A stretch of 64,000 bases of DNA from assembly GCA_016184225.1 (NCBI GenBank), contig JACPDA010000004.1, positions 409,671 through 473,670 on the forward strand, given 5' to 3'. The notes beneath the pieces are model-generated. The model ran no database searches. It saw only the letters and a program-made list of their open reading frames with translations, and had not been told where the DNA came from. Position numbers and translations under genes: made by a program. Position 1 is the first letter of the stretch, and each line of letters opens with the position of its first letter. Origin of the DNA: Candidatus Daviesbacteria bacterium (GTDB lineage: Bacteria > Patescibacteriota > Microgenomatia > Daviesbacterales > UBA10151). Below, one piece after another: positions 1 through 64,000 of this stretch.

Positions 1-935
1 GTATTACTGATGATCCGGGACTTATTCCCCGGATTAATGAAAACAGAGGTAACTCAAGACTGCCTGAACCTTTCCCAAGATTAATACATAATAAGGTGAC
101 TTATGTAACATTTTATTTCAGCAGGAATTACTTTTCTCATTTTACTCCTCAATTTTTATTCTTCTCGGGTGTTCCTCATAAACAACACCATGTCCAGAAT
201 ATGGGTGAGCTTTATCTTTTTCAGGCTCCTTTTCTTTTCTTAGGTCTTTATGCCCTTTTTCGTTTAAGAAGTAGGTTTAAGGGTTTGTTATTTGCCTGGG
301 TTTTGTTAGCCTTTATTCCGGTATCGGTCACAAATGATAGTATTCCTCACGGTTTGAGGACACTGATTGCAGCACCGTTTTATCAGTTAGTTTCCGCGTT
401 AGGCCTTGTATTTAGCTTAAAATGGTTTGGGAAATTGCCGATAGCTTCTAAAGTTTTCTTGGGTGGGATACTGACTTTAGCTGTTACTATGAGCATAGGT
501 TATTATTTATATAATTATTATCAAAAATATCCGATTGCTTACTCCAGAGATTGGCAATATGGTTATAAGCAAGTGGTAGATTATATTGGTAAACACCAGG
601 ATGAATACGATGAAATTATTTTTACCAGGCATTACGGCGAACCGCACATGTTTACGCTGTTTTATTTAAATTATGACCCGACAAAGTATCAAAATTCGCC
701 AAACCTAAATAGATTTGAAACACATGATTGGGTTTGGGTTTTAAGATTTGATAAATACTATTTCCCTGATTTAGGTGATGAGGGAACTCAGTTTGCCGAT
801 ATTGTTAAGGAAAATCCCGGTAAGAAATTATTATTTATCGGCAGAAAAGGGGATTTTCCCAAGGACATCCCTAGGCTCTTTTCAACTAATTTCCTAAATG
901 GTGAGAATGCTTTTGATATTGCGGAGGTTAAATAA
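1..935 (+). CDS. GT-C membrane glycosyltransferase of the PMT_2/GT39-like type (ArnT/PMT-like). The 5' end is truncated by the window edge.
   Basis: The frame stays open from nt 3 up to the listed ORF (96..935) with no stop codon. The C-terminal half (NYFSHF...GVPHKQ...IPHGLR...DWQYGYKQVVDYI...YGEPHMFTLFYLNYDP) aligns colinearly with the C-terminal halves of the two downstream paralogs. Confidence 0.65.
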   Translation, partial: ITDDPGLIPRINENRGNSRLPEPFPRLIHNKVTYVTFYFSRNYFSHFTPQFLFFSGVPHKQHHVQNMGELYLFQAPFLFLGLYALFRLRSRFKGLLFAWVLLAFIPVSVTNDSIPHGLRTLIAAPFYQLVSALGLVFSLKWFGKLPIASKVFLGGILTLAVTMSIGYYLYNYYQKYPIAYSRDWQYGYKQVVDYIGKHQDEYDEIIFTRHYGEPHMFTLFYLNYDPTKYQNSPNLNRFETHDWVWVLRFDKYYFPDLGDEGTQFADIVKENPGKKLLFIGRKGDFPKDIPRLFSTNFLNGENAFDIAEVK

Positions 936-941
936 TATCCG

Positions 942-2369
942 ATGATGTCAATGTCAAAATTGTTGCGGCCAAAAATTTTATTGGCTTTAATTTGTGCGCT
1001 ATTACTTTTCACGCGTTTTTACAAAATTACAGAAATCCCGCCTTCCGTTTATTGGGATGAAGCTTCTATTGGATATAATGCCTATTCTATAGCCCAAAAT
1101 GGTAAAGATGAATGGGGAGAAACTTTCCCGATTCATTTCCGGGCTTTTGGAGAATTTAAGCTGCCGGTTTACATCTATGCTACTGTTTTAAGTGTAAAGA
1201 TTTTCGGTCTCAATGAATTATCTGTCAGGCTGCCGGCTGTTCTATTTTCCTTAGGGGCGGTAGTTATAATTTATTTTCTGACAAAGAGATTGTCAGGAAG
1301 TGAAAGAACGGGAATATTGGCTAGCTTCATTTTTTCTGTTTCTCCATGGTATTTTATCTTTTCAAGAACAGGTTATGAGGCAACGGCAGGTTTGATGTTC
1401 TATCTATTGGCAATATATCTATTTCTCTTCAACAATAGAAATTCCCTGTATATCTTCTTTTCCGTATTAAGTTTTATTTTAAGTGCTTATAGTTACAATA
1501 GTTTCAGGATAGTTGCCCCTTTGACAATTATAATTTTGATTTTCTATGAATTGAAAAATCTTAAATATCTTCTAAGTAAAGCTATTCCACCAATTATATT
1601 ATCTCTGGTTATTCTGATTTTTAGTTTGGTTCCGATCTATAGATTGTATGTTTATGATGTAGGGGCTTCCCGTCTGCAAGTTGTAGGGACGACAAGTTCA
1701 AGCTTCATTAAAAATTATTTTTCTCATTTTAGCCTGGATTTTCTTCTATTGAATGGGGATAAAAACCCAAGAAGCCAGCAACCAGGCTTTGGACAGCTCT
1801 TTTTACCCGAAGCAGCACTCCTATTATTTGGACTTTTGTATTTAATAAGCGGTAAATCAAAATACAAGTGGTTACTTTTTGCATTGTTATTACTCGGACC
1901 GATCCCTGCCGCAATCACTAAAGAATCTCCTCATGCGCTACGTTCTATCGCTATGGTTCCATTCATATCGATTATCTCTGCAGTAGGAGTAGTCGCTTTT
2001 TCTAAAAGGATTAAAAAAGAAAATTATATCTTCTTGATGGTTTGTTTAGTTTTTCTTGCCTTCTTTATTAACTACTTTTGGAGTTTCTTAAATGTATACC
2101 CGACCAAATCTGCAGAAGAGTGGCAATCCGAATACAAAAAGATCTACACGGATAATGGCAATAGGTTTAACGGATACCAACGAATTCTAATTTCGGATCA
2201 GTATGCACAGCCCTATATCTTTACTCTTTTTTATCTGAAATATAATCCTGAAAGCTTTAGGCGGGAAGTTGTTAGAAATAGCATTGATCAGTGGGGGTTC
2301 TCTACAGTTAAAAAATTTGGTAAATTTGAGTTTGGTAAGTACCCGGAACTAATTACCTTTGAAAGATGA
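942..2369 (+). CDS. GT-C glycosyltransferase, PMT_2/GT39-like (ArnT/protein O-mannosyltransferase-like).
   Basis: Polytopic membrane protein. The first-loop motif YWDEASIGYNAYSIAQNG-DEWG-FP---AFGEFKLPVYIY is the DE-loop signature of the ArnT/PMT family. The C-terminal domain is shared with the neighbouring paralogs. Confidence 0.75.
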   Translation: MMSMSKLLRPKILLALICALLLFTRFYKITEIPPSVYWDEASIGYNAYSIAQNGKDEWGETFPIHFRAFGEFKLPVYIYATVLSVKIFGLNELSVRLPAVLFSLGAVVIIYFLTKRLSGSERTGILASFIFSVSPWYFIFSRTGYEATAGLMFYLLAIYLFLFNNRNSLYIFFSVLSFILSAYSYNSFRIVAPLTIIILIFYELKNLKYLLSKAIPPIILSLVILIFSLVPIYRLYVYDVGASRLQVVGTTSSSFIKNYFSHFSLDFLLLNGDKNPRSQQPGFGQLFLPEAALLLFGLLYLISGKSKYKWLLFALLLLGPIPAAITKESPHALRSIAMVPFISIISAVGVVAFSKRIKKENYIFLMVCLVFLAFFINYFWSFLNVYPTKSAEEWQSEYKKIYTDNGNRFNGYQRILISDQYAQPYIFTLFYLKYNPESFRREVVRNSIDQWGFSTVKKFGKFEFGKYPELITFER

Positions 2370-3958
2370 ACAAAGTAAAAATACTGTTGATCGCGATTAT
2401 GGTTTTATCCGGAATATTAAGACTATACAAGATTGATAGTGTTCCGCCTTCGCTGTCCTGGGATGAAGTGGCAGTAGGTTACAATGCCTGGACTATTGCC
2501 AGTTTTGGTAAAGACGAGTACGGAAAAACTTTCCCTGCTTTTTTTAAGTCATTCGGTGACGATAAGCACCCTGTTCATATTTATGCAACCGCCCTATCGG
2601 TAAAATTCTTAGATCTTTCAGAATTTAGTACCAGGTTGCCTTCAGCTGTTTTTGGGGTACTGAATGTGATATTAATATTTTTTCTGGTTAGGTTGATGTT
2701 TGCATCTTCAAATTTAGGTCTTATTGCCTCTTTTTTCTTAAGCGTTTCTCCGTATAATATCCATTTTTCCCGGTTTAACCACGAAGCTAATTTTGCACTA
2801 TTTTTTTTCCTGCTGGGACTTACTTTGTTCTACGGAGCAATTAACAGGAACCTGAAATTATTACCTTTGTCTGCTTTAAGTTTGGGAATTGCTTTTATTT
2901 CCTATCATCCCTCTAAAATAGTCGTTCCTTCGGTGGTAATTCTGCTTGTTTTTTTATATGGCAAGCAGTTACTGAAAGATAGGATCGGTTTTTTTGGGGT
3001 TTTGATAGTTGCCATAATTTTTTCTTTTTTAACTGTGTTCAATCTTCAACTATTAGGGATAGCTCGTGTTAACCAAACTTCATTAAATATGGATGAAGTT
3101 AGGAAAACAAGACTTTTTCAATTGACTAATAATGAGATTCTTGGCCGTTTAAACCTTACACTAACCCAATATAGTTGGCATTTCATGCCTGATTATTTAT
3201 TCATTTCCGGAGATAAAAATCCGCGTTTGTCCGATCAAGTCACAGGGCAGTTTTATATACTTGATGCACTTTTTTTGCTGGCGGGTGTTATCTTTTTATT
3301 ATATAAAAGATCTAAATCAGGGATTGTACTCCTAGTTTGGGCGCTTGTTGCACCGCTTCCTTCGGCTTTAGTATCAGAAGCCCCGCATGCGGCAAGAGCA
3401 ATGTTTACAATGGGAAGCTGGCATATGATTTCTGCTTTAGGCTTTTTCTCGCTTTTAAACATAGCATCAAAGCCGTTTCTTAAAAAGGGGATTTTAATAA
3501 CTACAATAATAATTATGCTGTTTTTACTATCCCGTTATTTAACTCACTATTATGGAGAATATGCCAAAAGAAATGCCATTGATTGGCAATACGGGATGAA
3601 GCAGATAGTTGAGTATGTTAAAGATAATACCCAATATTCCCAGGTTTTTATCACTGATGTCAGGTCCCAGCCCTACATATTTTTCCTGTATTATTTAAAA
3701 ATACCTTTGCCTGAATACTTAAGCTCCGTTGTCTATAACCGTTCGGAAGCTACTAAAAGCTTTAATTCCGTGTCTTATTTTGACAGGTATTATTTTGGCG
3801 GTTGGGATCCGATTGGAAGCTCGCCTGAAAAAGGATTTTTATATGTTTTAACTCCCAGCCAATATGATGGTCTGAGGTATAAGTTGGTTTTTCAAGTCAA
3901 AAAAGTTATATACTATCCCAACGGCACACTAGCTTACTATTTAGTGAGTGCAGATTAA
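2366..3958 (+). CDS. GT-C glycosyltransferase, PMT_2/GT39-like. This is the third tandem paralog.
   Basis: SWDEVAVGYNAW...FGDDKHPVHIYAT loop motif. ATGA overlap with the upstream gene. About 12 predicted TM helices. C-terminal DWQYGMKQIVEYV...SQPYIFFLYYLK domain. Confidence 0.75.
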   Translation: MNKVKILLIAIMVLSGILRLYKIDSVPPSLSWDEVAVGYNAWTIASFGKDEYGKTFPAFFKSFGDDKHPVHIYATALSVKFLDLSEFSTRLPSAVFGVLNVILIFFLVRLMFASSNLGLIASFFLSVSPYNIHFSRFNHEANFALFFFLLGLTLFYGAINRNLKLLPLSALSLGIAFISYHPSKIVVPSVVILLVFLYGKQLLKDRIGFFGVLIVAIIFSFLTVFNLQLLGIARVNQTSLNMDEVRKTRLFQLTNNEILGRLNLTLTQYSWHFMPDYLFISGDKNPRLSDQVTGQFYILDALFLLAGVIFLLYKRSKSGIVLLVWALVAPLPSALVSEAPHAARAMFTMGSWHMISALGFFSLLNIASKPFLKKGILITTIIIMLFLLSRYLTHYYGEYAKRNAIDWQYGMKQIVEYVKDNTQYSQVFITDVRSQPYIFFLYYLKIPLPEYLSSVVYNRSEATKSFNSVSYFDRYYFGGWDPIGSSPEKGFLYVLTPSQYDGLRYKLVFQVKKVIYYPNGTLAYYLVSAD

Positions 3959-4721
3959 AAACGTGAATAAAATTTCCGTAGTATTAGCCACATATAACGA
4001 AGAGGACACTTTAGAAAATTGTCTGGAATCAGTAGAGAAGCTGGCAGGTGAGATTGTAATAGTTGACGGTGGATCAACGGACAAAACTTTAGACATTGCC
4101 AGAAAGTTTAAAGCTAAAATTATTCAGACAGATAATCCGCCGATTTTTCATATAAATAAAAACAAGGCAATAGATGCCGCCACGAAGGAATGGATTTTAC
4201 AACTGGATGCTGATGAGGTGGTAACGAAAGATCTTGTAAAGGAAATAAAAAATGTAATTTCATTAGCATCGGATATTAATGGATATTGGATTCCCAGGAA
4301 GAATTTTTTCTTAGGTAAATTCTTAACAAAAGGCGGTCAGTATCCTGATTATACTTTAAGGTTATACCGACGAGGCAAAGGGAGACTGCCTGCAGAAGAT
4401 GTCCATGAGCAGGCAGTAGTGGAAGGTAAGATTAGTTTCTTAAAGTGCGACCTCTTACACTTACGAGATAAGAATTTCTCTAAGTATCTGGAAAGATTTA
4501 ACAGGTATACTGACTTACTGGCTTTACAAATAAAGGTCAGTAGCAACAGGAAGAATATTTTTTCTTCTCTGAATTTCATTTTCATTAAACCAACTATTTG
4601 GTTTTTAAAAGCTTACTTTCGACATAGAGGATATGTTGACGGTTTTCCGGGTTTCATCTTTGCGCTGTTTTCCTCGCTCAGATTTCCCATCTCGTACATA
4701 AAATTTATGATTAACGAATAA
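3948..4721 (+). CDS. GT2 glycosyltransferase (DPM1/GtrB-like polyprenol-phosphate sugar synthase type).
   Basis: ISVVLATYNEE...IVIVDGGSTDKT...LQLDADEV motifs (GT2 DxD). C-terminal hydrophobic tail. The listed start is a GTG at 3948. An alternative GTG at 3963 would avoid overlapping the upstream stop. Confidence 0.75.
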   Translation: MQIKNVNKISVVLATYNEEDTLENCLESVEKLAGEIVIVDGGSTDKTLDIARKFKAKIIQTDNPPIFHINKNKAIDAATKEWILQLDADEVVTKDLVKEIKNVISLASDINGYWIPRKNFFLGKFLTKGGQYPDYTLRLYRRGKGRLPAEDVHEQAVVEGKISFLKCDLLHLRDKNFSKYLERFNRYTDLLALQIKVSSNRKNIFSSLNFIFIKPTIWFLKAYFRHRGYVDGFPGFIFALFSSLRFPISYIKFMINE

Positions 4722-4724
4722 AAT

Positions 4725-5801
4725 ATGAAAGTTGCAATTAATACCCTGCCATTGAAAAGTGCACATAAGTATAGAGGGATAGGATATTACACTGTTAACC
4801 TGCTTGAATCTTTAAAACAGGAGACTTCTATGGACGTCTCTGAGTTTACCAAGCTGACTGATGTAAAAGATGTCGATATAATTCATTATCCTTGGTTTGA
4901 TCTATTTTTTCATACCTTACCAATAAGAAGGTATTTTCCAACAATTGTTACCATCCATGATCTAATCCCTCTCGTTTTTCCTAATCATTACCCGGTAGGA
5001 TTGAAAGGTAAGTTGAACTTCATACTTCAAAAAATAGCATTAAGTAGTTGTAAATATATTATCACCGATTCCAACACATCCAAACAAGATATAGTCAAAT
5101 TTCTAAAAATCAAAAACGAAAGGATTTCAGTAATATCTTTAGCGGCAGATCCGAAATTTAGGGTTTTAAACAATGATACAAAATTACTTCATATTAAAAG
5201 GCAATATCATCTGCCTGAACGTTTTTTGCTTTATGTTGGGGATGCCAACCGGGTTAAGAATCTCCCTTTCCTGATAGAAGGATACAGAGAGCTTTTGAAG
5301 ATTCCGGGTTATTTGGATCTTAAGTTGGTTTTAGTAGGCGGAGTATTTTTAAAACATGTAGAAAATATAGATCATCCGGAGCTTGAAAGCTTAAAGTTAG
5401 TTAATAAATTAATTAAACAATATGGTCTGGATGAAAACATAATTAGACCAGGACAGATTGAAGATGGTGAATTAGTAGCTTTTTATAATTTGGCAACCCT
5501 GTATGTTCAGCCCTCCATCTATGAGGGTTTTGGACTGCCAATTCTGCAGGCATTTGCCTCCGGAACACCGGTTATAGCATCTAATAAAGGGAGCTTGCCG
5601 GAAATTGGGGGACAAGCGGCTGTGTATTTTGATCCAGTTGACATTAGGCAATTTACAATTATAGCCAAAGAATTATTAGAGGATCCTTCATTGTTAAACA
5701 AGTTATCAAAGCTCGGTTTAAAGCGCTCTACTCAATTTTCCTGGAAGAGGGTGGCACGGGAAACAGAGTCAATTTACCTTAAAGCACTTAAGAATGAATA
5801 G
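4725..5801 (+). CDS. GT4 (GT-B fold) glycosyltransferase.
   Basis: C-terminal EGFGLPILQAFASGTPVIASNKGSLPEIGG, the EX7E-type motif of GT1/GT4 enzymes. Confidence 0.75.
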   Translation: MKVAINTLPLKSAHKYRGIGYYTVNLLESLKQETSMDVSEFTKLTDVKDVDIIHYPWFDLFFHTLPIRRYFPTIVTIHDLIPLVFPNHYPVGLKGKLNFILQKIALSSCKYIITDSNTSKQDIVKFLKIKNERISVISLAADPKFRVLNNDTKLLHIKRQYHLPERFLLYVGDANRVKNLPFLIEGYRELLKIPGYLDLKLVLVGGVFLKHVENIDHPELESLKLVNKLIKQYGLDENIIRPGQIEDGELVAFYNLATLYVQPSIYEGFGLPILQAFASGTPVIASNKGSLPEIGGQAAVYFDPVDIRQFTIIAKELLEDPSLLNKLSKLGLKRSTQFSWKRVARETESIYLKALKNE

Positions 5802-6957
5802 TCACATAAATCTTAATTCACCCGTTTTTAAAATCTTGTTGATTTTTCTTACATGGAGATTTTTACTGATACTAATTTTGCTTTTTGCGATCAATTTTGT
5901 TCCTTTGGGGAGTACAGATCGTTTTTTGGGTGGAGGTCCAGTTAACTATTCCATTTCACCGGAGCTTTTTGCTTGGGCAAACTTTGATGGGGAACATTAT
6001 TTATCGATTGCTATATTCGGATATAAAAATCTAGAGCAGGCTTTTTTCCCGGTTTATCCTGCTTTGATAGCATTTTTCGCTAGACCTGATTCTTATAATT
6101 TACTAACTTCTTTGGTTAATTCTACAATTTTAGGTCTTCTTATTTCGAATGTATCTTTCGTACTAGCCTTGATCTTTCTTTGGGAATTGATAAAAATTGA
6201 TTTTTCAAACAAAATTGCATATTGGGTAATAATACTGCTACTTATCTTTCCGACGTCTTTTTATTTTGGATCGGTCTATAACGAATCAGTGTTTCTGCTT
6301 TTGTCCGTGTTGTCATTCTATAATGCCAGAAAAGGCAAGTGGTTTGCAGCAGGATTGCTGGGAGCGGTTGCATCTGCAACCAGGGTTTTCGGCATTTTTC
6401 TTTTACCGGCACTGCTGATAGAAGCCTGGCAACAGAAGGCACCTTATTCCAGATTAATGTGGATTTTCCTAATTCCTTTTGGGCTGGGAGCTTATATGTG
6501 GTATCTGAATACGACCGTAGGCGATGCTCTTGCTTTCTATCACTTTCAGGGATTAGTCGGCGAGCAGCACCAGCCAGGTATAACATTATTGCCACAAGTA
6601 TACTTTCGTTATATAAAAATGTTTGCAACAACCAGTATGCAGAATCCGATCTTTCAAACATTAATACTGGAGTTTACCATAGGTTTACTTTTTTTCTTCC
6701 TTCCGATTTACGGATACTTTAAGAAAATTAGATTATCATATGTCCTATACGCCATGGTGGGATTCCTGGTGCCGGCGATACAGGGTAGCTTTTCATCGTC
6801 CCCGCGTTATGTGATAATTTTATTTCCTGCGTTTTTAGCCGCCGCTTTATTAGTTAATAGTTTGCCAAAAATAGTTAAAACTCTGATAATACTTTTGTCT
6901 TTTTCTGTTTTTCTGATAGAAGCAGCTCTATTTTTAAGGGGGTACTGGGTAGCATGA
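5794..6957 (+). CDS. Polytopic membrane protein, possibly a DUF2029/PIG-V-like GT-C mannosyltransferase.
   Basis: About 10 hydrophobic helices. ANFDGEHYLSIAIFGYKN...FFPVYPALIAF resembles the first-loop region of GT87/PIG-V-like membrane glycosyltransferases. The assignment is tentative. Confidence 0.4.
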   Translation: MNSHINLNSPVFKILLIFLTWRFLLILILLFAINFVPLGSTDRFLGGGPVNYSISPELFAWANFDGEHYLSIAIFGYKNLEQAFFPVYPALIAFFARPDSYNLLTSLVNSTILGLLISNVSFVLALIFLWELIKIDFSNKIAYWVIILLLIFPTSFYFGSVYNESVFLLLSVLSFYNARKGKWFAAGLLGAVASATRVFGIFLLPALLIEAWQQKAPYSRLMWIFLIPFGLGAYMWYLNTTVGDALAFYHFQGLVGEQHQPGITLLPQVYFRYIKMFATTSMQNPIFQTLILEFTIGLLFFFLPIYGYFKKIRLSYVLYAMVGFLVPAIQGSFSSSPRYVIILFPAFLAAALLVNSLPKIVKTLIILLSFSVFLIEAALFLRGYWVA

Positions 6958-8267
6958 AAAAAAGAGTATACGAATTAATCAAACACCCATTGTTTTCAGG
7001 CAGCATGGTTATGATAATCGGTTCCAATGTCATTAGTTTTTTAAATTATTTATACCATCTCATAATGGTTAGATTATTAGCTCCACCCAGCTATGGAGAA
7101 TTGGTAGCACTGTTTTCTCTAATTGGGTTTTTGGGGATATTGTCCTCTTCTTTAAATTTGGTAGTAACTAAATTTGTTTCAGCGGCAAAAAATAACTTGG
7201 AAATAAGTAGTATTGTAAGCTGGCTTAATTCTAAAATCTTCATCTTTTCTTTAGCAGTTTTTCTATTAATTACTTTTTTATCCCCCATTATTTCTTCTTT
7301 TTTAAAAATAGAAAATAATTTATTAATTATTTTAATTGCCTTGCCTTCTCTTTTAGGATTGGCATCTCTGCTTTACAAATCGGTTCTTCAGGGGCTCTTA
7401 AGGTTTCAGCAGATGATTTTAAGTGTCTTTGTCGAAAACGGATTAAAGCTGATATTAGGGGTTATCCTGGTATATGCAGGATTTTCAGTAGGCGGGGCTG
7501 TAGCGGGTTTAGTGATTGCCTCATTTATAGGCTTTTTTCTGTCAAGATTTTTTATCCGCAATTTCCTGAAAGCATCAGAGGAAAAACCTAACATTAAATC
7601 AATGTTTTTGTACTCTTTTCCTGTAACAGTTCAATACCTATCGATAACGTCTCTTTTCTCTTCCGATATACTTCTAATTAAACATTTTTTCTCTCCTCAT
7701 GATGCCGGCATCTACGCAATAATTTCAACACTGGGAAAGATTATTCTTTTCGGAACAGGGCCTATTGGAGCGGTAATGTTCCCGCTTGTATCCCAGAGAC
7801 AGGCAAGGGGTGATAATTATAAGCGCATTTTTTTCTTGAGCTTCATTTTGACTTTTACCTTGGCCGTTTTGATTCTTCTAATTTATTGGTTCATTCCGGA
7901 GCAGGTGATTAATCTTCTTAATCCTTCATATCTGGAAGCGGCACCTCTTTTAGTTTGGTACGGAATCTTTATAACATTTTTTACCCTTAGTTCGCTCTTT
8001 ATAAGTTATTATCTTTCTTTAAATAGAGTATCTGTTGTTATTTTACCGTTTATTGCGGCGGTAGCGCAAATTATCGGGATATGGTTTTTTCATCGTAGTT
8101 TATTCGAAGTAATTCTGGTTTCTTCTATAGTGGCTGGCATGCTGCTTGTACTTTTGTTAATATATTCAGCATATGGAAGCAAACTTGGTGTCGGTGATAG
8201 TGCCGGCATACAAACAAGAAAAAACAATAGCCAGAGATTTAAGGAGGATGAAGGAAGTTTTAGATAA
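6954..8267 (+). CDS. Wzx-like oligosaccharide flippase (MOP/polysaccharide biosynthesis protein family).
   Basis: 12-14 TM helices. The N-terminal region (SGSMVMIIGSNVISFLNYLYHLIMVRLLAPPSYGELVALFSLIGFL) is typical of Wzx/RfbX flippases. Confidence 0.65.
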   Translation: MKKRVYELIKHPLFSGSMVMIIGSNVISFLNYLYHLIMVRLLAPPSYGELVALFSLIGFLGILSSSLNLVVTKFVSAAKNNLEISSIVSWLNSKIFIFSLAVFLLITFLSPIISSFLKIENNLLIILIALPSLLGLASLLYKSVLQGLLRFQQMILSVFVENGLKLILGVILVYAGFSVGGAVAGLVIASFIGFFLSRFFIRNFLKASEEKPNIKSMFLYSFPVTVQYLSITSLFSSDILLIKHFFSPHDAGIYAIISTLGKIILFGTGPIGAVMFPLVSQRQARGDNYKRIFFLSFILTFTLAVLILLIYWFIPEQVINLLNPSYLEAAPLLVWYGIFITFFTLSSLFISYYLSLNRVSVVILPFIAAVAQIIGIWFFHRSLFEVILVSSIVAGMLLVLLLIYSAYGSKLGVGDSAGIQTRKNNSQRFKEDEGSFR

Positions 8268-8979
8268 ACTTCGTTATCCTACAGAGTTAATTTGTGTAGT
8301 TGACGGTAATGTTGATGCTACCTTCAGAAAAGCTTCCGTGTTTGCTAATAAGAACCCAAATGTAAGAGTAATTGGATATGATCATAATAAAGGTAAAGGA
8401 TATGCCATCAGATTCGGTATGGCAGCAAGTAAGGGAGATATTGTCGGGTTTATTGACGCGGGTATGGATTTGAATCCAAACGGACTATTTATGCTGCTGG
8501 AGCACTTTGAATGGTATAACGCAGATATAATAGTAGGATCTAAAAGGCATCCCGTATCTAAGGTGCATTATCCTTGGCAAAGGAAAGTGCTTTCCATGGG
8601 TTACCAGCTTTTGGTTTTGACCCTCTTTGGTTTAAAAGTACGTGATACCCAAGTCGGTATGAAATTTTTCAAAAGGGAGGTTTTAGAAAAGGTATTACCC
8701 AGACTTTTGGTAAAGGCTTTTGCTTTTGATGTAGAAATATTAGCTGTAGCAAATTACCTGAAATATAATAGAATTTATGAAGCGCCTGTAGAGATTAAGT
8801 TAAGATTTGGCGGGACATCAACAGTGACAAGCCAGAAATTTATCAGGACAGTTTTAGCAATGCTTACAGATACATTAGCAATATTCTATAGATTAAAAAT
8901 ATTAAATTATTATTCCGATAAAAATCACAGAAGATGGAAATTTGATCCGGAACTAAATTTTAGGGTAAACGTCGGATGA
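8173..8979 (+). CDS. GT2 glycosyltransferase, DPM1/GtrB-like.
   Basis: VSVIVPAYKQE...ICVVDGNVD...FIDAGMD plus C-terminal FAFDVEILAVA (GtrB/DPM1-like). The ORF overlaps the 3' end of the flippase gene by 95 nt. Confidence 0.7.
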   Translation: MEANLVSVIVPAYKQEKTIARDLRRMKEVLDKLRYPTELICVVDGNVDATFRKASVFANKNPNVRVIGYDHNKGKGYAIRFGMAASKGDIVGFIDAGMDLNPNGLFMLLEHFEWYNADIIVGSKRHPVSKVHYPWQRKVLSMGYQLLVLTLFGLKVRDTQVGMKFFKREVLEKVLPRLLVKAFAFDVEILAVANYLKYNRIYEAPVEIKLRFGGTSTVTSQKFIRTVLAMLTDTLAIFYRLKILNYYSDKNHRRWKFDPELNFRVNVG

Positions 8980-10103
8980 ATATATTAATTTTTTCCTGGA
9001 GAGGGCCCGGTCATCCAAATGCCGGGGGGGCAGAAATTTCTACCCATGAACATGCAAAAGGATGGGTTAAAGCAGGCCATCAGGTTACCTTATTTACCTC
9101 TTATTACCATGGGGCAAAAAGGGAAGAAAAAATAGACGGAGTAACCATCATAAGGGAAGGACGTCAATTTATAGAAGTTCAACTAAAAGCTTTTAAGTGG
9201 TTTTTATTTGCAAAGCACCCTGAATTTGATCTGGTTGTTGATGAATTCCATGGAATTCCCTTTTTTACGCCGCTCTATGTAAGAGATAAGAAACTTGCCT
9301 TTATTCACGAGGTAACCGGGGAGGTATGGGGATTAAATCCCTGGAGCCGCCCTTTTAACCTGATACCTAAAGTATTAGGTCCTATCTTTGAACCGCTAAT
9401 TTTTAAACTGTTTTATAAAAAGATTCCGTTTATGACGGTTTCAGAATCTACCAAAAAAGACCTGATTAATTTCGGGATACCTGGAAAATGCATCACCGTT
9501 ATCAATAACGGATTCGATAAGTATAATACAGAAAATAATTTGTCTAAAGAAAAGAAAAAAACAGTTATTTTTCTGGGAGCCTTAGCAAAAGATAAGGGTA
9601 TAGAAGAAGCCTTAAAAACTTTTTCTATTTTAAGCCGATCAGGAGGTAACTTTCAGTTTTGGATAGTTGGTAAATCTGATCCGAAATATTTACAATTTTT
9701 GAAAAGACAAAGTCATAGATTAAACATAAATACAAAAGTAAGGTTTTGGGGGTTTGTCTCGCAAAAGGAAAAGTTCAGACTCCTCAAAAGATCCCATGTT
9801 CTAATTCATCCTGCTATTCGGGAGGGGTGGGGGCTGGTAGTGATAGAAGCGGCAAGTGTAGGAACCCCGACTGTGGCATTTAATGTACCCGGTCTTCGCG
9901 ATTCCGTCATTCATGATAAAACCGGAATCATTTGTAAAGATCAATCCCCGGAGTCATTAGCGAAAGCGATAATTAACCTTTTGCAAGGCAGTGTAAAATA
10001 TAAGGAGATGAGTCGAAGTGCGATTTCCTGGAGCAAAAACTTCTCTTGGGAAAAAGCTACGAAATCAAGTTTGAAATTAATTGAAGAAGTGGTAAACTAC
10101 TGA
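8976..10103 (+). CDS. GT4 (GT-B) glycosyltransferase.
   Basis: N-terminal GGAEIST..WVKAGHQVTLFT and C-terminal REGWGLVVIEAASVGTPTVAFNVPGLRD (EX7E). ATGA overlap with the upstream gene. Confidence 0.75.
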   Translation: MNILIFSWRGPGHPNAGGAEISTHEHAKGWVKAGHQVTLFTSYYHGAKREEKIDGVTIIREGRQFIEVQLKAFKWFLFAKHPEFDLVVDEFHGIPFFTPLYVRDKKLAFIHEVTGEVWGLNPWSRPFNLIPKVLGPIFEPLIFKLFYKKIPFMTVSESTKKDLINFGIPGKCITVINNGFDKYNTENNLSKEKKKTVIFLGALAKDKGIEEALKTFSILSRSGGNFQFWIVGKSDPKYLQFLKRQSHRLNINTKVRFWGFVSQKEKFRLLKRSHVLIHPAIREGWGLVVIEAASVGTPTVAFNVPGLRDSVIHDKTGIICKDQSPESLAKAIINLLQGSVKYKEMSRSAISWSKNFSWEKATKSSLKLIEEVVNY

Positions 10104-10105
10104 TA

Positions 10106-11083
10106 ATGAAAAAAACGAAAAAGGTTGTCATTACCGGAGCGGGCGGGTTTGTTGGTCACCATTTGGTTTCTTTTTTGAAAAAGAAGGGTTACTGGGTGCG
10201 CGGAGTTGACATAAAACATCCTGAATATAAATCTACCGATGCAGATGAATTTTTGAAATTGGATTTAAGGGAGAAAAAAAATGCTTTAAAAGCAACAGAG
10301 GGAATGGATCATGTTTACGCCTTGGCAGCTGATATGGGCGGAATGGGTTTTATTTCCAAAAATCATGCAACTATTCTTTATAATAATGCAACTATTAACC
10401 TCAACACCATTGAGGCGGCAAGAATCAATAAAGTCGGTAGGTATTTTTATTCATCTTCAGCATGTATTTATCCGGAATACCGCCAGATCAAATCAAAACT
10501 GAAACCTTTGAAGGAAGAAGATGCTTTTCCGGCACAACCACAAGATGCTTACGGTTGGGAAAAATTAGTAACTGAAATTCTGGCCAAATACTATCATGAG
10601 GAGCATGGTTTAGAGACACGTATTGCCCGTTTCCATAATATCTTTGGCCCATATGGAACATGGGATGGAGGTAGGGAAAAAGCGCCTGCAGCGATCTGCA
10701 GAAAAGTTGCCATAGCAAAGCTAACAGGCAAAAAGGAGATAGAAATTTGGGGAGACGGAAAGCAAACAAGATCTTTTTGTTATATTGATGATTGTTTAAA
10801 CGGCATCTATAAATTGATGATGTCTGACTTTAGAGAGCCACTTAATATCGGTCAGGATAGAATGGTAACAATAGATCAATTAGTAGATATAGTCTCAAAG
10901 ACTGCAGGTGTAAACTTTAAGAAAAAGCATATTCCCGGACCTCAAGGGGTCAGGGGGAGAAATTCAGATAACACAAAGCTTCGCGAGACCCTGAAATGGG
11001 AACCTGAAATTTCTTTGGAAGAGGGGCTTGCAAGAACCTATCAGTGGATAGAAGAGCAGGTAAAAACTAAAAACAAAAATTAA
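10106..11083 (+). CDS. GDP-mannose 3,5-epimerase (GME)-like NAD-dependent epimerase.
   Basis: Extended SDR with the GAGGFVGHH Rossmann motif. Long colinear similarity to plant GME: SSSACIYPE, AQPQDAYGWEKLVTE, RIARFHNIFGPYGTWDGGREKAPAA, GDGKQTRSFCYIDDC, SDFREPLNIG and HIPGPQGVRGRNSDN all match GME signature blocks as I recall them. Confidence 0.75.
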   Translation: MKKTKKVVITGAGGFVGHHLVSFLKKKGYWVRGVDIKHPEYKSTDADEFLKLDLREKKNALKATEGMDHVYALAADMGGMGFISKNHATILYNNATINLNTIEAARINKVGRYFYSSSACIYPEYRQIKSKLKPLKEEDAFPAQPQDAYGWEKLVTEILAKYYHEEHGLETRIARFHNIFGPYGTWDGGREKAPAAICRKVAIAKLTGKKEIEIWGDGKQTRSFCYIDDCLNGIYKLMMSDFREPLNIGQDRMVTIDQLVDIVSKTAGVNFKKKHIPGPQGVRGRNSDNTKLRETLKWEPEISLEEGLARTYQWIEEQVKTKNKN

Positions 11084-13404
11084 TGCTTCTGTTTTTATTT
11101 TATCTTATTCCTATTTTACTCTCAGGAATAATTCTCCTTCGAAAGATCAGTACGATAAATAGATTTGAATTATTAATTCCGGCAGGAAGTATTTTGGGTT
11201 TTGCAATATTTACCTTTTCTTTAAACCTTGTCTCGTTTTTACTAAAAGGACCGATTGGGATCATAACTGCTTACCTTTTAGTAATTAGCCTAGGATTTAC
11301 GGCATTTAAGTCTGTCAGATCAGAAACTTGGCATGTTGATTTCCCCAGAGGCAAACAGTTAACCTTTTGGCTCCTCAGTATTTTAGTTTGGGGGCTTTTT
11401 ATATATTGGAAGTCAGCCTATGCGCTTATAGGAAGCGATACCAATCTTTATTACGGCATTGCCCATTCTTTTATAAAAGGGAATTTTCCCTTTCTAACAC
11501 CCTGGCAGCCGGATATTCCGTTAGCATACCATGCTGGAGCGCCGGAACTGCTGGGCGCATTTTATTATTTTTCTAATTTAGATTTTCAGTTTTTGCATTT
11601 ATTCTTTTCGGGTCTTTTTATTTTCTTTGCTGCGCAGATAATTATTTGGATCATTCAAAGGCATGAGACGGTAGCTAGTTTCTTATTGGCCAACCTTGCG
11701 GCTACAGTAACTTTCGTTAGCTTTGGTTTTATTTATATAACTTGGCCTGTTTTTCCAATACAATTATCTGAGTTAGGAAGCGTTAATCAGTTAGTTTTAT
11801 GGCTGAGGAATCTTCCGACTGTAGCTTCCGCAATTGAAGTATATGGTGCGCCTATTAATCTGGATGCTTTAATTTATTTTATCTTCCATGCTTATGGGCT
11901 GGTAATCTTTTTGTCTTTGTTGGTATTACTGTTGTACAACAGAAAAGATAAACCCTTAATGGGATGGGTTTTGATTTGTACTGGTTTAGCTTCCTTAGCA
12001 TTGGTTAATGAATCTATGTTTATGGCAGCTTTTCCTGCTTTAGTTGGGGGAATATTTTTAACCGAACTGAGAGAAAAAAGGGTGTTAAAAAGTTTAAGAG
12101 TTTTAACCCTGCTTTTAGTATTGACTATTCTTGTGGTCTTTTTCCAGGGAGGCATTATCTCTGCTTCGCTAAGCAATCCCCGAGGCATACAAAGATCTAC
12201 CGTAATATTCCCCAAAAAGGAAGATGTTAAAGAAGATTTTAGAAGCTATCATTTAGGTCAGATATCATCCAAGTTATTGCCTGATAAACTAGAGTGGTTG
12301 CCCTTAAGATGGTTTCATCCGGGAGCTTATTTTTTACTGGTATTTTCTGTGGTGGCAATTATTATAGCCAGAAGTAAGCCTTATTCAGTCTTGCTAAAAG
12401 CTTTATTTATAGCAGGTATTTTTTCCTTAATAGCATATAATGCTATAGTCCCCAAATTTTTAGTTGCCAACGGAAACAGGTTTTTATCTACCTCGTTTTT
12501 ATTTTTTTCTTTGATTTTGTGTATATCATTAATTCCGCTTTTTGAAAAAATTAAAAGTTTAGTTAAGAAGATACTATTTTTCTTGCTTTTAGGGTGGGTT
12601 TTTATCCCCACGATTTTGCCGCCTCTGGCACTTCTTACAAAACAAAGGTTTGGCGAGAATAAATTAATTCCTAAATACCAACAAAGTAGTGACGGGATAT
12701 CATGGCTTAAAAGGAATGTAAATTTAAGTGAAAGGGTACTAGTGTTGGATAAAAACTCTCCCCATCCCAGCGGCCAAGAGAGGGCTTTAGTAGAAGCAGG
12801 AGCATTTGCGCCCCTATTTTCCGGAAATTTCAGAGCTTTTACAATTGAAGCTTCTCCCGAATATGTTGATATTGCTTATAGCTTAAGTCCAAATAGTCTG
12901 AAAAAACTGAAAGTAAATATCCTGCTGGTGGATAATATCTTTTTTGAATCCTTGCCCGAAAGGAGAAAGCAGCAACTGCAAGATGAAACATATTTCGAAA
13001 AGGTTTTCGATAATTCAAAACCTAGCAATTGGGAAAAAATTTACAGAATTAAAGATAAATATCTAGAAAGTGGCGGTGAGTTGGATGGCACCCTTGAGCA
13101 ATTATTACGAGTTTTACCCACTCGAGGAAAAATATATATTGATAATGAGAAAAATTTCAACCCTTCCTTTTTAAGGAGGCCGCTTATTTTCAGTTTAAGA
13201 GATAGAGATATCTATTACTTACCTCAGTCAGGCGTTTATCTGAATGTCGAGGCGAATATAAATTCTCACCCTCCAAGAAAGGAAAGAGATTATGATTATT
13301 TAATTTTAGGGAAAAATACAAATCCGGAAGAAGAATGCAACTGCCAAACTAAACTTTTATGGCAGGGAATTAGGAATGAGATTTATGTTTGGAGAAAGAT
13401 TTAA
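11083..13404 (+). CDS. Large polytopic membrane protein (773 aa) with a C-terminal soluble domain. Function unknown, possibly a glycan-processing membrane enzyme.
   Basis: About 14 hydrophobic segments in the first 520 aa followed by a hydrophilic C-terminal domain of about 250 aa. No recognisable catalytic motif. Confidence 0.45.
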   Translation: MLLFLFYLIPILLSGIILLRKISTINRFELLIPAGSILGFAIFTFSLNLVSFLLKGPIGIITAYLLVISLGFTAFKSVRSETWHVDFPRGKQLTFWLLSILVWGLFIYWKSAYALIGSDTNLYYGIAHSFIKGNFPFLTPWQPDIPLAYHAGAPELLGAFYYFSNLDFQFLHLFFSGLFIFFAAQIIIWIIQRHETVASFLLANLAATVTFVSFGFIYITWPVFPIQLSELGSVNQLVLWLRNLPTVASAIEVYGAPINLDALIYFIFHAYGLVIFLSLLVLLLYNRKDKPLMGWVLICTGLASLALVNESMFMAAFPALVGGIFLTELREKRVLKSLRVLTLLLVLTILVVFFQGGIISASLSNPRGIQRSTVIFPKKEDVKEDFRSYHLGQISSKLLPDKLEWLPLRWFHPGAYFLLVFSVVAIIIARSKPYSVLLKALFIAGIFSLIAYNAIVPKFLVANGNRFLSTSFLFFSLILCISLIPLFEKIKSLVKKILFFLLLGWVFIPTILPPLALLTKQRFGENKLIPKYQQSSDGISWLKRNVNLSERVLVLDKNSPHPSGQERALVEAGAFAPLFSGNFRAFTIEASPEYVDIAYSLSPNSLKKLKVNILLVDNIFFESLPERRKQQLQDETYFEKVFDNSKPSNWEKIYRIKDKYLESGGELDGTLEQLLRVLPTRGKIYIDNEKNFNPSFLRRPLIFSLRDRDIYYLPQSGVYLNVEANINSHPPRKERDYDYLILGKNTNPEEECNCQTKLLWQGIRNEIYVWRKI

Positions 13405-14131
13405 GGCTTAAGGTATGGAATTTCGGTAAGTCACTAAAGTATACTTTTGTTACCGCCTTTAGAACATTAAACCCGTCCTGGAGGGCTCTTATACCCGATG
13501 CTCCACCCACTCTTTTTGTATAAGTAATAGGGATTTGTACAAGATTCATATCCATCTTGACAGCCTTTACAACAGTCTCGGCTTCATATTCAAAATGCCT
13601 TTCCCTTAAGTCCAAAGTCAAAAATGCCTCTTTCCTGAATCCCTTAAAGCCGGCCATTACATCAGTGATTTTTCTGCCGCAAGCAAGCGATGTGGCGAAA
13701 GACATTGCCCAGTTACCAAACAGGTTGCGAAAACTAACAGAACCTTTCTCTATTTTTCCTTCTCCTTGGAATCTGGTCCCGATTACCACATCCGCCCCTT
13801 TATCTAAGGCGTCAACAAAAAGAGGTATCTCATGCGGTTGAAATTGATGGTCAGTATCAATTTGAATGATATAATCACCTGTGGCTAGGAGTCCTCCCGC
13901 CCAAAAATCCGCTCCTTTACCCCGCTTGAAGGGAAACCGGATTATCTTGTCCACGCGCATTTTCTTGGCTATTTCTATAGTTTTATCTTTTGATGCGGCA
14001 TCAACAACGATAATCTCTATGGGAAAAAATTTCCTTAACTTCTGGCAATCCTTAATTGTTCTGCCAATATTTTTTTCCTCATTGTAAGAGGTAAGAATAA
14101 TACTGACTAACTTTTTGCTTTTCTTGTTCAT
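13370..14131 (-). CDS. GT2 glycosyltransferase, DPM1-like polyprenol-phosphate mannosyl/glucosyltransferase.
   Basis: LVSIILTSYNEEKNI...IIVVDAASKDKT...IQIDTDHQ...ITDVMAGFKGF motifs typical of Dpm1/PpmC-like GT2. Confidence 0.75.
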   Translation of the reverse strand: MNKKSKKLVSIILTSYNEEKNIGRTIKDCQKLRKFFPIEIIVVDAASKDKTIEIAKKMRVDKIIRFPFKRGKGADFWAGGLLATGDYIIQIDTDHQFQPHEIPLFVDALDKGADVVIGTRFQGEGKIEKGSVSFRNLFGNWAMSFATSLACGRKITDVMAGFKGFRKEAFLTLDLRERHFEYEAETVVKAVKMDMNLVQIPITYTKRVGGASGIRALQDGFNVLKAVTKVYFSDLPKFHTLSLKSFSKHKSHS

Positions 14132-14216
14132 CCGGAGGCCAGAATATCCTAATAAAAAATAAATGTCAACCTTGAATTAATAATCCAAGTGTAGTAGGAT
14201 CCAATAATAGAAAAAT
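14132..14216. promoter_or_regulatory. Divergent intergenic region with a sigma70-like element TTGAAT-17nt-TAGGAT upstream of the dehydrogenase gene.
   Basis: ttgaattaataatccaagtgtagtaggat precedes the ATG at 14217 by about 20 nt. AT-rich. This is the only non-coding gap between two divergent operons. Confidence 0.3.
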
Positions 14217-15554
14217 ATGGATAGCAGTAAGATTGCGATTTTTGGGGTAGGGAGAGTAGGACTACCTTTAGCGTTGGTGTTAGCGGATAAAGGTTTTCGG
14301 GTAACCGGAATAGACGTAGATCCTTATAGAGTTAATCTCCTGAAACATAAGATCATGCCATTTTTAGAAGAAGATGCAGAGCCTCTTTTGGATAAACACA
14401 GCGGTAAGAATTTCCAGGTTTTTTCTCAAGAACATATTGACAGAATAGTTTCAGAGAATGCTATTATTATTTTTACTTTGGGTACTCCGATAGACGATAC
14501 TTATAGTCCCAATTTTTCGGATATAGAAAAATTAATTAGGAGGATCTCGCCGGTTATTAAGTCCGGACATACGATAATATTACGGAGTACGGTTTCTCCC
14601 GGGGCCACAGAACAATTGGCCAGGCAACTGGAGGAACAAACAAAGCTGGTACTGGGTGAAAGCTTATTTTTAGCCTACTGTCCTGAGAGAATAGCAGAAG
14701 GTAAATCCGTTGCAGAATTGGTTCAAATCCCGCAAATAATAGGTACTTTAGAGGCAGGTAGCGCGAAAAAAGCAGCGGAGGTATTTGAGAAAATTGCCCC
14801 ATCGGTTTTATTTACTAATCCCAGATCGGCAGAACTGGCAAAACTATTTTGCAATATGTACAGGTATATTGATTTTGCAATCGGGAATGAATTTATGATG
14901 ATCGCTGAAAGCTACGGTGCGGATATTTATGAAGTTTTGAATCTGGTTAATAAAGACTATAAAAGGGGTAACTTAAAATCACCGGGATTTACTGCCGGGC
15001 CTTGTTTAGTGAAAGACGGATTTTTTCTGATTGATAAAAGCCCGTATATGGAATTGGTAACTGCGGCATGGAGACTGAATGAAAATATCCCGGGTTATCT
15101 TTTGTCACGAGTAAAAGCAGAAATTAAAAATTTGCATAAGAAAAATGTCGCCATTTTAGGATTGGCTTTCAAAAAAAACATAGATGATACACGTTATTCC
15201 CTTTCCCCAAAACTGCAAAGATATTTTTTGGCAGAAGGAGCTAAAGTTTCTGTCCATGACCCTTTAATCGACTCGGAGCCGCTTGAAGATGCCATAAAGG
15301 GAGCCGAAATTTTAATTGTAGGTATAAACCATGATGCATTCAGCAAAATCAGTCTGGAATATCTTGGTAATTCGGTATCGCCTGATTGCCTGATTGTAGA
15401 TATCTGGAATATGTTTGGAACCGGTAAAATTGTTTTTTATCTTAAAGATGTTTTGGCAGTTAAGGAGAAACTTAAAGCAAGAGGCAACGGAGAATTAAAA
15501 GTACTCGGCAAAAAGAGCCCGCCTCAGCGAAAGTTATCTTTCCCCCAAGCATGA
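14217..15554 (+). CDS. Nucleotide-sugar dehydrogenase (UDP-glucose/GDP-mannose dehydrogenase family).
   Basis: IAIFGVGRVGLPLALVLADKGFRVTGIDVD Rossmann N-terminus, a central catalytic region containing GPCL, and a C-terminal UDP-binding domain. Confidence 0.75.
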   Translation: MDSSKIAIFGVGRVGLPLALVLADKGFRVTGIDVDPYRVNLLKHKIMPFLEEDAEPLLDKHSGKNFQVFSQEHIDRIVSENAIIIFTLGTPIDDTYSPNFSDIEKLIRRISPVIKSGHTIILRSTVSPGATEQLARQLEEQTKLVLGESLFLAYCPERIAEGKSVAELVQIPQIIGTLEAGSAKKAAEVFEKIAPSVLFTNPRSAELAKLFCNMYRYIDFAIGNEFMMIAESYGADIYEVLNLVNKDYKRGNLKSPGFTAGPCLVKDGFFLIDKSPYMELVTAAWRLNENIPGYLLSRVKAEIKNLHKKNVAILGLAFKKNIDDTRYSLSPKLQRYFLAEGAKVSVHDPLIDSEPLEDAIKGAEILIVGINHDAFSKISLEYLGNSVSPDCLIVDIWNMFGTGKIVFYLKDVLAVKEKLKARGNGELKVLGKKSPPQRKLSFPQA

Positions 15555-16507
15555 AAAAAATTAAAGTATTAGTTACCGGCGGTGCCGGTTTCATTGGTAG
15601 TGAGGTTGTTAAACAGCTCCTGGAGAAAGGTTACAGCGTCAGGGTGGCGGATGACTTGTCTAAATTAGAAGCAAAGGTTCCCAGATCCTGCGAATTTCTA
15701 AAGGTGGATTTGACCGACAGAAAAGCAGCTCTTAGTGCCATGGAAGATATTGATTTTTGTATTCATTTGGCAGCTAAAATCGGGGGGATCGGGTACTTTC
15801 ATAAATATCCTGCTACCATACTTTCGGAAAATAATAAGATGTATTCTGCTGTTTTTGAGGCAGCAGTTTCGAAGAAAATAAAAAGGATCATCTATCTTTC
15901 TTCCTCTATGGTTTTTGAATCGACAAACTACTTTCCAAGCAAAGAAAAGGATCTTGTAATTATTCCACCTCCTGTAAGTGCTTATGGTTTCTCTAAACTG
16001 GTAGGCGAGTGGTACTGTCATGCTTTTAAGGATGAGTATGGTTTGAACTATACAATTATCAGGCCCTTTAATGCTTATGGAATAAATGAAGCACCCGGTG
16101 AAGAAGTGGGGTATGCGCATGTGATACCTGATTTAATCAAGAAGATTATTTCCGGACAATACCCGCTGGAACTTTTGGGTAATGGCAGGCAAACAAGATG
16201 TTTTACCCACGTTTCAGATATCGCTAACGGTATTATTCTAGCTATGGAGTCCGCAAAGGCGAAAAATGAAGATTTTAATATCGGATCTGAAAAGGAAATA
16301 AGAATGAGAGATTTGGCAAAGCTGCTTTGGAAAAAATGCTCAATAGATCATCCTTTTAAGGTAAAATATGTAACCGGGTTTAAATATGACATCAAAAGGC
16401 GGGTACCCTCTTCTAAGAAGGCTGCAAAAATTTTAGGTTGGAAACCCAAGAAGGATTTAAGCAAAGAATTGCCCGTGATTGTTGAATGGGTGAGGAATAT
16501 ATTGTAA
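15551..16507 (+). CDS. NAD-dependent nucleotide-sugar epimerase/dehydratase (extended SDR).
   Basis: KVLVTGGAGFIGSEVV glycine motif, SAYGFSK (YxxxK) catalytic motif, ATGA overlap with the dehydrogenase gene. Confidence 0.7.
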   Translation: MKKIKVLVTGGAGFIGSEVVKQLLEKGYSVRVADDLSKLEAKVPRSCEFLKVDLTDRKAALSAMEDIDFCIHLAAKIGGIGYFHKYPATILSENNKMYSAVFEAAVSKKIKRIIYLSSSMVFESTNYFPSKEKDLVIIPPPVSAYGFSKLVGEWYCHAFKDEYGLNYTIIRPFNAYGINEAPGEEVGYAHVIPDLIKKIISGQYPLELLGNGRQTRCFTHVSDIANGIILAMESAKAKNEDFNIGSEKEIRMRDLAKLLWKKCSIDHPFKVKYVTGFKYDIKRRVPSSKKAAKILGWKPKKDLSKELPVIVEWVRNIL

Positions 16508-16522
16508 GATAGATAATTAATC

Positions 16523-17023
16523 ATGAAACTTCTTTCTAAAATAGCAACACTACTTTTATTGCTGGCAACGTTTTTTTTGGCAGGAACAGAATTAATTTAC
16601 GCTCAAAATACTCAAGATTTAAAACTGCCAAATACTATTATCAATCCCGGCTCGTTTTATTATCCTTTTAAACGGCTGATAGAGAAGGGAAGAGAAAGAG
16701 TAATTTTTTCAGCAGAAGGAAAGATTTCTTTTGCTGCCTCTTTGCTGAAAACACGGCTTTCAGAATTGGATTATGTAACTGAGAAAAAAGTATTGTCAGA
16801 GATACAAGGCAGCAGTGAAAGGTTTGCTTATCAGGCGGGAATCTTAACGGAAGAACTTATACAAAGCAAGTCGGAAAAGAAGAAGGCTATTGTTAAGGAA
16901 TTTGAAAAGTATAGTAAGTTTTTGGAACCCTTAAGAGATAGATATCCGGCAAATTCCAGTTTTTGGATGCTGGTCCAACATGATATTAATACTTTAAGTA
17001 TATTAGGTGAGCGTCTTAGGTAG
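16523..17023 (+). CDS. Hypothetical secreted protein.
   Basis: N-terminal signal-peptide-like hydrophobic segment (LLLLATFFLAGTELIYAQN) followed by a hydrophilic charged region. No recognisable domain. Confidence 0.4.
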   Translation: MKLLSKIATLLLLLATFFLAGTELIYAQNTQDLKLPNTIINPGSFYYPFKRLIEKGRERVIFSAEGKISFAASLLKTRLSELDYVTEKKVLSEIQGSSERFAYQAGILTEELIQSKSEKKKAIVKEFEKYSKFLEPLRDRYPANSSFWMLVQHDINTLSILGERLR

Positions 17024-17026
17024 AAT

Positions 17027-18274
17027 ATGTCAGCCAGTCAAAAGGAAGTTTTTCAGCTAGAGGTTTGCAGGGCGTGTGACAGCGATAATCTTTTATTATT
17101 TCTTCAGTTAGGACCAACACCTGTACCTAATGGTTTTTTAAAGGCTCACCACCGCCATCGTGCAGAAAAATTTTATCCTTTGGATGTTTGTTTTTGTAAA
17201 GACTGCGGATTAGTCCAGCTGGCTCATGTTGTATCTCCAAAAGTTATGTTTAAAAATTATGTGTATATTCCTTCAACATCTGAAACTATGAGAACACACT
17301 TTGCTGATTTAGCAAAACAAGCTGTTAAGAAAACAGGTGCAAAAGAAGGGGATTTAGTTTTAGATATCGGCAGTAACGACGGAACCCTTCTTAAGTCGTT
17401 TAGCTCGTTTAAGATGAAAATACTGGGTGTTGATCCTGCAGAAAATCTTGCCAAGAAGGCAAATCAGGAGGGAGTAAAAACAGTATGCGGTTTATTTACT
17501 CTTGATCTGGCTAAGAAAATCAGAAAAGATGAGGGAGAAGCCAGGATTATTACCGGTACTAATGTGGTAGCCCACGTACATGACTTGAATGATTTCCTTG
17601 AGGGTATCAAAGTATTACTTTCAGATGAAGGGTTATTTATCTGCGAATTCCCATACTTAATCGATCTGATTGAGAAGATTGAATTTGATACTATTTATCA
17701 GGAACATCTGTCATATTTTTCAATTACTCCCCTTGAGAAACTCCTGAAAAAACACAAGTTATTCTTGCTGGATGTTCAAAGAATTCCGGTTCATGGGGGT
17801 TCTGTCCGGGTATTTGTTGGCAGAAAGCCCTTAAAGTCAAGCAAACAGGTTAAAAAATTATTGCAACTCGAGAGAAAGAAAGGGATATTAAAGCCCGAGA
17901 CATATCTCAAGTTCAGAAGAAAGGTTGATAAAGTAAGACATGAATTGGTTCAACTTCTCTGGAGTTTGCGGCTGAAAAAGAAACAGATAGTCGGGTATGG
18001 CGCATCTGCAAAAGGAAATATTATTTTAAATTATTGCAGGATTGGGCCAGAAACACTGGATTGTATTGTCGACTCCATTCCTTATAAACAAGGTAAATTT
18101 ACTCCGGGAATGCATATTCCGATTTTTCCCGAAGAGAAGTTATTAAAAGATCAACCTGATTATACTTTGCTTTTGGCTTGGAATTTTGCGGATGAGATAA
18201 TAAAGAAACAATCAGAATACCGTAAACGGGGAGGTAAATTTATACTTGCCCTGCCTAAGCTGACAATTGTGTAG
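17027..18274 (+). CDS. NDP-hexose C-methyltransferase (TylCIII-like): N-terminal zinc-ribbon, class I SAM methyltransferase core, C-terminal C-methyltransferase domain.
   Basis: CxxC...CxxC (CRACDSD...CFCKDCG), LVLDIGSNDGTLL SAM-binding motif, FDTIYQEHLSYFS. Paralogous to the gene at 47753..49033. Confidence 0.65.
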   Translation: MSASQKEVFQLEVCRACDSDNLLLFLQLGPTPVPNGFLKAHHRHRAEKFYPLDVCFCKDCGLVQLAHVVSPKVMFKNYVYIPSTSETMRTHFADLAKQAVKKTGAKEGDLVLDIGSNDGTLLKSFSSFKMKILGVDPAENLAKKANQEGVKTVCGLFTLDLAKKIRKDEGEARIITGTNVVAHVHDLNDFLEGIKVLLSDEGLFICEFPYLIDLIEKIEFDTIYQEHLSYFSITPLEKLLKKHKLFLLDVQRIPVHGGSVRVFVGRKPLKSSKQVKKLLQLERKKGILKPETYLKFRRKVDKVRHELVQLLWSLRLKKKQIVGYGASAKGNIILNYCRIGPETLDCIVDSIPYKQGKFTPGMHIPIFPEEKLLKDQPDYTLLLAWNFADEIIKKQSEYRKRGGKFILALPKLTIV

Positions 18275-19148
18275 CCAAATCTTCTATTATTTCCTCCCAG
18301 CTTCTGAATTTCATCCCTAACTTTTTTTCAGTTTGTTCAACTTTTAATCCGCCGAATTGAGGATATCTTGACTGGTTATCTTTCAGAAACGGTTCGATAC
18401 TGACAGGTTTGACGACATCCTTTTTGCCCCTGGCTCTTTCTATCAGTAGATTTGCTAATTTATGTGGTGTAAAGAGATTAGAACTGGAAGCATGAAAAAT
18501 TCCGATTGGTCTTTTATGCAACATAACTTCTAAAGTTTCTGTTACTTCATTAATATAAGTCAATGTTAAATATTGGTCGTTAAACATTGGATAGAGTTTG
18601 CCACTGTCATATAAGGTTAGGATCTTTCTCACATAATCAGATTTTAATTCATAATTGCTTCTTACCGGATTAGAAATTCGTAAGATGGCAAAGTTTTTGA
18701 TATTATTTATAATCTGTCTTTCAGCTTCCCTTTTTGTCCATCCATACCACGATAACAGATCAGGATTTTCTTCCGGAGTTTCATCTTCTGAGTAAGGTCC
18801 CGGATTTTCTTTACTGCCGGAGAAAATGACATCCGTAGAGATTGCAATGAAAAAAGTATCAGGATTTAGGGATCGGATCAAATTAGTTGTTCCTTCTACA
18901 TTTACTATCCAGCACGGTGCATTTTTATTATTTCGCTGTTCCTCAGCTTTAGATACGTCAGTAAAAGCTGCAAAATGAATAACAGTATCCGGATCATGCA
19001 TTTTAAAGAAATCCTTTACGGATTTTAGGTTTGTAATATCCAGTTCGTCTTGGGAAGGAGATAAAATAACAATGTTCTTGCTTGATTGATAATTTTCAAC
19101 AAAGTGTGATCCTACTAATCCATTGCTACCGGTAACAAGTATCTTCAT
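18255..19148 (-). CDS. RmlD-like NAD(P)-dependent sugar reductase/epimerase (dTDP-4-dehydrorhamnose reductase family).
   Basis: MKILVTGSNGLVGSH, DPDTVIHFAAFTDV, ISTDVIFSG and YGWTK (YxxxK) follow the RmlD substrate-binding-domain pattern. Confidence 0.6.
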   Translation of the reverse strand: MKILVTGSNGLVGSHFVENYQSSKNIVILSPSQDELDITNLKSVKDFFKMHDPDTVIHFAAFTDVSKAEEQRNNKNAPCWIVNVEGTTNLIRSLNPDTFFIAISTDVIFSGSKENPGPYSEDETPEENPDLLSWYGWTKREAERQIINNIKNFAILRISNPVRSNYELKSDYVRKILTLYDSGKLYPMFNDQYLTLTYINEVTETLEVMLHKRPIGIFHASSSNLFTPHKLANLLIERARGKKDVVKPVSIEPFLKDNQSRYPQFGGLKVEQTEKKLGMKFRSWEEIIEDLATQLSA

Positions 19149-19894
19149 ATATTTTGTAATGGCTTTTTAAAGAGTTCTGTTACAAATCCCATTCTAGCCA
19201 GAATGTAAAACAGCAATATCTTGAATGTGCCCAATGAGTATTTTATACTATTTTTTAAACTGGCCCCCCTTTTGTTACCGGTGTAACTAGTTTCTACAGG
19301 AACTTGGGATACCTTAATTCCGTGATAAACGGCTTGTGCAATTAATTCAAAACTAAATAAATAGTTATTGGAATTTACTTCATAATTGATTTTTTTCAGC
19401 ATTTTCTTAGTATATACTCGGAAGCCCTGATGGAAATCATCTAAATCAACTCTTAGTATTATTTTATCAATAAAGTTTAAGGTTCTGATAGGAATCCATT
19501 TCCAAAAATACATCCCGCTTCGGAGGGGATTATCTAAGGAGGTGAAACGGTTACCCAGAACAAACTCTGATCCAGCTTTAATTTCTTTTAGCGCCTGTGG
19601 GATAGCCGATGTTTTATATTCTCCATCAGGATGAATGTCAATGATTATTTCTGCCCCACTTTCAATAGCCAAATTCAAGGCTCTTTTCATATTTCCTCCA
19701 TAACCTAAGTTAAGAGGGTTTTTATACGAAGTAATCTTTATTTTTTTTGCAAGCTCAAATGTATTATCTTTTGATGCATCATCAACCAAAATGATCTCAT
19801 CTACAAGTTTTTTGGGAAAATTTTTGTAAAATTTTTCCAGAGTTTTAGCTGCATTATAAGCTATAAATACGGCGACTATCTTTCTCTTTTTCAT
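19145..19894 (-). CDS. GT2 glycosyltransferase (DPM1-like).
   Basis: IVAVFIAYNAAKTLE...IILVDDASKDNT...IIDIHPDGE. The listed ORF runs to 20008, but the internal ATG (MKKRKIVAVF) at 19894 removes the head-to-head overlap with the divergent gene at 19917. Confidence 0.7.
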   Translation of the reverse strand: MKKRKIVAVFIAYNAAKTLEKFYKNFPKKLVDEIILVDDASKDNTFELAKKIKITSYKNPLNLGYGGNMKRALNLAIESGAEIIIDIHPDGEYKTSAIPQALKEIKAGSEFVLGNRFTSLDNPLRSGMYFWKWIPIRTLNFIDKIILRVDLDDFHQGFRVYTKKMLKKINYEVNSNNYLFSFELIAQAVYHGIKVSQVPVETSYTGNKRGASLKNSIKYSLGTFKILLFYILARMGFVTELFKKPLQNI

Positions 19895-19916
19895 CTGATA
19901 TATTATATTAGCTTCT

Positions 19917-21737
19917 ATGACTAACTTAAAGACTCTTTTGATCTTTTTATTGACCGCTGTCCTGATTATATTTTTGGGATTCGATTTTCTGAAACCGGCA
20001 TTTGACATAGGTCTTACACCGGAAGATCGGGAATTTATTTTGCGTTACAAATTAATTGGTCAAAACCCTCTTACTAAGATATTGCAGTTTTGGTCAGAAC
20101 GCGGCGCTTATACCACTATTCCGATCTATTATATTGGAATAGTGCAAAGCATAGCAGGTTTTAACTATCAACTTATTCAGTTTATTGGTATGGTGCTTAG
20201 AGTTCTTGCTGCTTTATCAATTTTTCCTTTAACAAACCTTCTTTTTAAAAATATGCCACTCGCCTTTCTTGCAACAATCATATTCGCCTTTAGCTACACA
20301 ACTACAGGGGCGCTGGAAACAGGCGTTGAACCCAGTGAATATTTGGGTCTCTTTGTAATGAATATATTTTTAATTGCTTATTATTTTCTCAATACCAAAT
20401 ATTTTTTAAATATTTGGTGGTTACTTTTAACATCTCTTCTACTATTTGTTGCCGTAATGGCATCAATAATGAGGGTATATCCCATTTTATTTTTTATACC
20501 TATGGTTGAGATTTTTTTACTATTTTCAAACCGCAAGAAATACAAATTTAAGTACCTATTTTACAAACTTTTTATTTTCTATTTGCCTTTTTTTCTTCTT
20601 GTTCGTTTTTCACCTTCTGCAACCTCAGGTCATTTTTCGCTTCCCACAATTTTATTAAAAATCGCTCAGGGTAATTGGCATTTGTTACTAATCCCTTTTC
20701 AGGGATTAGGTTTTATGATACCGGTATATATGGCGTTTTTATTGGGAGGTCCATTGATTATATTTGGTTTAATGAGTTTAATGTTGTCTCTTGTTTGTAC
20801 TACACAGAAACTGCCCTTTTTTCTTAGGGTATTACTTTTGAATTTTGGCCTTGAAACATTAGCATACTGGATAATACAACGAAGATTATTGTCGCCTGTG
20901 GAGCTAAGGATGAATTTTGATGCCGCACATCTCTACCCGATTTTATTCGGCTTATTCATTTTTTCTCTTATGATAAATTCTTTGATTGATTGGTATAGAA
21001 GTGGTAAAAAGAATAATCTACTTTTTATACTGTGGATGGGACCTTTCATAGGATTATTTTTTATAACTATGACCTACATCTTCGCTGGTATAAATCTTTC
21101 TTTCGGAGGTGCACAAGATCATTATCTTCTGATACCAACAATAGGGATAAGTCTTTTTATAAGCGGGATATTGCTGGCAATGTATGAAAGATTGTCGGTT
21201 ACGCGATTTAAATCTATCGGGGGTTTTGCAGTTGTGGTAATTATACTTGCGTTCCTTTATGGGCTCAATAGAGAAAAGACTCACAGCTACTTCACGGGTG
21301 CAAATTATAACGGAAGAGCAGCAGCGGGTCAGGAATTTCTTCAGGGTAAGATAAGAGAAATATTTAGGAATTTGGATTATTCTAAACCAGTATTAGTTTA
21401 TTTTGATACTTCTGATATACCTGATGGAAAGGGCCCTTTTTATTCCGAAGGACTACTAACACCATTTCCAGTTTTGATGTATTTTAGAGGAGAGAATATA
21501 GTTAATGGTTGCATTGGAGTTATTTATGAGAATAGAAAAATGAAGAAGTTGAAAAAAGCTATTAAAATAATTGGTAATCAGCAGGCCATAGTTTATCAGA
21601 CTACATGTGTTGAAAATGGGAAAATAAATATTCAGGATGTTATTTATAAGGCCGATAATTTCTATGCATTGAAAATTAAAGATGAAAATCTTATTAATAT
21701 TAAGGATCAGGTAATTAAGGAATTAAAATTTAGATGA
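19917..21737 (+). CDS. Member 1 of a six-gene paralogous family of polytopic membrane proteins. Putative novel GT-C-like glycosyltransferase.
   Basis: TM1, then DIGLTPEDREF...ERGAYTT loop, about 12 TM helices, then a soluble C-terminal domain with VYFDTSD...GC(I/V)GVIYE...FYALKIKD..LINIKD. See the family finding. Confidence 0.55.
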   Translation: MTNLKTLLIFLLTAVLIIFLGFDFLKPAFDIGLTPEDREFILRYKLIGQNPLTKILQFWSERGAYTTIPIYYIGIVQSIAGFNYQLIQFIGMVLRVLAALSIFPLTNLLFKNMPLAFLATIIFAFSYTTTGALETGVEPSEYLGLFVMNIFLIAYYFLNTKYFLNIWWLLLTSLLLFVAVMASIMRVYPILFFIPMVEIFLLFSNRKKYKFKYLFYKLFIFYLPFFLLVRFSPSATSGHFSLPTILLKIAQGNWHLLLIPFQGLGFMIPVYMAFLLGGPLIIFGLMSLMLSLVCTTQKLPFFLRVLLLNFGLETLAYWIIQRRLLSPVELRMNFDAAHLYPILFGLFIFSLMINSLIDWYRSGKKNNLLFILWMGPFIGLFFITMTYIFAGINLSFGGAQDHYLLIPTIGISLFISGILLAMYERLSVTRFKSIGGFAVVVIILAFLYGLNREKTHSYFTGANYNGRAAAGQEFLQGKIREIFRNLDYSKPVLVYFDTSDIPDGKGPFYSEGLLTPFPVLMYFRGENIVNGCIGVIYENRKMKKLKKAIKIIGNQQAIVYQTTCVENGKINIQDVIYKADNFYALKIKDENLINIKDQVIKELKFR

Positions 21738-23623
21738 ACATGTTAATTAAGATTATTTCTGGACCATTCTCGATTATGATAATGATATTATTAGTTGCGT
21801 CACTCCAATATTTCCTGCTTTATGATTCGCTAACTTTGGGTTTTAAACCCGATGATTGGATATTATATTTCAATTATAAATTACTGGGAAGTGACCCATT
21901 GTCTAAAATTTCGTATGTCTGGTCCCAAAGGGGTTTGTATACTACATACCAGGTTTATTATATGGGATTACTAGATAGTTTATTTGGCCTGAATTATTAT
22001 ATCTTTCATTTAAGCAGTTTGATCTTAAAGATTATTGCAATTCTAGGGTTATATCCTTTAATCAGAATATTTTTTAAGAGTAGATTATTGGCTTATTTGG
22101 TAGTTTTCTTGTTTTCTATTAGTCATTCTGCAGTGGGTCCGTTAGAGTTTGTAGTCAAAGGCAGCGATTATCTTGCAATAATTTGGATGGAGGCATTTTT
22201 ATTAGCATATTATTGGATACAAAACAATAAATTCTTGAGTTGGAGGTATTACTTCATATTGCCGATATTTTTTATTCTTGCATTTTCTTTTTCACCGATT
22301 AGAATGTTTCCTCTCCTTGCGATACCGTTTCTAACAGAAGTTTTTTTGATTCTGAGAAATTTTCATCCGATTACCATTAGAAAATCACTGGTTAAACTCT
22401 CAATCATCTATTCGCCATTTATTATCGCCTTTATACTAATGAAACCTGCTTCTTTGTTAGCTGATGCGTATGGACCAAATGGAATATTGAAAAAGGTTTT
22501 AGATGGTAATTGGTATTTATTGCTAGCACCGTTCTCAGGAATGGGTTACTCATTTATTACAAATGATTATTGGAGAGAAATATTCGGTTTGATCATGGCG
22601 GACAATCTCAAAAATTACCTGAATTTTCTTTTAGGTGGACCGACGGTTATCTGTGGTATGCTAACCACTTTTGTTGTATGGTCGCAAATTCAAAGGCACA
22701 AAATCCTTTTTATTGTTTCCACAATGTTATTGAATTTCTTATTTCAAATCCTGATTTATTTCGTAGCATTTCATCACCGCAAACTGCCTTTTCTACAAGT
22801 AAATTATGATCCAGTCAATTTATACTCTATCATCTTTGGCGGATATATAATCATAATTGGATTCATGATTTTTTTAAACTGGTTAAAGAGTAAGGAAAAA
22901 GATAGGCTTTCAATGGCGTTCTGGATGGGTTCAGCTTTTCTTTTTGTCTTTACTTATTTAACATGGGCTTTTGCGCCTTTAGGCACAGGCTTTAGAGATA
23001 CGAGTTATTACTTAGTCGTGGGATCAATGGGATCATCGCTTATGATAGGAGCCTTTTTGGTTTCGTTCTACAATAAATTAAAGTCCATGACTGGCAGACT
23101 GGGATTTTTAGCATTTGTTGTTTTTTTGATTCTCATTCCGATTTTCAAGATGAGTGGTCAGGAAATCCTTCAAAGTTATTCTTCGTTAAATAGAGACGGA
23201 CGTGGTGCAAATGGGCAAATTGTGATGCAAAAAGAAGCCAGAAGAATGTTGGCTGATTTTAAAGCAGGAGATTATATTCTAGTTTATTTTGATACGTCTG
23301 ACATTACTGGTTTAGGACCATTTTATTCTGAAGGTTTTCTGACGAGTTTTCCTTTTTTTATGCTCCTCCAGAATGGAAAGGTGATTGATGGTTGCATTGG
23401 AGTTATCTACGAAGATAATAGAATGGTGCAACTTATTAAATCGATTCAAATTCAAAATGGAATAACAGGATTCAGTTTTCCTGCTTCATGTGTAGATAAT
23501 GGGAGAATTCGTTCAAAGGATTTATTCTTTACTTTTGATCATTTCTATGCCTTTAGAATTAAGGATAAGAAATTAATTAATATTAAAGAGGAAGTACTTA
23601 AAGACCTGAGGTTTTATAATTAA
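21734..23623 (+). CDS. Member 2 of the family, tandem paralog of the preceding gene. Putative novel GT-C-like glycosyltransferase.
   Basis: GFKPDDW loop motif after TM1. C-terminal VYFDTSDITGLGPFYSEGFLTSFP...GCIGVIYED...FYAFRIKDKKLINIKEE nearly identical in pattern to member 1. ATGA overlap with the upstream gene. Confidence 0.55.
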   Translation: MNMLIKIISGPFSIMIMILLVASLQYFLLYDSLTLGFKPDDWILYFNYKLLGSDPLSKISYVWSQRGLYTTYQVYYMGLLDSLFGLNYYIFHLSSLILKIIAILGLYPLIRIFFKSRLLAYLVVFLFSISHSAVGPLEFVVKGSDYLAIIWMEAFLLAYYWIQNNKFLSWRYYFILPIFFILAFSFSPIRMFPLLAIPFLTEVFLILRNFHPITIRKSLVKLSIIYSPFIIAFILMKPASLLADAYGPNGILKKVLDGNWYLLLAPFSGMGYSFITNDYWREIFGLIMADNLKNYLNFLLGGPTVICGMLTTFVVWSQIQRHKILFIVSTMLLNFLFQILIYFVAFHHRKLPFLQVNYDPVNLYSIIFGGYIIIIGFMIFLNWLKSKEKDRLSMAFWMGSAFLFVFTYLTWAFAPLGTGFRDTSYYLVVGSMGSSLMIGAFLVSFYNKLKSMTGRLGFLAFVVFLILIPIFKMSGQEILQSYSSLNRDGRGANGQIVMQKEARRMLADFKAGDYILVYFDTSDITGLGPFYSEGFLTSFPFFMLLQNGKVIDGCIGVIYEDNRMVQLIKSIQIQNGITGFSFPASCVDNGRIRSKDLFFTFDHFYAFRIKDKKLINIKEEVLKDLRFYN

Positions 23624-25337
23624 TCCTTATTTGTTCAAGCTGCTTTCTTGCCTCATTGGTGACGTTTACCATATTATCTTTCCCCTGCAAATAAAAGGCA
23701 TAAACTCTATCAGTGGGTACTGGTTTTACCGGGTAGCCATAGGCTGGTAAAGCTTTTCCATCTGTGACTGCAGAAATAACCTGATTAAAATTATCCATTG
23801 GAACAGGAATACCCCCATCTTCCTCCCTTATATTATAAAGTATTGCCATACGGGGTGGAAATCCAAAGGTAATAACATCGTGTAAAATCCCTCCGTTGGT
23901 GCCGTCCCCTTCAAAGTAGAAAATAATCGGCTCTTTACTTTTGCCAATCTCCGGGATATGCGGAATTTTATCCCAAACTTTACTGAAAGTTTCCTGGCTG
24001 TGAGAATTTAGCAAAGTATTTATATAAAGACGGCTAGAGGCGATATGAATAATTAGAAAAAGACAAAAGAAGACGAAGAGGGTTACCTGGTGTTTTTTTT
24101 CTTTGCCTAAGCTAATTAAGGCTGCAAAAAGTATGGTAACCCCTATGGCTGAGACTATTAAATAACGGTAAGTGGTGGGGAAGATTGATGTTGGTGCCCA
24201 CCACCAGGCAAAAAAGAAGGAGAGGATAGCCCAGAAGGCTCCTAAAAATAGAGCTTGAGAGCGCAGGAAGCTTATCAGAATAAGGGTGTATCCTCCAATC
24301 AAAAGTGAAAAAATCTGATTTGTGTTATTGAAAGAGTTTTGGTTACCTCTATAGATTAAAATAACCGAAACTCCCCACAACCCTAAAGCAATTAATAGGT
24401 TAATAAAAAATTTAGAGTTGAACTTACCTGCATTTTTGATGATAAAAAAGGCAATAACGGAAAAGATGAGCGTTGTCAATATAAGCATAGGAAGCAGTTG
24501 TCTGATTGCATTAATTTGTCCCTGCGGCCCTATTAAATCAGGAATCAACATACTTCCAAACATCACAACAGGGTAAAAGATAAAATCAAATCTGCCCTGT
24601 GCAAGCATTTGCATATCTTGTGTTAATCCGATCAGGAATCTCTCCATAGGTTCTTGGGGCGGGCCTTGGGATTGTCCGGTAAACCTGATAACTAAAAAGA
24701 TAAATACAATGATTGAAAATCTTAACGCAGCCACTTTTACAACTTTTAGACTTCTTTTTTGAAAAACCCAAAAAAGTTCCAGAAGGAAAATGAAAGGCAA
24801 AGAACCATGCATTCTGATGGGAGTTGTAATATAAGCAAGATAATAAAGCACACCGGCCACTATCAAAATAGGAAGCCTTTTATCCTCTCTTGCTTTAAGA
24901 AAGAAGAAAAGAAACAGATTAAACAGGGCAATGGTAATATAGGTAGGCATATTAAAGACCCAGTTTGTTGCATCAAATCCTATTACTGTAATTGAGAAAA
25001 AAATTACTGCGAAAAAAGAGGCAATCTTGCTTTTGGTGAGATAAAAAACCAAAGGATAAAATGAGAAAGCAGCAACGATTCTGAATGTATAAGAAGTTAA
25101 ATAATACCACGTTGATTCAAAACCAACAGTTTTTTGCATAACTCCCATTAAAATATCCTGGGCGCCATATGGTGTTAAATAGTAAGTTAGATGATTCCAT
25201 GCACCCGGAGATTTTGGTCCCAAATGTTGAAAGTATCTAAAAAAAGCCAGCCAATCGTCTCCAAACAGATTTAAAGAAAAAGTTTGGTAAATGGTAAATA
25301 AGCTAATCGAGATGACAGCAATAAAGAAAATCAGCAT
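23598..25337 (-). CDS. Family member 3 (subfamily Y). Putative novel GT-C-like glycosyltransferase.
   Basis: NLFGDDWLAFFRYFQHLGP after TM1, about 13 TM helices, C-terminal IIFYFEGDGTN...VTFGFPP.MAILY...VYAFYLQGKDNMVNVT. Confidence 0.55.
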   Translation of the reverse strand: MLIFFIAVISISLFTIYQTFSLNLFGDDWLAFFRYFQHLGPKSPGAWNHLTYYLTPYGAQDILMGVMQKTVGFESTWYYLTSYTFRIVAAFSFYPLVFYLTKSKIASFFAVIFFSITVIGFDATNWVFNMPTYITIALFNLFLFFFLKAREDKRLPILIVAGVLYYLAYITTPIRMHGSLPFIFLLELFWVFQKRSLKVVKVAALRFSIIVFIFLVIRFTGQSQGPPQEPMERFLIGLTQDMQMLAQGRFDFIFYPVVMFGSMLIPDLIGPQGQINAIRQLLPMLILTTLIFSVIAFFIIKNAGKFNSKFFINLLIALGLWGVSVILIYRGNQNSFNNTNQIFSLLIGGYTLILISFLRSQALFLGAFWAILSFFFAWWWAPTSIFPTTYRYLIVSAIGVTILFAALISLGKEKKHQVTLFVFFCLFLIIHIASSRLYINTLLNSHSQETFSKVWDKIPHIPEIGKSKEPIIFYFEGDGTNGGILHDVITFGFPPRMAILYNIREEDGGIPVPMDNFNQVISAVTDGKALPAYGYPVKPVPTDRVYAFYLQGKDNMVNVTNEARKQLEQIRINYKTSGL

Positions 25338-25357
25338 GTTTAGATAATACTTGAGAT

Positions 25358-27145
25358 TTAAGGGTTAGACAATAGCTCTTGCAATTTTTGCCGGGTCTGC
25401 CCAGTAATATTAACTAAGTTATCTTTTCCTAAAAGCTGGAAAGCGTACACGCTTTCAATGCTAATTGGTTTGTCTTTGCCAATGGATTTTCCGTCTGAAA
25501 CTGCGGAGACAACTTCTTTCCAGTCGCTCATTGGTTGAGGAATCCTTTCCTCCTCAGAAATTTTATAAAGTATGGCCATATGGGGTGGAAAGCCGAAAGT
25601 TACAGAGTTGCGTAAGATGGGTTCATTAGTGTCATCCTCCTGGAAATAAAAAATAAGAGGTTCAGAGGTTTTACCTACTTGGGGAATATACGGCATTTGG
25701 GACCAGATTTTCTTTGTGGTCTCTTTGTTACGGGTAGTATATTCGACCGCCAAAAAAAGTTTTATATAGGAAGCATGACTTATTTGCAAAATTACCGCAA
25801 TGAACAATAAGATCAGCATACTTTGACGGTTTTTACCAAGACTGATAATTTTTGCCAGCAGCAGCGAGATGCCGACTCCGGAAATTATCAGATAACGGTG
25901 AGAAGTTGGGAATATTGCTGATGTGTTAGCTTGCCACCAGGGGTAAAGATTTGAAATTATTGTCCAGCCTAAAGCGATTAACAAACCGCCTTTTAGAGGG
26001 GTTTCTGCTTTAAGGTAAAGAAACAGATTTAAAACTAATATTAAAAGATAACCACCGATTAAAAGCGCCGATGCATTATTAGCATTAGCAAGAACAAGAG
26101 GGTTAATTTTTAACAGGATTAAGGATAAAATAGCCCAAATAGTCCCAAGTAAGATACCGGTGTAAAAGGACTTAGTTTTTAAATTGCTGATGGTGTGTTT
26201 TGCAACAAACAATATAACTATATAGAAAAAAAAGATCGGCAAAAATATTCTAAAAAGATATTGGCCGGCATTTTCTATCCGCCACCCCTGCGGTTGAAAA
26301 GCATCGGGAACAACAATATTTCCTAAAGTTGCAATGGGATAAAACAAGAAGTCAAAATTACCCGAGGATATAAGTTGGAAACTATGTTTAAGGCCTATTA
26401 AAAGACCGCTAGCAGGGCTTCCGCTAATAGTTTCTTTGAAACCAAGCAAATAGATCAAAAAATAGACAACAAAAAAACCTGAAATCTTTAGTCCAGAATC
26501 AATGAAGTTCCATCTTTTTGTAAAAAGGGCCATTAGTATTTCAAAAAAGATTAGGAAGGGGATAAGACCATGGGCCCTGATAGGAGTTGCCAAAAAAGTT
26601 AATGCAAAGAAAAGATAAATTAACAAAAGAGTCTTTATTTTCTTTCCAAAATTCAGAAATTGTTCGCTGTTTTGGAAATATTTTAAAGAAAAAAACAGCA
26701 TGAAACTAAAGAAGATAATGGAGATATAAGAGGGCATGTTAAATACCCAGCTTGAGGCGCTTATCCCGACTGAGGAAAATAAGAAAAAGAAAACGGCAAA
26801 CCATGCTGCCCGCTTACTTTTTGTTAGAAGGGAAGCCGGAAAGTATAAGGAGAGGGCAGCGATTACTCTTAGCGTATAAGATAATAGAAAATAAATATTG
26901 GAATCACTGCCAAAGGCTTTATAAAGAAAGGCCATAATAGTATCTTGGGATCCATAAGCATTAAGGAGGTATTTAAAGATATTAAAATATTCCGTTGAGT
27001 AAGGCCCCAAATGTTTGGGCGCATCTAAATAATATGAATATCTGAATATGGCAAGCCAATCATCTCCAAAAAGTCCCAAGTTAAAAAAAGGCATAAAGAC
27101 CCAGAGGTTAAGCAGTAATAGTAGAATAGAAATTAGCAGAAACAT
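25358..27145 (-). CDS. Family member 4 (subfamily Y). Putative novel GT-C-like glycosyltransferase.
   Basis: LGLFGDDWLAIFRY after TM1. C-terminal LIFYFQEDDTNE...VTFGFPPHMAILY...VYAFQLLGKDNLVNIT. Closest paralog of 23598..25337. Confidence 0.55.
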   Translation of the reverse strand: MFLLISILLLLLNLWVFMPFFNLGLFGDDWLAIFRYSYYLDAPKHLGPYSTEYFNIFKYLLNAYGSQDTIMAFLYKAFGSDSNIYFLLSYTLRVIAALSLYFPASLLTKSKRAAWFAVFFFLFSSVGISASSWVFNMPSYISIIFFSFMLFFSLKYFQNSEQFLNFGKKIKTLLLIYLFFALTFLATPIRAHGLIPFLIFFEILMALFTKRWNFIDSGLKISGFFVVYFLIYLLGFKETISGSPASGLLIGLKHSFQLISSGNFDFLFYPIATLGNIVVPDAFQPQGWRIENAGQYLFRIFLPIFFFYIVILFVAKHTISNLKTKSFYTGILLGTIWAILSLILLKINPLVLANANNASALLIGGYLLILVLNLFLYLKAETPLKGGLLIALGWTIISNLYPWWQANTSAIFPTSHRYLIISGVGISLLLAKIISLGKNRQSMLILLFIAVILQISHASYIKLFLAVEYTTRNKETTKKIWSQMPYIPQVGKTSEPLIFYFQEDDTNEPILRNSVTFGFPPHMAILYKISEEERIPQPMSDWKEVVSAVSDGKSIGKDKPISIESVYAFQLLGKDNLVNITGQTRQKLQELLSNP

Positions 27146-27154
27146 TTTTAATTT

Positions 27155-28303
27155 TTATACACCGCTAAGTGTCTTAACAGTTTTTACCCATATTCGCATC
27201 GAGTATGCAAGGTGGTGAAAATACCCGCGCGTTGCGGCATTCCAAATAAAACTGTCAAATTTTTGAACAGCATCCTCCATCTGTGATGCCAGACTTAAGT
27301 AGCTTTCCGCGTATGATGATCCCTCCAGTTTAACTTCTGTGAGCCAGTTTAGAATATCTTCCAGGACAATTACACACATAAATTCGTAATTTAAATCCTT
27401 TATCGCGTTATGAGTATTTCTTATGTGGTTTATAATAGGGGATCCGACACGAATATTAAACCCTAAGTGCTTTACGCATGCCTGAGCAAAAAAACCGCTG
27501 AAAATATCGCCGTACCTATCAATAGATAAACCTGATATCGGATACCCCATTTTTACAAACCAGTATGAAGGAATTACTGCTCGGTTTAAGCTGGTATTTT
27601 GGGTATTTATCGGCGTCCAAGTTTTGTTTGCAAGTACTAACGATTTCTTTTTGAAAGAAATAGCATTAGGTTTAACACCAAGCCAGGTAATAGCATCTAC
27701 ATCAGGAGCTTTTAACCACAGACCGGCATTCATATGGATTTCAACATCAGAGTTTTTTTGAGTGTACTTCTCTTGTTTAAATCTGGCAAAGTATGGAAAA
27801 CCTCTCGCGTAAACAACTCCGGGATTTGAAAAATTCAGCAAGCTGCATATATTAAACCAACCATTGCTATCTTGAATAGTGACACTTTTATGCTTCCCTC
27901 TTCCAACCACCTCATGTTCTTTAAAAAAGTCTTTGCCTTTAATGGGAAAGTTATCATCATCTATTGAAATGATTACCTCATCTCCAAGCTCGTATGCCAT
28001 TAGATAACCAACGTTTCTTCTGCTGTCTGAATTATAAGGGACAGTGTTGAATATAGGACCCAGTTTTCTTAGGTATTCATCCTGATCATCTAAAGTGGGA
28101 CAAAGTATATTAAATCCCCTTCTTTTAATGTCTTTGCATTTTTGATAAAGCTCTTTAGGAGTTTTTCTGTCAGGAATAATAATAAGCCTTGTTTGGTCCT
28201 CCACTTTTTCCTCGGTCATTTTTTGGACGTAAGTTTCTAGAAAATTACCTTCGTAGATAGAAGTTGCAACGACTGAGAATTTAGTTTTTCTATCTTTTTT
28301 CAT
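27155..28303 (-). CDS. RGP/GT75-family protein (reversibly glycosylated polypeptide / UDP-L-arabinopyranose mutase homolog).
   Basis: Colinear blocks match plant RGP/UAM as I recall it: LGP.........[22 protein letters not shown] against [47 protein letters not shown] against [29 protein letters not shown] against [35 protein letters not shown] against RYDDMWAGWCVKVICDHLG. Confidence 0.6.
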   Translation of the reverse strand: [382 protein letters not shown]

Positions 28304-28983
28304 GCTATTAATTCCTGGTAAAACAACTTTAACTGGTCCAGGCCTGTTTTAAGTGAGGGAAATGTGCTTTTCCCATAGACCCTTTTTCCTTCTTTAGTCG
28401 GGAATTCCGTTATTTTAACACCGGTCTTTAATGCCCTGATTATCTGTTGATAGTCTGATGCATTCGGGGGCGGGATTTTTATCCTTAATTTTTCATAAGC
28501 CTTCCGTGCGAAAGCGCGGTAACCCTGCGTAGGATCTGTGCATTTGTTGCCTCCTCTTCCCCATACAATAGTTGCGATAAGTCCCATTCCCTGACAAAAC
28601 CACTTACGCGGCTTCAAGAGCTGGTCATCCTCTTCATTATATCCATCTTTTCCCATTCTTCCGGCAATGATGAATTCAAACCCCTCTTTAAGCAGCTTAA
28701 CAAATTTTTTAAGATCATAAGGTTCCATATTTCCGTCCGGGTGAAAAAATATTAAGGTATCTTCTTTTGTGTTTCTCCAGGCAGATTCGTATGCTCCGCC
28801 CACCCCTTTATATTTTTGCGGGAAGACCTCTATACCTTTACTTTTCCAAAATTCCTGAGTTCCGTCTGAAGAATTTGCATCAATGACATATATCTTATCC
28901 ACTAAATTTTTAGGGATCCTGCCGAATATTTTTTCCGAATTTCTCCGCTCGTTCTTGGTAAAGATTATCAGTGCAATTTTCAT
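28300..28983 (-). CDS. GT2 glycosyltransferase (DPM1-like, short form).
   Basis: MKIALIIFTKNE...VIDANSSDGT...FFHPDGN GT2 motifs. ATGA overlap with the RGP-like gene. Confidence 0.75.
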   Translation of the reverse strand: MKIALIIFTKNERRNSEKIFGRIPKNLVDKIYVIDANSSDGTQEFWKSKGIEVFPQKYKGVGGAYESAWRNTKEDTLIFFHPDGNMEPYDLKKFVKLLKEGFEFIIAGRMGKDGYNEEDDQLLKPRKWFCQGMGLIATIVWGRGGNKCTDPTQGYRAFARKAYEKLRIKIPPPNASDYQQIIRALKTGVKITEFPTKEGKRVYGKSTFPSLKTGLDQLKLFYQELIA

Positions 28984-28991
28984 TCCATGAT

Positions 28992-29675
28992 TTATTGTTT
29001 TTTACTAAGAACCGCAAGACCATTATAGACAAGAAAAATTGAAAGAGAGTACTCCGGATGTGCATGTACAAAATCATTGCAAGCTTTCTGGATATGAGGA
29101 ATCCATTTAAGATCATCAACAATTATATGACTGGCATCCAATTTTGCCATTCCAATAAGGTCATTCATACATGCTTCGTATGAGTGATCTCCGTCAACAA
29201 CTCCTAATATGGTTTTACCATAGTATTTTTTCTTAATTGCATTACTGCGGTCTTCAAAAAACTTATCGCTTTTTTCCACTACAAACTCGAATCTGTTTTT
29301 GCCGTACAGTTTTTCTAAATATGCTATGCCTTGTTTCCAGTTGCCATAAGGAAAGGCGTCCACGGAAATTAATTTTCCGCTTTTCACTTTTGGCCACTCT
29401 GATTTAACGTAGGATAGAAACTTCGTGTCTCCACTCAAAATCCCTTCTTCAACTCTTTCTCCATCCATCAAAAAACCGTCTGTGAGAGCTTCGAGCAAAA
29501 ACAGCGCTGATTTTCCCCAAAGATGTCCTATCTGGATTATTAAACCTGGTTTATAGAACTTGACTAAAGAGTAAATCAGAAAAGCCACTTCATCAATTAC
29601 CCATCCGGTCCTGTCAGAAGCTTTTGTAATACTTTTAAGTTTTGCTAGATGCTTTTTGAATTGTAATATATTCAT
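28992..29675 (-). CDS. Putative class I SAM-dependent methyltransferase (TylF/CmcI-like, Methyltransf_24 type).
   Basis: GLIIQIGHLWGKSALFLLEAL (Rossmann-like) and ILGVVDGDHSYEA, reminiscent of the VDGDHSYE motif of macrocin/cephalosporin O-methyltransferase-like proteins. Confidence 0.45.
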   Translation of the reverse strand: MNILQFKKHLAKLKSITKASDRTGWVIDEVAFLIYSLVKFYKPGLIIQIGHLWGKSALFLLEALTDGFLMDGERVEEGILSGDTKFLSYVKSEWPKVKSGKLISVDAFPYGNWKQGIAYLEKLYGKNRFEFVVEKSDKFFEDRSNAIKKKYYGKTILGVVDGDHSYEACMNDLIGMAKLDASHIIVDDLKWIPHIQKACNDFVHAHPEYSLSIFLVYNGLAVLSKKQ

Positions 29676-29693
29676 TCGTGGTATTTTCCAATT

Positions 29694-29711
29694 CTCCGGC
29701 TAAAGCCGGAG
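29694..29711. promoter_or_regulatory. Perfect 7-bp inverted repeat CTCCGGC-TAAA-GCCGGAG in the divergent promoter region between 28992..29675 (-) and 29806..31695 (+).
   Basis: Read directly. It is GC-rich against an AT-rich background and lies 19 nt upstream of the minus-strand start codon. Confidence 0.35.
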
Positions 29712-29805
29712 TCACTATAAAGATTATCATACAAACCCTTAGAGTCAAGCTTTAATATTGATATCATTCTCGCATCCATGTTATTCTTTTTAAGAGAGAG
29801 CCGAC

Positions 29806-31695
29806 ATGAATAAAGTAGTTAACAAAAGATCTTTGTGGATATTTTTATTGTGTGCCGTAGTTGTGGTTTTGACCCAATTTTCAATTTTACGGCCGATTAT
29901 AGATTTTTCGCTATTTACAGAAGATGATTGGAATTGGCTTTTTTATTTTAGATCTTTGCCGGATCTCAATTTTTTGCAAAAATTATTTTTAACATGGACA
30001 AAAATTGGCATACATGAAGGCGGATATGCAATTTATATAGGCATATTGGGGATACTTTTCGGAAATCATTATTCCCTATATCAATATGTAAATATAGCTT
30101 TCAAAATAATCGCGACCCTCACCCTTTTCCCTTTAATTTTAATCCTTTTTAGAAACAGACTGCTGGCGTTGCTGACTACTGTAATCTACGGGATAAATTC
30201 AGCATCAACAGGTTCCTTTTATTGGTTTATGAAAGGTGGTATTTTCCCAGCGATAGCACTTATGAATTTATTTTTCATTACCTATTACTATACCATGATA
30301 AAAAAAACAAAAATTTTGTTAATGGTATCTTCAGTTTTGATAATTCTGTCTTATTTAAATTCCCCCACCAGAATATTTCCACTCTTTTTTATAATTTTCG
30401 GCGTTGAAACTTATTGGATAATTAAATATAAATCACCAACTACGGTTAAAAATTCTATCATCAGGCTTGTGTGTTTTTTACTGCCTTCAATATTAATTGC
30501 TATGATAGCGCCTGTATCCCCCAATGGAAGGGTTGTTGAAACGCCGGGCGTTTTGCTAAGTCAAATTCTGGCAGGAAATTGGTTTAATCTTCTTTCTCCG
30601 TTTGCAGGTATTGGATATTCTCTTTTGACTGTTGAGAATATGAGAATTTTTGGATTTATGGATTTTTCTACTTTTGCCAGTCTAAATAATTATTTATCCT
30701 ATCTTGCGAAAGGAAGCGTTTGGATTTTTCTATTATCTTTATTTTTTCTTTCACTCTTAATACCGAGAAAGCCTTTACGGTTTATTATCACAGCTTTTTG
30801 TATAAACTTTGTTTTGGATATCCTGATGTATTTTATAGCAAGCCACCACTTGACTATTGCCCCGGGGTTAGTTCAACAAATGGACCCATCCTTATTTTTT
30901 CTAACTAAGTATCCAACCCTGGTGGCGATTTTTATTCTGGTGGTGGCTTTGATGGCATTTTGGGAATGGTTAAAAGGAAAAAAAGATTACTTGTTGGTGG
31001 CGATAACCATTGGGCCGGTATTTTCATTAATATTTCTTTCTTTAATGTGGGTAACCATAGCTTATTTGCTGGACGGATATAACAGTATCCATTATTATTT
31101 TCAGATACCGGCAATTGGTATTTCACTTTTCTTTGCTGCTGTTTTGGTTTTATTTTATAAAAAGTTTAAGAAAAAGTATGCACGGATGTTAGTAGCAGTA
31201 ATGATTACCGGGATTATTATTGGTTTTTATCGATCGAGCAGTTTTGCAATTAACCGCGAGTTTTTAGGAATTTATCCCGAGAACGTAAGGATAAAAGACC
31301 AACAAATTTTACATGGTAAATTAATAAAGAAAATGGGGGAATTTAATAGAGCAGGTAATATTTTGGTATATTTTGAGCTTCCAAAAGATAATTTAAGCTT
31401 TAAATATTATAAGCGTGCGCTACTTTTGGATTCTATATCATTTGCCACGATGATAAAATGGCAGGTTAAAGGGGATGGATCGGGGTGTATAGGGAGCGTT
31501 AACGATATCAATATTTTAATTTCATCCTATCAACTTAAGGATGGTAAAGAGGGTTTTATAACCAGCGGTAGATGCAGGCAAGTAACAGAAAAGAATGTTT
31601 TTTACAACTTAGACGATCTTTATGCATATAAAGTGGAAAAAGGTGAATTTATAGATATTAAAGATAATTTATTAAAGGAATTAAAACTTCCGTGA
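29806..31695 (+). CDS. Family member 5 (subfamily X). Putative novel GT-C-like glycosyltransferase.
   Basis: IDFSLFTEDDWNWLFYF after TM1, about 13 TM helices, C-terminal ILVYFELPKDN...GSGCIGSVNDI...LYAYKVEKGEFIDIKDNLLKELK. Confidence 0.55.
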   Translation: MNKVVNKRSLWIFLLCAVVVVLTQFSILRPIIDFSLFTEDDWNWLFYFRSLPDLNFLQKLFLTWTKIGIHEGGYAIYIGILGILFGNHYSLYQYVNIAFKIIATLTLFPLILILFRNRLLALLTTVIYGINSASTGSFYWFMKGGIFPAIALMNLFFITYYYTMIKKTKILLMVSSVLIILSYLNSPTRIFPLFFIIFGVETYWIIKYKSPTTVKNSIIRLVCFLLPSILIAMIAPVSPNGRVVETPGVLLSQILAGNWFNLLSPFAGIGYSLLTVENMRIFGFMDFSTFASLNNYLSYLAKGSVWIFLLSLFFLSLLIPRKPLRFIITAFCINFVLDILMYFIASHHLTIAPGLVQQMDPSLFFLTKYPTLVAIFILVVALMAFWEWLKGKKDYLLVAITIGPVFSLIFLSLMWVTIAYLLDGYNSIHYYFQIPAIGISLFFAAVLVLFYKKFKKKYARMLVAVMITGIIIGFYRSSSFAINREFLGIYPENVRIKDQQILHGKLIKKMGEFNRAGNILVYFELPKDNLSFKYYKRALLLDSISFATMIKWQVKGDGSGCIGSVNDINILISSYQLKDGKEGFITSGRCRQVTEKNVFYNLDDLYAYKVEKGEFIDIKDNLLKELKLP

Positions 31696-32525
31696 ATGAA
31701 TCCAAGCTTGTATCTGTAATTATAACCACAAAGAATGAAGAGGCAGCCATTGGGCGGCTTATTGAATCAATAAAGAAACAAACCTACAAGAATTTGGAAG
31801 TTATTATGGTGGATAATTTTTCCGAAGATAAAACTGCAGAGATCGGAAAAAAATCAGGGATAAAGGTTTATTCCTTCGGTCCGGAAAGAAGCAGCCAGCG
31901 GAATTTTGGAGCAAAACATGCAACAGGTGATTACCTGCTTTTTGTAGATGCCGATATGGAACTTTGCCCGGCGGTATTACAGGAGTGTGTTGAAGTTTGT
32001 AAAAAGGGGAGGCAAGTTGGAGCAGTAATTATTCCAGAAAGGTCAATAGGTAACACATTTTGGGAAAAAGTTAAGGCATTTGAGCGGTCTTTTTATAATC
32101 TGGAAGGGGATAGCTTTACGGATGCAGCCAGATTTTTTACAAAAGAGGCATTTAATGCGACCGGGGGATATGATGAAAGGATTACGGGTCCTGAGGACTG
32201 GGATTTGCCTGAAAGCGTTAAAAACTTGGGGTTTAAAATCGGCAGGATAGTTTCAGTCATTTATCATTATGAAAGAATTAGTTCACCTTTAGCTTTGGCA
32301 CGTAAAAAATTTTATTACGCGCTTAAATCACACCGGTATTTAAATAAACAAAAAATTTCCGTATTCAGTCCGAAAACGATATATTTTTTAAGACCGGTGT
32401 TCTATAAACATTACGATAAAATCCTTTCCCATCCGGTTTTATCTTTAGGGATGATTATTATGTTGTTTCTGGAACTGGCCGGTGGCGGACTAGGTTATAT
32501 AACAGGAAGGATTAAGAAGTTTTGA
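31692..32525 (+). CDS. GT2 glycosyltransferase.
   Basis: LVSVIITTKNEE...VIMVDNFSEDKT...LLFVDADME. ATGA overlap with the upstream family member. Confidence 0.75.
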   Translation: MNESKLVSVIITTKNEEAAIGRLIESIKKQTYKNLEVIMVDNFSEDKTAEIGKKSGIKVYSFGPERSSQRNFGAKHATGDYLLFVDADMELCPAVLQECVEVCKKGRQVGAVIIPERSIGNTFWEKVKAFERSFYNLEGDSFTDAARFFTKEAFNATGGYDERITGPEDWDLPESVKNLGFKIGRIVSVIYHYERISSPLALARKKFYYALKSHRYLNKQKISVFSPKTIYFLRPVFYKHYDKILSHPVLSLGMIIMLFLELAGGGLGYITGRIKKF

Positions 32526-33652
32526 AAATTTTACAACTGACTGCACATTTTAGACCCAATATCGGAGGAGTGGAAACTCATCTTGATGATTTATGTAAAG
32601 CTTTAGCCGAAAAAGGTTTTAAAGTAACGGTACTGACATATCGGCCTTTGCAAACAAAAACTGGTTGGAAAATAATAGAGAGGGAGAAAAATATTGAGAT
32701 AATCAGGCTCCCTTGGATATCAAATTTGTTTTATAAACTGGTCAAATCCCCCTTTTTAGAGTTTCTTTACCTTCTCCCAGGCCTTTTTTTCTGGTCCCCA
32801 TTTGTCATACTGTTGAAAAAAATTGATGTGATTCATTCGCATGGTTTAGTAGCTGGGTTTGTTGGAGTATTTTGGGGAAAGATCTTTAATAAAAGAACTG
32901 TTGTATCTATACACAGTATTTATCATTTTCCTAAAAAAGGGCTGTACAGGGATTTTGTCGGTTGGATATTTAAAAATGCTGATTATTGTTTGGGATTATC
33001 GAAACAATCAGCAGAGGAAATTAGATCCCTAGGAATACCGGCAAAAAAGGTTGACAATTTTACTTACTGGATAGACTTACATAAGTTTAAAGTTCAAAAT
33101 TCAAAGTTAAAAATTAAAAAACAGTTAGGATGGGAATATAAATTTACAGTTTTGTTTGTTGGGAGATTGGTTGAAGGAAAGGGTGTAGAAGAACTTTTAG
33201 AGTCTGTTCGAAAATGGCATAGAGCAATAGATTTAAAAATTATTGGTGCAGGTCCTTTGGAAGACATGGTTAAAAAAGCTGCAGAAAAAAATAAAAATTT
33301 AGAATTTATCGGCACTATTGATCAGAATAGATTACCCCTGTATTACAGCGTAGCTGATTTATTGATTGTGCCTTCAACCTCTGAGGAGGGATTTGGCAGG
33401 GTTATCCTTGAAAGCCTTGCCTGTGGAACTCCCATACTGGGAGCAAAAAAAGGAGCTATACCTGAAGCAATGAATGAAACAGTCGGTAGGTTTCTAGAAG
33501 TCAGTCCTCTTAATATCAAAAATAAGGTAGAATATTTTTTTAACAATAAAAATATATTAAAAAAATTGTCACAAAATGCCAGAAAATTTGCTGAGAGGAG
33601 ATATTCGGAAAACAATGCAGAAAAAATTATTAATACATACAAAGCTGGATAA
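32522..33652 (+). CDS. GT4 (GT-B) glycosyltransferase.
   Basis: MKILQLTAHFRPNIGGVETH N-terminus and EEGFGRVILESLACGTPILGAKKGAIPE (EX7E). Confidence 0.75.
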   Translation: MKILQLTAHFRPNIGGVETHLDDLCKALAEKGFKVTVLTYRPLQTKTGWKIIEREKNIEIIRLPWISNLFYKLVKSPFLEFLYLLPGLFFWSPFVILLKKIDVIHSHGLVAGFVGVFWGKIFNKRTVVSIHSIYHFPKKGLYRDFVGWIFKNADYCLGLSKQSAEEIRSLGIPAKKVDNFTYWIDLHKFKVQNSKLKIKKQLGWEYKFTVLFVGRLVEGKGVEELLESVRKWHRAIDLKIIGAGPLEDMVKKAAEKNKNLEFIGTIDQNRLPLYYSVADLLIVPSTSEEGFGRVILESLACGTPILGAKKGAIPEAMNETVGRFLEVSPLNIKNKVEYFFNNKNILKKLSQNARKFAERRYSENNAEKIINTYKAG

Positions 33653-34457
33653 ATTACTCGCAAATGTCGGAGATATGGCTCTTAAGGCAAGAGCACTTAA
33701 TATTGTACATGGTTTTGATCTTTCGGAAGGAGACAGGATACTGGATGTCGGCTGCGGCAATGGATATTACTTGTATCTTCTTAATAATCTTGGAGTCAAA
33801 TTAACCTTGACAGGTATAGATCAGGATAAAAATGCATTGCAATCTGCAGAAGGTTTGATAGATAGGAAAAAAATCAAAATATTTAAAGGTGGTGCTACAA
33901 GACTCCCTTTTAAGAATTCTTCTTTTGATAAAGTTTTAATTTCTGAAGTGATTGAACACATTGAAGATGAAGAAAAAGCTTTATCAGAAATAAGAAGAGT
34001 TTTGAAACCAAACGGCCTTTTGATTTTGACTACGTGCAACATAGATTATCCTTTTTTTTGGGATCCTGTTAACTGGCTGTTACAGCGATTATTTAAAACC
34101 CATATTAAATCAGGCTTTTGGGCAGGAATCTGGAATCAGCATATCAGGTTATATAAACAGGACCGGCTGAAAAATCTTCTTATTAAGTGCAATTTTAAAG
34201 TTGAAGAAATAGAGCCGTTAACATTTTGGTGTATTCCTTTTAATCATTATTTTGTTAATTTTATGGCAAGGCTTTTTTATTCAAAGAAACTTCCTAAAAA
34301 TATATCTGCAGGGATAAATAAGTTTGGAACAGGACGGCAAACAACATTAACGAAAATTATTTTTTGTGTAGTTAATAAAATAGATTCACTTAATAATTTA
34401 TTCCCTCAAAAAACAGGTGTATCAATTTTTGTCAAGGCGATAAAAGTTTCAGCATAG
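33576..34457 (+). CDS. Class I SAM-dependent methyltransferase (Methyltransf_11 type).
   Basis: ILDVGCGNGYY (motif I), KVLISEVIEHIED, LKPNGLLILT. The true start is possibly an internal ATG at 33615 or 33675, since the listed ORF overlaps the upstream GT4 by 77 nt. Confidence 0.65.
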   Translation: MPENLLRGDIRKTMQKKLLIHTKLDKLLANVGDMALKARALNIVHGFDLSEGDRILDVGCGNGYYLYLLNNLGVKLTLTGIDQDKNALQSAEGLIDRKKIKIFKGGATRLPFKNSSFDKVLISEVIEHIEDEEKALSEIRRVLKPNGLLILTTCNIDYPFFWDPVNWLLQRLFKTHIKSGFWAGIWNQHIRLYKQDRLKNLLIKCNFKVEEIEPLTFWCIPFNHYFVNFMARLFYSKKLPKNISAGINKFGTGRQTTLTKIIFCVVNKIDSLNNLFPQKTGVSIFVKAIKVSA

Positions 34458-34466
34458 AGTGATTTT

Positions 34467-35948
34467 TTATATCAGTTTGGCTCTTTTTAACTCTTCGTCT
34501 AATCTGGCTGGATCATTTTCCCTAAAATGTATGGATCGGAGGCCATATCTGGCGCGGGCAGTAGTTGTATAGACAGGGTTATCATCTATAAACAAAACTG
34601 ATTGAGGATTAGGGTTACTGAGCCGTTTAAGCAGGATCTGAAAAGCAGGACTATTAGTTTCTATTTTTGCAGTATTTATTCTACTAGAGATAAGGATGTG
34701 ATCCGGGGGAATTTGGGGATATTCCTTTGCAATCCAGTTAAAGACTGTGGTAGCTACCGGGTGTATGCAATCTGACAGGACATAAAGTTGGATATTGGGG
34801 TTTTGGGCGAGTGATCGAACCAAATCCTGCATTCCATTTATCGGATTATAAATTTCAGGTTGTCTAAAAGGTGCCCTGGCCTGGTCAAGATTTTCCGGAT
34901 AAGGCTGCCCCATTTTGTCCCAAAACCTCCTTAAATATTCCTCCTCACTTATTTTGTTACCAAAAGCTTCTGGGTTTAAATCATTCATAGCCAAAATAAC
35001 ATCTTCATAAGCTTGGCTAAAAAAACTTGCCAAACCCTTGAATAAAGCAGAATCGGCGTCTTGGAAAAGAACACCTCCTGCATCAAATACAACAGTTTCA
35101 ACAGGAGGTCTTTTGAGAGTCTCATCGACTTTTGGATCCAAAGTTTCTTGAGCCTCATTAAGATTCCTTAAATACCTTTGATTGTTCTGGAGAGAAAATT
35201 CTTCAAATGCGTCTTTACATATCTCTTCTATTGTAATCCCGTATCTCATCCTTAAAAATTCTATTTCATCAAAAACTAAATCGATTGCCAGTTTTTGTTT
35301 GCCTTTTTCGGCTAATGCCCGAAGTCCAAATCTTTCCGAAGCAAAAATCCCCCCTGCGTATCTACGGAGTTGTGTTTCATTGTATCTTTTCTTTTGAGCA
35401 ATGGAAAAAGGAGCTCCATCGGGATTTAACTTACCTAGATTATCAGCAAGATCTAAAATGATTTGCGGCAAAGTTAGATCGTTAATACTTATTACTACTT
35501 TTCCTCTGCCTAAAATTTGGGGTATTGGAGGATGTTTAGCTTCCAGATTTTGTCTTACTCCGATATTTCTGTCAAAAAGTCGATTGACAACGTTTTTTCT
35601 AAAATACCGGTGCGGTATTACAAGAGAGCCAACATCGTCAAAAAACTGCAGGACTTCCGCTTCATAAGGATACAACTGATCCGATCCGACATTTTGGGCT
35701 ATGTGTCTTGCTATTATTGAACTGTAAACAATGTGTTCCCAATAACTTGGGAAGACTCTAAGGTGGGCATAAGGTGCTACTAATAATATTGCAAGTCTTG
35801 TCTTTACAACATCCTCGTCTGTAAAAGGTTTATCCTGAACCAATGCTGTAGCAGCCAAACTATCCTTTAAGATTTCTGTTATAACCGGCCCTCTGATTTT
35901 AACATCAGCTCTTTCGGTTTGCAGTATCGCGTTAGCAGTTCTTTCCAT
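34467..35948 (-). CDS. Two-domain hydrolase: N-terminal HD-like domain plus C-terminal HAD-superfamily hydrolase.
   Basis: C-terminal VVFDAGGVLF (HAD motif I) ... VLFIDDNP (motif IV-like). N-terminal H..H and FFDDVG are suggestive of an HD phosphohydrolase fold. The N-terminal assignment is weak. Confidence 0.45.
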   Translation of the reverse strand: MERTANAILQTERADVKIRGPVITEILKDSLAATALVQDKPFTDEDVVKTRLAILLVAPYAHLRVFPSYWEHIVYSSIIARHIAQNVGSDQLYPYEAEVLQFFDDVGSLVIPHRYFRKNVVNRLFDRNIGVRQNLEAKHPPIPQILGRGKVVISINDLTLPQIILDLADNLGKLNPDGAPFSIAQKKRYNETQLRRYAGGIFASERFGLRALAEKGKQKLAIDLVFDEIEFLRMRYGITIEEICKDAFEEFSLQNNQRYLRNLNEAQETLDPKVDETLKRPPVETVVFDAGGVLFQDADSALFKGLASFFSQAYEDVILAMNDLNPEAFGNKISEEEYLRRFWDKMGQPYPENLDQARAPFRQPEIYNPINGMQDLVRSLAQNPNIQLYVLSDCIHPVATTVFNWIAKEYPQIPPDHILISSRINTAKIETNSPAFQILLKRLSNPNPQSVLFIDDNPVYTTTARARYGLRSIHFRENDPARLDEELKRAKLI

Positions 35949-36010
35949 GTTATGGGATTTTAGCAGATTTATTTGACGAAAGCCAAACTTTAAGCTAAAC
36001 TCTTTGGCAA

Positions 36011-37021
36011 ATGATAAATTGTGGATTAATCGGTTATGGATACTGGGGACCGAATATTGCTAAATCTTTAAACAGGATTAAGGGTATTAATTTGGCGGTT
36101 ATTTGCGATAAGGATTTAGGTAGACGTAAAGAAGCTAAACTATTATATCCTCGCGCTGAAATTACCAACGGTGTTGATTTTTTATTTAATCACGCGAATT
36201 TGGATGTAATTATAATTGCAAGTCCTGCCAGCACTCATTATGAACTGGCTGTTAAAGGTTTAAAAGCAGGCAAACATCTTTTAGTAGAAAAACCACTAAC
36301 TTTAACTGTTAAGGAGGCTGAAGATTTAATTCGGATTAATGATAAAGCAAAAAGGGTAGTGATGGTGGGTCATACTTTTGAATATAACCCTGTAGTTTTG
36401 AAGATAAAAAAAATAACTAAGGAGGAAAATTTTGGCAAAATTTATTATATTTATTCAACCAGAGTGAATTTAGGACAGATCAGAGGGGATGTAAATGCGC
36501 TGTGGAATCTGGCACCTCATGATATTTCTATATTAAATTTTCTTTTGGACAAAAACCCCGAGCAAGTGATGGCAGCAGGCGCATCTTTTTTACAGAAAGA
36601 TATTGAAGATGTGGTTTTTATAATACTCCGCTATCCTAATAATGTTTTAGCAGAAATACATCTTAGTTGGTTGGATCCTGCTAAGGAAAGAAAGGTTACT
36701 GTGGTGGGTTCAAAAAAAATGCTGGTTTTTGATGACTTAGATAATGAGATGCCTCTTAAGATTTATGATAAAAGAGCGGATACAAACGAGATTGCAAAAG
36801 GTCTAGCTACAGAGTATAAGATTAAATTGCATTCTGGTGATATTTATGCTCCTCAGATTGAAAATAAGGAGCCTCTTTTAGAAGAACTAGATCACTTTTT
36901 TGATTGTATAAAATACAATAAAAAACCATTAACGGATTTAGAAAATGGTTTAAGAGTAGTTAAGGTTTTAGAAGCGTGTCAAAATTCTCTACAAAATAAT
37001 GGAAAATGGGTAAAAATCTAA
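36011..37021 (+). CDS. Gfo/Idh/MocA-family NAD-dependent sugar oxidoreductase (WbpB-like nucleotide-sugar 3-dehydrogenase).
   Basis: GLIGYGYWGPNIAKS Rossmann N-terminus, EKPLTLTVKEAEDL, characteristic C-terminal alpha/beta domain. Followed immediately by acetyltransferase and aminotransferase genes. Confidence 0.7.
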   Translation: MINCGLIGYGYWGPNIAKSLNRIKGINLAVICDKDLGRRKEAKLLYPRAEITNGVDFLFNHANLDVIIIASPASTHYELAVKGLKAGKHLLVEKPLTLTVKEAEDLIRINDKAKRVVMVGHTFEYNPVVLKIKKITKEENFGKIYYIYSTRVNLGQIRGDVNALWNLAPHDISILNFLLDKNPEQVMAAGASFLQKDIEDVVFIILRYPNNVLAEIHLSWLDPAKERKVTVVGSKKMLVFDDLDNEMPLKIYDKRADTNEIAKGLATEYKIKLHSGDIYAPQIENKEPLLEELDHFFDCIKYNKKPLTDLENGLRVVKVLEACQNSLQNNGKWVKI

Positions 37022-37572
37022 AAAATATAAAAACTGAAGAGTTTGTGGTTATAGAATCAGGTTCAACTTTTGGAGACGGTTGTTTAATCCGATCGCATAC
37101 AATTATTTACGGCGGAAATAAGATAGGCAATAATTTCCAAACCGGCCATGGAGTTCTGATAAGAGAGAATAATAAAATCGGGAATAATGTAAGCATAGGA
37201 AGTCATAGTGTTGTTGAGCATGATGTCGTAATAGAAGATCATTGCCGGATACATTCCAATGTCTTTATTCCTGAATCTTCAGTTTTAAAAAAAAATTGTT
37301 GGATTGGCCCTTGTGTAGTTTTGACAAATGCCAAATACCCAAGATCTAAAAACGTCAAGCAAAATTTAAAAGGGGTTATAGTATCTGAGAATGCTAAAAT
37401 AGGAGCAGGAGCTGTAATTTTACCCGGAGTTAAAATCGGCCAAAATGCTTTAGTCGGAGCAGGCAGTGTAGTTACAGAAGATGTTTTAGAAAATGTAGTT
37501 GTTGCGGGAAACCCGGCAAAAGTGATAAAAAATATTTCGGAAATAAAAGCTTATGAAGAAACAAATCTTTAA
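37006..37572 (+). CDS. Left-handed beta-helix (hexapeptide-repeat) N-acetyltransferase, WbpD/PglD-like.
   Basis: Repeated [LIV]G..xx[LIV] hexapeptide pattern (IGNNFQTGHGVLI, IGNNVSIGSHSVV, IGAGAVILPGVKIGQNALVGAGSVV). Confidence 0.7.
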   Translation: MGKNLKNIKTEEFVVIESGSTFGDGCLIRSHTIIYGGNKIGNNFQTGHGVLIRENNKIGNNVSIGSHSVVEHDVVIEDHCRIHSNVFIPESSVLKKNCWIGPCVVLTNAKYPRSKNVKQNLKGVIVSENAKIGAGAVILPGVKIGQNALVGAGSVVTEDVLENVVVAGNPAKVIKNISEIKAYEETNL

Positions 37573-38671
37573 AAAAATATCATTAATGGATTTGCCGGGG
37601 CAATATAAAGAAGTGGAGAAAGAAGTATTGCCGGTTGTAAAGCGGGTCCTAAAATCCGGTCGTTATGTAATGGGTCCGGAAGTGGCAGAATTTGAGAAAA
37701 ATTTCGCCAAATTCTGTCATGCCAAATATTGTATTGGTACAAGCTCTGGTACAGAATCGTTGCTACTGACTCTAATGGCTTTAAATATTGGGTTGGGTGA
37801 TGAAGTGATTACAGTTCCTAATACCTTTACTGCAACTGCAGAGGTGATAGTACTTGTTGGCGCAACTCCGGTTTTTTGCGACATCGATCCGAAAACAAAA
37901 AATATGGATCCTAAATCCTTAAAAACAAAGATTACCAAAAGAACTAAGGCTGTAATTCCTGTTCACTTGCATGGTAATCCGGTGGATCTGGACGGAATAT
38001 ATAAATTAACAAAATCTAAAAAGATTGCCGTAATAGAAGATGCCGCTCAGGCTCACGGTGCACGATATAAAGGTAAGGTAATTGGTTCCCACAGTAGTGA
38101 ATTTGTCTGCTTTAGTTTTCACCCTGTTAAAAATTTAGGAGCTTTTGGAGATGCCGGAGCAGTTGTAACAAAGAATCCTAAACTGGCGGAAGTGGTGAGA
38201 AAACTTTCTAATCATGGCAGGGAAGACCACTACTTCCATAGCCTAGTGGGTACAACCGGCAGGTTGGATGCAATACAGGGAGCAATTCTGGATGTTAAAC
38301 TTAAAAGACTTAATAAATGGATAAAAGCAAAAAGCCGATGGGCAGGTTATTACAAAAAGAAATTGTCCGGTATCTGTAGATTTATTGAAACAACAAAAAG
38401 TGGGGAAAGCGCTCATCATGTAGTGGCAGTTTTGACCAGCCGTAGAGACGAGCTGTCAGTATATCTTAAAAGTTTTGGTATTGAAACAGGGGTGCATTAT
38501 CCGACTCCCCTGCATATTCAGCCGGCGTACAAATTTTTAGGTTATAAAGAAGGTGATTTTCCAATTGCTGAAAAATATGCTAAAGAAACTCTTTCCCTGC
38601 CCCTATATGCGCATATGAAACAAAAAGATATTGATTTGATAATAGAAAAAATCCGCGACTTTTATTTATGA
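37553..38671 (+). CDS. DegT/DnrJ/EryC1/StrS-family PLP-dependent sugar aminotransferase (WbpE-like).
   Basis: YVMGPEVAEFEKNFAKFCHAKYCIGTSSGTESLLL, VIPVHLHGNPVD, and FSFHPVKNLGAFGDAGAV, which carries the PLP-lysine region. Confidence 0.8.
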   Translation: MKKQIFKKISLMDLPGQYKEVEKEVLPVVKRVLKSGRYVMGPEVAEFEKNFAKFCHAKYCIGTSSGTESLLLTLMALNIGLGDEVITVPNTFTATAEVIVLVGATPVFCDIDPKTKNMDPKSLKTKITKRTKAVIPVHLHGNPVDLDGIYKLTKSKKIAVIEDAAQAHGARYKGKVIGSHSSEFVCFSFHPVKNLGAFGDAGAVVTKNPKLAEVVRKLSNHGREDHYFHSLVGTTGRLDAIQGAILDVKLKRLNKWIKAKSRWAGYYKKKLSGICRFIETTKSGESAHHVVAVLTSRRDELSVYLKSFGIETGVHYPTPLHIQPAYKFLGYKEGDFPIAEKYAKETLSLPLYAHMKQKDIDLIIEKIRDFYL

Positions 38672-39636
38672 AAAAATCAGTAAAAATCTCCGGTAAGAAG
38701 ATACTTATCACTGGCGGCGGGGGTTTTATCGGCAGTTTTCTGACAGAGCGTTTTTATAAAGATAATAAGGTAACTCTTTTTGATAACGGACGTAGGAATT
38801 CTTTCCGTTTTCTCGATCAATCAATACAAAGAAAAGTAAGTTTGATAAACGGGGATATCCGGGACGAAGAAATCGTTAAGAAGATTGTTAAGGGTCAGAA
38901 TATCGTTATTCATCTGGCAGCAATTGCCGGGGCATCTTTTTATGAAACAGATCCTTTGCTGACTTTGGAGGTAAATCTTTTTGGGACTACAAATTTGCTA
39001 AAAGTTTTGGCAGGCAAAAAGATTGAAAGAGTAATTACTTTTTCCACCTCCGAAGTTTACGGATCTTTGGCGAGTGATGTTTCAGAAGATGACTCAACCT
39101 GTATTGGTCCCGTATCCGAAGGTCGGTGGTCGTATGCGGTCTCGAAAGTAGCTTCCGATCATTTGGCCAAAGCATATTTTAAAAAATATGGTCTGCCAGT
39201 TAATATGATAAGGCCTTTTAATATCTATGGACCAAGACAAGTAGGGGAGGGGGCTGTCAGTAATATGTTAACATCGGTCATAAAAACCGGAAAGATTTAT
39301 GTTACGGGTGATGGATCGCAAAAAAGAGCCTGGTGCTACATATCGGATATGGTTAGGGCGGTAGAGCTGATGCTGCAAAAAAATACTTTTGGAGAGTGTT
39401 TCAATATTGGTAATCCTAATGCGTATGTAACTATATTGGAGCTGGCCAAAAAAATTCAGTCTTTATATAAAGGTTCAAAGATAGTTCTTACCAAAGGACG
39501 GGTGGTAGAGGTGTTGGATAGAAAACCCAGTATAGACAAGGCAAAAAATTTATTGGGTTACTATCCTCAAGTTGGACTGGATGATGGTTTGAGAGAAACC
39601 TTTGACTGGTGGAGAAAAAATATCTCTAAATTTTGA
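38668..39636 (+). CDS. NAD-dependent nucleotide-sugar epimerase/dehydratase (extended SDR).
   Basis: KKILITGGGGFIGSFL and YAVSK (YxxxK). ATGA overlap with the aminotransferase gene. Confidence 0.7.
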   Translation: MKKSVKISGKKILITGGGGFIGSFLTERFYKDNKVTLFDNGRRNSFRFLDQSIQRKVSLINGDIRDEEIVKKIVKGQNIVIHLAAIAGASFYETDPLLTLEVNLFGTTNLLKVLAGKKIERVITFSTSEVYGSLASDVSEDDSTCIGPVSEGRWSYAVSKVASDHLAKAYFKKYGLPVNMIRPFNIYGPRQVGEGAVSNMLTSVIKTGKIYVTGDGSQKRAWCYISDMVRAVELMLQKNTFGECFNIGNPNAYVTILELAKKIQSLYKGSKIVLTKGRVVEVLDRKPSIDKAKNLLGYYPQVGLDDGLRETFDWWRKNISKF

Positions 39637-39640
39637 ATAT

Positions 39641-39823
39641 TTAGATTGTTTCTGTCTCAAAAAGTAGAGACTTCATATTCAAATTTAACTCTGCCGCTTT
39701 GACATAATCTGCTTCAATCGTTCTGGACCAAACATCAACTCCAAAATATTTGTTGAAAATTCTAGGATAGATTTGAAAAATATAACTTAATGCTGATATG
39801 ATTAGTCCGATTATAAAAGCCAT
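39641..39823 (-). pseudogene. Truncated remnant, about 60 codons, of a paralog of the membrane-protein gene at 41711..43246.
   Basis: IFQIYPRIFNKYFGVDVWSRTIEADYVK aligns with LLQIYPRLLNKYYGLDVWVKMIEADIFRK at the N-terminus of 41711..43246, about 60% identity over 29 aa. The ORF ends after 60 codons with no continuation. Confidence 0.4.
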
Positions 39824-39910
39824 AAGTTTTAAAAGATTTTTAAATTATATATGAAAACAAGAAAGTAATCAGCTATTTTTTTTGTCTAATAAAAAAGCTA
39901 TAATTTATAA

Positions 39911-41620
39911 ATGTTAATTTTAGGTGTCTGCAATGCTATTGATAGCGGTGCTTGTTTACTAAAGGATGGAAAAATTTTGGCAGCTGTTAGCGAAGAACGG
40001 TTTGTTCGTAAAAAAAATATTGCGACATTTCCTAAGCAGTCAATTAAATATATTCTTCAGAGTCAGAAATTAAAGCCAACTGATATTGATTGGATAGGTT
40101 GTGGTGCCTGGAATGGGGTAGATCAATTAGAAACACTACCACGCTTGATTGAAGATGTGATTGATCAATTAGAGAATAGTCCTAAAGATACTAAAGATAT
40201 TATACTTCAGCGAATTAAAATAACCGGTGAGCGAGATACTGCTTTTAAAAAGGAATTATTTGAGGGTTTAGAGGATTTAGGTTTTCCAAGAGAAAAAGTG
40301 ATTCTTTGTGATCATCATTACTCCCATGCTTTAACTGCTTTTTATTGTTCACCATATAAGGAAGCTTATATTTTTACAGCTGATGGCCGCGGTGATTTTC
40401 GTTCTGTGTCGCTTTGGTCGGCCACACGTATAGAGGGTCTTAAGTTTATTGATATGGCAACAGAGTTAACCAGCTTAGGTGCAATGTATGGGTTTATAAC
40501 AAAGCTATTAGGTTTTACCCCGGATAAACATGAAGGGAAGGTAACAGGCTTAGCAGCTAGAGGTAAGCAGACAAAAGCCTTTGAGATTTTAAAATCCGGA
40601 TTGTGGTTTGATGAGGAAAAGGGAAAGATCCGAAGCAGAATTGGAGATACATACAGACCTTTTATATCTGCCGATTGGCCAGAGATTCATAAAAAATTGG
40701 CAGGTTTCTCAAGGGACGATATAGCCTACGCTGCACAGAAACTTTTGGAGGAAACTTTAATGGGTTTTTTAATAAAGCATATAGGATCTAAGTCAAAGGG
40801 CAGTATAAATCTTTGTTTAGCTGGTGGTTGTATGAGTAATGTGAAGTTAAACTATGAATTATCTAATCTTCCACAGGTAAAGAGTATTTATATTTTTCCT
40901 CAAATGGGAGATGGAGGAAATTCATTAGGTGGAGCTATCAATATAGCATTAACTAAAGGTAATAATATACGCCATTTTGGTCTACCTACTGTTTATCTTG
41001 GACCAGCATATTCAAATGAGGAAATTAAACGGGTTTTGGAAAGTCAAAAGGTTTCATATATTCAAGTTCAATCTCAAGATAAAATAAAAAAGGCAGTTCA
41101 GTTTCTTATTGAAGGAAAGTTAGTGGGTTGGTATCAAGGTCGTATGGAGTATGGGCCTAGAGCATTAGGTGCCAGATCTATATTAGCAGAAGCCACAGAT
41201 AAAGAGATTACCCAAATTCTAAACCAAAGGTTAGAACGGAGTGACTTTATGCCTTTTGCACCAGTCACTATTCCTGAGTATGCAGATAAATGCTTTGTTG
41301 GGTGGCGGCAAGATCATATCTCTTCACGATTCATGACCATTTGTTACCAATGTACGCCCTATCTTAAAAGTAAGTGTCCAGCTATAGTTCATGTTGATGG
41401 AAGCGCTAGACCTCAAGTCGTATTTCGTGAGCAAAATCCAGAATATTATGAAGTAGTTAAATCTTATATAGAACAAACCGGAAATCCAGTTTTAATTAAT
41501 ACCAGCTTTAATAATCACGAGGAACCAATAGTAAATACACCAACAGATGCTATAAACAGTCTGATCAAAAGAAATGTTGATGTACTTATAGCAGGTGACC
41601 TGATTGTCTCATTAAAATAA
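39911..41620 (+). CDS. Carbamoyltransferase (NodU/CmcH/TobZ family O-carbamoyltransferase).
   Basis: N-terminal ILGVCNAIDSGACLLKDGKILAAVSEERF (ASKHA-like carbamoyltransferase N-domain), HHYSHA motif, C-terminal YrdC-like domain, and a length of about 570 aa typical for the family. Confidence 0.75.
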   Translation: MLILGVCNAIDSGACLLKDGKILAAVSEERFVRKKNIATFPKQSIKYILQSQKLKPTDIDWIGCGAWNGVDQLETLPRLIEDVIDQLENSPKDTKDIILQRIKITGERDTAFKKELFEGLEDLGFPREKVILCDHHYSHALTAFYCSPYKEAYIFTADGRGDFRSVSLWSATRIEGLKFIDMATELTSLGAMYGFITKLLGFTPDKHEGKVTGLAARGKQTKAFEILKSGLWFDEEKGKIRSRIGDTYRPFISADWPEIHKKLAGFSRDDIAYAAQKLLEETLMGFLIKHIGSKSKGSINLCLAGGCMSNVKLNYELSNLPQVKSIYIFPQMGDGGNSLGGAINIALTKGNNIRHFGLPTVYLGPAYSNEEIKRVLESQKVSYIQVQSQDKIKKAVQFLIEGKLVGWYQGRMEYGPRALGARSILAEATDKEITQILNQRLERSDFMPFAPVTIPEYADKCFVGWRQDHISSRFMTICYQCTPYLKSKCPAIVHVDGSARPQVVFREQNPEYYEVVKSYIEQTGNPVLINTSFNNHEEPIVNTPTDAINSLIKRNVDVLIAGDLIVSLK

Positions 41621-41710
41621 TCTATGTAGGGATTCTTTCAAACGCTTCAATTAAGATACTATCGATATCGTATTTTTTAGAAAGTTTGATAGCAGATCCT
41701 TATATAATTT

Positions 41711-43246
41711 CTATATTTTGATAACTTCCATATCTTCAGTTTCATATAAAACTGAATTCTTTTTTAATCCTAAATCTTTTAATGAACTGTAATCCTTTTT
41801 TAAGACTAAAAGATTAAGATTATATTTTCTGGCAATTTCTTTTATGGATTTTGTTAGGACAGGATAGACATCTGCAATCTTTGCAGCTGTTCTGGGCTGA
41901 AAATCAACTAGCACTTCGCTTTTGGTGTTATATAAAACCATATAAGCAATTTTCTGTGGAAGACAAATTATTCTGGGTCTAAATTTTAAAGTATTAATAT
42001 ATTTAAATCCCTCTTGCATCCCTTTAGTCATTGTTCTGTCCTTATCTTTAATGACAACCTTCCACTGCAGGAAAATTGATATGGCTAGATTAATAAATGT
42101 AATTGCGGCCAAAATTATAATAGCTAATAATTTAAAATCTGTTCTTATTAAATGAGAAAAAATAACCGCTGTAACAATAACTGTGGGAGCCAATGCCATT
42201 TCCATATACCTTTGTCCTTCTCCGATGGGAGTTAAGTATTTTATAGAAAGCACCAGAATCGAAAGAATATAGAAAAAGAACGCCCAAAGGCTTAATTTGA
42301 AAAGCAAAAAGTTACTAATGGGTAAAAAGTCTATATTTATTATTTTAAATACTAGGAATGCCAAAGGTCCCAGTGTCCAGAGGTTTACTCCAAGCAGAGA
42401 AAACGGAGTGAATTTACTGAGTACGAGATAAATATAACTTACTAAATCTGTTTTTATCTTACTGTTGTTTTGTCTAACTTGATGAGAAAATCGGTGTCTA
42501 AAATTAATTGACCAAAGATAAATGTTTGCAATATGCTCTTCTAGAATTTTATAGTAATATCCTTTACTAATAACTAATGCGGTTCCCATAGCCGTAAAGA
42601 ACATTAAAATATACAAAGGGTTTCTTTCAATAATTAAGAAAAATATTGATATGAATAAAAACGACTGGATAGGAAATTTATGAGAGAAGAAACAAACCAC
42701 TAAGCCAATAAAACTTACAGTCAAAAAAAGAATATTTGGATTAATAGAATATGCTATGAGCGGATAGAATGCCAAAGTAAAAAGCATATAGCCTAATGAT
42801 CGGGGAGTTAGATAGCTATTCTCTAAAATTATTAAAGGGATAGTTGCGTAAATAAATTGTGCCACCAAAGCAATTTCGAATTTGCCTGTAATTTGGTAGG
42901 TTATGAAAAATATCAAAATATTATGAACTGCATCAAAGATAGGAGAAATAAATCCTTGCACCCGAAGTAAAGTTTTTTTACTAAGGAACGACAGTAACCA
43001 AGGGAGGGCAGGAGGGTATACGAAATAGCCCTCGAGCATAAATCCCTCCTTAACTTTTTCCATGGGTATATGGTGACCATTTTTTCTGAAAATATCTGCT
43101 TCAATCATCTTCACCCAAACGTCTAATCCGTAGTATTTATTCAACAGCCTTGGGTATATTTGCAGTAGAAAACCCAAAATAGGAATAAAGAGTGCGGAAA
43201 GATAGATCATAAATAGCATCATACACAATGGATATACATTTTTCAA
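41711..43246 (-). CDS. Polytopic membrane protein (511 aa), possibly a Wzy-like polymerase or ligase. Function unknown.
   Basis: About 12 hydrophobic helices with a periplasmic-like loop near the N-terminus. First gene of a minus-strand operon with a UDP-GlcNAc 2-epimerase and a GT4 gene. Confidence 0.4.
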   Translation of the reverse strand: MKNVYPLCMMLFMIYLSALFIPILGFLLQIYPRLLNKYYGLDVWVKMIEADIFRKNGHHIPMEKVKEGFMLEGYFVYPPALPWLLSFLSKKTLLRVQGFISPIFDAVHNILIFFITYQITGKFEIALVAQFIYATIPLIILENSYLTPRSLGYMLFTLAFYPLIAYSINPNILFLTVSFIGLVVCFFSHKFPIQSFLFISIFFLIIERNPLYILMFFTAMGTALVISKGYYYKILEEHIANIYLWSINFRHRFSHQVRQNNSKIKTDLVSYIYLVLSKFTPFSLLGVNLWTLGPLAFLVFKIINIDFLPISNFLLFKLSLWAFFFYILSILVLSIKYLTPIGEGQRYMEMALAPTVIVTAVIFSHLIRTDFKLLAIIILAAITFINLAISIFLQWKVVIKDKDRTMTKGMQEGFKYINTLKFRPRIICLPQKIAYMVLYNTKSEVLVDFQPRTAAKIADVYPVLTKSIKEIARKYNLNLLVLKKDYSSLKDLGLKKNSVLYETEDMEVIKI

Positions 43247-43259
43247 AACAGCAGTGTTT

Positions 43260-44408
43260 TTAGTTAAGTTTTAGTAAATAATCAACGATAATTTTTGAGG
43301 GGGGGATCGTATAAGATATAGATCTTCTTTGATATTTTTTGTAATTTTTTACAAAATCCCTGATTATCTGTTCATTAGCATGACTTAAAAGCGCATTTTC
43401 TCCTAATCCTTCTATTCTTTCAGTTACATTTCTTAAAATTAGGCAGGGTTTACCTAAATAGTAAGCTTCCTCCTGATTACTGCCTCCATCTGTAGCTATA
43501 AACTCCGCTTTTGCCATTAGTGTGATGAATTGGGAATAAGGCAACCTTGGTACAAAAACAAAGTTTCTATTCTTTCTGATTTCTTTCCACAGACCTTCTT
43601 TTTTCATAAAATCAGATGTCAATTTATGAAGCACTAAAACGCAGACTAGATTTGAACTGGTATATTCAGAGAATATTTTAATAATTCTTTTTGTAAAATT
43701 CTTTCTGAATAAAATATGTTCCTGTCTATGCAAAACTAATATAAAATACTTAGTCTTAGGAATAATTCTAATTATTGAATCCTTGGTATTTCTTAAAGTG
43801 GTCTGTAAGGTTTCGATCAGAGTATTATTTAGAGTGTTTATTTTTACTCTGCCAATTTTTTTTAGATTTTTAACCGACCAGGAATTTGGGCAAAAATGGA
43901 TGCTTGCGAGACGCGAGATGATAAATCTACATAGTTCCTCGGGAAAAGGTTCTAAAAAATTAAAAGATCTAAGACCTGATTCTATATGTACCAGCCTAAG
44001 GCCCTGTATTTTTGCAGCGATCGCCCCTATCAGAGAGGAAACCGTATCTCCGTGTACAATAAAGAATGAATTTCTTTTATCAATATTTCTAAATTCATTA
44101 TTAAAGTAAAGATGAAAGTTACCAAGAGTTTTTATGGCCCAAACTACAAAACGGAGATATAAATTGTTAGGCATTCTGGTATGTTTTAATACATTTTTGT
44201 AGTAGATCTCTTGTTTGCCCAGTATATATCGCAGTTCTTCAAAGTGAAGAATATTTTGATTAGATGAGATTATTTTAAACGTCTTCTTTCTTTTTTTAAG
44301 CTCCTGGAGGACAGGCGCAAGTTTTATAAGTTCCGCCGTTGTCCCGATAAAAAAGTAGATATTTTCGTCTCGCATAAAAGGTATTGGAAACTCAGCATAT
44401 TTTAACAC
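43260..44408 (-). CDS. UDP-N-acetylglucosamine 2-epimerase (WecB/NeuC family).
   Basis: HGDTVSSLIGAIAAKIQGLRLVHIESGLRS against WecB HGDTTTTLAASLAA....VGHVEAGLRT. TDGGSNQEEAYYLGKPCLILRNVTER against [26 protein letters not shown]. Confidence 0.75.
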   Translation of the reverse strand: MLKYAEFPIPFMRDENIYFFIGTTAELIKLAPVLQELKKRKKTFKIISSNQNILHFEELRYILGKQEIYYKNVLKHTRMPNNLYLRFVVWAIKTLGNFHLYFNNEFRNIDKRNSFFIVHGDTVSSLIGAIAAKIQGLRLVHIESGLRSFNFLEPFPEELCRFIISRLASIHFCPNSWSVKNLKKIGRVKINTLNNTLIETLQTTLRNTKDSIIRIIPKTKYFILVLHRQEHILFRKNFTKRIIKIFSEYTSSNLVCVLVLHKLTSDFMKKEGLWKEIRKNRNFVFVPRLPYSQFITLMAKAEFIATDGGSNQEEAYYLGKPCLILRNVTERIEGLGENALLSHANEQIIRDFVKNYKKYQRRSISYTIPPSKIIVDYLLKLN

Positions 44409-44430
44409 TATTTAATTAAATTTACTTTAA

Positions 44431-45642
44431 CTAATTGGAGATTTTTGCGATAGCGGATCTTAAGATATTATTAATATCAAATTTTTTGGAAAGCTTGATG
44501 GCAGCATCTTTGTATGATTTATATTTGTCTTCGCTGCTTAACAATTTGGCGACAGCATCTGCTAAAGATTTTTCGGAATAATTAATTACTACTCCGCTTT
44601 TTGTCTTTGAGATCAGATTTGACATTGTGGCAACATCAGTTGTTATCACTGGAAGGCCGCAGCACATATAAAGTTTTATTTTACTGGGGTCTGAATAGTA
44701 GCTAAGGCTGTTTGGCTTGGGTATGTAAGGAGCCAGCCCGATACTTTTTTGAACCATTAAATCGGTCATATCGGCAAACTTTTCAATGTAACCGGTGAAA
44801 TCAACATAGCGGTTAAGCTTTAATTTGAAAACTAAATCTTTTAAATAATCAAGATATTTTCCCGAACCGATTATAGTGAGGCGGATTTTGGGAAACTTTT
44901 TAATTAAATAAGGCATAGCTTGTATGGTTAGTTGTGGACCCGTTGATTCTCTGATTGCCCCCATGTATAGGATATTGTAGAAATTGATTTTATCAAAAGG
45001 CAGAACATTAATTCTTTTATTGTTATAACAAATAGGCACTATATTAAACGGGGCGCTATTTAAACGTGTAATGCCATATTGTTTTCTTTCTTTGATTTGC
45101 TCCTTCACCATTACCCAATTAGTGTCTGAAAATCTGCAGGCAGTTTTATCCATAAAACGGTAAAGGGAGTTCAAGAAGGAATTGTTAAAACGCTGAGGGA
45201 CAAAATCGAGGGAATAATAAACCAGCCGCTTCATTAGGCTAAGAAAACGAAGCGGCAGGATAGTGATAAACGATAAATTTTCCATTGCGATGCAAAGATG
45301 GAAGGAGAAGTCTGTTTTAGATAGGAAATAATAGGTGATTATAATATGGTGCAGGTATTTTAAAAATTCCGGGCCATTATAGACAGACGCTTTTAACTCT
45401 CTAACCTTTTGGCCGTTAATATAGATTAAGCAGTAAGAGGTATGGTGGCCAAATTCAGGCAAAGGATGAGTGATTAGGATAATTTTCTGGACTTTATCTT
45501 TTAAGTACCGAAGTATCCGCATGTCCGTATCCTCGCCGTATTCCGACCTGTTTGTATAATGAGTCAGCATTAATATTTTGGTTTTATCTTTTTTCAGAAT
45601 CATAAGTTTAGATTTTTGTTGTATTTTCGGATTATACATCAT
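44431..45642 (-). CDS. GT4 (GT-B) glycosyltransferase.
   Basis: C-terminal GLAPYIPKPN...CCGLPVITTDVATMSNLISKTKSGVV (GT4 C-domain pattern). N-domain weakly conserved. Confidence 0.65.
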   Translation of the reverse strand: MMYNPKIQQKSKLMILKKDKTKILMLTHYTNRSEYGEDTDMRILRYLKDKVQKIILITHPLPEFGHHTSYCLIYINGQKVRELKASVYNGPEFLKYLHHIIITYYFLSKTDFSFHLCIAMENLSFITILPLRFLSLMKRLVYYSLDFVPQRFNNSFLNSLYRFMDKTACRFSDTNWVMVKEQIKERKQYGITRLNSAPFNIVPICYNNKRINVLPFDKINFYNILYMGAIRESTGPQLTIQAMPYLIKKFPKIRLTIIGSGKYLDYLKDLVFKLKLNRYVDFTGYIEKFADMTDLMVQKSIGLAPYIPKPNSLSYYSDPSKIKLYMCCGLPVITTDVATMSNLISKTKSGVVINYSEKSLADAVAKLLSSEDKYKSYKDAAIKLSKKFDINNILRSAIAKISN

Positions 45643-45730
45643 AATATTCTTAATTGGATGAAATATATATTAAAAAGTAATTAAGTAAATTTTCTACCCT
45701 TGACCCTTATGCTATACTTTCAAAAATTAT

Positions 45731-46759
45731 ATGTCTCTAGATCCTAAAGATTTTTCTGTTATCATACCAACATATAATAGAAGCCAGTTTTTAAAAAAAG
45801 CAATCCATTCAGTTTTGAGACAGGATTGTATTTCTTTTGAGGTTATAGTTGGGGACAACTGTTCAACTGATGACACAAGTAAGGTGGTGAAAAGCTTTAA
45901 GGACAGGAGAATTAAATATTTCAAAAACAGGGAAAATCTGGGGTTTGCCGGGAACATCAGGAGATGCTTCAAAAGGGCGCAGGGAGATTTTATTTTTACT
46001 TTAGGTGATGATGATTTAATTTTGGAAGAGCGTACTCTATTTGAAATCCTAAACGCTATGAAGAAGTATAAAACCGGTATGGGCTCAATCGGTACAATTT
46101 ACTATTCTCATTCTCCCAAACACCCAAGTAAAATTTTTCGCTTAAGTGATAAAGTTATTTTTGTCAAACCGGGAAAAGTAAAAAAGTTGCCACTTAAAGC
46201 GTTGGATTTCAATATCTCTTTTTTTACCGGGCTTGTTTTTGACAGATCCTTAATAAATATTGCTAAAATTACAGACAGTTTTACTTATGCATATTTCCCT
46301 TTTTGTTATGATGTTATTTCCAAACAGGGGATAGTTTATCTACCAAGTCTTTTTACTGTCGCTTATATTAGCCAGAGGTTTGTCCCCTATTACTTTAATT
46401 TAGAAAAGCTAGGTAGTTTTTATATGGAAGATTATTTAAAGATGATAAAGGAATTTGTTGATGGAAAAGATTATTTGCAGCATAAAAAAGAATTCTTAAG
46501 AGGAGGGGCAATTTTGCTTCCGAGTATTAAACTTTTTACGGATAATAAAAATTACCTAAAAGTTTTAAAGAAGTTAATTAATTTGGACAACAGCCTTTTA
46601 ACAGACCCGAAGTTTCTTTTACTGGCATTGACCGGCTTTTTGCCAAAAATTATTTTAAAAACGCTGCGCGGATTGATAATTTTTATCTGGGAGAGAAAAA
46701 CCGTTATGCAAGTTAAAAAGTATGGTTACTTTGAAAAGCTTGCAAAGTTAGAGGTTTGA
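45731..46759 (+). CDS. GT2 glycosyltransferase.
   Basis: FSVIIPTYNRSQFLKKAIHSVLRQ...VIVGDNCSTDDT...FTLGDDDL (DxD). Confidence 0.7.
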   Translation: MSLDPKDFSVIIPTYNRSQFLKKAIHSVLRQDCISFEVIVGDNCSTDDTSKVVKSFKDRRIKYFKNRENLGFAGNIRRCFKRAQGDFIFTLGDDDLILEERTLFEILNAMKKYKTGMGSIGTIYYSHSPKHPSKIFRLSDKVIFVKPGKVKKLPLKALDFNISFFTGLVFDRSLINIAKITDSFTYAYFPFCYDVISKQGIVYLPSLFTVAYISQRFVPYYFNLEKLGSFYMEDYLKMIKEFVDGKDYLQHKKEFLRGGAILLPSIKLFTDNKNYLKVLKKLINLDNSLLTDPKFLLLALTGFLPKIILKTLRGLIIFIWERKTVMQVKKYGYFEKLAKLEV

Positions 46760-47749
46760 CCTTATTTTACCAATCAACTCCTGTACCCGTACCCCTTCTT
46801 TGAATGATGGGATCATCTGCTCTTTGTGGGCGCAACAATATATAAAACGGGCAGCTATCTTTTTTACAATCCTGACCCGTTCATCCTCGTCAATTTTTTT
46901 TGGTTTTTCTTTGAGTTTAATTTTTGTCTCTTTTTTTTCTGAATAAATCTTTATTACAAAATCAGTTACAGACCCGCTTTCATTTTTCAGTATAATTGCC
47001 CCTTTTTCGCACTGAAATATTAATTGATGCTTGTTATAGACTTTGGTACTTATGGAGATATGGGCATAACCTTTGATTCCCGTTTTAAAGCTTAATAGCA
47101 AATCAAGGCCGACTTCCCCGCTGTTTATACTTTCTTTGGAATAGAAAAATTGGCTTTTGATTCCGGTAATTTCCCCGGCTAAATATTCGAGGTAATAAAG
47201 AGAATGGGAAAAGTAATATGATAAGGCGCCTCCGCCTTCACGGGTATTTGTTTTCCAGGATGAGATTTTATTTTTAATATCATAGCTTAAGAAGTCCCAG
47301 TTTAAGGAAATATGCCTTAATTTGCCGTATACTTTTTTATCTATCATCTCCTTAACTTTTTGCCACGCTTCAATTTCCGGAAAAATAAAATCAACCGCGT
47401 TAGTTATTTTTTTTTTGGTAGCAATTCTGAGTAGCTCTTTAGCCTGTTGGTAATTTAGCGCTAAGGGCTTTTCCGCAAAAATATGTAGATTTTTCCTAAG
47501 AGCCGCTCTAATTATATTATGTTGAGCATTAGGGGGTACTGCTATGGCAACGGCATTTATTTTCTCTGTAGCCAACATTTCTTGCCAGCTGGTGTATATT
47601 TTCCCGAGTCCTATGCTCTGACAATATTTAACAAGACGTTCTGTTTTTTTGCCGCAAATAGCGATAACTTTACAGCCAACAGTAGAATTAAAAGCAGGGA
47701 GTAAACCATAAAGGCCAAATCCAGACCCGATTATGCCAACTTTTATCAT
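46748..47749 (-). CDS. Gfo/Idh/MocA-family NAD(P)-dependent oxidoreductase.
   Basis: MIKVGIIGSGFGLYGLLPAF Rossmann N-terminus, EKPLALNYQQAKEL. The coding strand contains an A11 homopolymer (KKK). Confidence 0.65.
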   Translation of the reverse strand: MIKVGIIGSGFGLYGLLPAFNSTVGCKVIAICGKKTERLVKYCQSIGLGKIYTSWQEMLATEKINAVAIAVPPNAQHNIIRAALRKNLHIFAEKPLALNYQQAKELLRIATKKKITNAVDFIFPEIEAWQKVKEMIDKKVYGKLRHISLNWDFLSYDIKNKISSWKTNTREGGGALSYYFSHSLYYLEYLAGEITGIKSQFFYSKESINSGEVGLDLLLSFKTGIKGYAHISISTKVYNKHQLIFQCEKGAIILKNESGSVTDFVIKIYSEKKETKIKLKEKPKKIDEDERVRIVKKIAARFIYCCAHKEQMIPSFKEGVRVQELIGKIRSNL

Positions 47750-47752
47750 TTT

Positions 47753-49033
47753 TTAGATGCTTGAGTTTTTAACAACTTTAAAATCAGGCAAAGGGATTAC
47801 GAAATCAGATTTAAGTCCCCTGGCTTTAAGTTGCTGCATTATTGGTTTGGCATAATGCCAGGCTAACAGAACTACAAAATTAGGTTGCTCTTTTATTAAC
47901 CGTTTATTGTCTACTACCGGGATATGTTTACCGGGTAAATACATGTTTAATTTTAACGAGGTTGGTTGTTCAGCCAAATAGGGCAACAGCTCTTTATCAA
48001 CACCATAATAGTTTAAAAGTGTGGAGCATCGGCCGGGACAGGAATTTCCCACAATAGATTTACCTTTCTTCTTAAGTTTAATGATAAAATCCATAAATTT
48101 CAGCCGGGCTTTTTGTACCCGCTCTGCGAAGCGCCGGTACGTTTCAATTTTACCCAGACCGAAGTCTTCTTCTGTTTTCAATAACTTTATCACTTGGGGG
48201 CTGACTTTTTTTCCTTTGCCTTTTGCCGCATGTATACGCAGATTGCCTCCATACCTGCTGCCCCTTTCAACATCTATGAGTGTAAAATCATAATAGTTAA
48301 ATAGTTTAACCAGGGATTTTAGTGAATAAGTCCTGAGATGTTCATGGTAGATGGTATCGAACTGGCCTTTGGCAATAACGTCCAGAAGATAATGTGTTTC
48401 TGAAATGAATACGCCATCTTCAGTTAGTAAATTATAAATTCCCATAATGACTTCACCTAAAGTTTGCATATGCGCGAACATATTGGTCGCCGTAATTACG
48501 GAAGCCGGCCCGTATTTTGCCCTGATTTTTTTTGAAAGCTCAATATCAAAAAAAGCCTGGATTGTCCTGATGCCGTTTTTCCGCGCGATTTTGGCAATAT
48601 TGGTGGGTTCTACGCCCAGCACCTTGATCCTGTTTTTTATAAAGCCGCTGAGTAATGTTCCGTCATTGGAGCCAATATCGATTACCAGGTTATTTGGTTT
48701 TATATTATATTTATTGATTAAAGAATGACAGATATTTTCCTGATATTCTGCCAACTCTTTTGTAATACCGCTTCTGTAAGGGTAACCAGGATAGTAAACC
48801 TTGCTGCTGTCCACACAATAATCAATTTGGGCACAAGTGCAAATCTCGCACCACATCATTCGTAAAGGATAAGTTGTCTCGGGATCACTTAGCATCTTAT
48901 CTGTCAGCATGAAAGCACAAAGTGGTTGATGCCCAAGGTCTAGGATTTTATGTAACTTTTTATTGTTACAAATTTGGCAAGCCGAGATGTGTCCTTCTTT
49001 GATATAATGATGTTTTGGGTAATTTGACTGCAT
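47753..49033 (-). CDS. NDP-hexose C-methyltransferase (TylCIII-like), second paralog.
   Basis: CQICNNKK...CEICTC zinc ribbon, LVIDIGSNDGTLL, FDTIYHEHLRTYS. Clearly paralogous to 17027..18274. Confidence 0.65.
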   Translation of the reverse strand: MQSNYPKHHYIKEGHISACQICNNKKLHKILDLGHQPLCAFMLTDKMLSDPETTYPLRMMWCEICTCAQIDYCVDSSKVYYPGYPYRSGITKELAEYQENICHSLINKYNIKPNNLVIDIGSNDGTLLSGFIKNRIKVLGVEPTNIAKIARKNGIRTIQAFFDIELSKKIRAKYGPASVITATNMFAHMQTLGEVIMGIYNLLTEDGVFISETHYLLDVIAKGQFDTIYHEHLRTYSLKSLVKLFNYYDFTLIDVERGSRYGGNLRIHAAKGKGKKVSPQVIKLLKTEEDFGLGKIETYRRFAERVQKARLKFMDFIIKLKKKGKSIVGNSCPGRCSTLLNYYGVDKELLPYLAEQPTSLKLNMYLPGKHIPVVDNKRLIKEQPNFVVLLAWHYAKPIMQQLKARGLKSDFVIPLPDFKVVKNSSI

Positions 49034-49054
49034 GATTTTTGCCAGTATAACATA

Positions 49055-50113
49055 TCAATTTTGCCACTGTAAATTCTTATTAAGCCTTTTTCGGGATATT
49101 AGCGATTGAAGCCTGCTTAAGCGTATAAATTTGCCCTGTTCAAAATCCTTGCTGCTGAACTTATGCTTTTTCAGCATTTTTATAAGATGCAGGACGGATT
49201 TTCTTATTGGCCACTTTGGTGTGGTATCAGCAAATAAATTACTTATTTTACTAAAATCTACTTTATAACTTCTTGTATCTTTCCCGTGTTCTCCTGTAAA
49301 AACAATTTCACATTTTGGCAGAGACTCTTTTATAACACCCAGAATATCTTTTATCTGATAATTACTGTTGTTAAATCCCACATTGTAAATCTCTCCATTT
49401 ATCTTTTTTGCATCAACTTCAATAAATTTGCATATGATATTGCATAAATCTCTTACGTCAATAAGCGGTCTCCATGGTGTCCCGTCGCTCAATACTTTTA
49501 TCTGACCGAGCGCCAGGCCGCAAGTTACCAAATTATTAACAACCAAATCATTTCTAAATCTGGGAGAAAAACCATATACAGTAGCATTTCTCAGCAGACA
49601 AACGCAAAAGCTGTCGTTTTTTAATTTATATAACTCTTTTTCTGCTAAAGCTTTGGATTTGGCATAAGCAGTCAAGGGGTTAATAATCGATTCTTCGTTT
49701 ACAATACCTTTTTTGGCAATTCCATATATGGAACAAGAAGAGAAGAAGATGAATCTTTTTACACCCCTCTCCCTGGCAATTCTTGCCAATCTGATTGTAG
49801 CTTTATAGTTTATATCAAAGGTGAGTTTTTCATCCAAAGCCCCCATCGGATCATTCGATAGGGCAGCCAAGTGAACTATACAATCAATTTGATTAAGATC
49901 AAGTTTGTTTTGACGCACGTCATTTTTTTTTGAATGGTAGGAATTTTTGTAAGTACCCAAAGTGATGTTTTTAAAATAATTTAAATCCCATCCCATTACC
50001 TGATAGCCCTTTTTTTGTAATTTTTCCGCTAAAACAGTTCCGATATAACCATTTACACCGGTAATTAAAATTCTTTTTACCATATTTTCCAAGGGATTTT
50101 CCCAGAATTCCAA
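49055..50113 (-). CDS. NAD-dependent sugar epimerase/dehydratase (extended SDR), probably acting on a CDP-hexose.
   Basis: RILITGVNGYIGTVL glycine motif and YAKSK (YxxxK). Sits between the rfbF-like gene and the C-methyltransferase on the same strand. Confidence 0.65.
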   Translation of the reverse strand: MEFWENPLENMVKRILITGVNGYIGTVLAEKLQKKGYQVMGWDLNYFKNITLGTYKNSYHSKKNDVRQNKLDLNQIDCIVHLAALSNDPMGALDEKLTFDINYKATIRLARIARERGVKRFIFFSSCSIYGIAKKGIVNEESIINPLTAYAKSKALAEKELYKLKNDSFCVCLLRNATVYGFSPRFRNDLVVNNLVTCGLALGQIKVLSDGTPWRPLIDVRDLCNIICKFIEVDAKKINGEIYNVGFNNSNYQIKDILGVIKESLPKCEIVFTGEHGKDTRSYKVDFSKISNLFADTTPKWPIRKSVLHLIKMLKKHKFSSKDFEQGKFIRLSRLQSLISRKRLNKNLQWQN

Positions 50114-50853
50114 ATCTTGTTAAGATCGTCAAGTTCTTTATAAGTATCTATGGCAAACCAAAACCCTTCATGTTTATATACGGAAAGCTGTCTTTCTTTG
50201 ACAAGCCGTTTCATCCCGTCGTGTTCATATTCTCCCGGCCGCAGGTATTTAAAAAAAATTCTGTCAAAAACCATATACCCGCCATTAACCCAGTCTGATA
50301 AAACCGGTTTTTCCGTAAAACCTTTGACAAAAGTTCCATTGGTAATCTTTACTAAACCGTATTTAGACCTGGGATGAACTGCGCTGATGGTCCCGATTGT
50401 TTGTTGTTTTTTATGAAACTTAATCAGCTTCCTGATATTAATATTCGATACTCCGTCTCCGTACGTTACCATAAAATATTGGTCTGTTTGGGGAATATAT
50501 TTCCTGCATAAAAGAATCCTCTCGCCGGGCAAGGTTTCCAAACCGGTATCGACAAAAGTGATTTTAAATTGATCGACTTCTGCTGTGTCTTTCAAGTAAA
50601 ATTTAGTGTTATCGCTTCCAGTATCTAAAGTAAAATCAGTAGTAAAAGCCTTCTGGTTTAGGAAGTAGTCTTTAATATAATCAGCTTTGTATCCAAGTGC
50701 TAATATAAATTCATTGAAACCATAATGGGCGTAGATTTTCATTATGTGCCAAAGAAGCGGTTTGTTGCCTACTAAAACCATCGGTTTTGGCTTAAATTCT
50801 GTCTCTTCTTTTAATCTGGTTCCTATCCCGCCGCAGAGAATAATAACTTTCAT
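50077..50853 (-). CDS. rfbF: Glucose-1-phosphate cytidylyltransferase (CDP-glucose pyrophosphorylase, RfbF/DdhA-like).
   Basis: MKVIILCGGIGTRLKEETEFKPKPMVLVGNKPLLWHIMKIYAHYGFNEFILALGYK is the canonical RfbF N-terminus. The start is taken at the internal ATG at 50853, although the ORF extends to 50880. Confidence 0.75.
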   Translation of the reverse strand: MKVIILCGGIGTRLKEETEFKPKPMVLVGNKPLLWHIMKIYAHYGFNEFILALGYKADYIKDYFLNQKAFTTDFTLDTGSDNTKFYLKDTAEVDQFKITFVDTGLETLPGERILLCRKYIPQTDQYFMVTYGDGVSNINIRKLIKFHKKQQTIGTISAVHPRSKYGLVKITNGTFVKGFTEKPVLSDWVNGGYMVFDRIFFKYLRPGEYEHDGMKRLVKERQLSVYKHEGFWFAIDTYKELDDLNKIWNSGKIPWKIW

Positions 50854-50931
50854 ATTTAAACACTTCAATTCTAGTTGCAATCCTTAGTAGAAGTCAATGT
50901 CTGTGAAGTGATACAATTTGTTAACGAATTG

Positions 50932-53631
50932 ATGAAATTTATTTTTTCCTTATTTGCTTTATGCTTAATAATAGTTTCCGTATGGTTTTACCGCGGTAAT
51001 ATTTTAGGCGGTGGCGATGAAGGCTTACAGTTTTATAAACCAAGCATCAGTTTTAACAATTCCAAAACTGCCTGGGTTGAATATGGTACAGGAATGGGAA
51101 CAATAACCTGGTTGCCCAGAGCAAACTTACTCTATTTTTATTCTATTCCGGAAAAATTAGGCATAGCAACTTTTATGCTGCAAGCAAGCTTGATCTTTAT
51201 TATTATGTTTGTCGCGGCAATCTCAATTTACAAATTATGCCTAATCGTTTTAGGTGATATTAAAGAAAGCAAGTTGATATCAGCCGTAACAGCCGTTTTT
51301 TACTTACTCAATCCCTATGCCGTAAGTCAAGTATGGGCAAGGGGGCAATCGGCCCAATACCTTGCTTTCGGCCTGCTTCCTCTATCTGTTTTATTATTCT
51401 TATTGGGTGTCAAAAAGAAAAACTTCCTTTATGCTATTTTAACTGTTTTCGTGTCATTTATATTTGCAGCAGCATATAGTTTTTTTTCTTTTATAATAGT
51501 TTACTGGTTAATTTTAGGATTCGTTCTTTTATTTAATTTTTTAACTACAGGCAGCAAGTTAAAAGAAGCCCTGTTTAGTATCTTCTTTTTTCTAATAGCA
51601 TTTTTGCTATGGATTTTTATCCATTCCTGGTGGCTAGTGCCGCTGCTTTTGTCTTCCGGCAGTATATACTCAGCAGGCATTTCCGGGGCAAATGAAAATC
51701 TGGGGACGCTGATGGGGGTCAGCAAAAATTTCCCTCCTGATATCCTGATCCGTCTTTTACAGCGGACCTACTTTTTTGACCCGTCAGCCTTCAGCCCGGT
51801 CTATTCCTTATTTATATTCCAGTTAATCAGTTGGATACCGGTATTGTTTCTATTAATCGGTTTATATAAGACTATTAAAAATAAATTACCAGGTTTTAAA
51901 TTTTTTATAATAGTTTTTACCCTGGGATTAATTGTATCTTTAGGCGCGAACCCTCCGTTTGGCTGGCTTTTTGTAGAAGTTTTTAGACGGGTAACAATAT
52001 TGCAGGCTTTTAGAAATCCTTTTGAGAAATTTGGTTTAGTTTTTATATTAGGCTATTCCCCGCTTTTTGCTTATGGCCTGGTTTCATTGTTTAATAATAT
52101 TAAATACAGGAGTTTCACAATCTTTCTGATTCTTATTTTAACCTGCGGAGTGTTTGCCTGGCCGATATGGACCGGCAGAGCGGTAGCTGGTCCGGATAAA
52201 AAAGTTGGTTTATCTGTGCCGCCTTATTACAAAGATTTGCAGACGTGGGCAGGAGAAAACAATGAAGATTATAGATTATTTATGACCCCAATTTGGAAAG
52301 GGGATGGCGCATCTTACTTGTGGGGTGATGCCGGTAGGTTTCAGGGTACAGATCCGATGATTTATTTATTGGATCAGCCGACTATTTCCAACAGTTTCTA
52401 CGCCCCGATTTCTTACGAGTTTATCCCCAATATTAGAAAGTACATAGGCAGAGTAAACATTGCTCCCGCTTTGACTTTATTGAGAGCAAAATATTTGGTT
52501 GACCGGCAAGATGCAATATTTACCACTAAGTTAGAGAAGGACCATAAAAGATATTTGACAGAAGCGGTATACATCCCCCAAAAGGAGGCAGTAAATATAA
52601 CCAAGTTATGTAAAAACCTAAGCTCGGTTGCGAATGAGATAAACCCGGCCTGGATAGCCTGCCCGGTAGCGGATACAGAAAGTAATTGGGATAAAATAAG
52701 GTATTTGCATGTTAAGATCAGAACCGATGTCGCTTCCCTTCTAGATATCACTATAATGGATAAGAATGGGATTAGGGTAAGATGGGACGGCAGGTTTGAC
52801 AGCGAGTATTCAACAGAAGGGAGTTTTACTACAGTTACAATTCCTCTTGGTAATCCGACCGAATATAACGCCGCGATAGATTATTCTAAAGTTATGATGC
52901 TGGAAATACAGGCTCGCCCTAAAGACAGACCCGAATTTAGCGTTAATGAAATAAATTTAGAAGAGATAAGTTTAGATCCGGGTAAGGAAGAAAAGGTTGA
53001 TAATTTCCGCTTAATAAAGACATTCGGTAATTTAGAAGTATATGAGCCAATTTCTTTTAAATCGCCTCCGCAATTTGGAAGTTTAGCAAAAATTTCTTTT
53101 GTGCCAAATTTTATAGAGTTGTTTGAGCAAGTTAACAGACAAAAGGATTTAGTGAAGGATTTAGGCTTTTTAGTAACTGCGCAGAATCAGGGTAAAGATT
53201 TGCGGCAGTTGGAGACAGATGGGATGTTGCAAGTAGTAGATAAAGAAGAGATTTCCGGTACACGGTTTTGGCTGATGACTAACGGAAGTCAGGGATTCAT
53301 CTTACTTAGTAAAACCTTTGATCCGCAGTGGATACTGATACCCCGTATCAGCCGTGACAAACTTTCAGGTAACTTATTTGAAGATTTAGACCTTTTGAGC
53401 CAGGCAACTGTCGGGGAAGAAAATCATTTTGCTATTAATGGATACGCAAATTTATGGAAGGTTGATGGACAAGACCAGGAATATGTAATAATCTATAAGC
53501 CGCAAATAATAGCTGATATAGGAGCTGAGATTTCAAGATATTCCTTATTTGTTTTGTCAGCGATAATGATTTTTTGGTGGTTGAAGAAAAGATATGTAGG
53601 GAGCATTAAAAATGCAAAAAAAGACAATTAA
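50932..53631 (+). CDS. Very large polytopic membrane protein (about 900 aa) with an extracytoplasmic C-terminal domain. Possible GT-C-like or YfhO/AftD-like glycan-processing enzyme.
   Basis: TM1 then GGGDEGLQFYKPS acidic loop motif, more than 12 TM helices in the first 430 aa, then about 470 aa of hydrophilic domain and a final C-terminal TM helix. The listed ORF begins at a TTG at 50875. The first ATG, MKFIFSLF at 50932, starts TM1. Confidence 0.45.
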   Translation: MKFIFSLFALCLIIVSVWFYRGNILGGGDEGLQFYKPSISFNNSKTAWVEYGTGMGTITWLPRANLLYFYSIPEKLGIATFMLQASLIFIIMFVAAISIYKLCLIVLGDIKESKLISAVTAVFYLLNPYAVSQVWARGQSAQYLAFGLLPLSVLLFLLGVKKKNFLYAILTVFVSFIFAAAYSFFSFIIVYWLILGFVLLFNFLTTGSKLKEALFSIFFFLIAFLLWIFIHSWWLVPLLLSSGSIYSAGISGANENLGTLMGVSKNFPPDILIRLLQRTYFFDPSAFSPVYSLFIFQLISWIPVLFLLIGLYKTIKNKLPGFKFFIIVFTLGLIVSLGANPPFGWLFVEVFRRVTILQAFRNPFEKFGLVFILGYSPLFAYGLVSLFNNIKYRSFTIFLILILTCGVFAWPIWTGRAVAGPDKKVGLSVPPYYKDLQTWAGENNEDYRLFMTPIWKGDGASYLWGDAGRFQGTDPMIYLLDQPTISNSFYAPISYEFIPNIRKYIGRVNIAPALTLLRAKYLVDRQDAIFTTKLEKDHKRYLTEAVYIPQKEAVNITKLCKNLSSVANEINPAWIACPVADTESNWDKIRYLHVKIRTDVASLLDITIMDKNGIRVRWDGRFDSEYSTEGSFTTVTIPLGNPTEYNAAIDYSKVMMLEIQARPKDRPEFSVNEINLEEISLDPGKEEKVDNFRLIKTFGNLEVYEPISFKSPPQFGSLAKISFVPNFIELFEQVNRQKDLVKDLGFLVTAQNQGKDLRQLETDGMLQVVDKEEISGTRFWLMTNGSQGFILLSKTFDPQWILIPRISRDKLSGNLFEDLDLLSQATVGEENHFAINGYANLWKVDGQDQEYVIIYKPQIIADIGAEISRYSLFVLSAIMIFWWLKKRYVGSIKNAKKDN

Positions 53632-53740
53632 ATTGACTATAGCCCAAATATCAACTGATCCGGGGCAAATAGCAGCTAATACAGATCCAGGTTGGATGTT
53701 TTAAATTAAAGAATAGATTATGAAAGGAGGTGTTAGAAAT

Positions 53741-54496
53741 ATGATTAAACAAAATAAACAAAAAGAAATAGTTAAATTTTTAGGAGAAACTTTTGATAAA
53801 ACAGGGAAAACAAGGGCAGTGATTGGTTTATCAGGCGGAATTGATTCTGCAACTTCATTTTTTCTGCTTAGAAAAGTATTACCAATTGAGAATATTATTA
53901 CAGTATATATGCCCTACTCAGATGGGGAGCCTACTGAAGTGGAACAAAGAGTCTCCAGAATGTGCCGTAAATCAGGCCTTCCAGCTCAGAATTTCTTGTC
54001 CATTCCTATAAAAGGGATGGTAGATCAGTTGGCAAGGGGACTGAAGGCAGATGATAAAGCTAGAAAAGGAAATATTATGGCCAGAATCAGAATGATAATC
54101 CTGTTTGATCTAGCTAAAAAGTTTGATGCTCTGGTTTGTGGTACGGAAAATAAATCTGAGCATCACTTAGGGTACTTTACCAGGTTTGGAGACGAGGCTT
54201 CTGATATTGAACCTGTTAGGCATCTCTATAAATCTCAGGTTAGAGAGCTGGCAAAGGAATTAGGAGTGCCTCAAGAAGTGTTAGATGCTGTTCCAACTGC
54301 TGGTTTGTGGGATGGACAAACCGATGAAGGTCAATTTGGCTTTACATATAAAGAGGCAGATCAGATTCTGAAGGCATTTTTTGATGGAGAGACTCTGGAA
54401 AGCTTGCAAGCTAGATTTCCTAATGCTGAAAAGGTATTGGATTTAATGAAAGCTAATGAATTCAAACATTTAGTGCCTTATGCACTGGAAGGATAA
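53741..54496 (+). CDS. nadE: NH3-dependent NAD+ synthetase.
   Basis: AVIGLSGGIDSATS (PP-loop SGGxDS), GTENKSEHHLGYFTRFGDEASD, and a strong AGGAGG RBS 9 nt upstream of the ATG at 53741. Confidence 0.8.
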   Translation: MIKQNKQKEIVKFLGETFDKTGKTRAVIGLSGGIDSATSFFLLRKVLPIENIITVYMPYSDGEPTEVEQRVSRMCRKSGLPAQNFLSIPIKGMVDQLARGLKADDKARKGNIMARIRMIILFDLAKKFDALVCGTENKSEHHLGYFTRFGDEASDIEPVRHLYKSQVRELAKELGVPQEVLDAVPTAGLWDGQTDEGQFGFTYKEADQILKAFFDGETLESLQARFPNAEKVLDLMKANEFKHLVPYALEG

Positions 54497-54632
54497 AAGA
54501 AGACAAGCAGCACCTGAAATTAAGGTGACAAAAAAAGCCTTTGGTTTGGGCAGGAGAATCCCGATTGCCCACCAATTTAAAACTGACACTATTGAATTTG
54601 GATAAATAACAGATTAAACTTAAAAAAATCTT

Positions 54633-55943
54633 ATGAAAATTTCAGTCATCGGGTTAGGCAAATTAGGATTACCGTTGGCTGCCACGATTGCCTCAAGAAA
54701 CTTTTTGGTTTACGGGGTAGATATAAATAAGGAAGTTGTTAATAATTTAAAAAAAGGTAAAACTTTTTTAAACGAACCGGGACTTAAAAATTTAATAAAA
54801 AAATTCAAAAATAATTTAGCGCCTACTGATAAAACAGAAGAAGCAGTGATTAATTCGGAGATGACTTTTGTGATTACCCCCACCCCTTCAAAGAAAAACG
54901 GTTATTTTTCAACGCAATATGTGCAAGCAGCGGTAAGGGATATTGCGAAAGCTTTGAAAAGTAAGAAAAACTATCATTTGGTGGTGATAGTCAGCACTGT
55001 AATGCCCGGTTCAACAGATAAAATAAAAAAACTTCTGGAGAAAGAAAGCGGCAAAGTTTGCGGTCGGGATTTTGGTTTATGTTACAACCCGGAATTTATT
55101 GCCTTGGGCAGCGTAATTTATAACTTATTAAACCCCGACTTTATTTTAATCGGCGAGTCTGACCAAACAGCCGGAGATATGTTGCAAAAGTTTTACCAAA
55201 AATATTGCGATAATAAACCCAAATTTGCCAGGATGAATTTTGTGAACGCGGAACTGACAAAAATTTCCGTTAATACCTATATTACTACCAAAATTTCTTA
55301 TGCAAACATGCTTTGTGAAATATGTGAGCAACTGCCAGGGGGAGACGTGGATGCGGTGACTGCTGCCTTAGGTTTGGATTCAAGAATAGGACAAAAATAT
55401 TTAAAAGGCGGGCCGGCATTCGGAGGTCCCTGTTTCCCCCGTGATAATATAGCCTTTATTTCCTTGGCGAAAAAAACAAAAACCAATTTTCATATCCCTT
55501 TGGCAACACATAAGACAAATGTCAGGCAGACAGAGCGTTTAGTCAAGAAAGTATTGGAATTTACTAAAAATGGCTTATCAGTTGGCATATTGGGATTGTC
55601 GTACAAGCCTTTTACTGATGTGGTTGAGGAATCTTTTGGCATGGTTTTGGCAAAGGAATTAATAAGCAAAAAAGTGAACATATATTTGCATGACCCGCTT
55701 GCTCTGGAGAACGTTAAGAAAGTTTTCAATAACAGTATGAATTACGAGAGTAATATTAAGTCTTGTATAAAAAAATCACAGATTTTGGTTATTGCCACAG
55801 ACTGGCCGGAGTATAAGGGTATCAAGAAAGGTTGGTTTGGAGTTGAACCTAAGATATTGATTGATCCCTGGAGAATAATAGACGTCAGGCTACTCCCTAA
55901 GAATGTTTCTTATCAGCCTTTCGGGATAAGTGTTTTGGAGTGA
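54633..55943 (+). CDS. Nucleotide-sugar dehydrogenase (UDP-glucose/UDP-ManNAc/GDP-mannose dehydrogenase family).
   Basis: MKISVIGLGKLGLPLAATIA Rossmann N-terminus, FGGPCFPRD catalytic Cys region, C-terminal domain. Confidence 0.75.
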   Translation: MKISVIGLGKLGLPLAATIASRNFLVYGVDINKEVVNNLKKGKTFLNEPGLKNLIKKFKNNLAPTDKTEEAVINSEMTFVITPTPSKKNGYFSTQYVQAAVRDIAKALKSKKNYHLVVIVSTVMPGSTDKIKKLLEKESGKVCGRDFGLCYNPEFIALGSVIYNLLNPDFILIGESDQTAGDMLQKFYQKYCDNKPKFARMNFVNAELTKISVNTYITTKISYANMLCEICEQLPGGDVDAVTAALGLDSRIGQKYLKGGPAFGGPCFPRDNIAFISLAKKTKTNFHIPLATHKTNVRQTERLVKKVLEFTKNGLSVGILGLSYKPFTDVVEESFGMVLAKELISKKVNIYLHDPLALENVKKVFNNSMNYESNIKSCIKKSQILVIATDWPEYKGIKKGWFGVEPKILIDPWRIIDVRLLPKNVSYQPFGISVLE

Positions 55944-56574
55944 TTCTGATAATATTATCCTTTACCTTAAAAAAAAGGTTAGGATAGTTTTTAGATATAA
56001 GGCTTCTTAAAAATTTTAATGGCGGGTAATCGTTTTTTCCATTAAATACATCCGCATCATCGATTAAGATAACATGATTTGTTATTTTGTGGTTAAGGAT
56101 AAAAGTAAGCTCCGCTGCTATCGGAGTATTCTTAGACCCCTTGGCTGTTATCCCTTTTGAATAGTGGGCATCCAGCCAAAACAAAGCAGGTTGGTTAATT
56201 TTTTTTAAAAGCCTGGGCAAAATTTTTGAACTATCCCCATTAATAACTTTAACCTGCTTTAAATGGGCAAATTTTCGCTTGGCGTTTTTAAATAATTTTT
56301 TATCTAATTCGATAGTATAAATTTTTGAAAAATTGTTTTTAACAGCTTTTACCATCATTCCTAAATAGGTGCCGGTTTCTATACAGATGGGCGTTTTGTA
56401 CGTTTTTTGATAACTTTTAATGGTATGTTGTTTAATTAGGTGGGGGGTATTCGGACGTTCCTTCTTTAAATGCCAATCTATTGTCCGGATAATTTGAAAT
56501 ACCGGAAAGGCCAAGTCGTATATAAAAGTAAATTTTAAATATCCGATTATATTACCAGTTGTTATTTGATGCAT
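55897..56574 (-). CDS. Putative SAM-dependent methyltransferase (FkbM/TylF-like).
   Basis: ICIETGTYLGMM...IYTIELD...INGDSS...LFWLDAHYS...ILIDDAD is loosely consistent with a small class I methyltransferase fold. The assignment is weak. Confidence 0.35.
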   Translation of the reverse strand: MHQITTGNIIGYLKFTFIYDLAFPVFQIIRTIDWHLKKERPNTPHLIKQHTIKSYQKTYKTPICIETGTYLGMMVKAVKNNFSKIYTIELDKKLFKNAKRKFAHLKQVKVINGDSSKILPRLLKKINQPALFWLDAHYSKGITAKGSKNTPIAAELTFILNHKITNHVILIDDADVFNGKNDYPPLKFLRSLISKNYPNLFFKVKDNIIRITPKHLSRKADKKHS

Positions 56575-56611
56575 TACAGAAACTATATTATACTGTTATC
56601 TCAAAATAAAT

Positions 56612-58175
56612 ATGGAGAGATTTAAGTATATACCTATTCATCCAATTCTATTTGCCTTTTTTCCCACATTGTTCCTTCTTTCAAAAAATATCGGTGAGAT
56701 AACTCTTAATCAAATTGGACAGCCTCTGATGCTTTCTCTTATATTGACCATTTTGGTTTGGGTTTTGGTTAACTTTATAATTCAAAGTAGGAAAATTTCT
56801 GCCATTAGCACTTCTGTATTAATGTTAATGTTTTTTTCTTATTCTTATGTTGACAGATTCTTTTTCTGGTTCCATTATCCCGTCTCTGTATTATCTTTTA
56901 GTAATGGTGGTTTTAGCTTCTTTCATCACCATAAAGTTTGCAAAAACACAAAGGAAGATTATAAAAGCCACCTTAATTTTAAATATCATATCTTTTGCTA
57001 TATTAATTTATCCTTCAGTCAATATAACTTACCATGAACTGGCAAGAAAAAAAGAAATAAAAAGTTCGGAGTTATCATTTTCACAACCTCTCCAAACCTT
57101 AAATCCTATAAGACCGGATATTTACTACATTGTTCCTGACAGCTATGCCAGTAACAGCACCCTGAAAAATTATTTCGATTTTGATAACTCCGAGTTTACC
57201 GATTATCTGAAAAGCAAAGGATTCTATGTAGCTGAAAATAGCAAGGCCAACTATCCTTTTACAACTCCGTCCCTGACATCATCTTTAAATATGGGTTATT
57301 TGGATGTTGTAGCCGAGCAGATGGGCGTAAATTCACAAGATCAAACTCCTCTATTTAGACTTACAGAAGACAACCAGGTAGTTTTATATCTTAAATCACT
57401 GGGATATAAATATTATCATTTTGGCCCCCGGCAGTTGCCGACCTCATTAAATAAGAATGCCGATTTTAATTATACTTACGCAAATAATCAGCTGGCTTTT
57501 TCCCCTCTGGCCGGATTACTGCTTGAGCAGACATTATTTTCCTATATGGTTTCATCTGTTGACTGTGCATATGTTAATTCTGTTTTATGTATAGGAAGTT
57601 TAAATAACAGAAGGAGTCACTATAATTATATTCTTGACCAAATAGTTAAGGTAGAAGATACAGCCGGGATGGATGGACCAAAGTTTATTTTTTATCATAA
57701 CCTTTTAACCCATGTGCCGTATGTATTTACAGTCAATGGTAAATATGTTTCCAGAGCAGTAGAAGCATCGAGAGATTGGAAGGAAAATTATATCAATCAA
57801 CTGAAGTTTACCAATAAAATACTGAAACAGCTCATTGAAACAATCCTCAGAGATTCAAAAAATCCGCCAATTATTGTCCTGCAATCCGATGAAGGGCCGT
57901 ATCCTGAAAGATTTAGATCCGGGAGGGATAATTTTGAGTGGAAGGAGGCTACAAAAGATGAATTAAAAGAGAAGTTCGGAATATTAAATGCTTATTACCT
58001 GCCGGGAGTTGAAACAAAAGATCTTAATGCCGGAATTTCACCGGTAAACACTTTTAGGATAATTCTCGATAAATACTTTGGGGGGCAATTACCATTGCTT
58101 GAAGATATGAGTTTTGCTCAAACAAGATATGCTAACTCTTATGATATTTTTAATGTGACAAATTCACTAAGGTAA
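56612..58175 (+). CDS. Membrane-anchored alkaline-phosphatase-superfamily protein (LtaS/sulfatase-like) split by an apparent +1/-1 frameshift near 56850-56880.
   Basis: ORF 56612..57037 encodes 3 TM helices and then degenerates. ORF 56847..58175, in another frame, begins with 2 more TM helices followed by IYYIVPDSYASNS...FIFYHNLLTHVPY sulfatase-like motifs. Joined, they give the 5-TM plus extracellular sulfatase domain architecture of the LtaS/EptA class. Confidence 0.45.
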
Positions 58176-58204
58176 TTGATCTGCAGTTTTATTATAATAT
58201 TTAG

Positions 58205-58402
58205 ATGAACAGAATAATTAGGTTTTTCTTTCTGATATTTATTGTCTTAGTTTTTCCGCCAAAAGCTTATGCCTATTTGGACCCGGGGACCGGCAGTTAT
58301 TTTTTTCAGATATTGATCGGGATAGTTATCGGAGGGCTCGTCAGTATCAAAATATTTTGGAAAAAAATTAAAGACTTCTTCAATGGTAAAAAAGAAAATT
58401 AA
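58205..58402 (+). CDS. Small hydrophobic protein (65 aa). Hypothetical.
   Basis: Two hydrophobic segments. No similarity recognised. Confidence 0.25.
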   Translation: MNRIIRFFFLIFIVLVFPPKAYAYLDPGTGSYFFQILIGIVIGGLVSIKIFWKKIKDFFNGKKEN

Positions 58403-59600
58403 CAATCAGCACAACAGGATTAACATCTTCGCATTAGCTGCCACAGGTTTAGGTATCTCTGGTGGGGATAGAATCTTTATTGAATTTGCTAGAAGGTGGA
58501 ACAAAGAAATGCCTGTGGAAATCTATGTTTCGGAGGAAGGATACCAAATGTGCCTCAGGCAGAATTTGAAAGAAAGCAAAGATTTACGATTTACGATTTA
58601 CGATTTACGAACATGGAATAAATTAGGATTTATAGCGAATTATGTCGTTAGAATTTTAACAGGGATAAAAATTGGTCTGACTCTCAAATTAGAAAATTCA
58701 CAAAATTCAATTATTTATTCTGCTTCCGAATTTTGGATGGATTCGCTACCGGCTTTTTTGCTGAAATTACGCTTTCCAAAAATCAAATGGGCAGCTGCCT
58801 GGTACCAGACTGCGCCCAATCCGTTTAAGGGTTTCTCAGAAGGTGAAGCAGGGACAAGGGATAGACTGAGAGCGCTTATTTACTGGCTTATCCAGCTTCC
58901 CATTAAACCCCTGATTTCCGGATTTGCTGATTATGTTCTGGTTAATAACGACGGGGAGAAAAAACAATTCCCCAATCTTGATAAAAGGGGTAGGGCTCTA
59001 GTGGTTTTAGGGGCGGTAGATTTGGAGGGAATAAAAAGTTGGAAATTGAAGTTTAGAAACTTACCAAAAATTTATGAGGCAGTTTTTCAGGGCAGGTTTC
59101 ATCCGCAAAAAGGAGTAATGGAACTGATTGATATCTGGAAACATGTGGCAGCTAAGAAACCGGATGCCAAACTGGTGATGATTGGAGACGGACCATTAAT
59201 GGAAAATGTAAAATTACAAATTACAAATTACAAATTAAATAAAAATATAATCCTTAAAGGCTATATGTTTGATGGGGAAGAGAAATTTAAAATTTTTGCC
59301 CAAAGCAGAATTGTAGTGCATCCGGCATTTTTTGATTCCGGAGGCATGGCTTCTGCTGAAGCAATGGCTTTCGGACTTCCTTGTGTAGGTTTTAATCTAG
59401 GGGCCTATAAATACTATTACCCGAAAGGGATGGAGAAAGTTAGAGAAGGGGATATTAAAGCCTTTGCAGATAAAGTCGCAGAGTTCTTACAGGATAATAA
59501 TTTATACAGAAAGGTAGCTAACAAGGCATTACACCTTATAGGTGATAAATGGTCTTGGGAATACCGGGCTCGTCAAATCCTCAACGCAGTGTTAGAATAA
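58383..59600 (+). CDS. GT4 (GT-B) glycosyltransferase containing two internal heptanucleotide repeat tracts.
   Basis: C-terminal FDSGGMASAEAMAFGLPCVGFNLG (EX7E region). See the repeat features at 58581..58608 and 59211..59238. Confidence 0.75.
   Translation: MVKKKINNQHNRINIFALAATGLGISGGDRIFIEFARRWNKEMPVEIYVSEEGYQMCLRQNLKESKDLRFTIYDLRTWNKLGFIANYVVRILTGIKIGLTLKLENSQNSIIYSASEFWMDSLPAFLLKLRFPKIKWAAAWYQTAPNPFKGFSEGEAGTRDRLRALIYWLIQLPIKPLISGFADYVLVNNDGEKKQFPNLDKRGRALVVLGAVDLEGIKSWKLKFRNLPKIYEAVFQGRFHPQKGVMELIDIWKHVAAKKPDAKLVMIGDGPLMENVKLQITNYKLNKNIILKGYMFDGEEKFKIFAQSRIVVHPAFFDSGGMASAEAMAFGLPCVGFNLGAYKYYYPKGMEKVREGDIKAFADKVAEFLQDNNLYRKVANKALHLIGDKWSWEYRARQILNAVLE
58581..58608. repeat. Perfect heptanucleotide tandem repeat (GATTTAC)x4, plus a partial GA, inside the GT4 coding sequence.
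   Basis: Read directly: gatttacgatttacgatttacgatttacga. Encodes DLRFTIYDLRT. Confidence 0.9.
59211..59238. repeat. Heptanucleotide tandem repeat (AAATTAC)x3 plus one imperfect unit, inside the same GT4 coding sequence.
   Basis: Read directly: aaattacaaattacaaattacaaattaa. Encodes KLQITNYKLN. Confidence 0.85.
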
Positions 59601-59609
59601 CTTCCTAAT

Positions 59610-60548
59610 ATGAAAAGATCCTTACCAGGTGTTTCAGCGGTTATCCCGAGTTTTAATGACAAGAAAAAGGTGTTCAGGCTATTGGATTCTTTGAAAAAAT
59701 CAACTTATCCTAACATGGAAGTTATTGTGGTAGTAAACGGACCGGATGAGACTTTAACGGACGGAAAAAAGAAATATAAGACAAGCTTGTTGCTTCGCAA
59801 TAAGCGGGTGAAGTGGGTTGATGCCGGGAGGGAAAATATCGGACAGACAGGTTGTTATAACTTAGGCCTTGCCCATGCCAATAAAAAAAACCACATTCTC
59901 TATATTGATTCTGATGTGGTAGTTGATAAGGAGATGATTGGTAAACTGGTTAAAAGGGTGGAATCAGATAAAAAAATTGGCATTGTGACACCGATGATTT
60001 TATATCTCTCGGATAAAAATTGGGTCAATCAGGCAGGCTCTGATGTGAATCTGACCACCGGCAGGGTGAGGGTTGGCTGGGGCCCCAAGCGGGATTTTCT
60101 GTTTCCAAAAGAGGTTCAAAATTCCGGTACAGCCATGCTAATTAGAAGAAAAGTTATTGATAAAATCGGCGGGTTTGATAATTGGTTTTTATGTTATTTT
60201 GACCCGGATTATTGTCTGCGGGCAAAAAAGGCAGGTTTTTCTACCTGGTATGAACCAAAAGCAATTTGCTATCATGATCAATCTACAGATCCTAACGTAT
60301 GGCGGCCAAGAGTATTGGGCAGGGCATATCTCTTGGGTAGGAATCGGATTTTATTTATGAGAAGGCATGGCAATATGCTGACTTTTTCTTTATCTCTGCC
60401 TTTACTTTTGGGGTACTATCTTTTTGAGACGATGCGATTTGGGCAGATAAATAAATTTTTTGAATTGGCTTGGGGAAGTATAGTCGGTTATTTTTATCCC
60501 CTAAGTTCGGATAATTTTATTCCACTACCAAAGATAAAAAATGGGTAA
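59610..60548 (+). CDS. GT2 glycosyltransferase.
   Basis: VSAVIPSFNDKKKVFRLLDSL...VIVVVNGPDE...YIDSDVV (DxD). Confidence 0.75.
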   Translation: MKRSLPGVSAVIPSFNDKKKVFRLLDSLKKSTYPNMEVIVVVNGPDETLTDGKKKYKTSLLLRNKRVKWVDAGRENIGQTGCYNLGLAHANKKNHILYIDSDVVVDKEMIGKLVKRVESDKKIGIVTPMILYLSDKNWVNQAGSDVNLTTGRVRVGWGPKRDFLFPKEVQNSGTAMLIRRKVIDKIGGFDNWFLCYFDPDYCLRAKKAGFSTWYEPKAICYHDQSTDPNVWRPRVLGRAYLLGRNRILFMRRHGNMLTFSLSLPLLLGYYLFETMRFGQINKFFELAWGSIVGYFYPLSSDNFIPLPKIKNG

Positions 60549-60586
60549 AAAGGCATGATAGAATGAATTGATTCTAATTCTAAAAT

Positions 60587-62485
60587 ATGTATAAAATATT
60601 ACAAAACCGGTTTTTCTATCTTTCCTGTTTCCTGATAATACTTGTAGTGATAAGTCAATACACTCAATTGCAGTTGGCTATCGAAAGAGGTTATCCGGGA
60701 GATGATTGGGGGAATTGGTTGACGTTCAAATTTATCAGCGGTTCTTTCATTGATAAGATTATCCAAAATTGGCTAATTGCCGGGCCTCAGTTTCAAAGCT
60801 TCGGACTTTATCCGGGAATAATGGAGGCAATATTTAGGGAGAAGCATTACCTGATTAATATTGCGAGCATTGTCCTTAAAACTCTGGCCACTATTTCCAT
60901 ATTTCCGACCATTTATATAATTTCTAAAAATAAATTACTGGCTTTTTTAACAACTATTCTCTATGCCATCAGTCATTCTTCGGCCGGCGGGTTAGCCATT
61001 ATGGTAAATGGAGGTGAATACCTGGGGATTTTTTTGATGAATTTATCTTTAATTTTTTACTACCTTTCCGTTAAAAAATTTCATTTTTTTAATTTTCTTC
61101 CTGCCGTCCTGGCTTTATTTCTGGCTTTTGTGATAGCCCCAAACAGAGTTTATCCGATTTCATTTATTCTGGTTCTGGTGGAGATATTCTTAATTTTCAG
61201 AAGAAAAACCAGGTTAATGTTTTCATTGCTCAGAATATTTACAGTGATTAGTCCGGTAGTATTAATAGTTTTATTTTCCCCAAAACATATTAATTATGGT
61301 CTTCAAGTAAAAGGCGACACTTTGCAACTTATCCTGAACGGAAACTGGCATCTTCTTTTAACCAACACTTTATCAGGAATAGGTTATATGATGGTTAATT
61401 CGGAATTTATTAAACAGGCAAATATAAGTTTATCGGTTTTTGAAAGCCTCGGTTCGTATATGAGTTTTCTTGTAAGTAAGATATTTTGGTTTCTTATGTT
61501 AACATCCGCTGTCTTGTCCGTTTTTCTGTCCAAGAAACCTGTCAGATTCTTTATCACGGTTTTAGGTATAAACTTAATATTTGATGTTTTAAATTATTTC
61601 ATTTCCTCACATTTTTTATTTCTTCCCTCAAATTTAAGGTTGGAGCCGGATCAATACTTTTTCACAGCTCAAGTTGTCTTACCAATTGCTTTTTTTGCAA
61701 TTTCGCTGGCAATAGGTCTGTTGTTGGAATATATTCTGGAAAAAGAAAAGAAAACTATTTTATTATTACCCTTTTTTTCTTTGGCATTTTCAATAATATT
61801 TCTTTATTCGCCTTGGGTAATAGCCGGAAGATACTATACTCTTTGGCCGGTGCACCGTTATTTGACTGTGCCTCAACTTGGGGTTAGTTTATTCTTAGCC
61901 TCGCTGCTTGTAATTGCTTTTGGCAGAATATCCAGGCAACTTAGATTGTACTTTATTTTATTTATTATTCCCGCTCTTCTATTTTTTAATTATTTCCAGA
62001 GTAAACAGGAGATAGATAGTTTCTTTTATCAATACATAATTTCAGGTGGGAATATCACGGCTGAGGCAGTGGTGCAAAGGAAATTGCTAGACAAAATTCC
62101 CAAGTCAAAACTGAGAGAGAATGTAGCAATTTATATCTCCCCAGAGGCTAATTCCCCCCAGTCGCAATATTGGCTGACAGCCTTGAGTCTAGTTAATGTA
62201 GAACACTGGCTATCATTAAGAAAATCCTATCTTTATGACACAAAACAGCTGGATGGCTGTATAGTGGCCGTTTATGATATAAAGTTTCTGGAAGAAAAAG
62301 CCTTACTTAAAGATAAAACAGGTTTTGTAATGAGGGGGAAGTGTTTTGATCAGAAAGAAAAGCCGATCTTAATTGATAAAGAGGAGGTTTTCTTTCCGGT
62401 AGATAATTTTTATGCATTTAAAATGAAGGAAACAGAGCTTACTGATATTAGAGATGATATTTTACGGCAACTGCGGATGAACTGA
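60587..62485 (+). CDS. Family member 6 (subfamily X). Putative novel GT-C-like glycosyltransferase.
   Basis: ERGYPGDDWGNWLTFKF after TM1, about 13 TM helices, C-terminal IYISPEANS...DGCIVAVYD...FYAFKMKETELTDIRDDILRQLRM. Confidence 0.55.
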   Translation: MYKILQNRFFYLSCFLIILVVISQYTQLQLAIERGYPGDDWGNWLTFKFISGSFIDKIIQNWLIAGPQFQSFGLYPGIMEAIFREKHYLINIASIVLKTLATISIFPTIYIISKNKLLAFLTTILYAISHSSAGGLAIMVNGGEYLGIFLMNLSLIFYYLSVKKFHFFNFLPAVLALFLAFVIAPNRVYPISFILVLVEIFLIFRRKTRLMFSLLRIFTVISPVVLIVLFSPKHINYGLQVKGDTLQLILNGNWHLLLTNTLSGIGYMMVNSEFIKQANISLSVFESLGSYMSFLVSKIFWFLMLTSAVLSVFLSKKPVRFFITVLGINLIFDVLNYFISSHFLFLPSNLRLEPDQYFFTAQVVLPIAFFAISLAIGLLLEYILEKEKKTILLLPFFSLAFSIIFLYSPWVIAGRYYTLWPVHRYLTVPQLGVSLFLASLLVIAFGRISRQLRLYFILFIIPALLFFNYFQSKQEIDSFFYQYIISGGNITAEAVVQRKLLDKIPKSKLRENVAIYISPEANSPQSQYWLTALSLVNVEHWLSLRKSYLYDTKQLDGCIVAVYDIKFLEEKALLKDKTGFVMRGKCFDQKEKPILIDKEEVFFPVDNFYAFKMKETELTDIRDDILRQLRMN

Positions 62486-62495
62486 AACTACAAAA

Positions 62496-63773
62496 TTAAG
62501 GTTGCTCCATAACATCAACTATTTTTTCCCCTAGTTCTACTGCGTAATTTGTACCTCTATCCCAAGGATATACCATATCAAGATTAGAGATGTAAATCCC
62601 CTTTAAGGGTGTCTGAAAAATAGGAATTTTTTTAGGGTAATCAGTTGTAAAAACAGGTTGCGCATAAGGGTCAATAAAAAGTTTGTAGCTGAGAATATTT
62701 TGTCTGTAGTCTGGATTTATCTTTTTAAGATATGGATCAAATTTTTTAAGGAGACTGCCGGCATTTAAGCTTAAGTTCGGATGATCCGGATGCAAGTAAT
62801 TACCCACATATAATATATGTTTGTCAGAGTAAAATTTCTTGTTTATAAAATTAGTATGCTCAACAAGAACTAAAAATGGAAATTTTTTGTCTGTAATATT
62901 TAACCAATAGGTTTTTTTCATAAACTGTTTCTTAAGAATCAACACTAATACTTGAGCATGTAAATGTTTTACAGAATTTATCCGCTTAATATAATTCTTC
63001 GGTAATCCCTGTGCTATTTTACTAAAGACAGGGGAAGGGAGGGTTACAATTGCCTCATCAAATTTAAAACTTTTGCCGCTAGTTATTATGAGGATACCGC
63101 TTTTTAGGCTTTTCAAGCCGGTTACCTGAGAATTTAGTTTAACTTCCCCGCCTAACTTTTTGATCCTTTGGTTTAAATGGTCTGCAAATGCTTTGAAACC
63201 CCCTTCAGGGTAGGCCAAGGAAAAGGTTCTCTTTTTTATCCGTGCCCAAAACCATACCAGAGAAATTCTGTTTTTATAACTCCCGAATTTAGCTGAGAAA
63301 AGAGGATCCCAAATTAGCTTAGTCGCTTTATGTCCCATGAACTGTTTTATCCAAGTCAGAGCTGTTTTCCTTTCAAAAATTGACGGATTTGATATTAACT
63401 TTAAGTAAAGGGAAAAAAAGCCTACCCTTAAGCGTTCAATAAATGATAACGAGCGGAAAAATAAAAGCGAGAAAACAGAATCAAAAGGATATAATTTTCC
63501 ATTAATATAAACATCTGTACGTGGTCTTATAATATGTACTTTATGATCTATTTCTTTTGCTAGATGTAATATCGTACTGTCATTGGTAAACCAGTGATGA
63601 TAAGATTTTTCCAGTGCCCACTCCCAATCAAATAACTTAAAACCTTTCGCCAATCCGCCAATATCATTTTCTTTTTCAAAAATTGTAACTTGGTAACCCT
63701 TCTTTAAAAGTTTAAAAGCTGCTGTTAGTCCTGTAAAACCTCCACCAAGTATAGCTACTTTTCGGTTAATCAT
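62496..63773 (-). CDS. FAD/NAD(P)-binding oxidoreductase (amine-oxidase/protoporphyrinogen-oxidase-like fold, possibly UDP-galactopyranose-mutase-related).
   Basis: KVAILGGGFTGLTAAFKLLKKGYQVTIFEKENDIGG dinucleotide-binding motif and VELGEKI C-terminal FAD motif region. Confidence 0.6.
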   Translation of the reverse strand: MINRKVAILGGGFTGLTAAFKLLKKGYQVTIFEKENDIGGLAKGFKLFDWEWALEKSYHHWFTNDSTILHLAKEIDHKVHIIRPRTDVYINGKLYPFDSVFSLLFFRSLSFIERLRVGFFSLYLKLISNPSIFERKTALTWIKQFMGHKATKLIWDPLFSAKFGSYKNRISLVWFWARIKKRTFSLAYPEGGFKAFADHLNQRIKKLGGEVKLNSQVTGLKSLKSGILIITSGKSFKFDEAIVTLPSPVFSKIAQGLPKNYIKRINSVKHLHAQVLVLILKKQFMKKTYWLNITDKKFPFLVLVEHTNFINKKFYSDKHILYVGNYLHPDHPNLSLNAGSLLKKFDPYLKKINPDYRQNILSYKLFIDPYAQPVFTTDYPKKIPIFQTPLKGIYISNLDMVYPWDRGTNYAVELGEKIVDVMEQP

Positions 63774-63813
63774 TTGGCTATTATATGTTATACTCTTTGG
63801 GATTAAAACCCTT

Positions 63814-64000
63814 ATGAATGCTTTGGTTTCTGTAGTTATCGTGACACATAATAGAACTAAAGATTTAACAGAGTGTATTAGATCTTACATTAACTCAAGT
63901 TATAAAAATTTAGAAATCATAGTAGTTGATAACGGTTCTAAACCGCCGCTTGCCACCTGGCTGACAAAAAAATATCCCCGGGTGAAACTGGTTACTTCAG
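63814..64000 (+). CDS. GT2 glycosyltransferase, 3' end truncated by the window edge.
   Basis: ATG at 63814, translation MNALVSVVIVTHNRTKDLTECIRSYINSSYKNLEIIVVDNGSKPP is the standard GT2 N-terminus. Frame open to the window end. Confidence 0.55.
   Translation, partial: MNALVSVVIVTHNRTKDLTECIRSYINSSYKNLEIIVVDNGSKPPLATWLTKKYPRVKLVTS

Follow-up and report, generated by a model that had tools for sequence, protein, structure and literature searches.

We find that a bacterium of the candidate-phylum lineage Daviesbacteria carries a four-gene operon that most likely makes a nucleotide-activated, methyl-branched sugar for surface glycans. Two of its four steps use enzyme types that textbook pathways lack. 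The genes lie on the minus strand at 46748..50853 of the 64-kb window (the whole stretch of DNA analysed) and encode, in order, an RfbF-like nucleotidyltransferase, an extended SDR, the C-methyltransferase MT1 and a Gfo/Idh/MocA oxidoreductase (Gfo). The operon is as the initial annotation had described it, with all four open reading frames present and strong domain matches. Its packing is tight: the nucleotidyltransferase stop overlaps the SDR start (ATGGTAA), and the gaps between SDR and MT1 and between MT1 and Gfo are 21 nt and 3 nt. The arrangement is far beyond chance: relatives of MT1 number in the thousands (at about 72% identity), and its neighbours are kept in independent genomes. The operon and its flanking genes are as follows.

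45731..46759, plus strand, GT2 glycosyltransferase (PF00535, 104.2 bits), convergent with the operon
46748..47749, minus strand, Gfo/Idh/MocA oxidoreductase, 333 aa (PF01408, 80.6 bits, E=2e-22)
47753..49033, minus strand, MT1, NDP-hexose C-methyltransferase of the TylC3/TcaB9/MtmC type, 426 aa
49055..50083, minus strand, extended SDR of the S(S/T)CS subfamily, 342 aa (PF01370, E=3e-41)
50077..50853, minus strand, RfbF-like sugar-1-phosphate nucleotidyltransferase, 258 aa from ATG (PF00483, E=2e-21)
50875..53631, plus strand, membrane protein, 918 aa, divergent from the operon

The GT2 glycosyltransferase, which overlaps the 3' end of the operon by 12 nt, is a candidate transferase for the operon product. 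On the other side, the 918-aa membrane protein has about 10 hydrophobic segments in its N-terminal part and a large C-terminal domain, and had no match in Pfam or NCBIfam profile searches. A 51% identical ortholog (894 aa) occupies the same divergent position in Daviesbacteria locus L008, and the protein is possibly a GT-C-type transferase.

The nucleotidyltransferase and the likely carrier

Judged by its profile matches, the first gene (ATG at 50853, stop at 50077) is clearly RfbF-like. It matches TIGR02623 over its full length with 263.4 bits, the next family reaching 87 bits, and PDB 1tzf, the S. typhi glucose-1-phosphate cytidylyltransferase, with 187 bits; it is also the single NTP_transferase-type gene detected within the window. 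We predict that it converts glucose-1-phosphate to CDP-glucose, in line with its first description as an rfbF-like CDP-glucose pyrophosphorylase. CDP is a likely carrier, not a certain one, because the TIGR02623 score falls below the curated cut-off of 300.25 and dTDP-pathway enzymes are paired with MT1 orthologs in other genomes. Both points would also fit a carrier other than CDP or a sugar not derived from glucose, if the enzyme activates another sugar-1-phosphate or uses another NTP, and the additional PIG-L deacetylase of a Calothrix-type cassette hints that the sugar in that case is an amino sugar. We consider this improbable given the wide lead of RfbF, no other family exceeding 87 bits, and the identity of about 43% to a genuine RfbF scoring above the cut-off.

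An SDR related to a C4-dehydrogenase

The SDR reads from an ATG at 50083, a start identical to that of NCBI protein P0121, to a stop at 49055. Whether it is a CDP-glucose 4,6-dehydratase had been posed initially as a matter for motif alignment, and as a canonical enzyme of this kind it is rejected: its TIGR02622 score is 21.7 bits, far below the cut-off of 278, and in an alignment with RfbB, Gmd, RfbG-like proteins and GalE its SSCS motif stands in place of the TDE, TSE or SDK of dehydratases. In RfbB, Gmd and RfbG-like proteins a D-E, S-E or D-K pair follows the catalytic Ser/Thr; the SDR lacks this pair, and where the dehydratase base would be (Glu135 of RfbB, Glu of Gmd, Lys of RfbG-like proteins) it has Ser, as does Cj1427. 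Residues S115-S116-C117-S118, Y140 and K144 are kept in 32 homologs (S118 in at least 90%, the others invariant).

Cj1427 is the nearest solved relative of the SDR by both sequence and fold. The best PDB sequence match is 6vo6 (101.6 bits; next 69.7), and the top six Foldseek matches are all Cj1427, followed by C4-epimerases with E-values only about 100-fold weaker; dehydratase structures rank lower. The two proteins are 30% identical, and the invariant Cys of the SDR family is Asn in Cj1427. Cj1427 has been characterised as a nucleotide-sugar C4-dehydrogenase: it does not dehydrate its substrate, and the product it releases is a 4-keto sugar (PMC10680097). We predict that the Daviesbacteria SDR supplies a 4-keto sugar in a Cj1427-like manner and not as a canonical 4,6-dehydratase. 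The initial view that the sugar is “probably deoxy” thus finds no support in the sequence, because the closest solved relative does not dehydrate and the SDR lacks the dehydratase pair.

It is possible, if on the unlikely side, that the SDR works as a CDP-glucose 4,6-dehydratase of a non-canonical type, perhaps through invariant Cys117, and that the product is CDP-6-deoxy-3-C-methyl-hexose, which is essentially what was first proposed. The Ser at the catalytic-base position, shared with non-dehydrating Cj1427 and at least 90% of the 32 homologs, argues against this, as do the low scores on TIGR02622, TIGR01181 (52.9 bits) and Gmd (19.3 bits) and the Foldseek ranking of Cj1427 and C4-epimerases above dehydratases. 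On the other side, a dehydratase recycles its own NAD+ and would need no external oxidant, the operon has no other dehydratase-grade SDR, and some of the gene neighbourhoods described next would fit such an enzyme.

A conserved two-gene module with interchangeable feeders

In Patescibacteria, Gfo lies directly downstream of MT1 orthologs (65-73% identity) at 19 of 21 assessable loci, and the two genes form a conserved core module. The enzymes that feed it with a 4-keto sugar are interchangeable: RmlA and RmlB, RfbF and an RfbG-like enzyme, UGDH and an SSSE-type SDR or, here, the RfbF-like enzyme and the SSCS SDR. For instance, the L014 cluster consists of just RmlA, RmlB, MT1 and Gfo, and its RmlB is genuine (TIGR01181, 381 bits; cut-off 365). 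RmlB supplies the ketone there, and the sole candidate reductase is Gfo; orthology suggests the same roles here, with the SDR as ketone generator.

The feeder at most other MT1-Gfo loci is a true 4,6-dehydratase. Genuine RmlB or RfbG-like (SSDK) dehydratases feed MT1 orthologs at L014, L015, L001, L005, L094 and L095, which speaks for dehydration here too. At L007 and L009 the order is RfbF-like gene, SDR (a 55% identical homolog), RmlC-like gene and RmlD; the SDR homolog occupies the slot of the 4-keto generator, and the resemblance to the rhamnose pathway, with an RmlD above the TIGR01214 cut-off, points the same way. The known feeders give CH3 (RmlB, RfbG-like) or H (UGDH with the SSSE-type SDR) at C5, so a CH2OH substrate for MT1 would not be out of line.

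Outside this group, S(S/T)CS SDRs occur in many other phyla, at 43 of 72 C-methyltransferase loci; an RfbF-like gene accompanies them at 40 of the 43 and RmlC at 34. This company sustains the link to the CDP pathway that had been drawn initially and speaks against a UDP-sugar epimerase unrelated to it. Cassettes of RfbF, RfbG, RmlC and a C-methyltransferase also occur in other phyla.

The same loci bear on a scheme with reversed roles, in which Gfo oxidises C3 in WlbA fashion, MT1 methylates C2 or C4 and the SDR comes in late, as ketoreductase or C4-epimerase. Characterised nucleotide-sugar enzymes of the Gfo family are often 3-dehydrogenases, the NCBIfam matches of Gfo include UDP-GlcNAc 3-dehydrogenase (55.7 bits), and C4-epimerases come next after Cj1427 among the structural matches of the SDR. 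We nevertheless regard the scheme as very doubtful. RmlA and RmlB already give a 4-keto sugar at L014 and L015, where no SDR reductase adjoins the MT1-Gfo pair, and every characterised relative of the methyltransferase acts beside a 4-ketone. Moreover, S(S/T)CS SDRs, which accompany RmlC-like epimerases and C-methyltransferases, cannot depend on Gfo for a ketone, because 42 of the 43 loci in other phyla have the C-methyltransferase and no Gfo.

The methyltransferases and the oxidoreductase

By profile search, MT1 and a second C-methyltransferase, MT2, have the full TylC3/TcaB9 architecture of zinc, SAM and C-terminal domains, and the initial assignment of MT1 as TylCIII-like and of MT2 as its paralog is borne out. 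MT1 matches PF08421 (57.7 bits), PF13489 (47.3 bits) and PF08484 (141.4 bits), with E-values down to 3e-41; in the PDB sequence search it scores no more than 223.5 bits with MtmC (4rv9) and 197 bits with TcaB9. It keeps the CxxC...CxxC motif, the YPY tyrosine, the histidine and Y-x-E-H; residues mutated in TcaB9 are retained by both MT1 and MT2. Because the architecture is complete and the nucleotidyltransferase is RfbF-like, the C-methyl-branched, probably CDP-linked sugar of the initial annotation stands as a sound prediction.

Gfo further matches PF22725 (46.6 bits) and PF02894 (31.6 bits) and belongs to a subfamily that conserves FAEKPL, GGGAL..FSH and PSF.EG.RVQELI. We predict that it reduces the keto group of the methylated sugar; to our knowledge, a 4-ketoreductase role would be new for the Gfo/Idh/MocA family. 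Gfo is not the sole option, because MtmC, which among solved structures is closest to both methyltransferases, has 4-ketoreductase activity too.

A second C-methyltransferase

MT2 lies in a different part of the window, among these genes.

10106..11083, plus strand, Fcl/GME-like SDR (motif SSACIYPE; NF047922, 130.8 bits)
14217..15554, plus strand, nucleotide-sugar 6-dehydrogenase (TIGR03026, 305.7 bits)
15551..16507, plus strand, SDR2 (motif SSSMVFE, lacking the decarboxylase/dehydratase glutamate)
16523..17023, plus strand, DUF5667 protein (PF18915, 32 bits), directly upstream of MT2
17027..18274, plus strand, MT2, NDP-hexose C-methyltransferase, 415 aa, complete
18255..19148, minus strand, RmlD-like 4-ketoreductase (PF04321, 157.6 bits), convergent with MT2
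19145..20008, minus strand, GT2 glycosyltransferase (PF00535), downstream of the RmlD-like gene

MT2 is 35% identical to MT1 and belongs to a separate orthogroup, found in many Daviesbacteria at 76-86% identity. It matches PF08421 (77.8 bits), PF08484 (197.5 bits), MtmC (345 bits) and TcaB9 (279 bits). The C-methyltransferase first noted here is real and complete, and it probably serves a second branched sugar made from a 4-keto precursor. Its proposed link to the adjacent dehydrogenase/epimerase pair (14217..16507) is not conserved: L172, a close relative whose MT2 is 83% identical, lacks the pair between its Fcl-like SDR and DUF5667 genes. The pair therefore speaks only weakly for a second dedicated pathway. 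The conserved partners of MT2 are instead the RmlD-like reductase, the GT2, the DUF5667 protein and the Fcl/GME-like SDR. The first three have orthologs at the same positions in L172 (66%, 72% and 63% identity, respectively), where a 79% ortholog of the Fcl/GME-like SDR adjoins DUF5667 and MT2 directly upstream. The RmlD-like protein scores 140.8 bits on TIGR01214, below the cut-off of 224, and its STDVIF motif matches STDYVF of RfbD. The GT2 is a candidate transferase for the MT2 sugar.

Comparison with known pathways

The actinomycete dTDP-hexose 3-C-methyltransferases TylC3, TcaB9, KijD1 and MtmC (PDB 3ndi, 5t6b, 4rv9) have the same Cys4 zinc, SAM and Methyltransf_14 domains and share the active-site Tyr, His and Y-x-E-H with MT1, and their pathways follow the same logic of methylation beside a 4-ketone and then reduction. 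Those pathways use dTDP, the dehydratase RmlB and SDR-type 4-ketoreductases and lie in secondary-metabolite clusters, whereas the Daviesbacteria operon combines a Cj1427-like SDR with an RfbF-like transferase and a Gfo/Idh/MocA partner and belongs to the surface-glycan island of a CPR bacterium. The predicted virenose pathway of Coxiella burnetii LPS (Gmd or RmlB, the TylCIII-like CBU_0691 and an Fcl-like reductase) likewise uses a TylC3-type enzyme for a cell-surface glycan and not an antibiotic, possibly on a non-dTDP carrier. It differs in its canonical 4,6-dehydratase, SDR epimerase/reductase, 6-deoxy product and lack of Gfo.

In the heptose modification of Campylobacter jejuni, Cj1427 is followed by a C3/C5-epimerase and a C4-reductase. 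In that route and in the one proposed here, a modifying enzyme would receive a 4-keto nucleotide sugar in free form and a separate reductase would act afterwards, and both SDRs lack the dehydratase base and contain an ATV(Y/F)G.SP.R.DL.VN block. The substrate is GDP-heptose in C. jejuni and a predicted CDP-hexose here, the modifying enzyme here is a C-methyltransferase, and T-N-S of Cj1427 stands against S-C-S in the SDR family. For Gfo, the 3-ketoreductase KijD10 (PDB 3rbv) and WlbA-type 3-dehydrogenases share its two-domain fold and EKP lysine motif and show that members of the family can act on NDP-sugars at a keto or hydroxy group. Its match to KijD10 is weak (44.9 bits), its best PDB match (1zh8, 65 bits) has no assigned function, and the subfamily signature GGGAL..FSH replaces the usual Asp-x3-His.

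Two CDP-linked branched sugars are also relevant. Yersiniose A, made with YerE and YerF, likewise arises from a CDP-4-keto intermediate, but its two-carbon branch comes from pyruvate through the thiamine-diphosphate enzyme YerE and not a SAM methyltransferase. The “yersiniose methyltransferase” suggested initially for comparison therefore does not exist, and a YerE-like gene is missing at the Daviesbacteria locus. CDP-vinelose of Azotobacter vinelandii (CDP-6-deoxy-3-C-methyl-2-O-methyl-L-talose) demonstrates that CDP-linked C-methyl-branched hexoses exist in nature. It differs from the product proposed here in being an O-methylated 6-deoxy sugar of the L series and would fit the RfbF, RfbG, RmlC and C-methyltransferase cassettes of other phyla better than the Daviesbacteria operon.

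Proposed pathway

Based on these comparisons, we propose the following steps. By homology, the RfbF-like enzyme would form CDP-glucose from glucose-1-phosphate and CTP. The S(S/T)CS SDR, whose keto role is suggested by gene context, would then oxidise C4 and release a CDP-4-keto-hexose. That the C6 hydroxyl is kept is a less certain commitment, suggested by the missing dehydratase base and kinship to Cj1427. MT1 and SAM would methylate the carbon beside the ketone, most likely C3 rather than C5 by analogy to TylC3, TcaB9 and MtmC, and Gfo would reduce the 4-ketone to give CDP-3-C-methyl-hexose. MT1 and Gfo would thus be the conserved core and the first two steps a swappable feeder. We tentatively favour, at somewhat less than even confidence, the reading that the operon is a self-contained pathway of these steps, which would deliver a nucleotide-activated, non-deoxy C-methyl-branched hexose to the many glycosyltransferases of the Daviesbacteria glycan island.

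A four-gene operon for a predicted branched nucleotide sugar

Four consecutive ORFs with unambiguous Pfam matches, each with an ATG start, occupy the minus strand at 46748-50853:

50853..50077, minus strand, RfbF-like nucleotidyltransferase (258 aa)
50083..49055, minus strand, extended SDR (342 aa; same start as NCBI protein P0121)
49033..47753, minus strand, C-methyltransferase MT1 (426 aa)
47749..46748, minus strand, Gfo/Idh/MocA oxidoreductase, hereafter Gfo (333 aa)

The gene junctions are operon-like: the stop of the nucleotidyltransferase gene overlaps the start of the SDR gene in ATGGTAA, and the gaps between SDR and MT1 and between MT1 and Gfo are 21 nt and 3 nt, respectively. The nucleotidyltransferase matches TIGR02623 (glucose-1-phosphate cytidylyltransferase RfbF) over its full length with 263.4 bits, a score that is under the curated equivalog cut-off of 300.25 bits and compares with 87 bits for the next family. 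Its homolog in comparison locus L001 clears that cut-off (312.5 bits), and the S. typhi enzyme (PDB 1tzf) aligns across the whole protein with 187 bits. Judged by these matches, CDP-glucose is the likeliest product. We found no second NTP_transferase-type gene besides the operon's in the 64-kb window.

MT1 and a second C-methyltransferase in the window, MT2 (17027..18274, plus strand), each contain three domains above gathering scores: the N-terminal Cys4 zinc-binding domain PF08421 (57.7 bits for MT1 and 77.8 for MT2; cut-off 31.3), a class I SAM domain, and a nearly full-length C-terminal Methyltransf_14 domain, PF08484 (141.4 and 197.5 bits; cut-off 23.5). The only PDB relatives of the two proteins are the sugar 3-C-methyltransferases MtmC (4rv9), TcaB9 (3ndi and mutants) and KijD1 (5t6b, 5t64). 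Scores against MtmC are 223 bits for MT1 and 345 for MT2, and those against TcaB9 are 197 and 279 bits, with MT2 the nearer of the two to characterized enzymes. The CxxC...CxxC pattern of both proteins aligns with the cysteines of MtmC and TcaB9. Two TcaB9 residues have been probed by mutation according to the PDB mutant chains (Y to F in YPY, 4e31; E to Q in YDEH, 4e2y), and the active-site Tyr, upstream His and Glu-His are kept as GYPY, FAHM and IYHEH in MT1 and as NYVY, VAHV and IYQEH in MT2. By every sequence criterion applied, MT1 and MT2 belong to the TylC3/TcaB9 family and are predicted to catalyze C-methylation of an NDP-4-keto sugar with SAM as donor. The initial annotation had called MT1 TylCIII-like and MT2 its paralog, and the profile check bears this out since neither protein, with its full domain set, lacks the C-terminal C-methyltransferase domain. 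With 35% identity and membership in different orthogroups, the two are distant family members rather than recent duplicates.

The core of the earlier prediction, a C-methyl-branched and probably CDP-linked sugar, is sound given the TIGR02623 score of the RfbF-like enzyme and the intact MT1. CDP-vinelose is proof that CDP-linked C-methyl sugars exist. Our literature search returned nothing relevant on CDP-glucose with a C-methyltransferase, on C-methyltransferases in Patescibacteria, on TcaB9/TylC3 with CDP, or on vinelose. For TylCIII-type enzymes, activity had been shown on TDP sugars only (PMC3539893). Yersiniose, to which the product had been compared, does not serve for comparison: a thiamine enzyme, YerE, makes the branch of that sugar by acting on CDP-4-keto-3,6-dideoxyglucose (PMC9306805).

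MT1 and the SDR are identical to proteins that NCBI lists under Candidatus Daviesbacteria. As a whole, the window (GC about 36%) is a single long island of glycan-biosynthesis genes: GT2, GT4 and PMT-type transferases, a flippase, and numerous large membrane proteins with no Pfam match. Large multi-pass membrane proteins (475-773 aa) are unusually dense (942..3958, 11083..13404, 19917..27145, 29806..31695 and 60587..62485); two are PMT_2-type and most others have no Pfam match. Interleaved with them are GT2 and GT4 genes and an RGP-like protein (27155..28303). Divergent from the operon, 50875..53631 (plus strand) encodes a 918-aa protein that has about 10 hydrophobic segments in its N-terminal part, a domain of about 490 aa at the C-terminus, and no match in Pfam or NCBIfam. 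Its 51% ortholog in another Daviesbacteria genome (L008) has the same divergent position beside RfbF-like, SDR and MT1 genes. A GT-C-type transferase that uses the branched sugar is one possible identity for this protein.

The operon SDR is not a canonical dehydratase

The proposal that the operon SDR is a CDP-glucose 4,6-dehydratase (RfbG) fails on both profile score and motif alignment. The SDR scores 21.7 bits on TIGR02622 (cut-off 278.45), 52.9 on the dTDP-glucose 4,6-dehydratase profile and 19.3 on Gmd, and its top NCBIfam match, GalE, reaches 88.7 bits (cut-off 262). By comparison, TIGR02622 gives 214 bits for the RfbG-like proteins that accompany MT1 in L001 and L005. We aligned the SDR with E. 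coli RfbB, Gmd and GalE, with RfbG-like MT1 partners from other genomes, and with Cj1427. In dehydratases an acid/base pair directly follows the catalytic Ser/Thr (S-T-D-E-V-Y-G in RfbB, S-T-S-E-L-Y-G in Gmd, S-S-D-K-A-Y-G in the L001 RfbG-like protein). The operon SDR has S-S-C-S-I-Y-G at this site, so that the pair (D-K, D-E or S-E) is missing, and Cj1427, which reads N-T-N-S, shares with it a Ser at the Glu/Lys position. The 32 homologs of the SDR subfamily that were compared show no variation at S115, S116, C117, Y140 or K144, and at least 90% of them conserve S118. The YxxxK pair (YAKSK, Y140 and K144) and the N-terminal TGxxGxxG Rossmann NAD site are present, as in all extended SDRs, and do not discriminate for dehydratase identity. 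We also considered whether the Cys of the SSCS motif is the catalytic Cys109 of GDP-fucose synthase and rejected this, as it sits one position earlier, at RfbB Asp134 and not at Glu135/Cys109.

Sequence and fold both place the SDR, which lacks the dehydratase base, nearest to Cj1427 among solved structures. In a phmmer search of the PDB the closest entries are 6vo6/6vo8 (101.6 bits; runner-up 69.7), and an AlphaFold2 model (pLDDT 93.5) run through Foldseek returns 6vo6 and 6vo8, entries described as Cj1427, at ranks 1-6 (E=1.6e-24, TM 0.78/0.87, 30% identity), followed by C4-epimerases and TunA, with dTDP-glucose 4,6-dehydratases from rank 29 on. The block ATV(Y/F)G.SP.R.DL.VN is common to the SDR and Cj1427. 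Cj1427 is a characterized C4-dehydrogenase whose product from GDP-D-glycero-D-manno-heptose is the free 4-keto sugar; alpha-ketoglutarate serves as the oxidant and recycles the tightly bound NADH, and the product then goes to epimerases and separate C4-reductases (PMC10680097).

Gene context ties the SDR to 4-keto sugars. Homologs with 55% identity, in Levybacteria and on another large contig, lie in the order RfbF-like, SDR, RmlC-like 3,5-epimerase, RmlD (259 bits on TIGR01214, above cut-off), where the SDR occupies the place of the 4-ketone-making enzyme. Our sample from other phyla (cyanobacteria, Bacteroidota, Nocardia, Rhodococcus, Tsukamurella, Acidobacteriota and proteobacteria, among others) comprised 72 C-methyltransferase loci. 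An RfbF-like gene is present in 64 of the 72 and an SDR homolog (36-44% identity) in 43, 37 of which have the S(S/T)CS motif. The 43 loci with an SDR homolog have an RfbF-like gene in 40 cases and an RmlC-like gene in 34, which argues against an SDR unrelated to the CDP pathway, a possibility raised in the initial annotation. The SDR family is thus tightly tied to RfbF-like genes and to enzymes that require a 4-ketone. A cassette of S(S/T)CS SDR, C-methyltransferase, RfbF-like and RmlC-like genes is widespread outside the candidate phyla radiation (CPR), in L057 and about 40 other loci among L020-L091, and we know of no characterized product for it. In Calothrix sp. NIES-2100 (L057, 8909..15515) the RfbF-like protein scores 214 bits on TIGR02623, and the cassette also includes a PIG-L deacetylase, a classical adh_short SDR and a DUF4910/DUF2172 protein.

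The main rival to a C4-dehydrogenase is a non-canonical 4,6-dehydratase giving a deoxy product, and the RfbF-SDR-RmlC-RmlD layout, which mirrors the rhamnose pathway, fits it. The missing catalytic base and the relationship to Cj1427 speak against this alternative; for the same reasons the description of the product as "probably deoxy" is unsupported, and we hold with modest confidence that the SDR is non-dehydrating and its product hence not deoxygenated.

An MT1-Gfo core with exchangeable feeders

MT1 followed by Gfo is a conserved core in Patescibacteria, to which the upstream enzymes are swappable feeders. Gfo lies directly after MT1 at 19 of the 21 assessable loci with at least 65% MT1 identity, this window included; the exceptions, L001 and L005, have a shorter, divergent Gfo-type protein after MT1 (304 aa, 25-27% identical). 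Gfo has an N-terminal Rossmann and a C-terminal alpha/beta domain (PF01408 80.6, PF22725 46.6 and PF02894 31.6 bits, all over cut-offs). The MT1-linked proteins form a subfamily of their own, marked by FAEKPL, SWKT...GGGAL..FSH and PSF.EG.RVQELI. Wherever the alignment covers them, FAEKPL, with the EKP lysine, and GGGAL..FSH, with the catalytic His, are kept in every long-form ortholog linked to MT1, and Tyr or Phe replaces the usual Asp four residues ahead of this His. MT1 has a clearly delimited orthogroup: identity is 68-72% in six species representatives of Patescibacteria, 50-54% in two MAGs from outside the CPR, and at most 36% in every other sampled locus. These two MAGs, from Pseudobdellovibrionaceae (L018, 54%) and Pirellulales (L019, 50%), are the sole non-Patescibacteria species representatives with MT1-type proteins, which have RfbF-like and RfbG-like neighbors in L018 and an RfbG-like neighbor in L019; horizontal transfer or binning contamination could account for them.

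Feeder enzymes of the MT1-Gfo module by locus
RmlA and genuine RmlB: L014 and L015 (TIGR01181 381 and 441 bits; cut-off 365)
RfbF and RfbG-like SSDK SDR: L001, L005, L094 and L095
RfbF-like, UGDH-like dehydrogenase and SSSE-type SDR (SSSEIYG), full set: L003 4788..10284 and L016 6788..12287
SSSE-type SDR: L098, L099, L101 and L102 (UGDH-like gene also in L098, L099 and L101)
RfbF-like and SSCS SDR: this window and L012

The L014 cluster consists of RmlA, RmlB, MT1 and Gfo and nothing more. In that cluster RmlB supplies the ketone, and no enzyme other than Gfo is a candidate for the final reduction; by orthology the same roles would apply in this window, which makes the SSCS SDR the ketone generator. 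MtmC-type enzymes can reduce the 4-ketone too (PMC3539893), a caveat on the reductase role assigned to Gfo. The predicted feeder products are 4-keto pyranoses that carry CH3 (RmlB, RfbG) or H (UGDH and decarboxylase-type SDR) at C5. Loci of the L003/L016 type suggest that a CDP-glucuronate to CDP-4-keto-pentose route feeds the C-methyltransferase, and there is precedent for branching of a 4-keto-pentose (PMC10338323). If a non-dehydrating SDR supplied a substrate with CH2OH, it would be a further member of this series. The non-canonical dehydratase is also favored for this operon by the fact that genuine dehydratases feed the majority of MT1-Gfo modules. When MT1 sequences were compared with feeder type for substrate adaptation, clustering was partial only, and the two MT1 proteins with an SSCS SDR partner (72% identical) are no closer to each other than to the rest.

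A dehydratase encoded elsewhere in the window is an unlikely source of a 4-keto-6-deoxy sugar for the operon. The only SDR in the window with a dehydratase/decarboxylase-type motif, 38668..39636 (STSEVYG, UXS/ArnA/Gmd-type), scores 170 bits on TIGR01181 (cut-off 365) and belongs to a separate plus-strand operon. This second sugar-modification operon (36011..41620) encodes a Gfo/Idh/MocA protein resembling UDP-GlcNAc 3-dehydrogenase (NF040723, 176 bits), a hexapeptide acetyltransferase, a DegT aminotransferase, the SDR and a carbamoyltransferase, a gene set reminiscent of a WlbA/B/C-style acetamido-sugar module that includes O-carbamoylation.

A second C-methyltransferase locus

MT2 had been grouped with a neighboring dehydrogenase/epimerase pair, UGDH (14217) and SDR2 (15551), which might make a second, differently branched sugar. 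The MT2 orthogroup spans many Daviesbacteria at 76-86% identity, and in L172, the closest sampled relative (MT2 83% identical), the order is Fcl/GME-like SDR, DUF5667 protein, MT2, convergent RmlD-like reductase, GT2. Orthologs of these neighbors are found in the window at 10106 (79%), 16523 (63%), 18255 (66%) and 19145 (72%), and UGDH and SDR2 are missing at the corresponding position in L172. The pairing of MT2 with UGDH/SDR2 is therefore not conserved. In L172 the ortholog of the SDR at 10106..11083 (plus strand; SSACIYPE, the Fcl/GME pattern, in which Cys takes the catalytic-base position) is immediately upstream of DUF5667 and MT2, and because of this adjacency the 773-aa membrane protein, GT2, UGDH and SDR2 (11083..16507) look inserted in the window. 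More distant MT2 relatives have other gene contexts. Two differently branched sugars are still plausible, as the window has two intact methyltransferases, each with its own reductase and GT2. MT2 could share the operon's CDP-4-keto sugar as substrate, given the single nucleotidyltransferase found in the window.

A proposed pathway and its significance

These data leave room for a tentative proposal, one we regard as possible rather than probable, that S(S/T)CS SDRs form a large class of CDP-hexose C4-dehydrogenases in many phyla, that MT1 and Gfo form a plug-in cassette with Gfo as the 4-ketoreductase, and that the product here is a non-deoxy CDP-3-C-methyl-hexose. The S(S/T)CS SDRs would release free CDP-4-keto-hexoses, without 6-deoxygenation, to C-methyltransferases and RmlC-like epimerases, and the "methylate then reduce" cassette of MT1 and Gfo would take 4-keto pyranoses with CH3, H or CH2OH at C5. 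To our knowledge, a 4-ketoreductase role has not been described for the Gfo/Idh/MocA family, and we know of no biosynthetic route to non-deoxy CDP-3-C-methyl-hexoses. The operon pathway differs from characterized dTDP routes in three of four steps (carrier, ketone generator and reductase family), and the predicted route joins two unfamiliar enzymes to a methyltransferase of a familiar kind.

Beyond the initial annotation, the main interest lies in the Patescibacteria MT1-Gfo module with its swappable feeders and in the widespread, uncharacterized S(S/T)CS SDR family that accompanies RfbF-like genes and C-methyltransferases across bacteria. Members of this family are annotated only as "SDR family oxidoreductase", yet in bacteria that range from cyanobacteria to Nocardia they lie beside RfbF-like and C-methyltransferase genes. 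If their reaction were established, be it that of a C4-dehydrogenase or of a 4,6-dehydratase of a new kind, many genes could be annotated and branched-sugar glycoengineering would gain a building block. We know of no experimental work on the surface glycans of CPR bacteria, whose cells live attached to hosts and whose envelope is likely central to that lifestyle. The operon and its relatives predict C-methyl-branched surface sugars in many of these bacteria.

What the first reader, a model, noticed from the sequence alone, without database searches (positions are those of the whole stretch)
58581..59238. Two heptanucleotide tandem repeats inside one GT4 gene, a candidate slipped-strand phase-variation switch
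(GATTTAC)x4 at 58581..58608 and (AAATTAC)x3-4 at 59211..59238 both lie inside the GT4 CDS 58383..59600. The unit length of 7 is not divisible by 3, so gain or loss of one unit in either tract frameshifts the enzyme. Two independent 4-copy heptamer tracts in a single 1.2-kb gene are unlikely by chance even in an AT-rich genome. Heptanucleotide repeats are known phase-variation devices in surface-glycan genes of other bacteria.
Basis: seen in the sequence. Interest (0 to 1): 0.5.

Follow-up and report, generated by a model that had tools for sequence, protein, structure and literature searches.

The report
Conserved heptamer repeats inside a glycosyltransferase
Two perfect 7-base tandem repeats sit inside a sugar-transferase gene of a tiny uncultured (CPR) bacterium, and related repeats recur at the same two spots in this gene across many related lineages, which fits a mutational on/off switch for a cell-envelope sugar, although no switched-off copy made by repeat slippage was found.

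Summary
(GATTTAC)x4.3 at 58581-58610 and (AAATTAC)x3.9 at 59211-59237 are perfect and lie in a 405-aa GT4 gene (58383-59600) of a Candidatus Daviesbacteria genome. They are the only such repeats in 64 kb, and none appeared in 300 simulated windows.

The repeats are a property of the gene family. In 111 distinct orthologues (130 kb of gene, 561 kb of flanks), perfect heptamer arrays of 3 or more units occur 18 times inside the gene and never outside. No other period from 5 to 12 does this. Most arrays fall at the same two codon-aligned sites, with different unit sequences. Units co-vary within a gene at lag 7 only, which is concerted evolution and implies unit turnover. Codon resampling shows the peptide does not explain the DNA repeat.

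Any gain or loss of 1 or 2 units truncates the enzyme within 1-6 codons. However, array length is fixed at about 10 codons, encoding a beta-strand and a helix. Every array-bearing orthologue recovered in the two DNA scans is in frame. The few broken alleles carry 1-nt indels or truncations (one is ambiguous), not demonstrable ±7 changes.

Verdict: real and strongly non-random. A frameshift contingency switch is the best reading, but it is unproven.

The parts
58383..59600 (+). GT4 (GT-B fold, retaining-type) glycosyltransferase CDS, 405 aa, carrying both arrays
   Evidence: ORF list. Pfam Glycos_transf_1 2e-26 and Glyco_trans_1_4 2.4e-23. 100% identical to NCBI Daviesbacteria glycosyltransferase P0001. 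AlphaFold model has pLDDT 86.6. Foldseek hits PimB', BshA, HepE, MshA and TarM at E about 1e-15. D318-x7-E326 is invariant in alignment A1.
58581..58610 (+). Array 1: (GATTTAC)x4.3, perfect. It encodes D67-R76 (DLRFTIYDLR), and all three frames of the unit are read in turn.
   Evidence: TRF and sequence. Residues 68-73 are a beta-strand in the model. The aligned site in orthologues carries TCAAATA, GTATCAG, GAATATC or decayed heptamer arrays. Given the peptide and family codon usage, P(run this long) is below 5e-5.
59211..59237 (+). Array 2: (AAATTAC)x3.9, perfect. It encodes K277-L285 (KLQITNYKL), just after the GDGP motif of the donor-binding domain.
   Evidence: TRF and sequence. Helix 273-282 in the model. 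The same unit occurs at the same site in L001, L044, L096 and L012/L078. Other units (AAAGTGC, AGAATTA, AAAATTA, AAAGTTA, AAAGGGT) occur in other orthologues. Codon-resampling P = 0.0017.
58619..58626 (+). Stop codons in both alternative frames just 3' of array 1: TAA 58619-58621 (frame +2) and TAG 58624-58626 (frame +1)
   Evidence: Read from the sequence. Simulated ±1 and ±2 unit variants end at 74-85 aa.
59236..59242 (+). Stop codons in both alternative frames at the 3' edge of array 2: TAA 59236-59238 (frame +1) and TAA 59240-59242 (frame +2)
   Evidence: Read from the sequence. Simulated ±1 and ±2 unit variants end at 281-289 aa, removing most of the Glycos_transf_1 domain (aa 232-382).
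59610..60548 (+). GT2-family glycosyltransferase 10 nt downstream, a probable operon partner (glycan-synthesis context)
   Evidence: Pfam Glyco_tranf_2_3 and Glycos_transf_2. A GT2 also flanks the orthologue in L130 and L131.
54633..55943 (+). UDP-glucose/GDP-mannose dehydrogenase (context: nucleotide-sugar supply in the same cluster)
   Evidence: Pfam UDPG_MGDP_dh_N, central and C domains.

Best explanation
The two tracts are true coding heptanucleotide microsatellites. They most likely act as a low-copy, frameshifting contingency (phase-variation) switch on a cytoplasmic GT4 glycosyltransferase of a cell-envelope glycan cluster in a Daviesbacteria (CPR) bacterium.

Mechanism:
- During replication the 28-30 nt of perfect repeat can misalign by one unit.
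- A change of ±7 nt shifts the frame and hits a stop within 1-6 codons. Slippage at array 1 leaves only about 80 aa. Slippage at array 2 removes the donor-binding domain. Either way the enzyme is OFF.
- The reverse slip restores ON.
- Three units equal 21 nt, or 7 codons, so the array encodes a non-repetitive peptide that serves as a normal beta-strand (array 1) or helix (array 2). Only one array length therefore gives an active fold. This explains why ON alleles all have the same span.

Shown:
- The arrays exist.
- Heptamer arrays are enriched in this gene only.
- They recur at two fixed sites across many lineages.
- Units evolve in concert.
- The DNA repeat is not explained by the peptide.
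- The in-silico consequences of slippage are as described.
- Some lineages carry the gene in inactivated form, so loss of function can persist in nature.

Inferred:
- Slippage happens today at a useful rate.
- ON/OFF switching, rather than the arrays' mere tolerance, is what selection maintains.
For: 1. Specificity. In 111 distinct orthologues, perfect period-7 arrays of 3 or more units occur 18 times in 130 kb of gene and 0 times in 561 kb of flanks. Periods 5, 6 and 8-12 give 0 in the gene. In a coding region a non-triplet period is the most harmful kind, so its exclusive enrichment argues for selection on mutability.
2. Recurrence. Arrays occur at the same two codon-aligned sites with at least 4 unit types at site 1 and at least 6 at site 2. 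There are extra lineage-specific heptamer arrays at three other sites in L002/L128, L013 and L040.
3. Concerted evolution. Within-gene unit similarity exceeds column-shuffled expectation at lag 7 only: z = 15.2 at site 2, 7.5 at site 1, and 5.0 at the site around aa 214-226. At lag 7 the three control regions give |z| of 1.6 or less. Turnover of whole units means passing through out-of-frame or ±3-unit states.
4. The peptide does not explain the repeat. Codon resampling gives P of 0-1.8% per array.
5. Clean OFF products, with stops in both alternative frames next to both arrays.
6. The arrays evolve differently from the rest of the gene. L042 and L019 are about 98.8% identical outside two patches, one at the 5' end and one of about 75 nt around site 2; within the 45 aligned site-2 positions they differ at 23. 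Genes that are only about 70% identical share identical arrays.
7. Loss of function occurs in nature. Split or truncated alleles are L122, L126, L129, L130 and L123/L124.
8. Context and precedent. The gene sits in a glycan cluster. Heptanucleotide-controlled phase variation is known for Neisseria pglE.
9. A second, unrelated GT4 gene in the window (32522-33652) holds the only other 7-periodic tract in 64 kb.
Against: - No allele differing by a whole unit was found. Site 2 is gap-free in 103 of 103 full-length orthologues.
- Near-identical pairs (L019/L042, L051/L052, L097/L098) have identical array lengths.
- All 19 array-bearing loci (25 arrays of 2.9 or more units) are in frame.
- Among the disrupted alleles recovered by fragment-biased protein searches, the frameshifts are 1-nt indels. 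L126 has a 1-nt deletion inside the AAATTAC array. L129 has an indel at a T7/C4 run. L130 is shifted upstream of site 1. L122 is ambiguous between a G8 run and one extra unit of an (AGGATCA) array.
- Copy number (3-4.7) is low compared with proven heptamer switches, which have 13-38 units in H. influenzae hmw. It is also below the PhasomeIt cut-off of 5.
- The arrays lie in core secondary-structure elements, not in a tolerant N-terminal region as in classical contingency genes.
- The gene is unusually conserved (57-81% aa identity across Microgenomates) for a dispensable surface-variation gene.
- Part of the sharing of array types can be explained by short-tract recombination.
Confidence: 0.45

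Rival explanations
1. Tolerated mutational hotspot without a switch role. Two old slippage-born arrays happen to encode acceptable strand and helix peptides. They persist and are occasionally homogenised by rare slippage, intra-array conversion or short-tract recombination between lineages. Frameshift variants are simply deleterious and are purged.
For: All array-bearing alleles from the DNA scans are in frame, with a constant span. There are only 3-4.7 units. The arrays sit in folded core elements. The observed frameshifts are 1-nt indels. Mosaic exchange of the site-2 patch is documented. In-frame insertions with 7-nt periodicity next to site 1 (L130, L040, L011) show that slippage products are kept only when they are in frame.
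Against: It does not explain why only period 7, and only this gene family, shows arrays: 18 against 0 in four times more flanking DNA, including other glycosyltransferase and methyltransferase genes. It does not explain why new heptamer arrays arose at three further sites of the same gene. It does not explain why perfect arrays are kept when a single synonymous change would remove a deleterious hotspot. [quoted passage not shown]
Confidence: 0.33
2. The tandem heptamers are a sequence-level functional element in the DNA or mRNA. Candidates are a recombination hotspot that promotes exchange of short gene patches between co-occurring lineages, or repeated binding sites for a regulator or sRNA seed. 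Under this reading the frameshift potential is incidental.
For: A patch of about 75 nt around site 2 is exchanged between otherwise 98.8%-identical (L019/L042) and about 70%-identical (L042/L066) genes. Identical arrays occur in distant backbones.
Against: Unit sequences differ widely between lineages (GATTTAC, TCAAATA, GTATCAG, AAATTAC, AAAGTGC, AGAATTA, AAAGGGT), so no common motif exists. Only the tandem state and the period are shared. No silent cassettes or extra copies of the gene segments exist in the window. Seven bases is not a helical or codon period.
Confidence: 0.1
3. Chance, low-complexity AT-rich coding sequence, codon bias on a conserved peptide, or an assembly artefact.
For: The genome is 36% G+C. 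The encoded peptides are K/L/I/N-rich. The same unit strings occur as generic microsatellites in unrelated giant-virus contigs.
Against: None of 300 simulated windows has a period-7 run of 21 nt or more. Codon resampling gives P of 0-1.8% per array. The arrays were assembled independently in more than 15 samples and studies at the same sites.
Confidence: 0.02

Closest known systems
Neisseria meningitidis pglE (pilin-glycan galactosyltransferase), whose phase variation is controlled by a heptanucleotide repeat (PMC7157529)
   Same: A 7-nt unit lies inside the coding region of a glycan glycosyltransferase, and unit gain or loss frameshifts the enzyme ON/OFF. It is the nearest functional analogue.
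   Different: In pglE, ON and OFF states are observed among carriage isolates. Here the array is fixed at about 4 units, no ±7 allele was seen, there are two arrays per gene, both lie in core secondary-structure elements, and the array sites are conserved across a whole order-level radiation. Homology to PglE was not tested.
Haemophilus influenzae heptanucleotide SSRs: hmw1A/hmw2A promoter repeats, and the in-ORF (AATTTTG)14 in hmw1A of strain PittAA (PMC2651432)
   Same: These are heptamer SSRs associated with surface structures. The in-ORF example is linked to a frameshift. The paper's SSR threshold for heptamers (3 or more units) is met here.
   Different: The H. influenzae tracts have 13-38 units, are mostly in promoters and modulate transcription. 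They are strain-variable in length. Here the tracts have 4 units, are coding and are length-invariant.
Poly-G and tetranucleotide contingency loci in LOS, capsule and glycosylation genes of Campylobacter, Haemophilus and Neisseria (PMC6321876, PMC8437040, PMC2651432)
   Same: The logic is the same: a hypermutable non-triplet repeat in a small-genome bacterium toggles a surface-glycan enzyme.
   Different: Those repeats usually lie near the 5' end or in tolerant regions, encode low-complexity peptides, vary between strains and are rarely conserved beyond species level.
Hypervariable 9-mer (PTD) repeat gene of a Gracilibacteria (BD1-5) CPR genome (PMC6851277)
   Same: This is a CPR bacterium in which a slippage-prone perfect tandem repeat inside a gene was proposed to create cell-to-cell variation.
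   Different: The 9-nt unit is in frame and changes protein length, not ON/OFF state. It forms a long array in an extracellular protein, and read-level variation was seen there.

Membership tests
SSR-mediated phase-variable (contingency) locus | Perfect tandem repeat of a non-triplet unit inside the ORF (or promoter) | tested here: met
   TRF shows two perfect period-7 arrays, 4.3 and 3.9 copies, inside CDS 58383-59600.
SSR-mediated phase-variable (contingency) locus | Gain or loss of a unit switches expression by frameshift and premature stop | tested here: met
   In-silico ±1 and ±2 unit variants give 74-85 aa (array 1) or 281-289 aa (array 2) instead of 405 aa. A change of ±3 units stays in frame.
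SSR-mediated phase-variable (contingency) locus | Repeat-number differences (ON and OFF alleles) among related genomes | tested here: not met
   111 distinct orthologues were compared. No frame-split gene was found except an N-gap artefact. Site 2 is gap-free in 103/103. Near-identical pairs have equal unit numbers. Broken alleles carry 1-nt indels or truncations, and L122 is ambiguous. Caveats: no strain-level relative of the window genome exists in the databases, and the metagenome scan kept only the best 80 of 269 hits.
SSR-mediated phase-variable (contingency) locus | Length heterogeneity within a population (reads or single colonies) at a rate well above background | not testable with these tools
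   No read data or cultures are available. Only consensus assemblies could be examined.
SSR-mediated phase-variable (contingency) locus | Tract long enough to be hypermutable | tested here: inconclusive
   The 4.3 and 3.9 units pass the threshold of 3 or more units for heptamers in Power et al. 2009. They fail the cut-off of 5 or more units for longer repeat units in PhasomeIt. Proven heptamer switches have many more units.
SSR-mediated phase-variable (contingency) locus | Gene acts on a surface or envelope structure, or on restriction-modification | tested here: inconclusive
   The gene is a GT4 enzyme in a cluster with UDP-sugar dehydrogenase, a GT2, a sulfatase-like protein and large membrane proteins. 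The acceptor and the glycan are unknown, and no curated equivalog was found.
GT4 / GT-B retaining glycosyltransferase | Glycos_transf_1 C-terminal domain above the Pfam gathering score | tested here: met
   93.0 bits against a cut-off of 26.4, covering aa 232-382.
GT4 / GT-B retaining glycosyltransferase | Two-Rossmann-domain GT-B fold | tested here: met
   The AlphaFold model has pLDDT 86.6 and pTM 0.82. Foldseek hits PimB', BshA, HepE and MshA at E about 1e-15 with TM 0.64-0.74.
GT4 / GT-B retaining glycosyltransferase | E-x7-E type catalytic/donor motif | tested here: met
   A variant D318-x7-E326 (DSGGMASAE) is present, and both residues are invariant in alignment A1. That this corresponds to the canonical motif rests on my own knowledge of GT4 enzymes.
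Neisseria PglE orthologue | Sequence homology to PglE beyond the generic GT4 fold | not tested
   No PglE sequence was compared. The resemblance is functional and architectural only.

The most novel reading that the evidence does not exclude
An evolutionarily conserved pair of frameshifting heptanucleotide switches is built into core secondary-structure elements of a glycosyltransferase and maintained across Daviesbacteria and other Microgenomates. This would be the first simple-sequence-repeat contingency locus described in CPR/Patescibacteria.
Probability: 0.4. Interest if true: 0.72.

Novelty: new variant of a known kind. Interest (0 to 1): 0.56.

Why it matters
CPR bacteria are ultra-small, mostly episymbiotic and uncultured. 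How they vary their surface in the face of hosts and phages is largely unknown. In the searchable library no paper holds both 'Patescibacteria' and 'phase-variable', and none of the papers listed for the CPR and contingency-loci searches combined the CPR term with 'phase variation' or 'contingency loci'.

If these arrays switch the enzyme, stochastic glycan switching extends to this huge radiation. The claim can be tested at once with existing metagenome reads.

Independently of function, two findings are unusual for bacterial coding microsatellites. Heptamer arrays recur exclusively in one gene family at fixed codon positions, and they evolve in concert over deep divergence. Together these give a clean natural system for studying repeat birth, homogenisation and decay under protein constraint.

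Tried and rejected
- **L034.** The apparent frameshift is a 10-N scaffold gap at site 2, not an OFF allele.
- **Fragment-biased protein searches** (N-terminal profile A2; middle profile A3).
  - Most short hits are contig-end partials: L127, and L128, which begins with a Nextera adapter.
  - L131 and L132 are gene-caller start artefacts, and both genes are intact.
  - L123/L124 and L125 are truncations unrelated to the arrays.
- **Synonymous-difference comparison.** Carriers showed 18-22% differing codons inside the arrays against 48-53% elsewhere. I judged this partly circular, because two perfect arrays encoding the same peptide must share DNA. I replaced it with codon resampling and the column-shuffle lag test.
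- **Silent cassettes or partial gene copies in the window.** Only chance matches of 12-22 nt were found.
- **Viral-contig scans.** There is no homologue of the gene. The unit strings occur as generic microsatellites, mostly in giant-virus MAGs, which is uninformative.
- **Specific function.** NCBIfam and PDB sequence searches and Foldseek give only generic GT4 relatives (BshA, TarM, PimB', HepE), all far below the equivalog cut-offs.
- **Homologues of the second GT4 gene** (32522-33652). The three in hand (L121, L039, L036) have no array at the aligned site.
- **Other readings.** Programmed ribosomal frameshifting and DNA bending were considered and dropped. There is no slippery X XXY YYZ context, and 7 bp is not a helical period.
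Full report
**1. The observation**

The window is AT-rich, 33-38% G+C. ORF 58383..59600 (+, 405 aa) is a family-4 glycosyltransferase:
- Pfam Glycos_transf_1 scores 93 bits against a cut-off of 26.4.
- The AlphaFold model has pLDDT 86.6.
- Foldseek finds GT-B enzymes (PimB', BshA, HepE, MshA, TarM) at E about 1e-15.
- The protein is 100% identical to a protein of a Candidatus Daviesbacteria bacterium on a 769,731-bp contig.

Tandem Repeats Finder reports (GATTTAC)x4.3 at 58581-58610 and (AAATTAC)x3.9 at 59211-59237, both 100% perfect (sequence). A census of perfect repeats with periods 2-11 finds nothing else in 64 kb. In 300 Markov simulations no window had a period-7 run of 21 nt or more.

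**2. Consequences of slippage**

These were computed, not observed.
- Adding or removing one or two units at array 1 yields products of 74-85 aa.
- The same at array 2 yields 281-289 aa, which lack most of the nucleotide-sugar-binding domain (aa 232-382).
- A change of ±3 units stays in frame, giving 398 or 412 aa.
- Stops in both alternative frames lie within 16 nt of array 1 (TAA 58619, TAG 58624) and at the edge of array 2 (TAA 59236, TAA 59240).
- The region between the arrays has 16-19 stops in each wrong frame, so compensating slips at the two arrays cannot rescue the protein.

**3. The arrays belong to the gene family, not just to this genome**

The protein has very many orthologues at 57-81% identity in Daviesbacteria, Woesebacteria and other Microgenomates. 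I fetched 41 genome loci and 80 metagenome loci with 3-kb flanks.

Across 111 distinct gene sequences (130 kb of gene, 561 kb of flank including the window), perfect period-7 arrays of 3 or more units occur 18 times inside the gene and never outside. Periods 5, 6 and 8-12 give none in the gene. Period 4 is at background. At 2.9 or more units there are 25 arrays in 19 loci, all in the gene.

A codon-aligned view shows that nearly all arrays fall at two sites.

| Site | Window residues | Unit types seen |
|---|---|---|
| 1 | aa 67-76 | GATTTAC (window; a decayed relative in L130), TCAAATA (L008, L011, L019, L032, L042, L044, L066, L072), GTATCAG (L002), GAATATC (L001), and many decayed versions |
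| 2 | aa 277-285 | AAATTAC (window, L001, L044, L096, L012/L078), AAAGTGC (L043, L056, L062), AGAATTA (L042, L066, L119, L034), AAAATTA, AAAGTTA, AAAGGGT |

Three further lineage-specific heptamer arrays lie elsewhere in the gene:
- L002 and L128: AAAATGG x3.7 near aa 218.
- L013: AATCACC x3.4.
- L040: AACTACC x2.9.

The family 'consensus' peptides SNIKYQISNM and VKLKIKNLKL are literally translations of heptamer arrays.

**4. The repeat is a DNA-level feature**

Resampling synonymous codons for each array-bearing peptide with the family codon usage reproduces a run as long as the observed one in 0-1.8% of trials. The figures for the window are below 5e-5 for array 1 and 0.0017 for array 2.

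Outside the arrays, synonymous sites between the same genes are about half different (that comparison is partly circular, so I do not rely on it).

**5. Concerted evolution**

If units evolved independently, similarity between units within a gene should equal what column composition predicts. It does not, and the excess appears only at lag 7.

| Region | Observed vs shuffled lag-7 matches | z |
|---|---|---|
| Site 2 | 14.14 vs 11.85 ± 0.15 | 15.2 |
| Site 1 | not quoted | 7.5 |
| aa 214-226 | not quoted | 5.0 |
| Three control regions | not quoted | at most 1.6 in absolute value |

Other lags at the array sites stay between z = -4.0 and +2.6 and are mostly negative.

Whole arrays differ between lineages by one to four substitutions that are copied into every unit. 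Some unit types cannot be perfect, because three copies would create an in-frame stop (AAATTAA, AAATTAG, AAGTTAA). In exactly those genes the third unit carries a 'correcting' change.

This is what unit turnover under selection for an open frame looks like. It implies that lineages have repeatedly passed through gain and loss of units.

**6. The arrays evolve differently from the rest of the gene**

L042 and L019 are about 98.8% identical outside two patches, one at the 5' end and one around site 2 (95.8% over everything except the array columns). They carry the same 4.7-unit array at site 1. Around site 2 they differ over a patch of about 75 nt, at 23 of the 45 aligned site-2 positions: GAATTAA-type against AAGGGTA-type.

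L042's patch is nearly identical (43/45) to that of L066, whose gene is otherwise about 70% identical. The window, L001 and L044 likewise share an identical site-2 array on backbones that are about 70-73% identical.

Short-tract recombination between co-occurring lineages therefore moves array types around. This accounts for part of their scattered distribution on the tree.

**7. The search for switched-off alleles**

This is the critical test, and it did not give the predicted result.
- tblastn of the window protein against all 121 loci shows no frame-split gene except L034, which is an N10 scaffold gap.
- Site 2 has no indel in 103 of 103 full-length genes. The differences in 'copy number' (3.4-4.4) come from point changes at the array edges.
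- Gene-call databases hide broken genes, so I ran two fragment-biased profile searches and looked up the DNA. Genuine disruptions exist:

| Locus | Disruption |
|---|---|
| L126 | Split exactly in the AAATTAC array, but by loss of one A (AAATTAC AATTAC AAATTAC AAATTA) |
| L129 | 1-nt indel at a T7/C4 run just after site 1 |
| L130 | 1-nt indel about 15 codons before site 1 |
| L122 | Shifted within an insertion next to site 1 that holds both (AGGATCA)x2.4 and a G8 run. Either one extra nucleotide or one extra heptamer would restore the frame |
| L123/L124, L125, P0199+P0220 | Truncations or splits elsewhere |

So loss of function occurs and can persist in some lineages, but no unambiguous ±7 allele was seen.

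Caveats:
- No strain-level relative of the window genome exists in the databases; the next relatives are about 80% identical.
- Consensus assemblies report the majority allele.
- Only the best 80 of 269 metagenome hits were retrievable, and ranking by score disfavours split genes.

**8. Structural context**

In the model, residues 68-73 form a beta-strand of the N-terminal Rossmann-like domain. Residues 273-282 form the helix that follows the GDGP loop of the C-terminal domain. Both have high confidence.

A change of ±3 units, or 7 residues, would therefore distort the core. This explains the fixed array span. It also distinguishes this case from classical contingency genes, whose repeats sit in tolerant N-terminal regions (Lin and Kussell, PMC3315296).

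Because 3 x 7 nt equals 7 codons, the unit is read in all three frames and encodes seven different residues. That is why such an array can encode ordinary secondary structure.

**9. Context**

The gene lies in a glycan cluster:

| Coordinates | Feature |
|---|---|
| 54633-55943 | UDP-sugar dehydrogenase |
| 56847-58175 | Sulfatase-like protein |
| 58205-58402 | 65-aa membrane ORF overlapping the GT4 start |
| 59610-60548 | GT2 |
| 60587-62485 | 632-aa protein without family match |

Orthologues are flanked by GT2, methyltransferase and large membrane proteins. No curated family names the enzyme.

Three other GT4-like regions detected by tblastn (5316-5762, 9564-10088, 44491-44979) have no 7-periodic tract. 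A further, much more divergent GT4 (32522-33652) holds the only other 7-periodic tract in the window, an imperfect AAAGTTC/AAAATTC/AAAGTTA/AAAATTA array at 33089-33120. Its three available homologues lack that array.

**10. Comparison with what is known**

- Heptanucleotide-controlled phase variation of a glycan glycosyltransferase is established for Neisseria pglE (PMC7157529).
- H. influenzae has heptamer SSRs of 13-38 units at hmw genes (PMC2651432).
- Thresholds for 'putative phase-variable' heptamers range from 3 or more units to 5 or more (PMC6321876).
- In CPR bacteria, a slippage-prone in-frame 9-mer repeat gene has been described in a Gracilibacterium (PMC6851277).
- No paper in the searchable library holds both 'Patescibacteria' and 'phase-variable'. 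None of the papers listed for the CPR/phase-variation, contingency-loci and Saccharibacteria searches reports SSR-mediated phase variation in a CPR bacterium, judging by term counts, titles and abstracts.

**11. Verdict**

The tracts are real, strongly non-random and part of an evolutionarily persistent, gene-specific system of heptamer arrays with clear signs of unit turnover.

- The frameshift-switch reading is the best single explanation. I put it at about 0.45. The defining property, whole-unit length polymorphism, was looked for and not found at the consensus level.
- The main rival is a tolerated slippage hotspot with no adaptive switching, at about 0.33.
- A sequence-level element or recombination hotspot is at about 0.1.
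- Chance or artefact is effectively excluded.

Existing raw reads could settle the question.

Noticed in passing
window 33089-33120 (inside ORF 32522..33652, +): A third 7-nt-periodic tract (AAAGTTC AAAATTC AAAGTTA AAAATTA; TRF period 7 x3.6 at 83%, or period 14 x2.2 at 88%) lies in frame in a different, very divergent GT4 gene (Glyco_transf_4 plus Glycos_transf_1), at the inter-domain region around aa 190-200. It is the only other hit of a tolerant lag 5-11 scan of the whole window. Three homologues (L121, L039, L036) lack it and are 2-4 residues shorter there.
   Followed up: partly
L042 vs L019 (gene nt ~806-880 and the first ~80 nt); L042 vs L066: Two genes that are about 98.8% identical elsewhere differ wholesale in a patch of about 75 nt around array site 2 and at the 5' end. 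L042's site-2 patch matches a gene that is about 70% identical (L066), and its 5' end matches the window gene. This indicates short-tract mosaic recombination between Daviesbacteria lineages.
   Followed up: partly
L126 1969-1996 (ENA ERZ27253378 k141_794261): An orthologue is split into 275-aa and 107-aa ORFs by loss of a single A inside the AAATTAC array (AAATTAC AATTAC AAATTAC AAATTA). It could be a real inactivating mutation or a low-coverage assembly error.
   Followed up: partly
L122 690-760 (Logan SRR18502801): An orthologue is split into 108-aa and 317-aa ORFs. The shift lies in a lineage-specific insertion next to site 1 that contains both (AGGATCA)x2.4 and a G8 homopolymer. Either one extra nucleotide or one extra heptamer would restore the frame.
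   Followed up: partly
L130 1700-1800; L040 and L011 at array site 1: In-frame insertions just upstream of site 1 in some orthologues are themselves 7-nt periodic (for example ACAAAAA ACAAAAA GCAAAAA GCAAGGA in L130, and TTCTAAA repeats in L040). This suggests past in-frame expansions. Other lineages (L043, P0002, P0006, L012, L033) have deleted the site altogether.
   Followed up: no
L128 1-19 (Logan SRR12113385): The contig starts with the Nextera mosaic-end adapter AGATGTGTATAAGAGACAG, which is adapter contamination in a public assembly.
   Followed up: no
L034 3830-3839: A run of 10 N (scaffold gap or masked stretch) sits exactly at array site 2 and mimics a frameshift in tblastn. L127's contig also ends right at array site 1. 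The repeats may break assemblies.
   Followed up: no
L001, L002, L006-L008 and other loci: Many MAG records carrying this Microgenomates-type gene are titled 'uncultured Gammaproteobacteria bacterium' (binchicken TPA assemblies). These are probably placeholder or wrong taxonomic labels.
   Followed up: no
window 58205-58402: A 65-aa hydrophobic ORF (MNRIIRFFFLIFIVLVFPP...) with no family match overlaps the start of the GT4 gene by 20 nt. It may be a small membrane partner translationally coupled to the enzyme.
   Followed up: no
window 61594-61635 (inside ORF 60587..62485): TRF reports a 21-nt unit x2.0 (85% matches) in the 632-aa protein of unknown family downstream of the GT2. 21 nt equals three heptamers, or 7 codons.
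   Followed up: no
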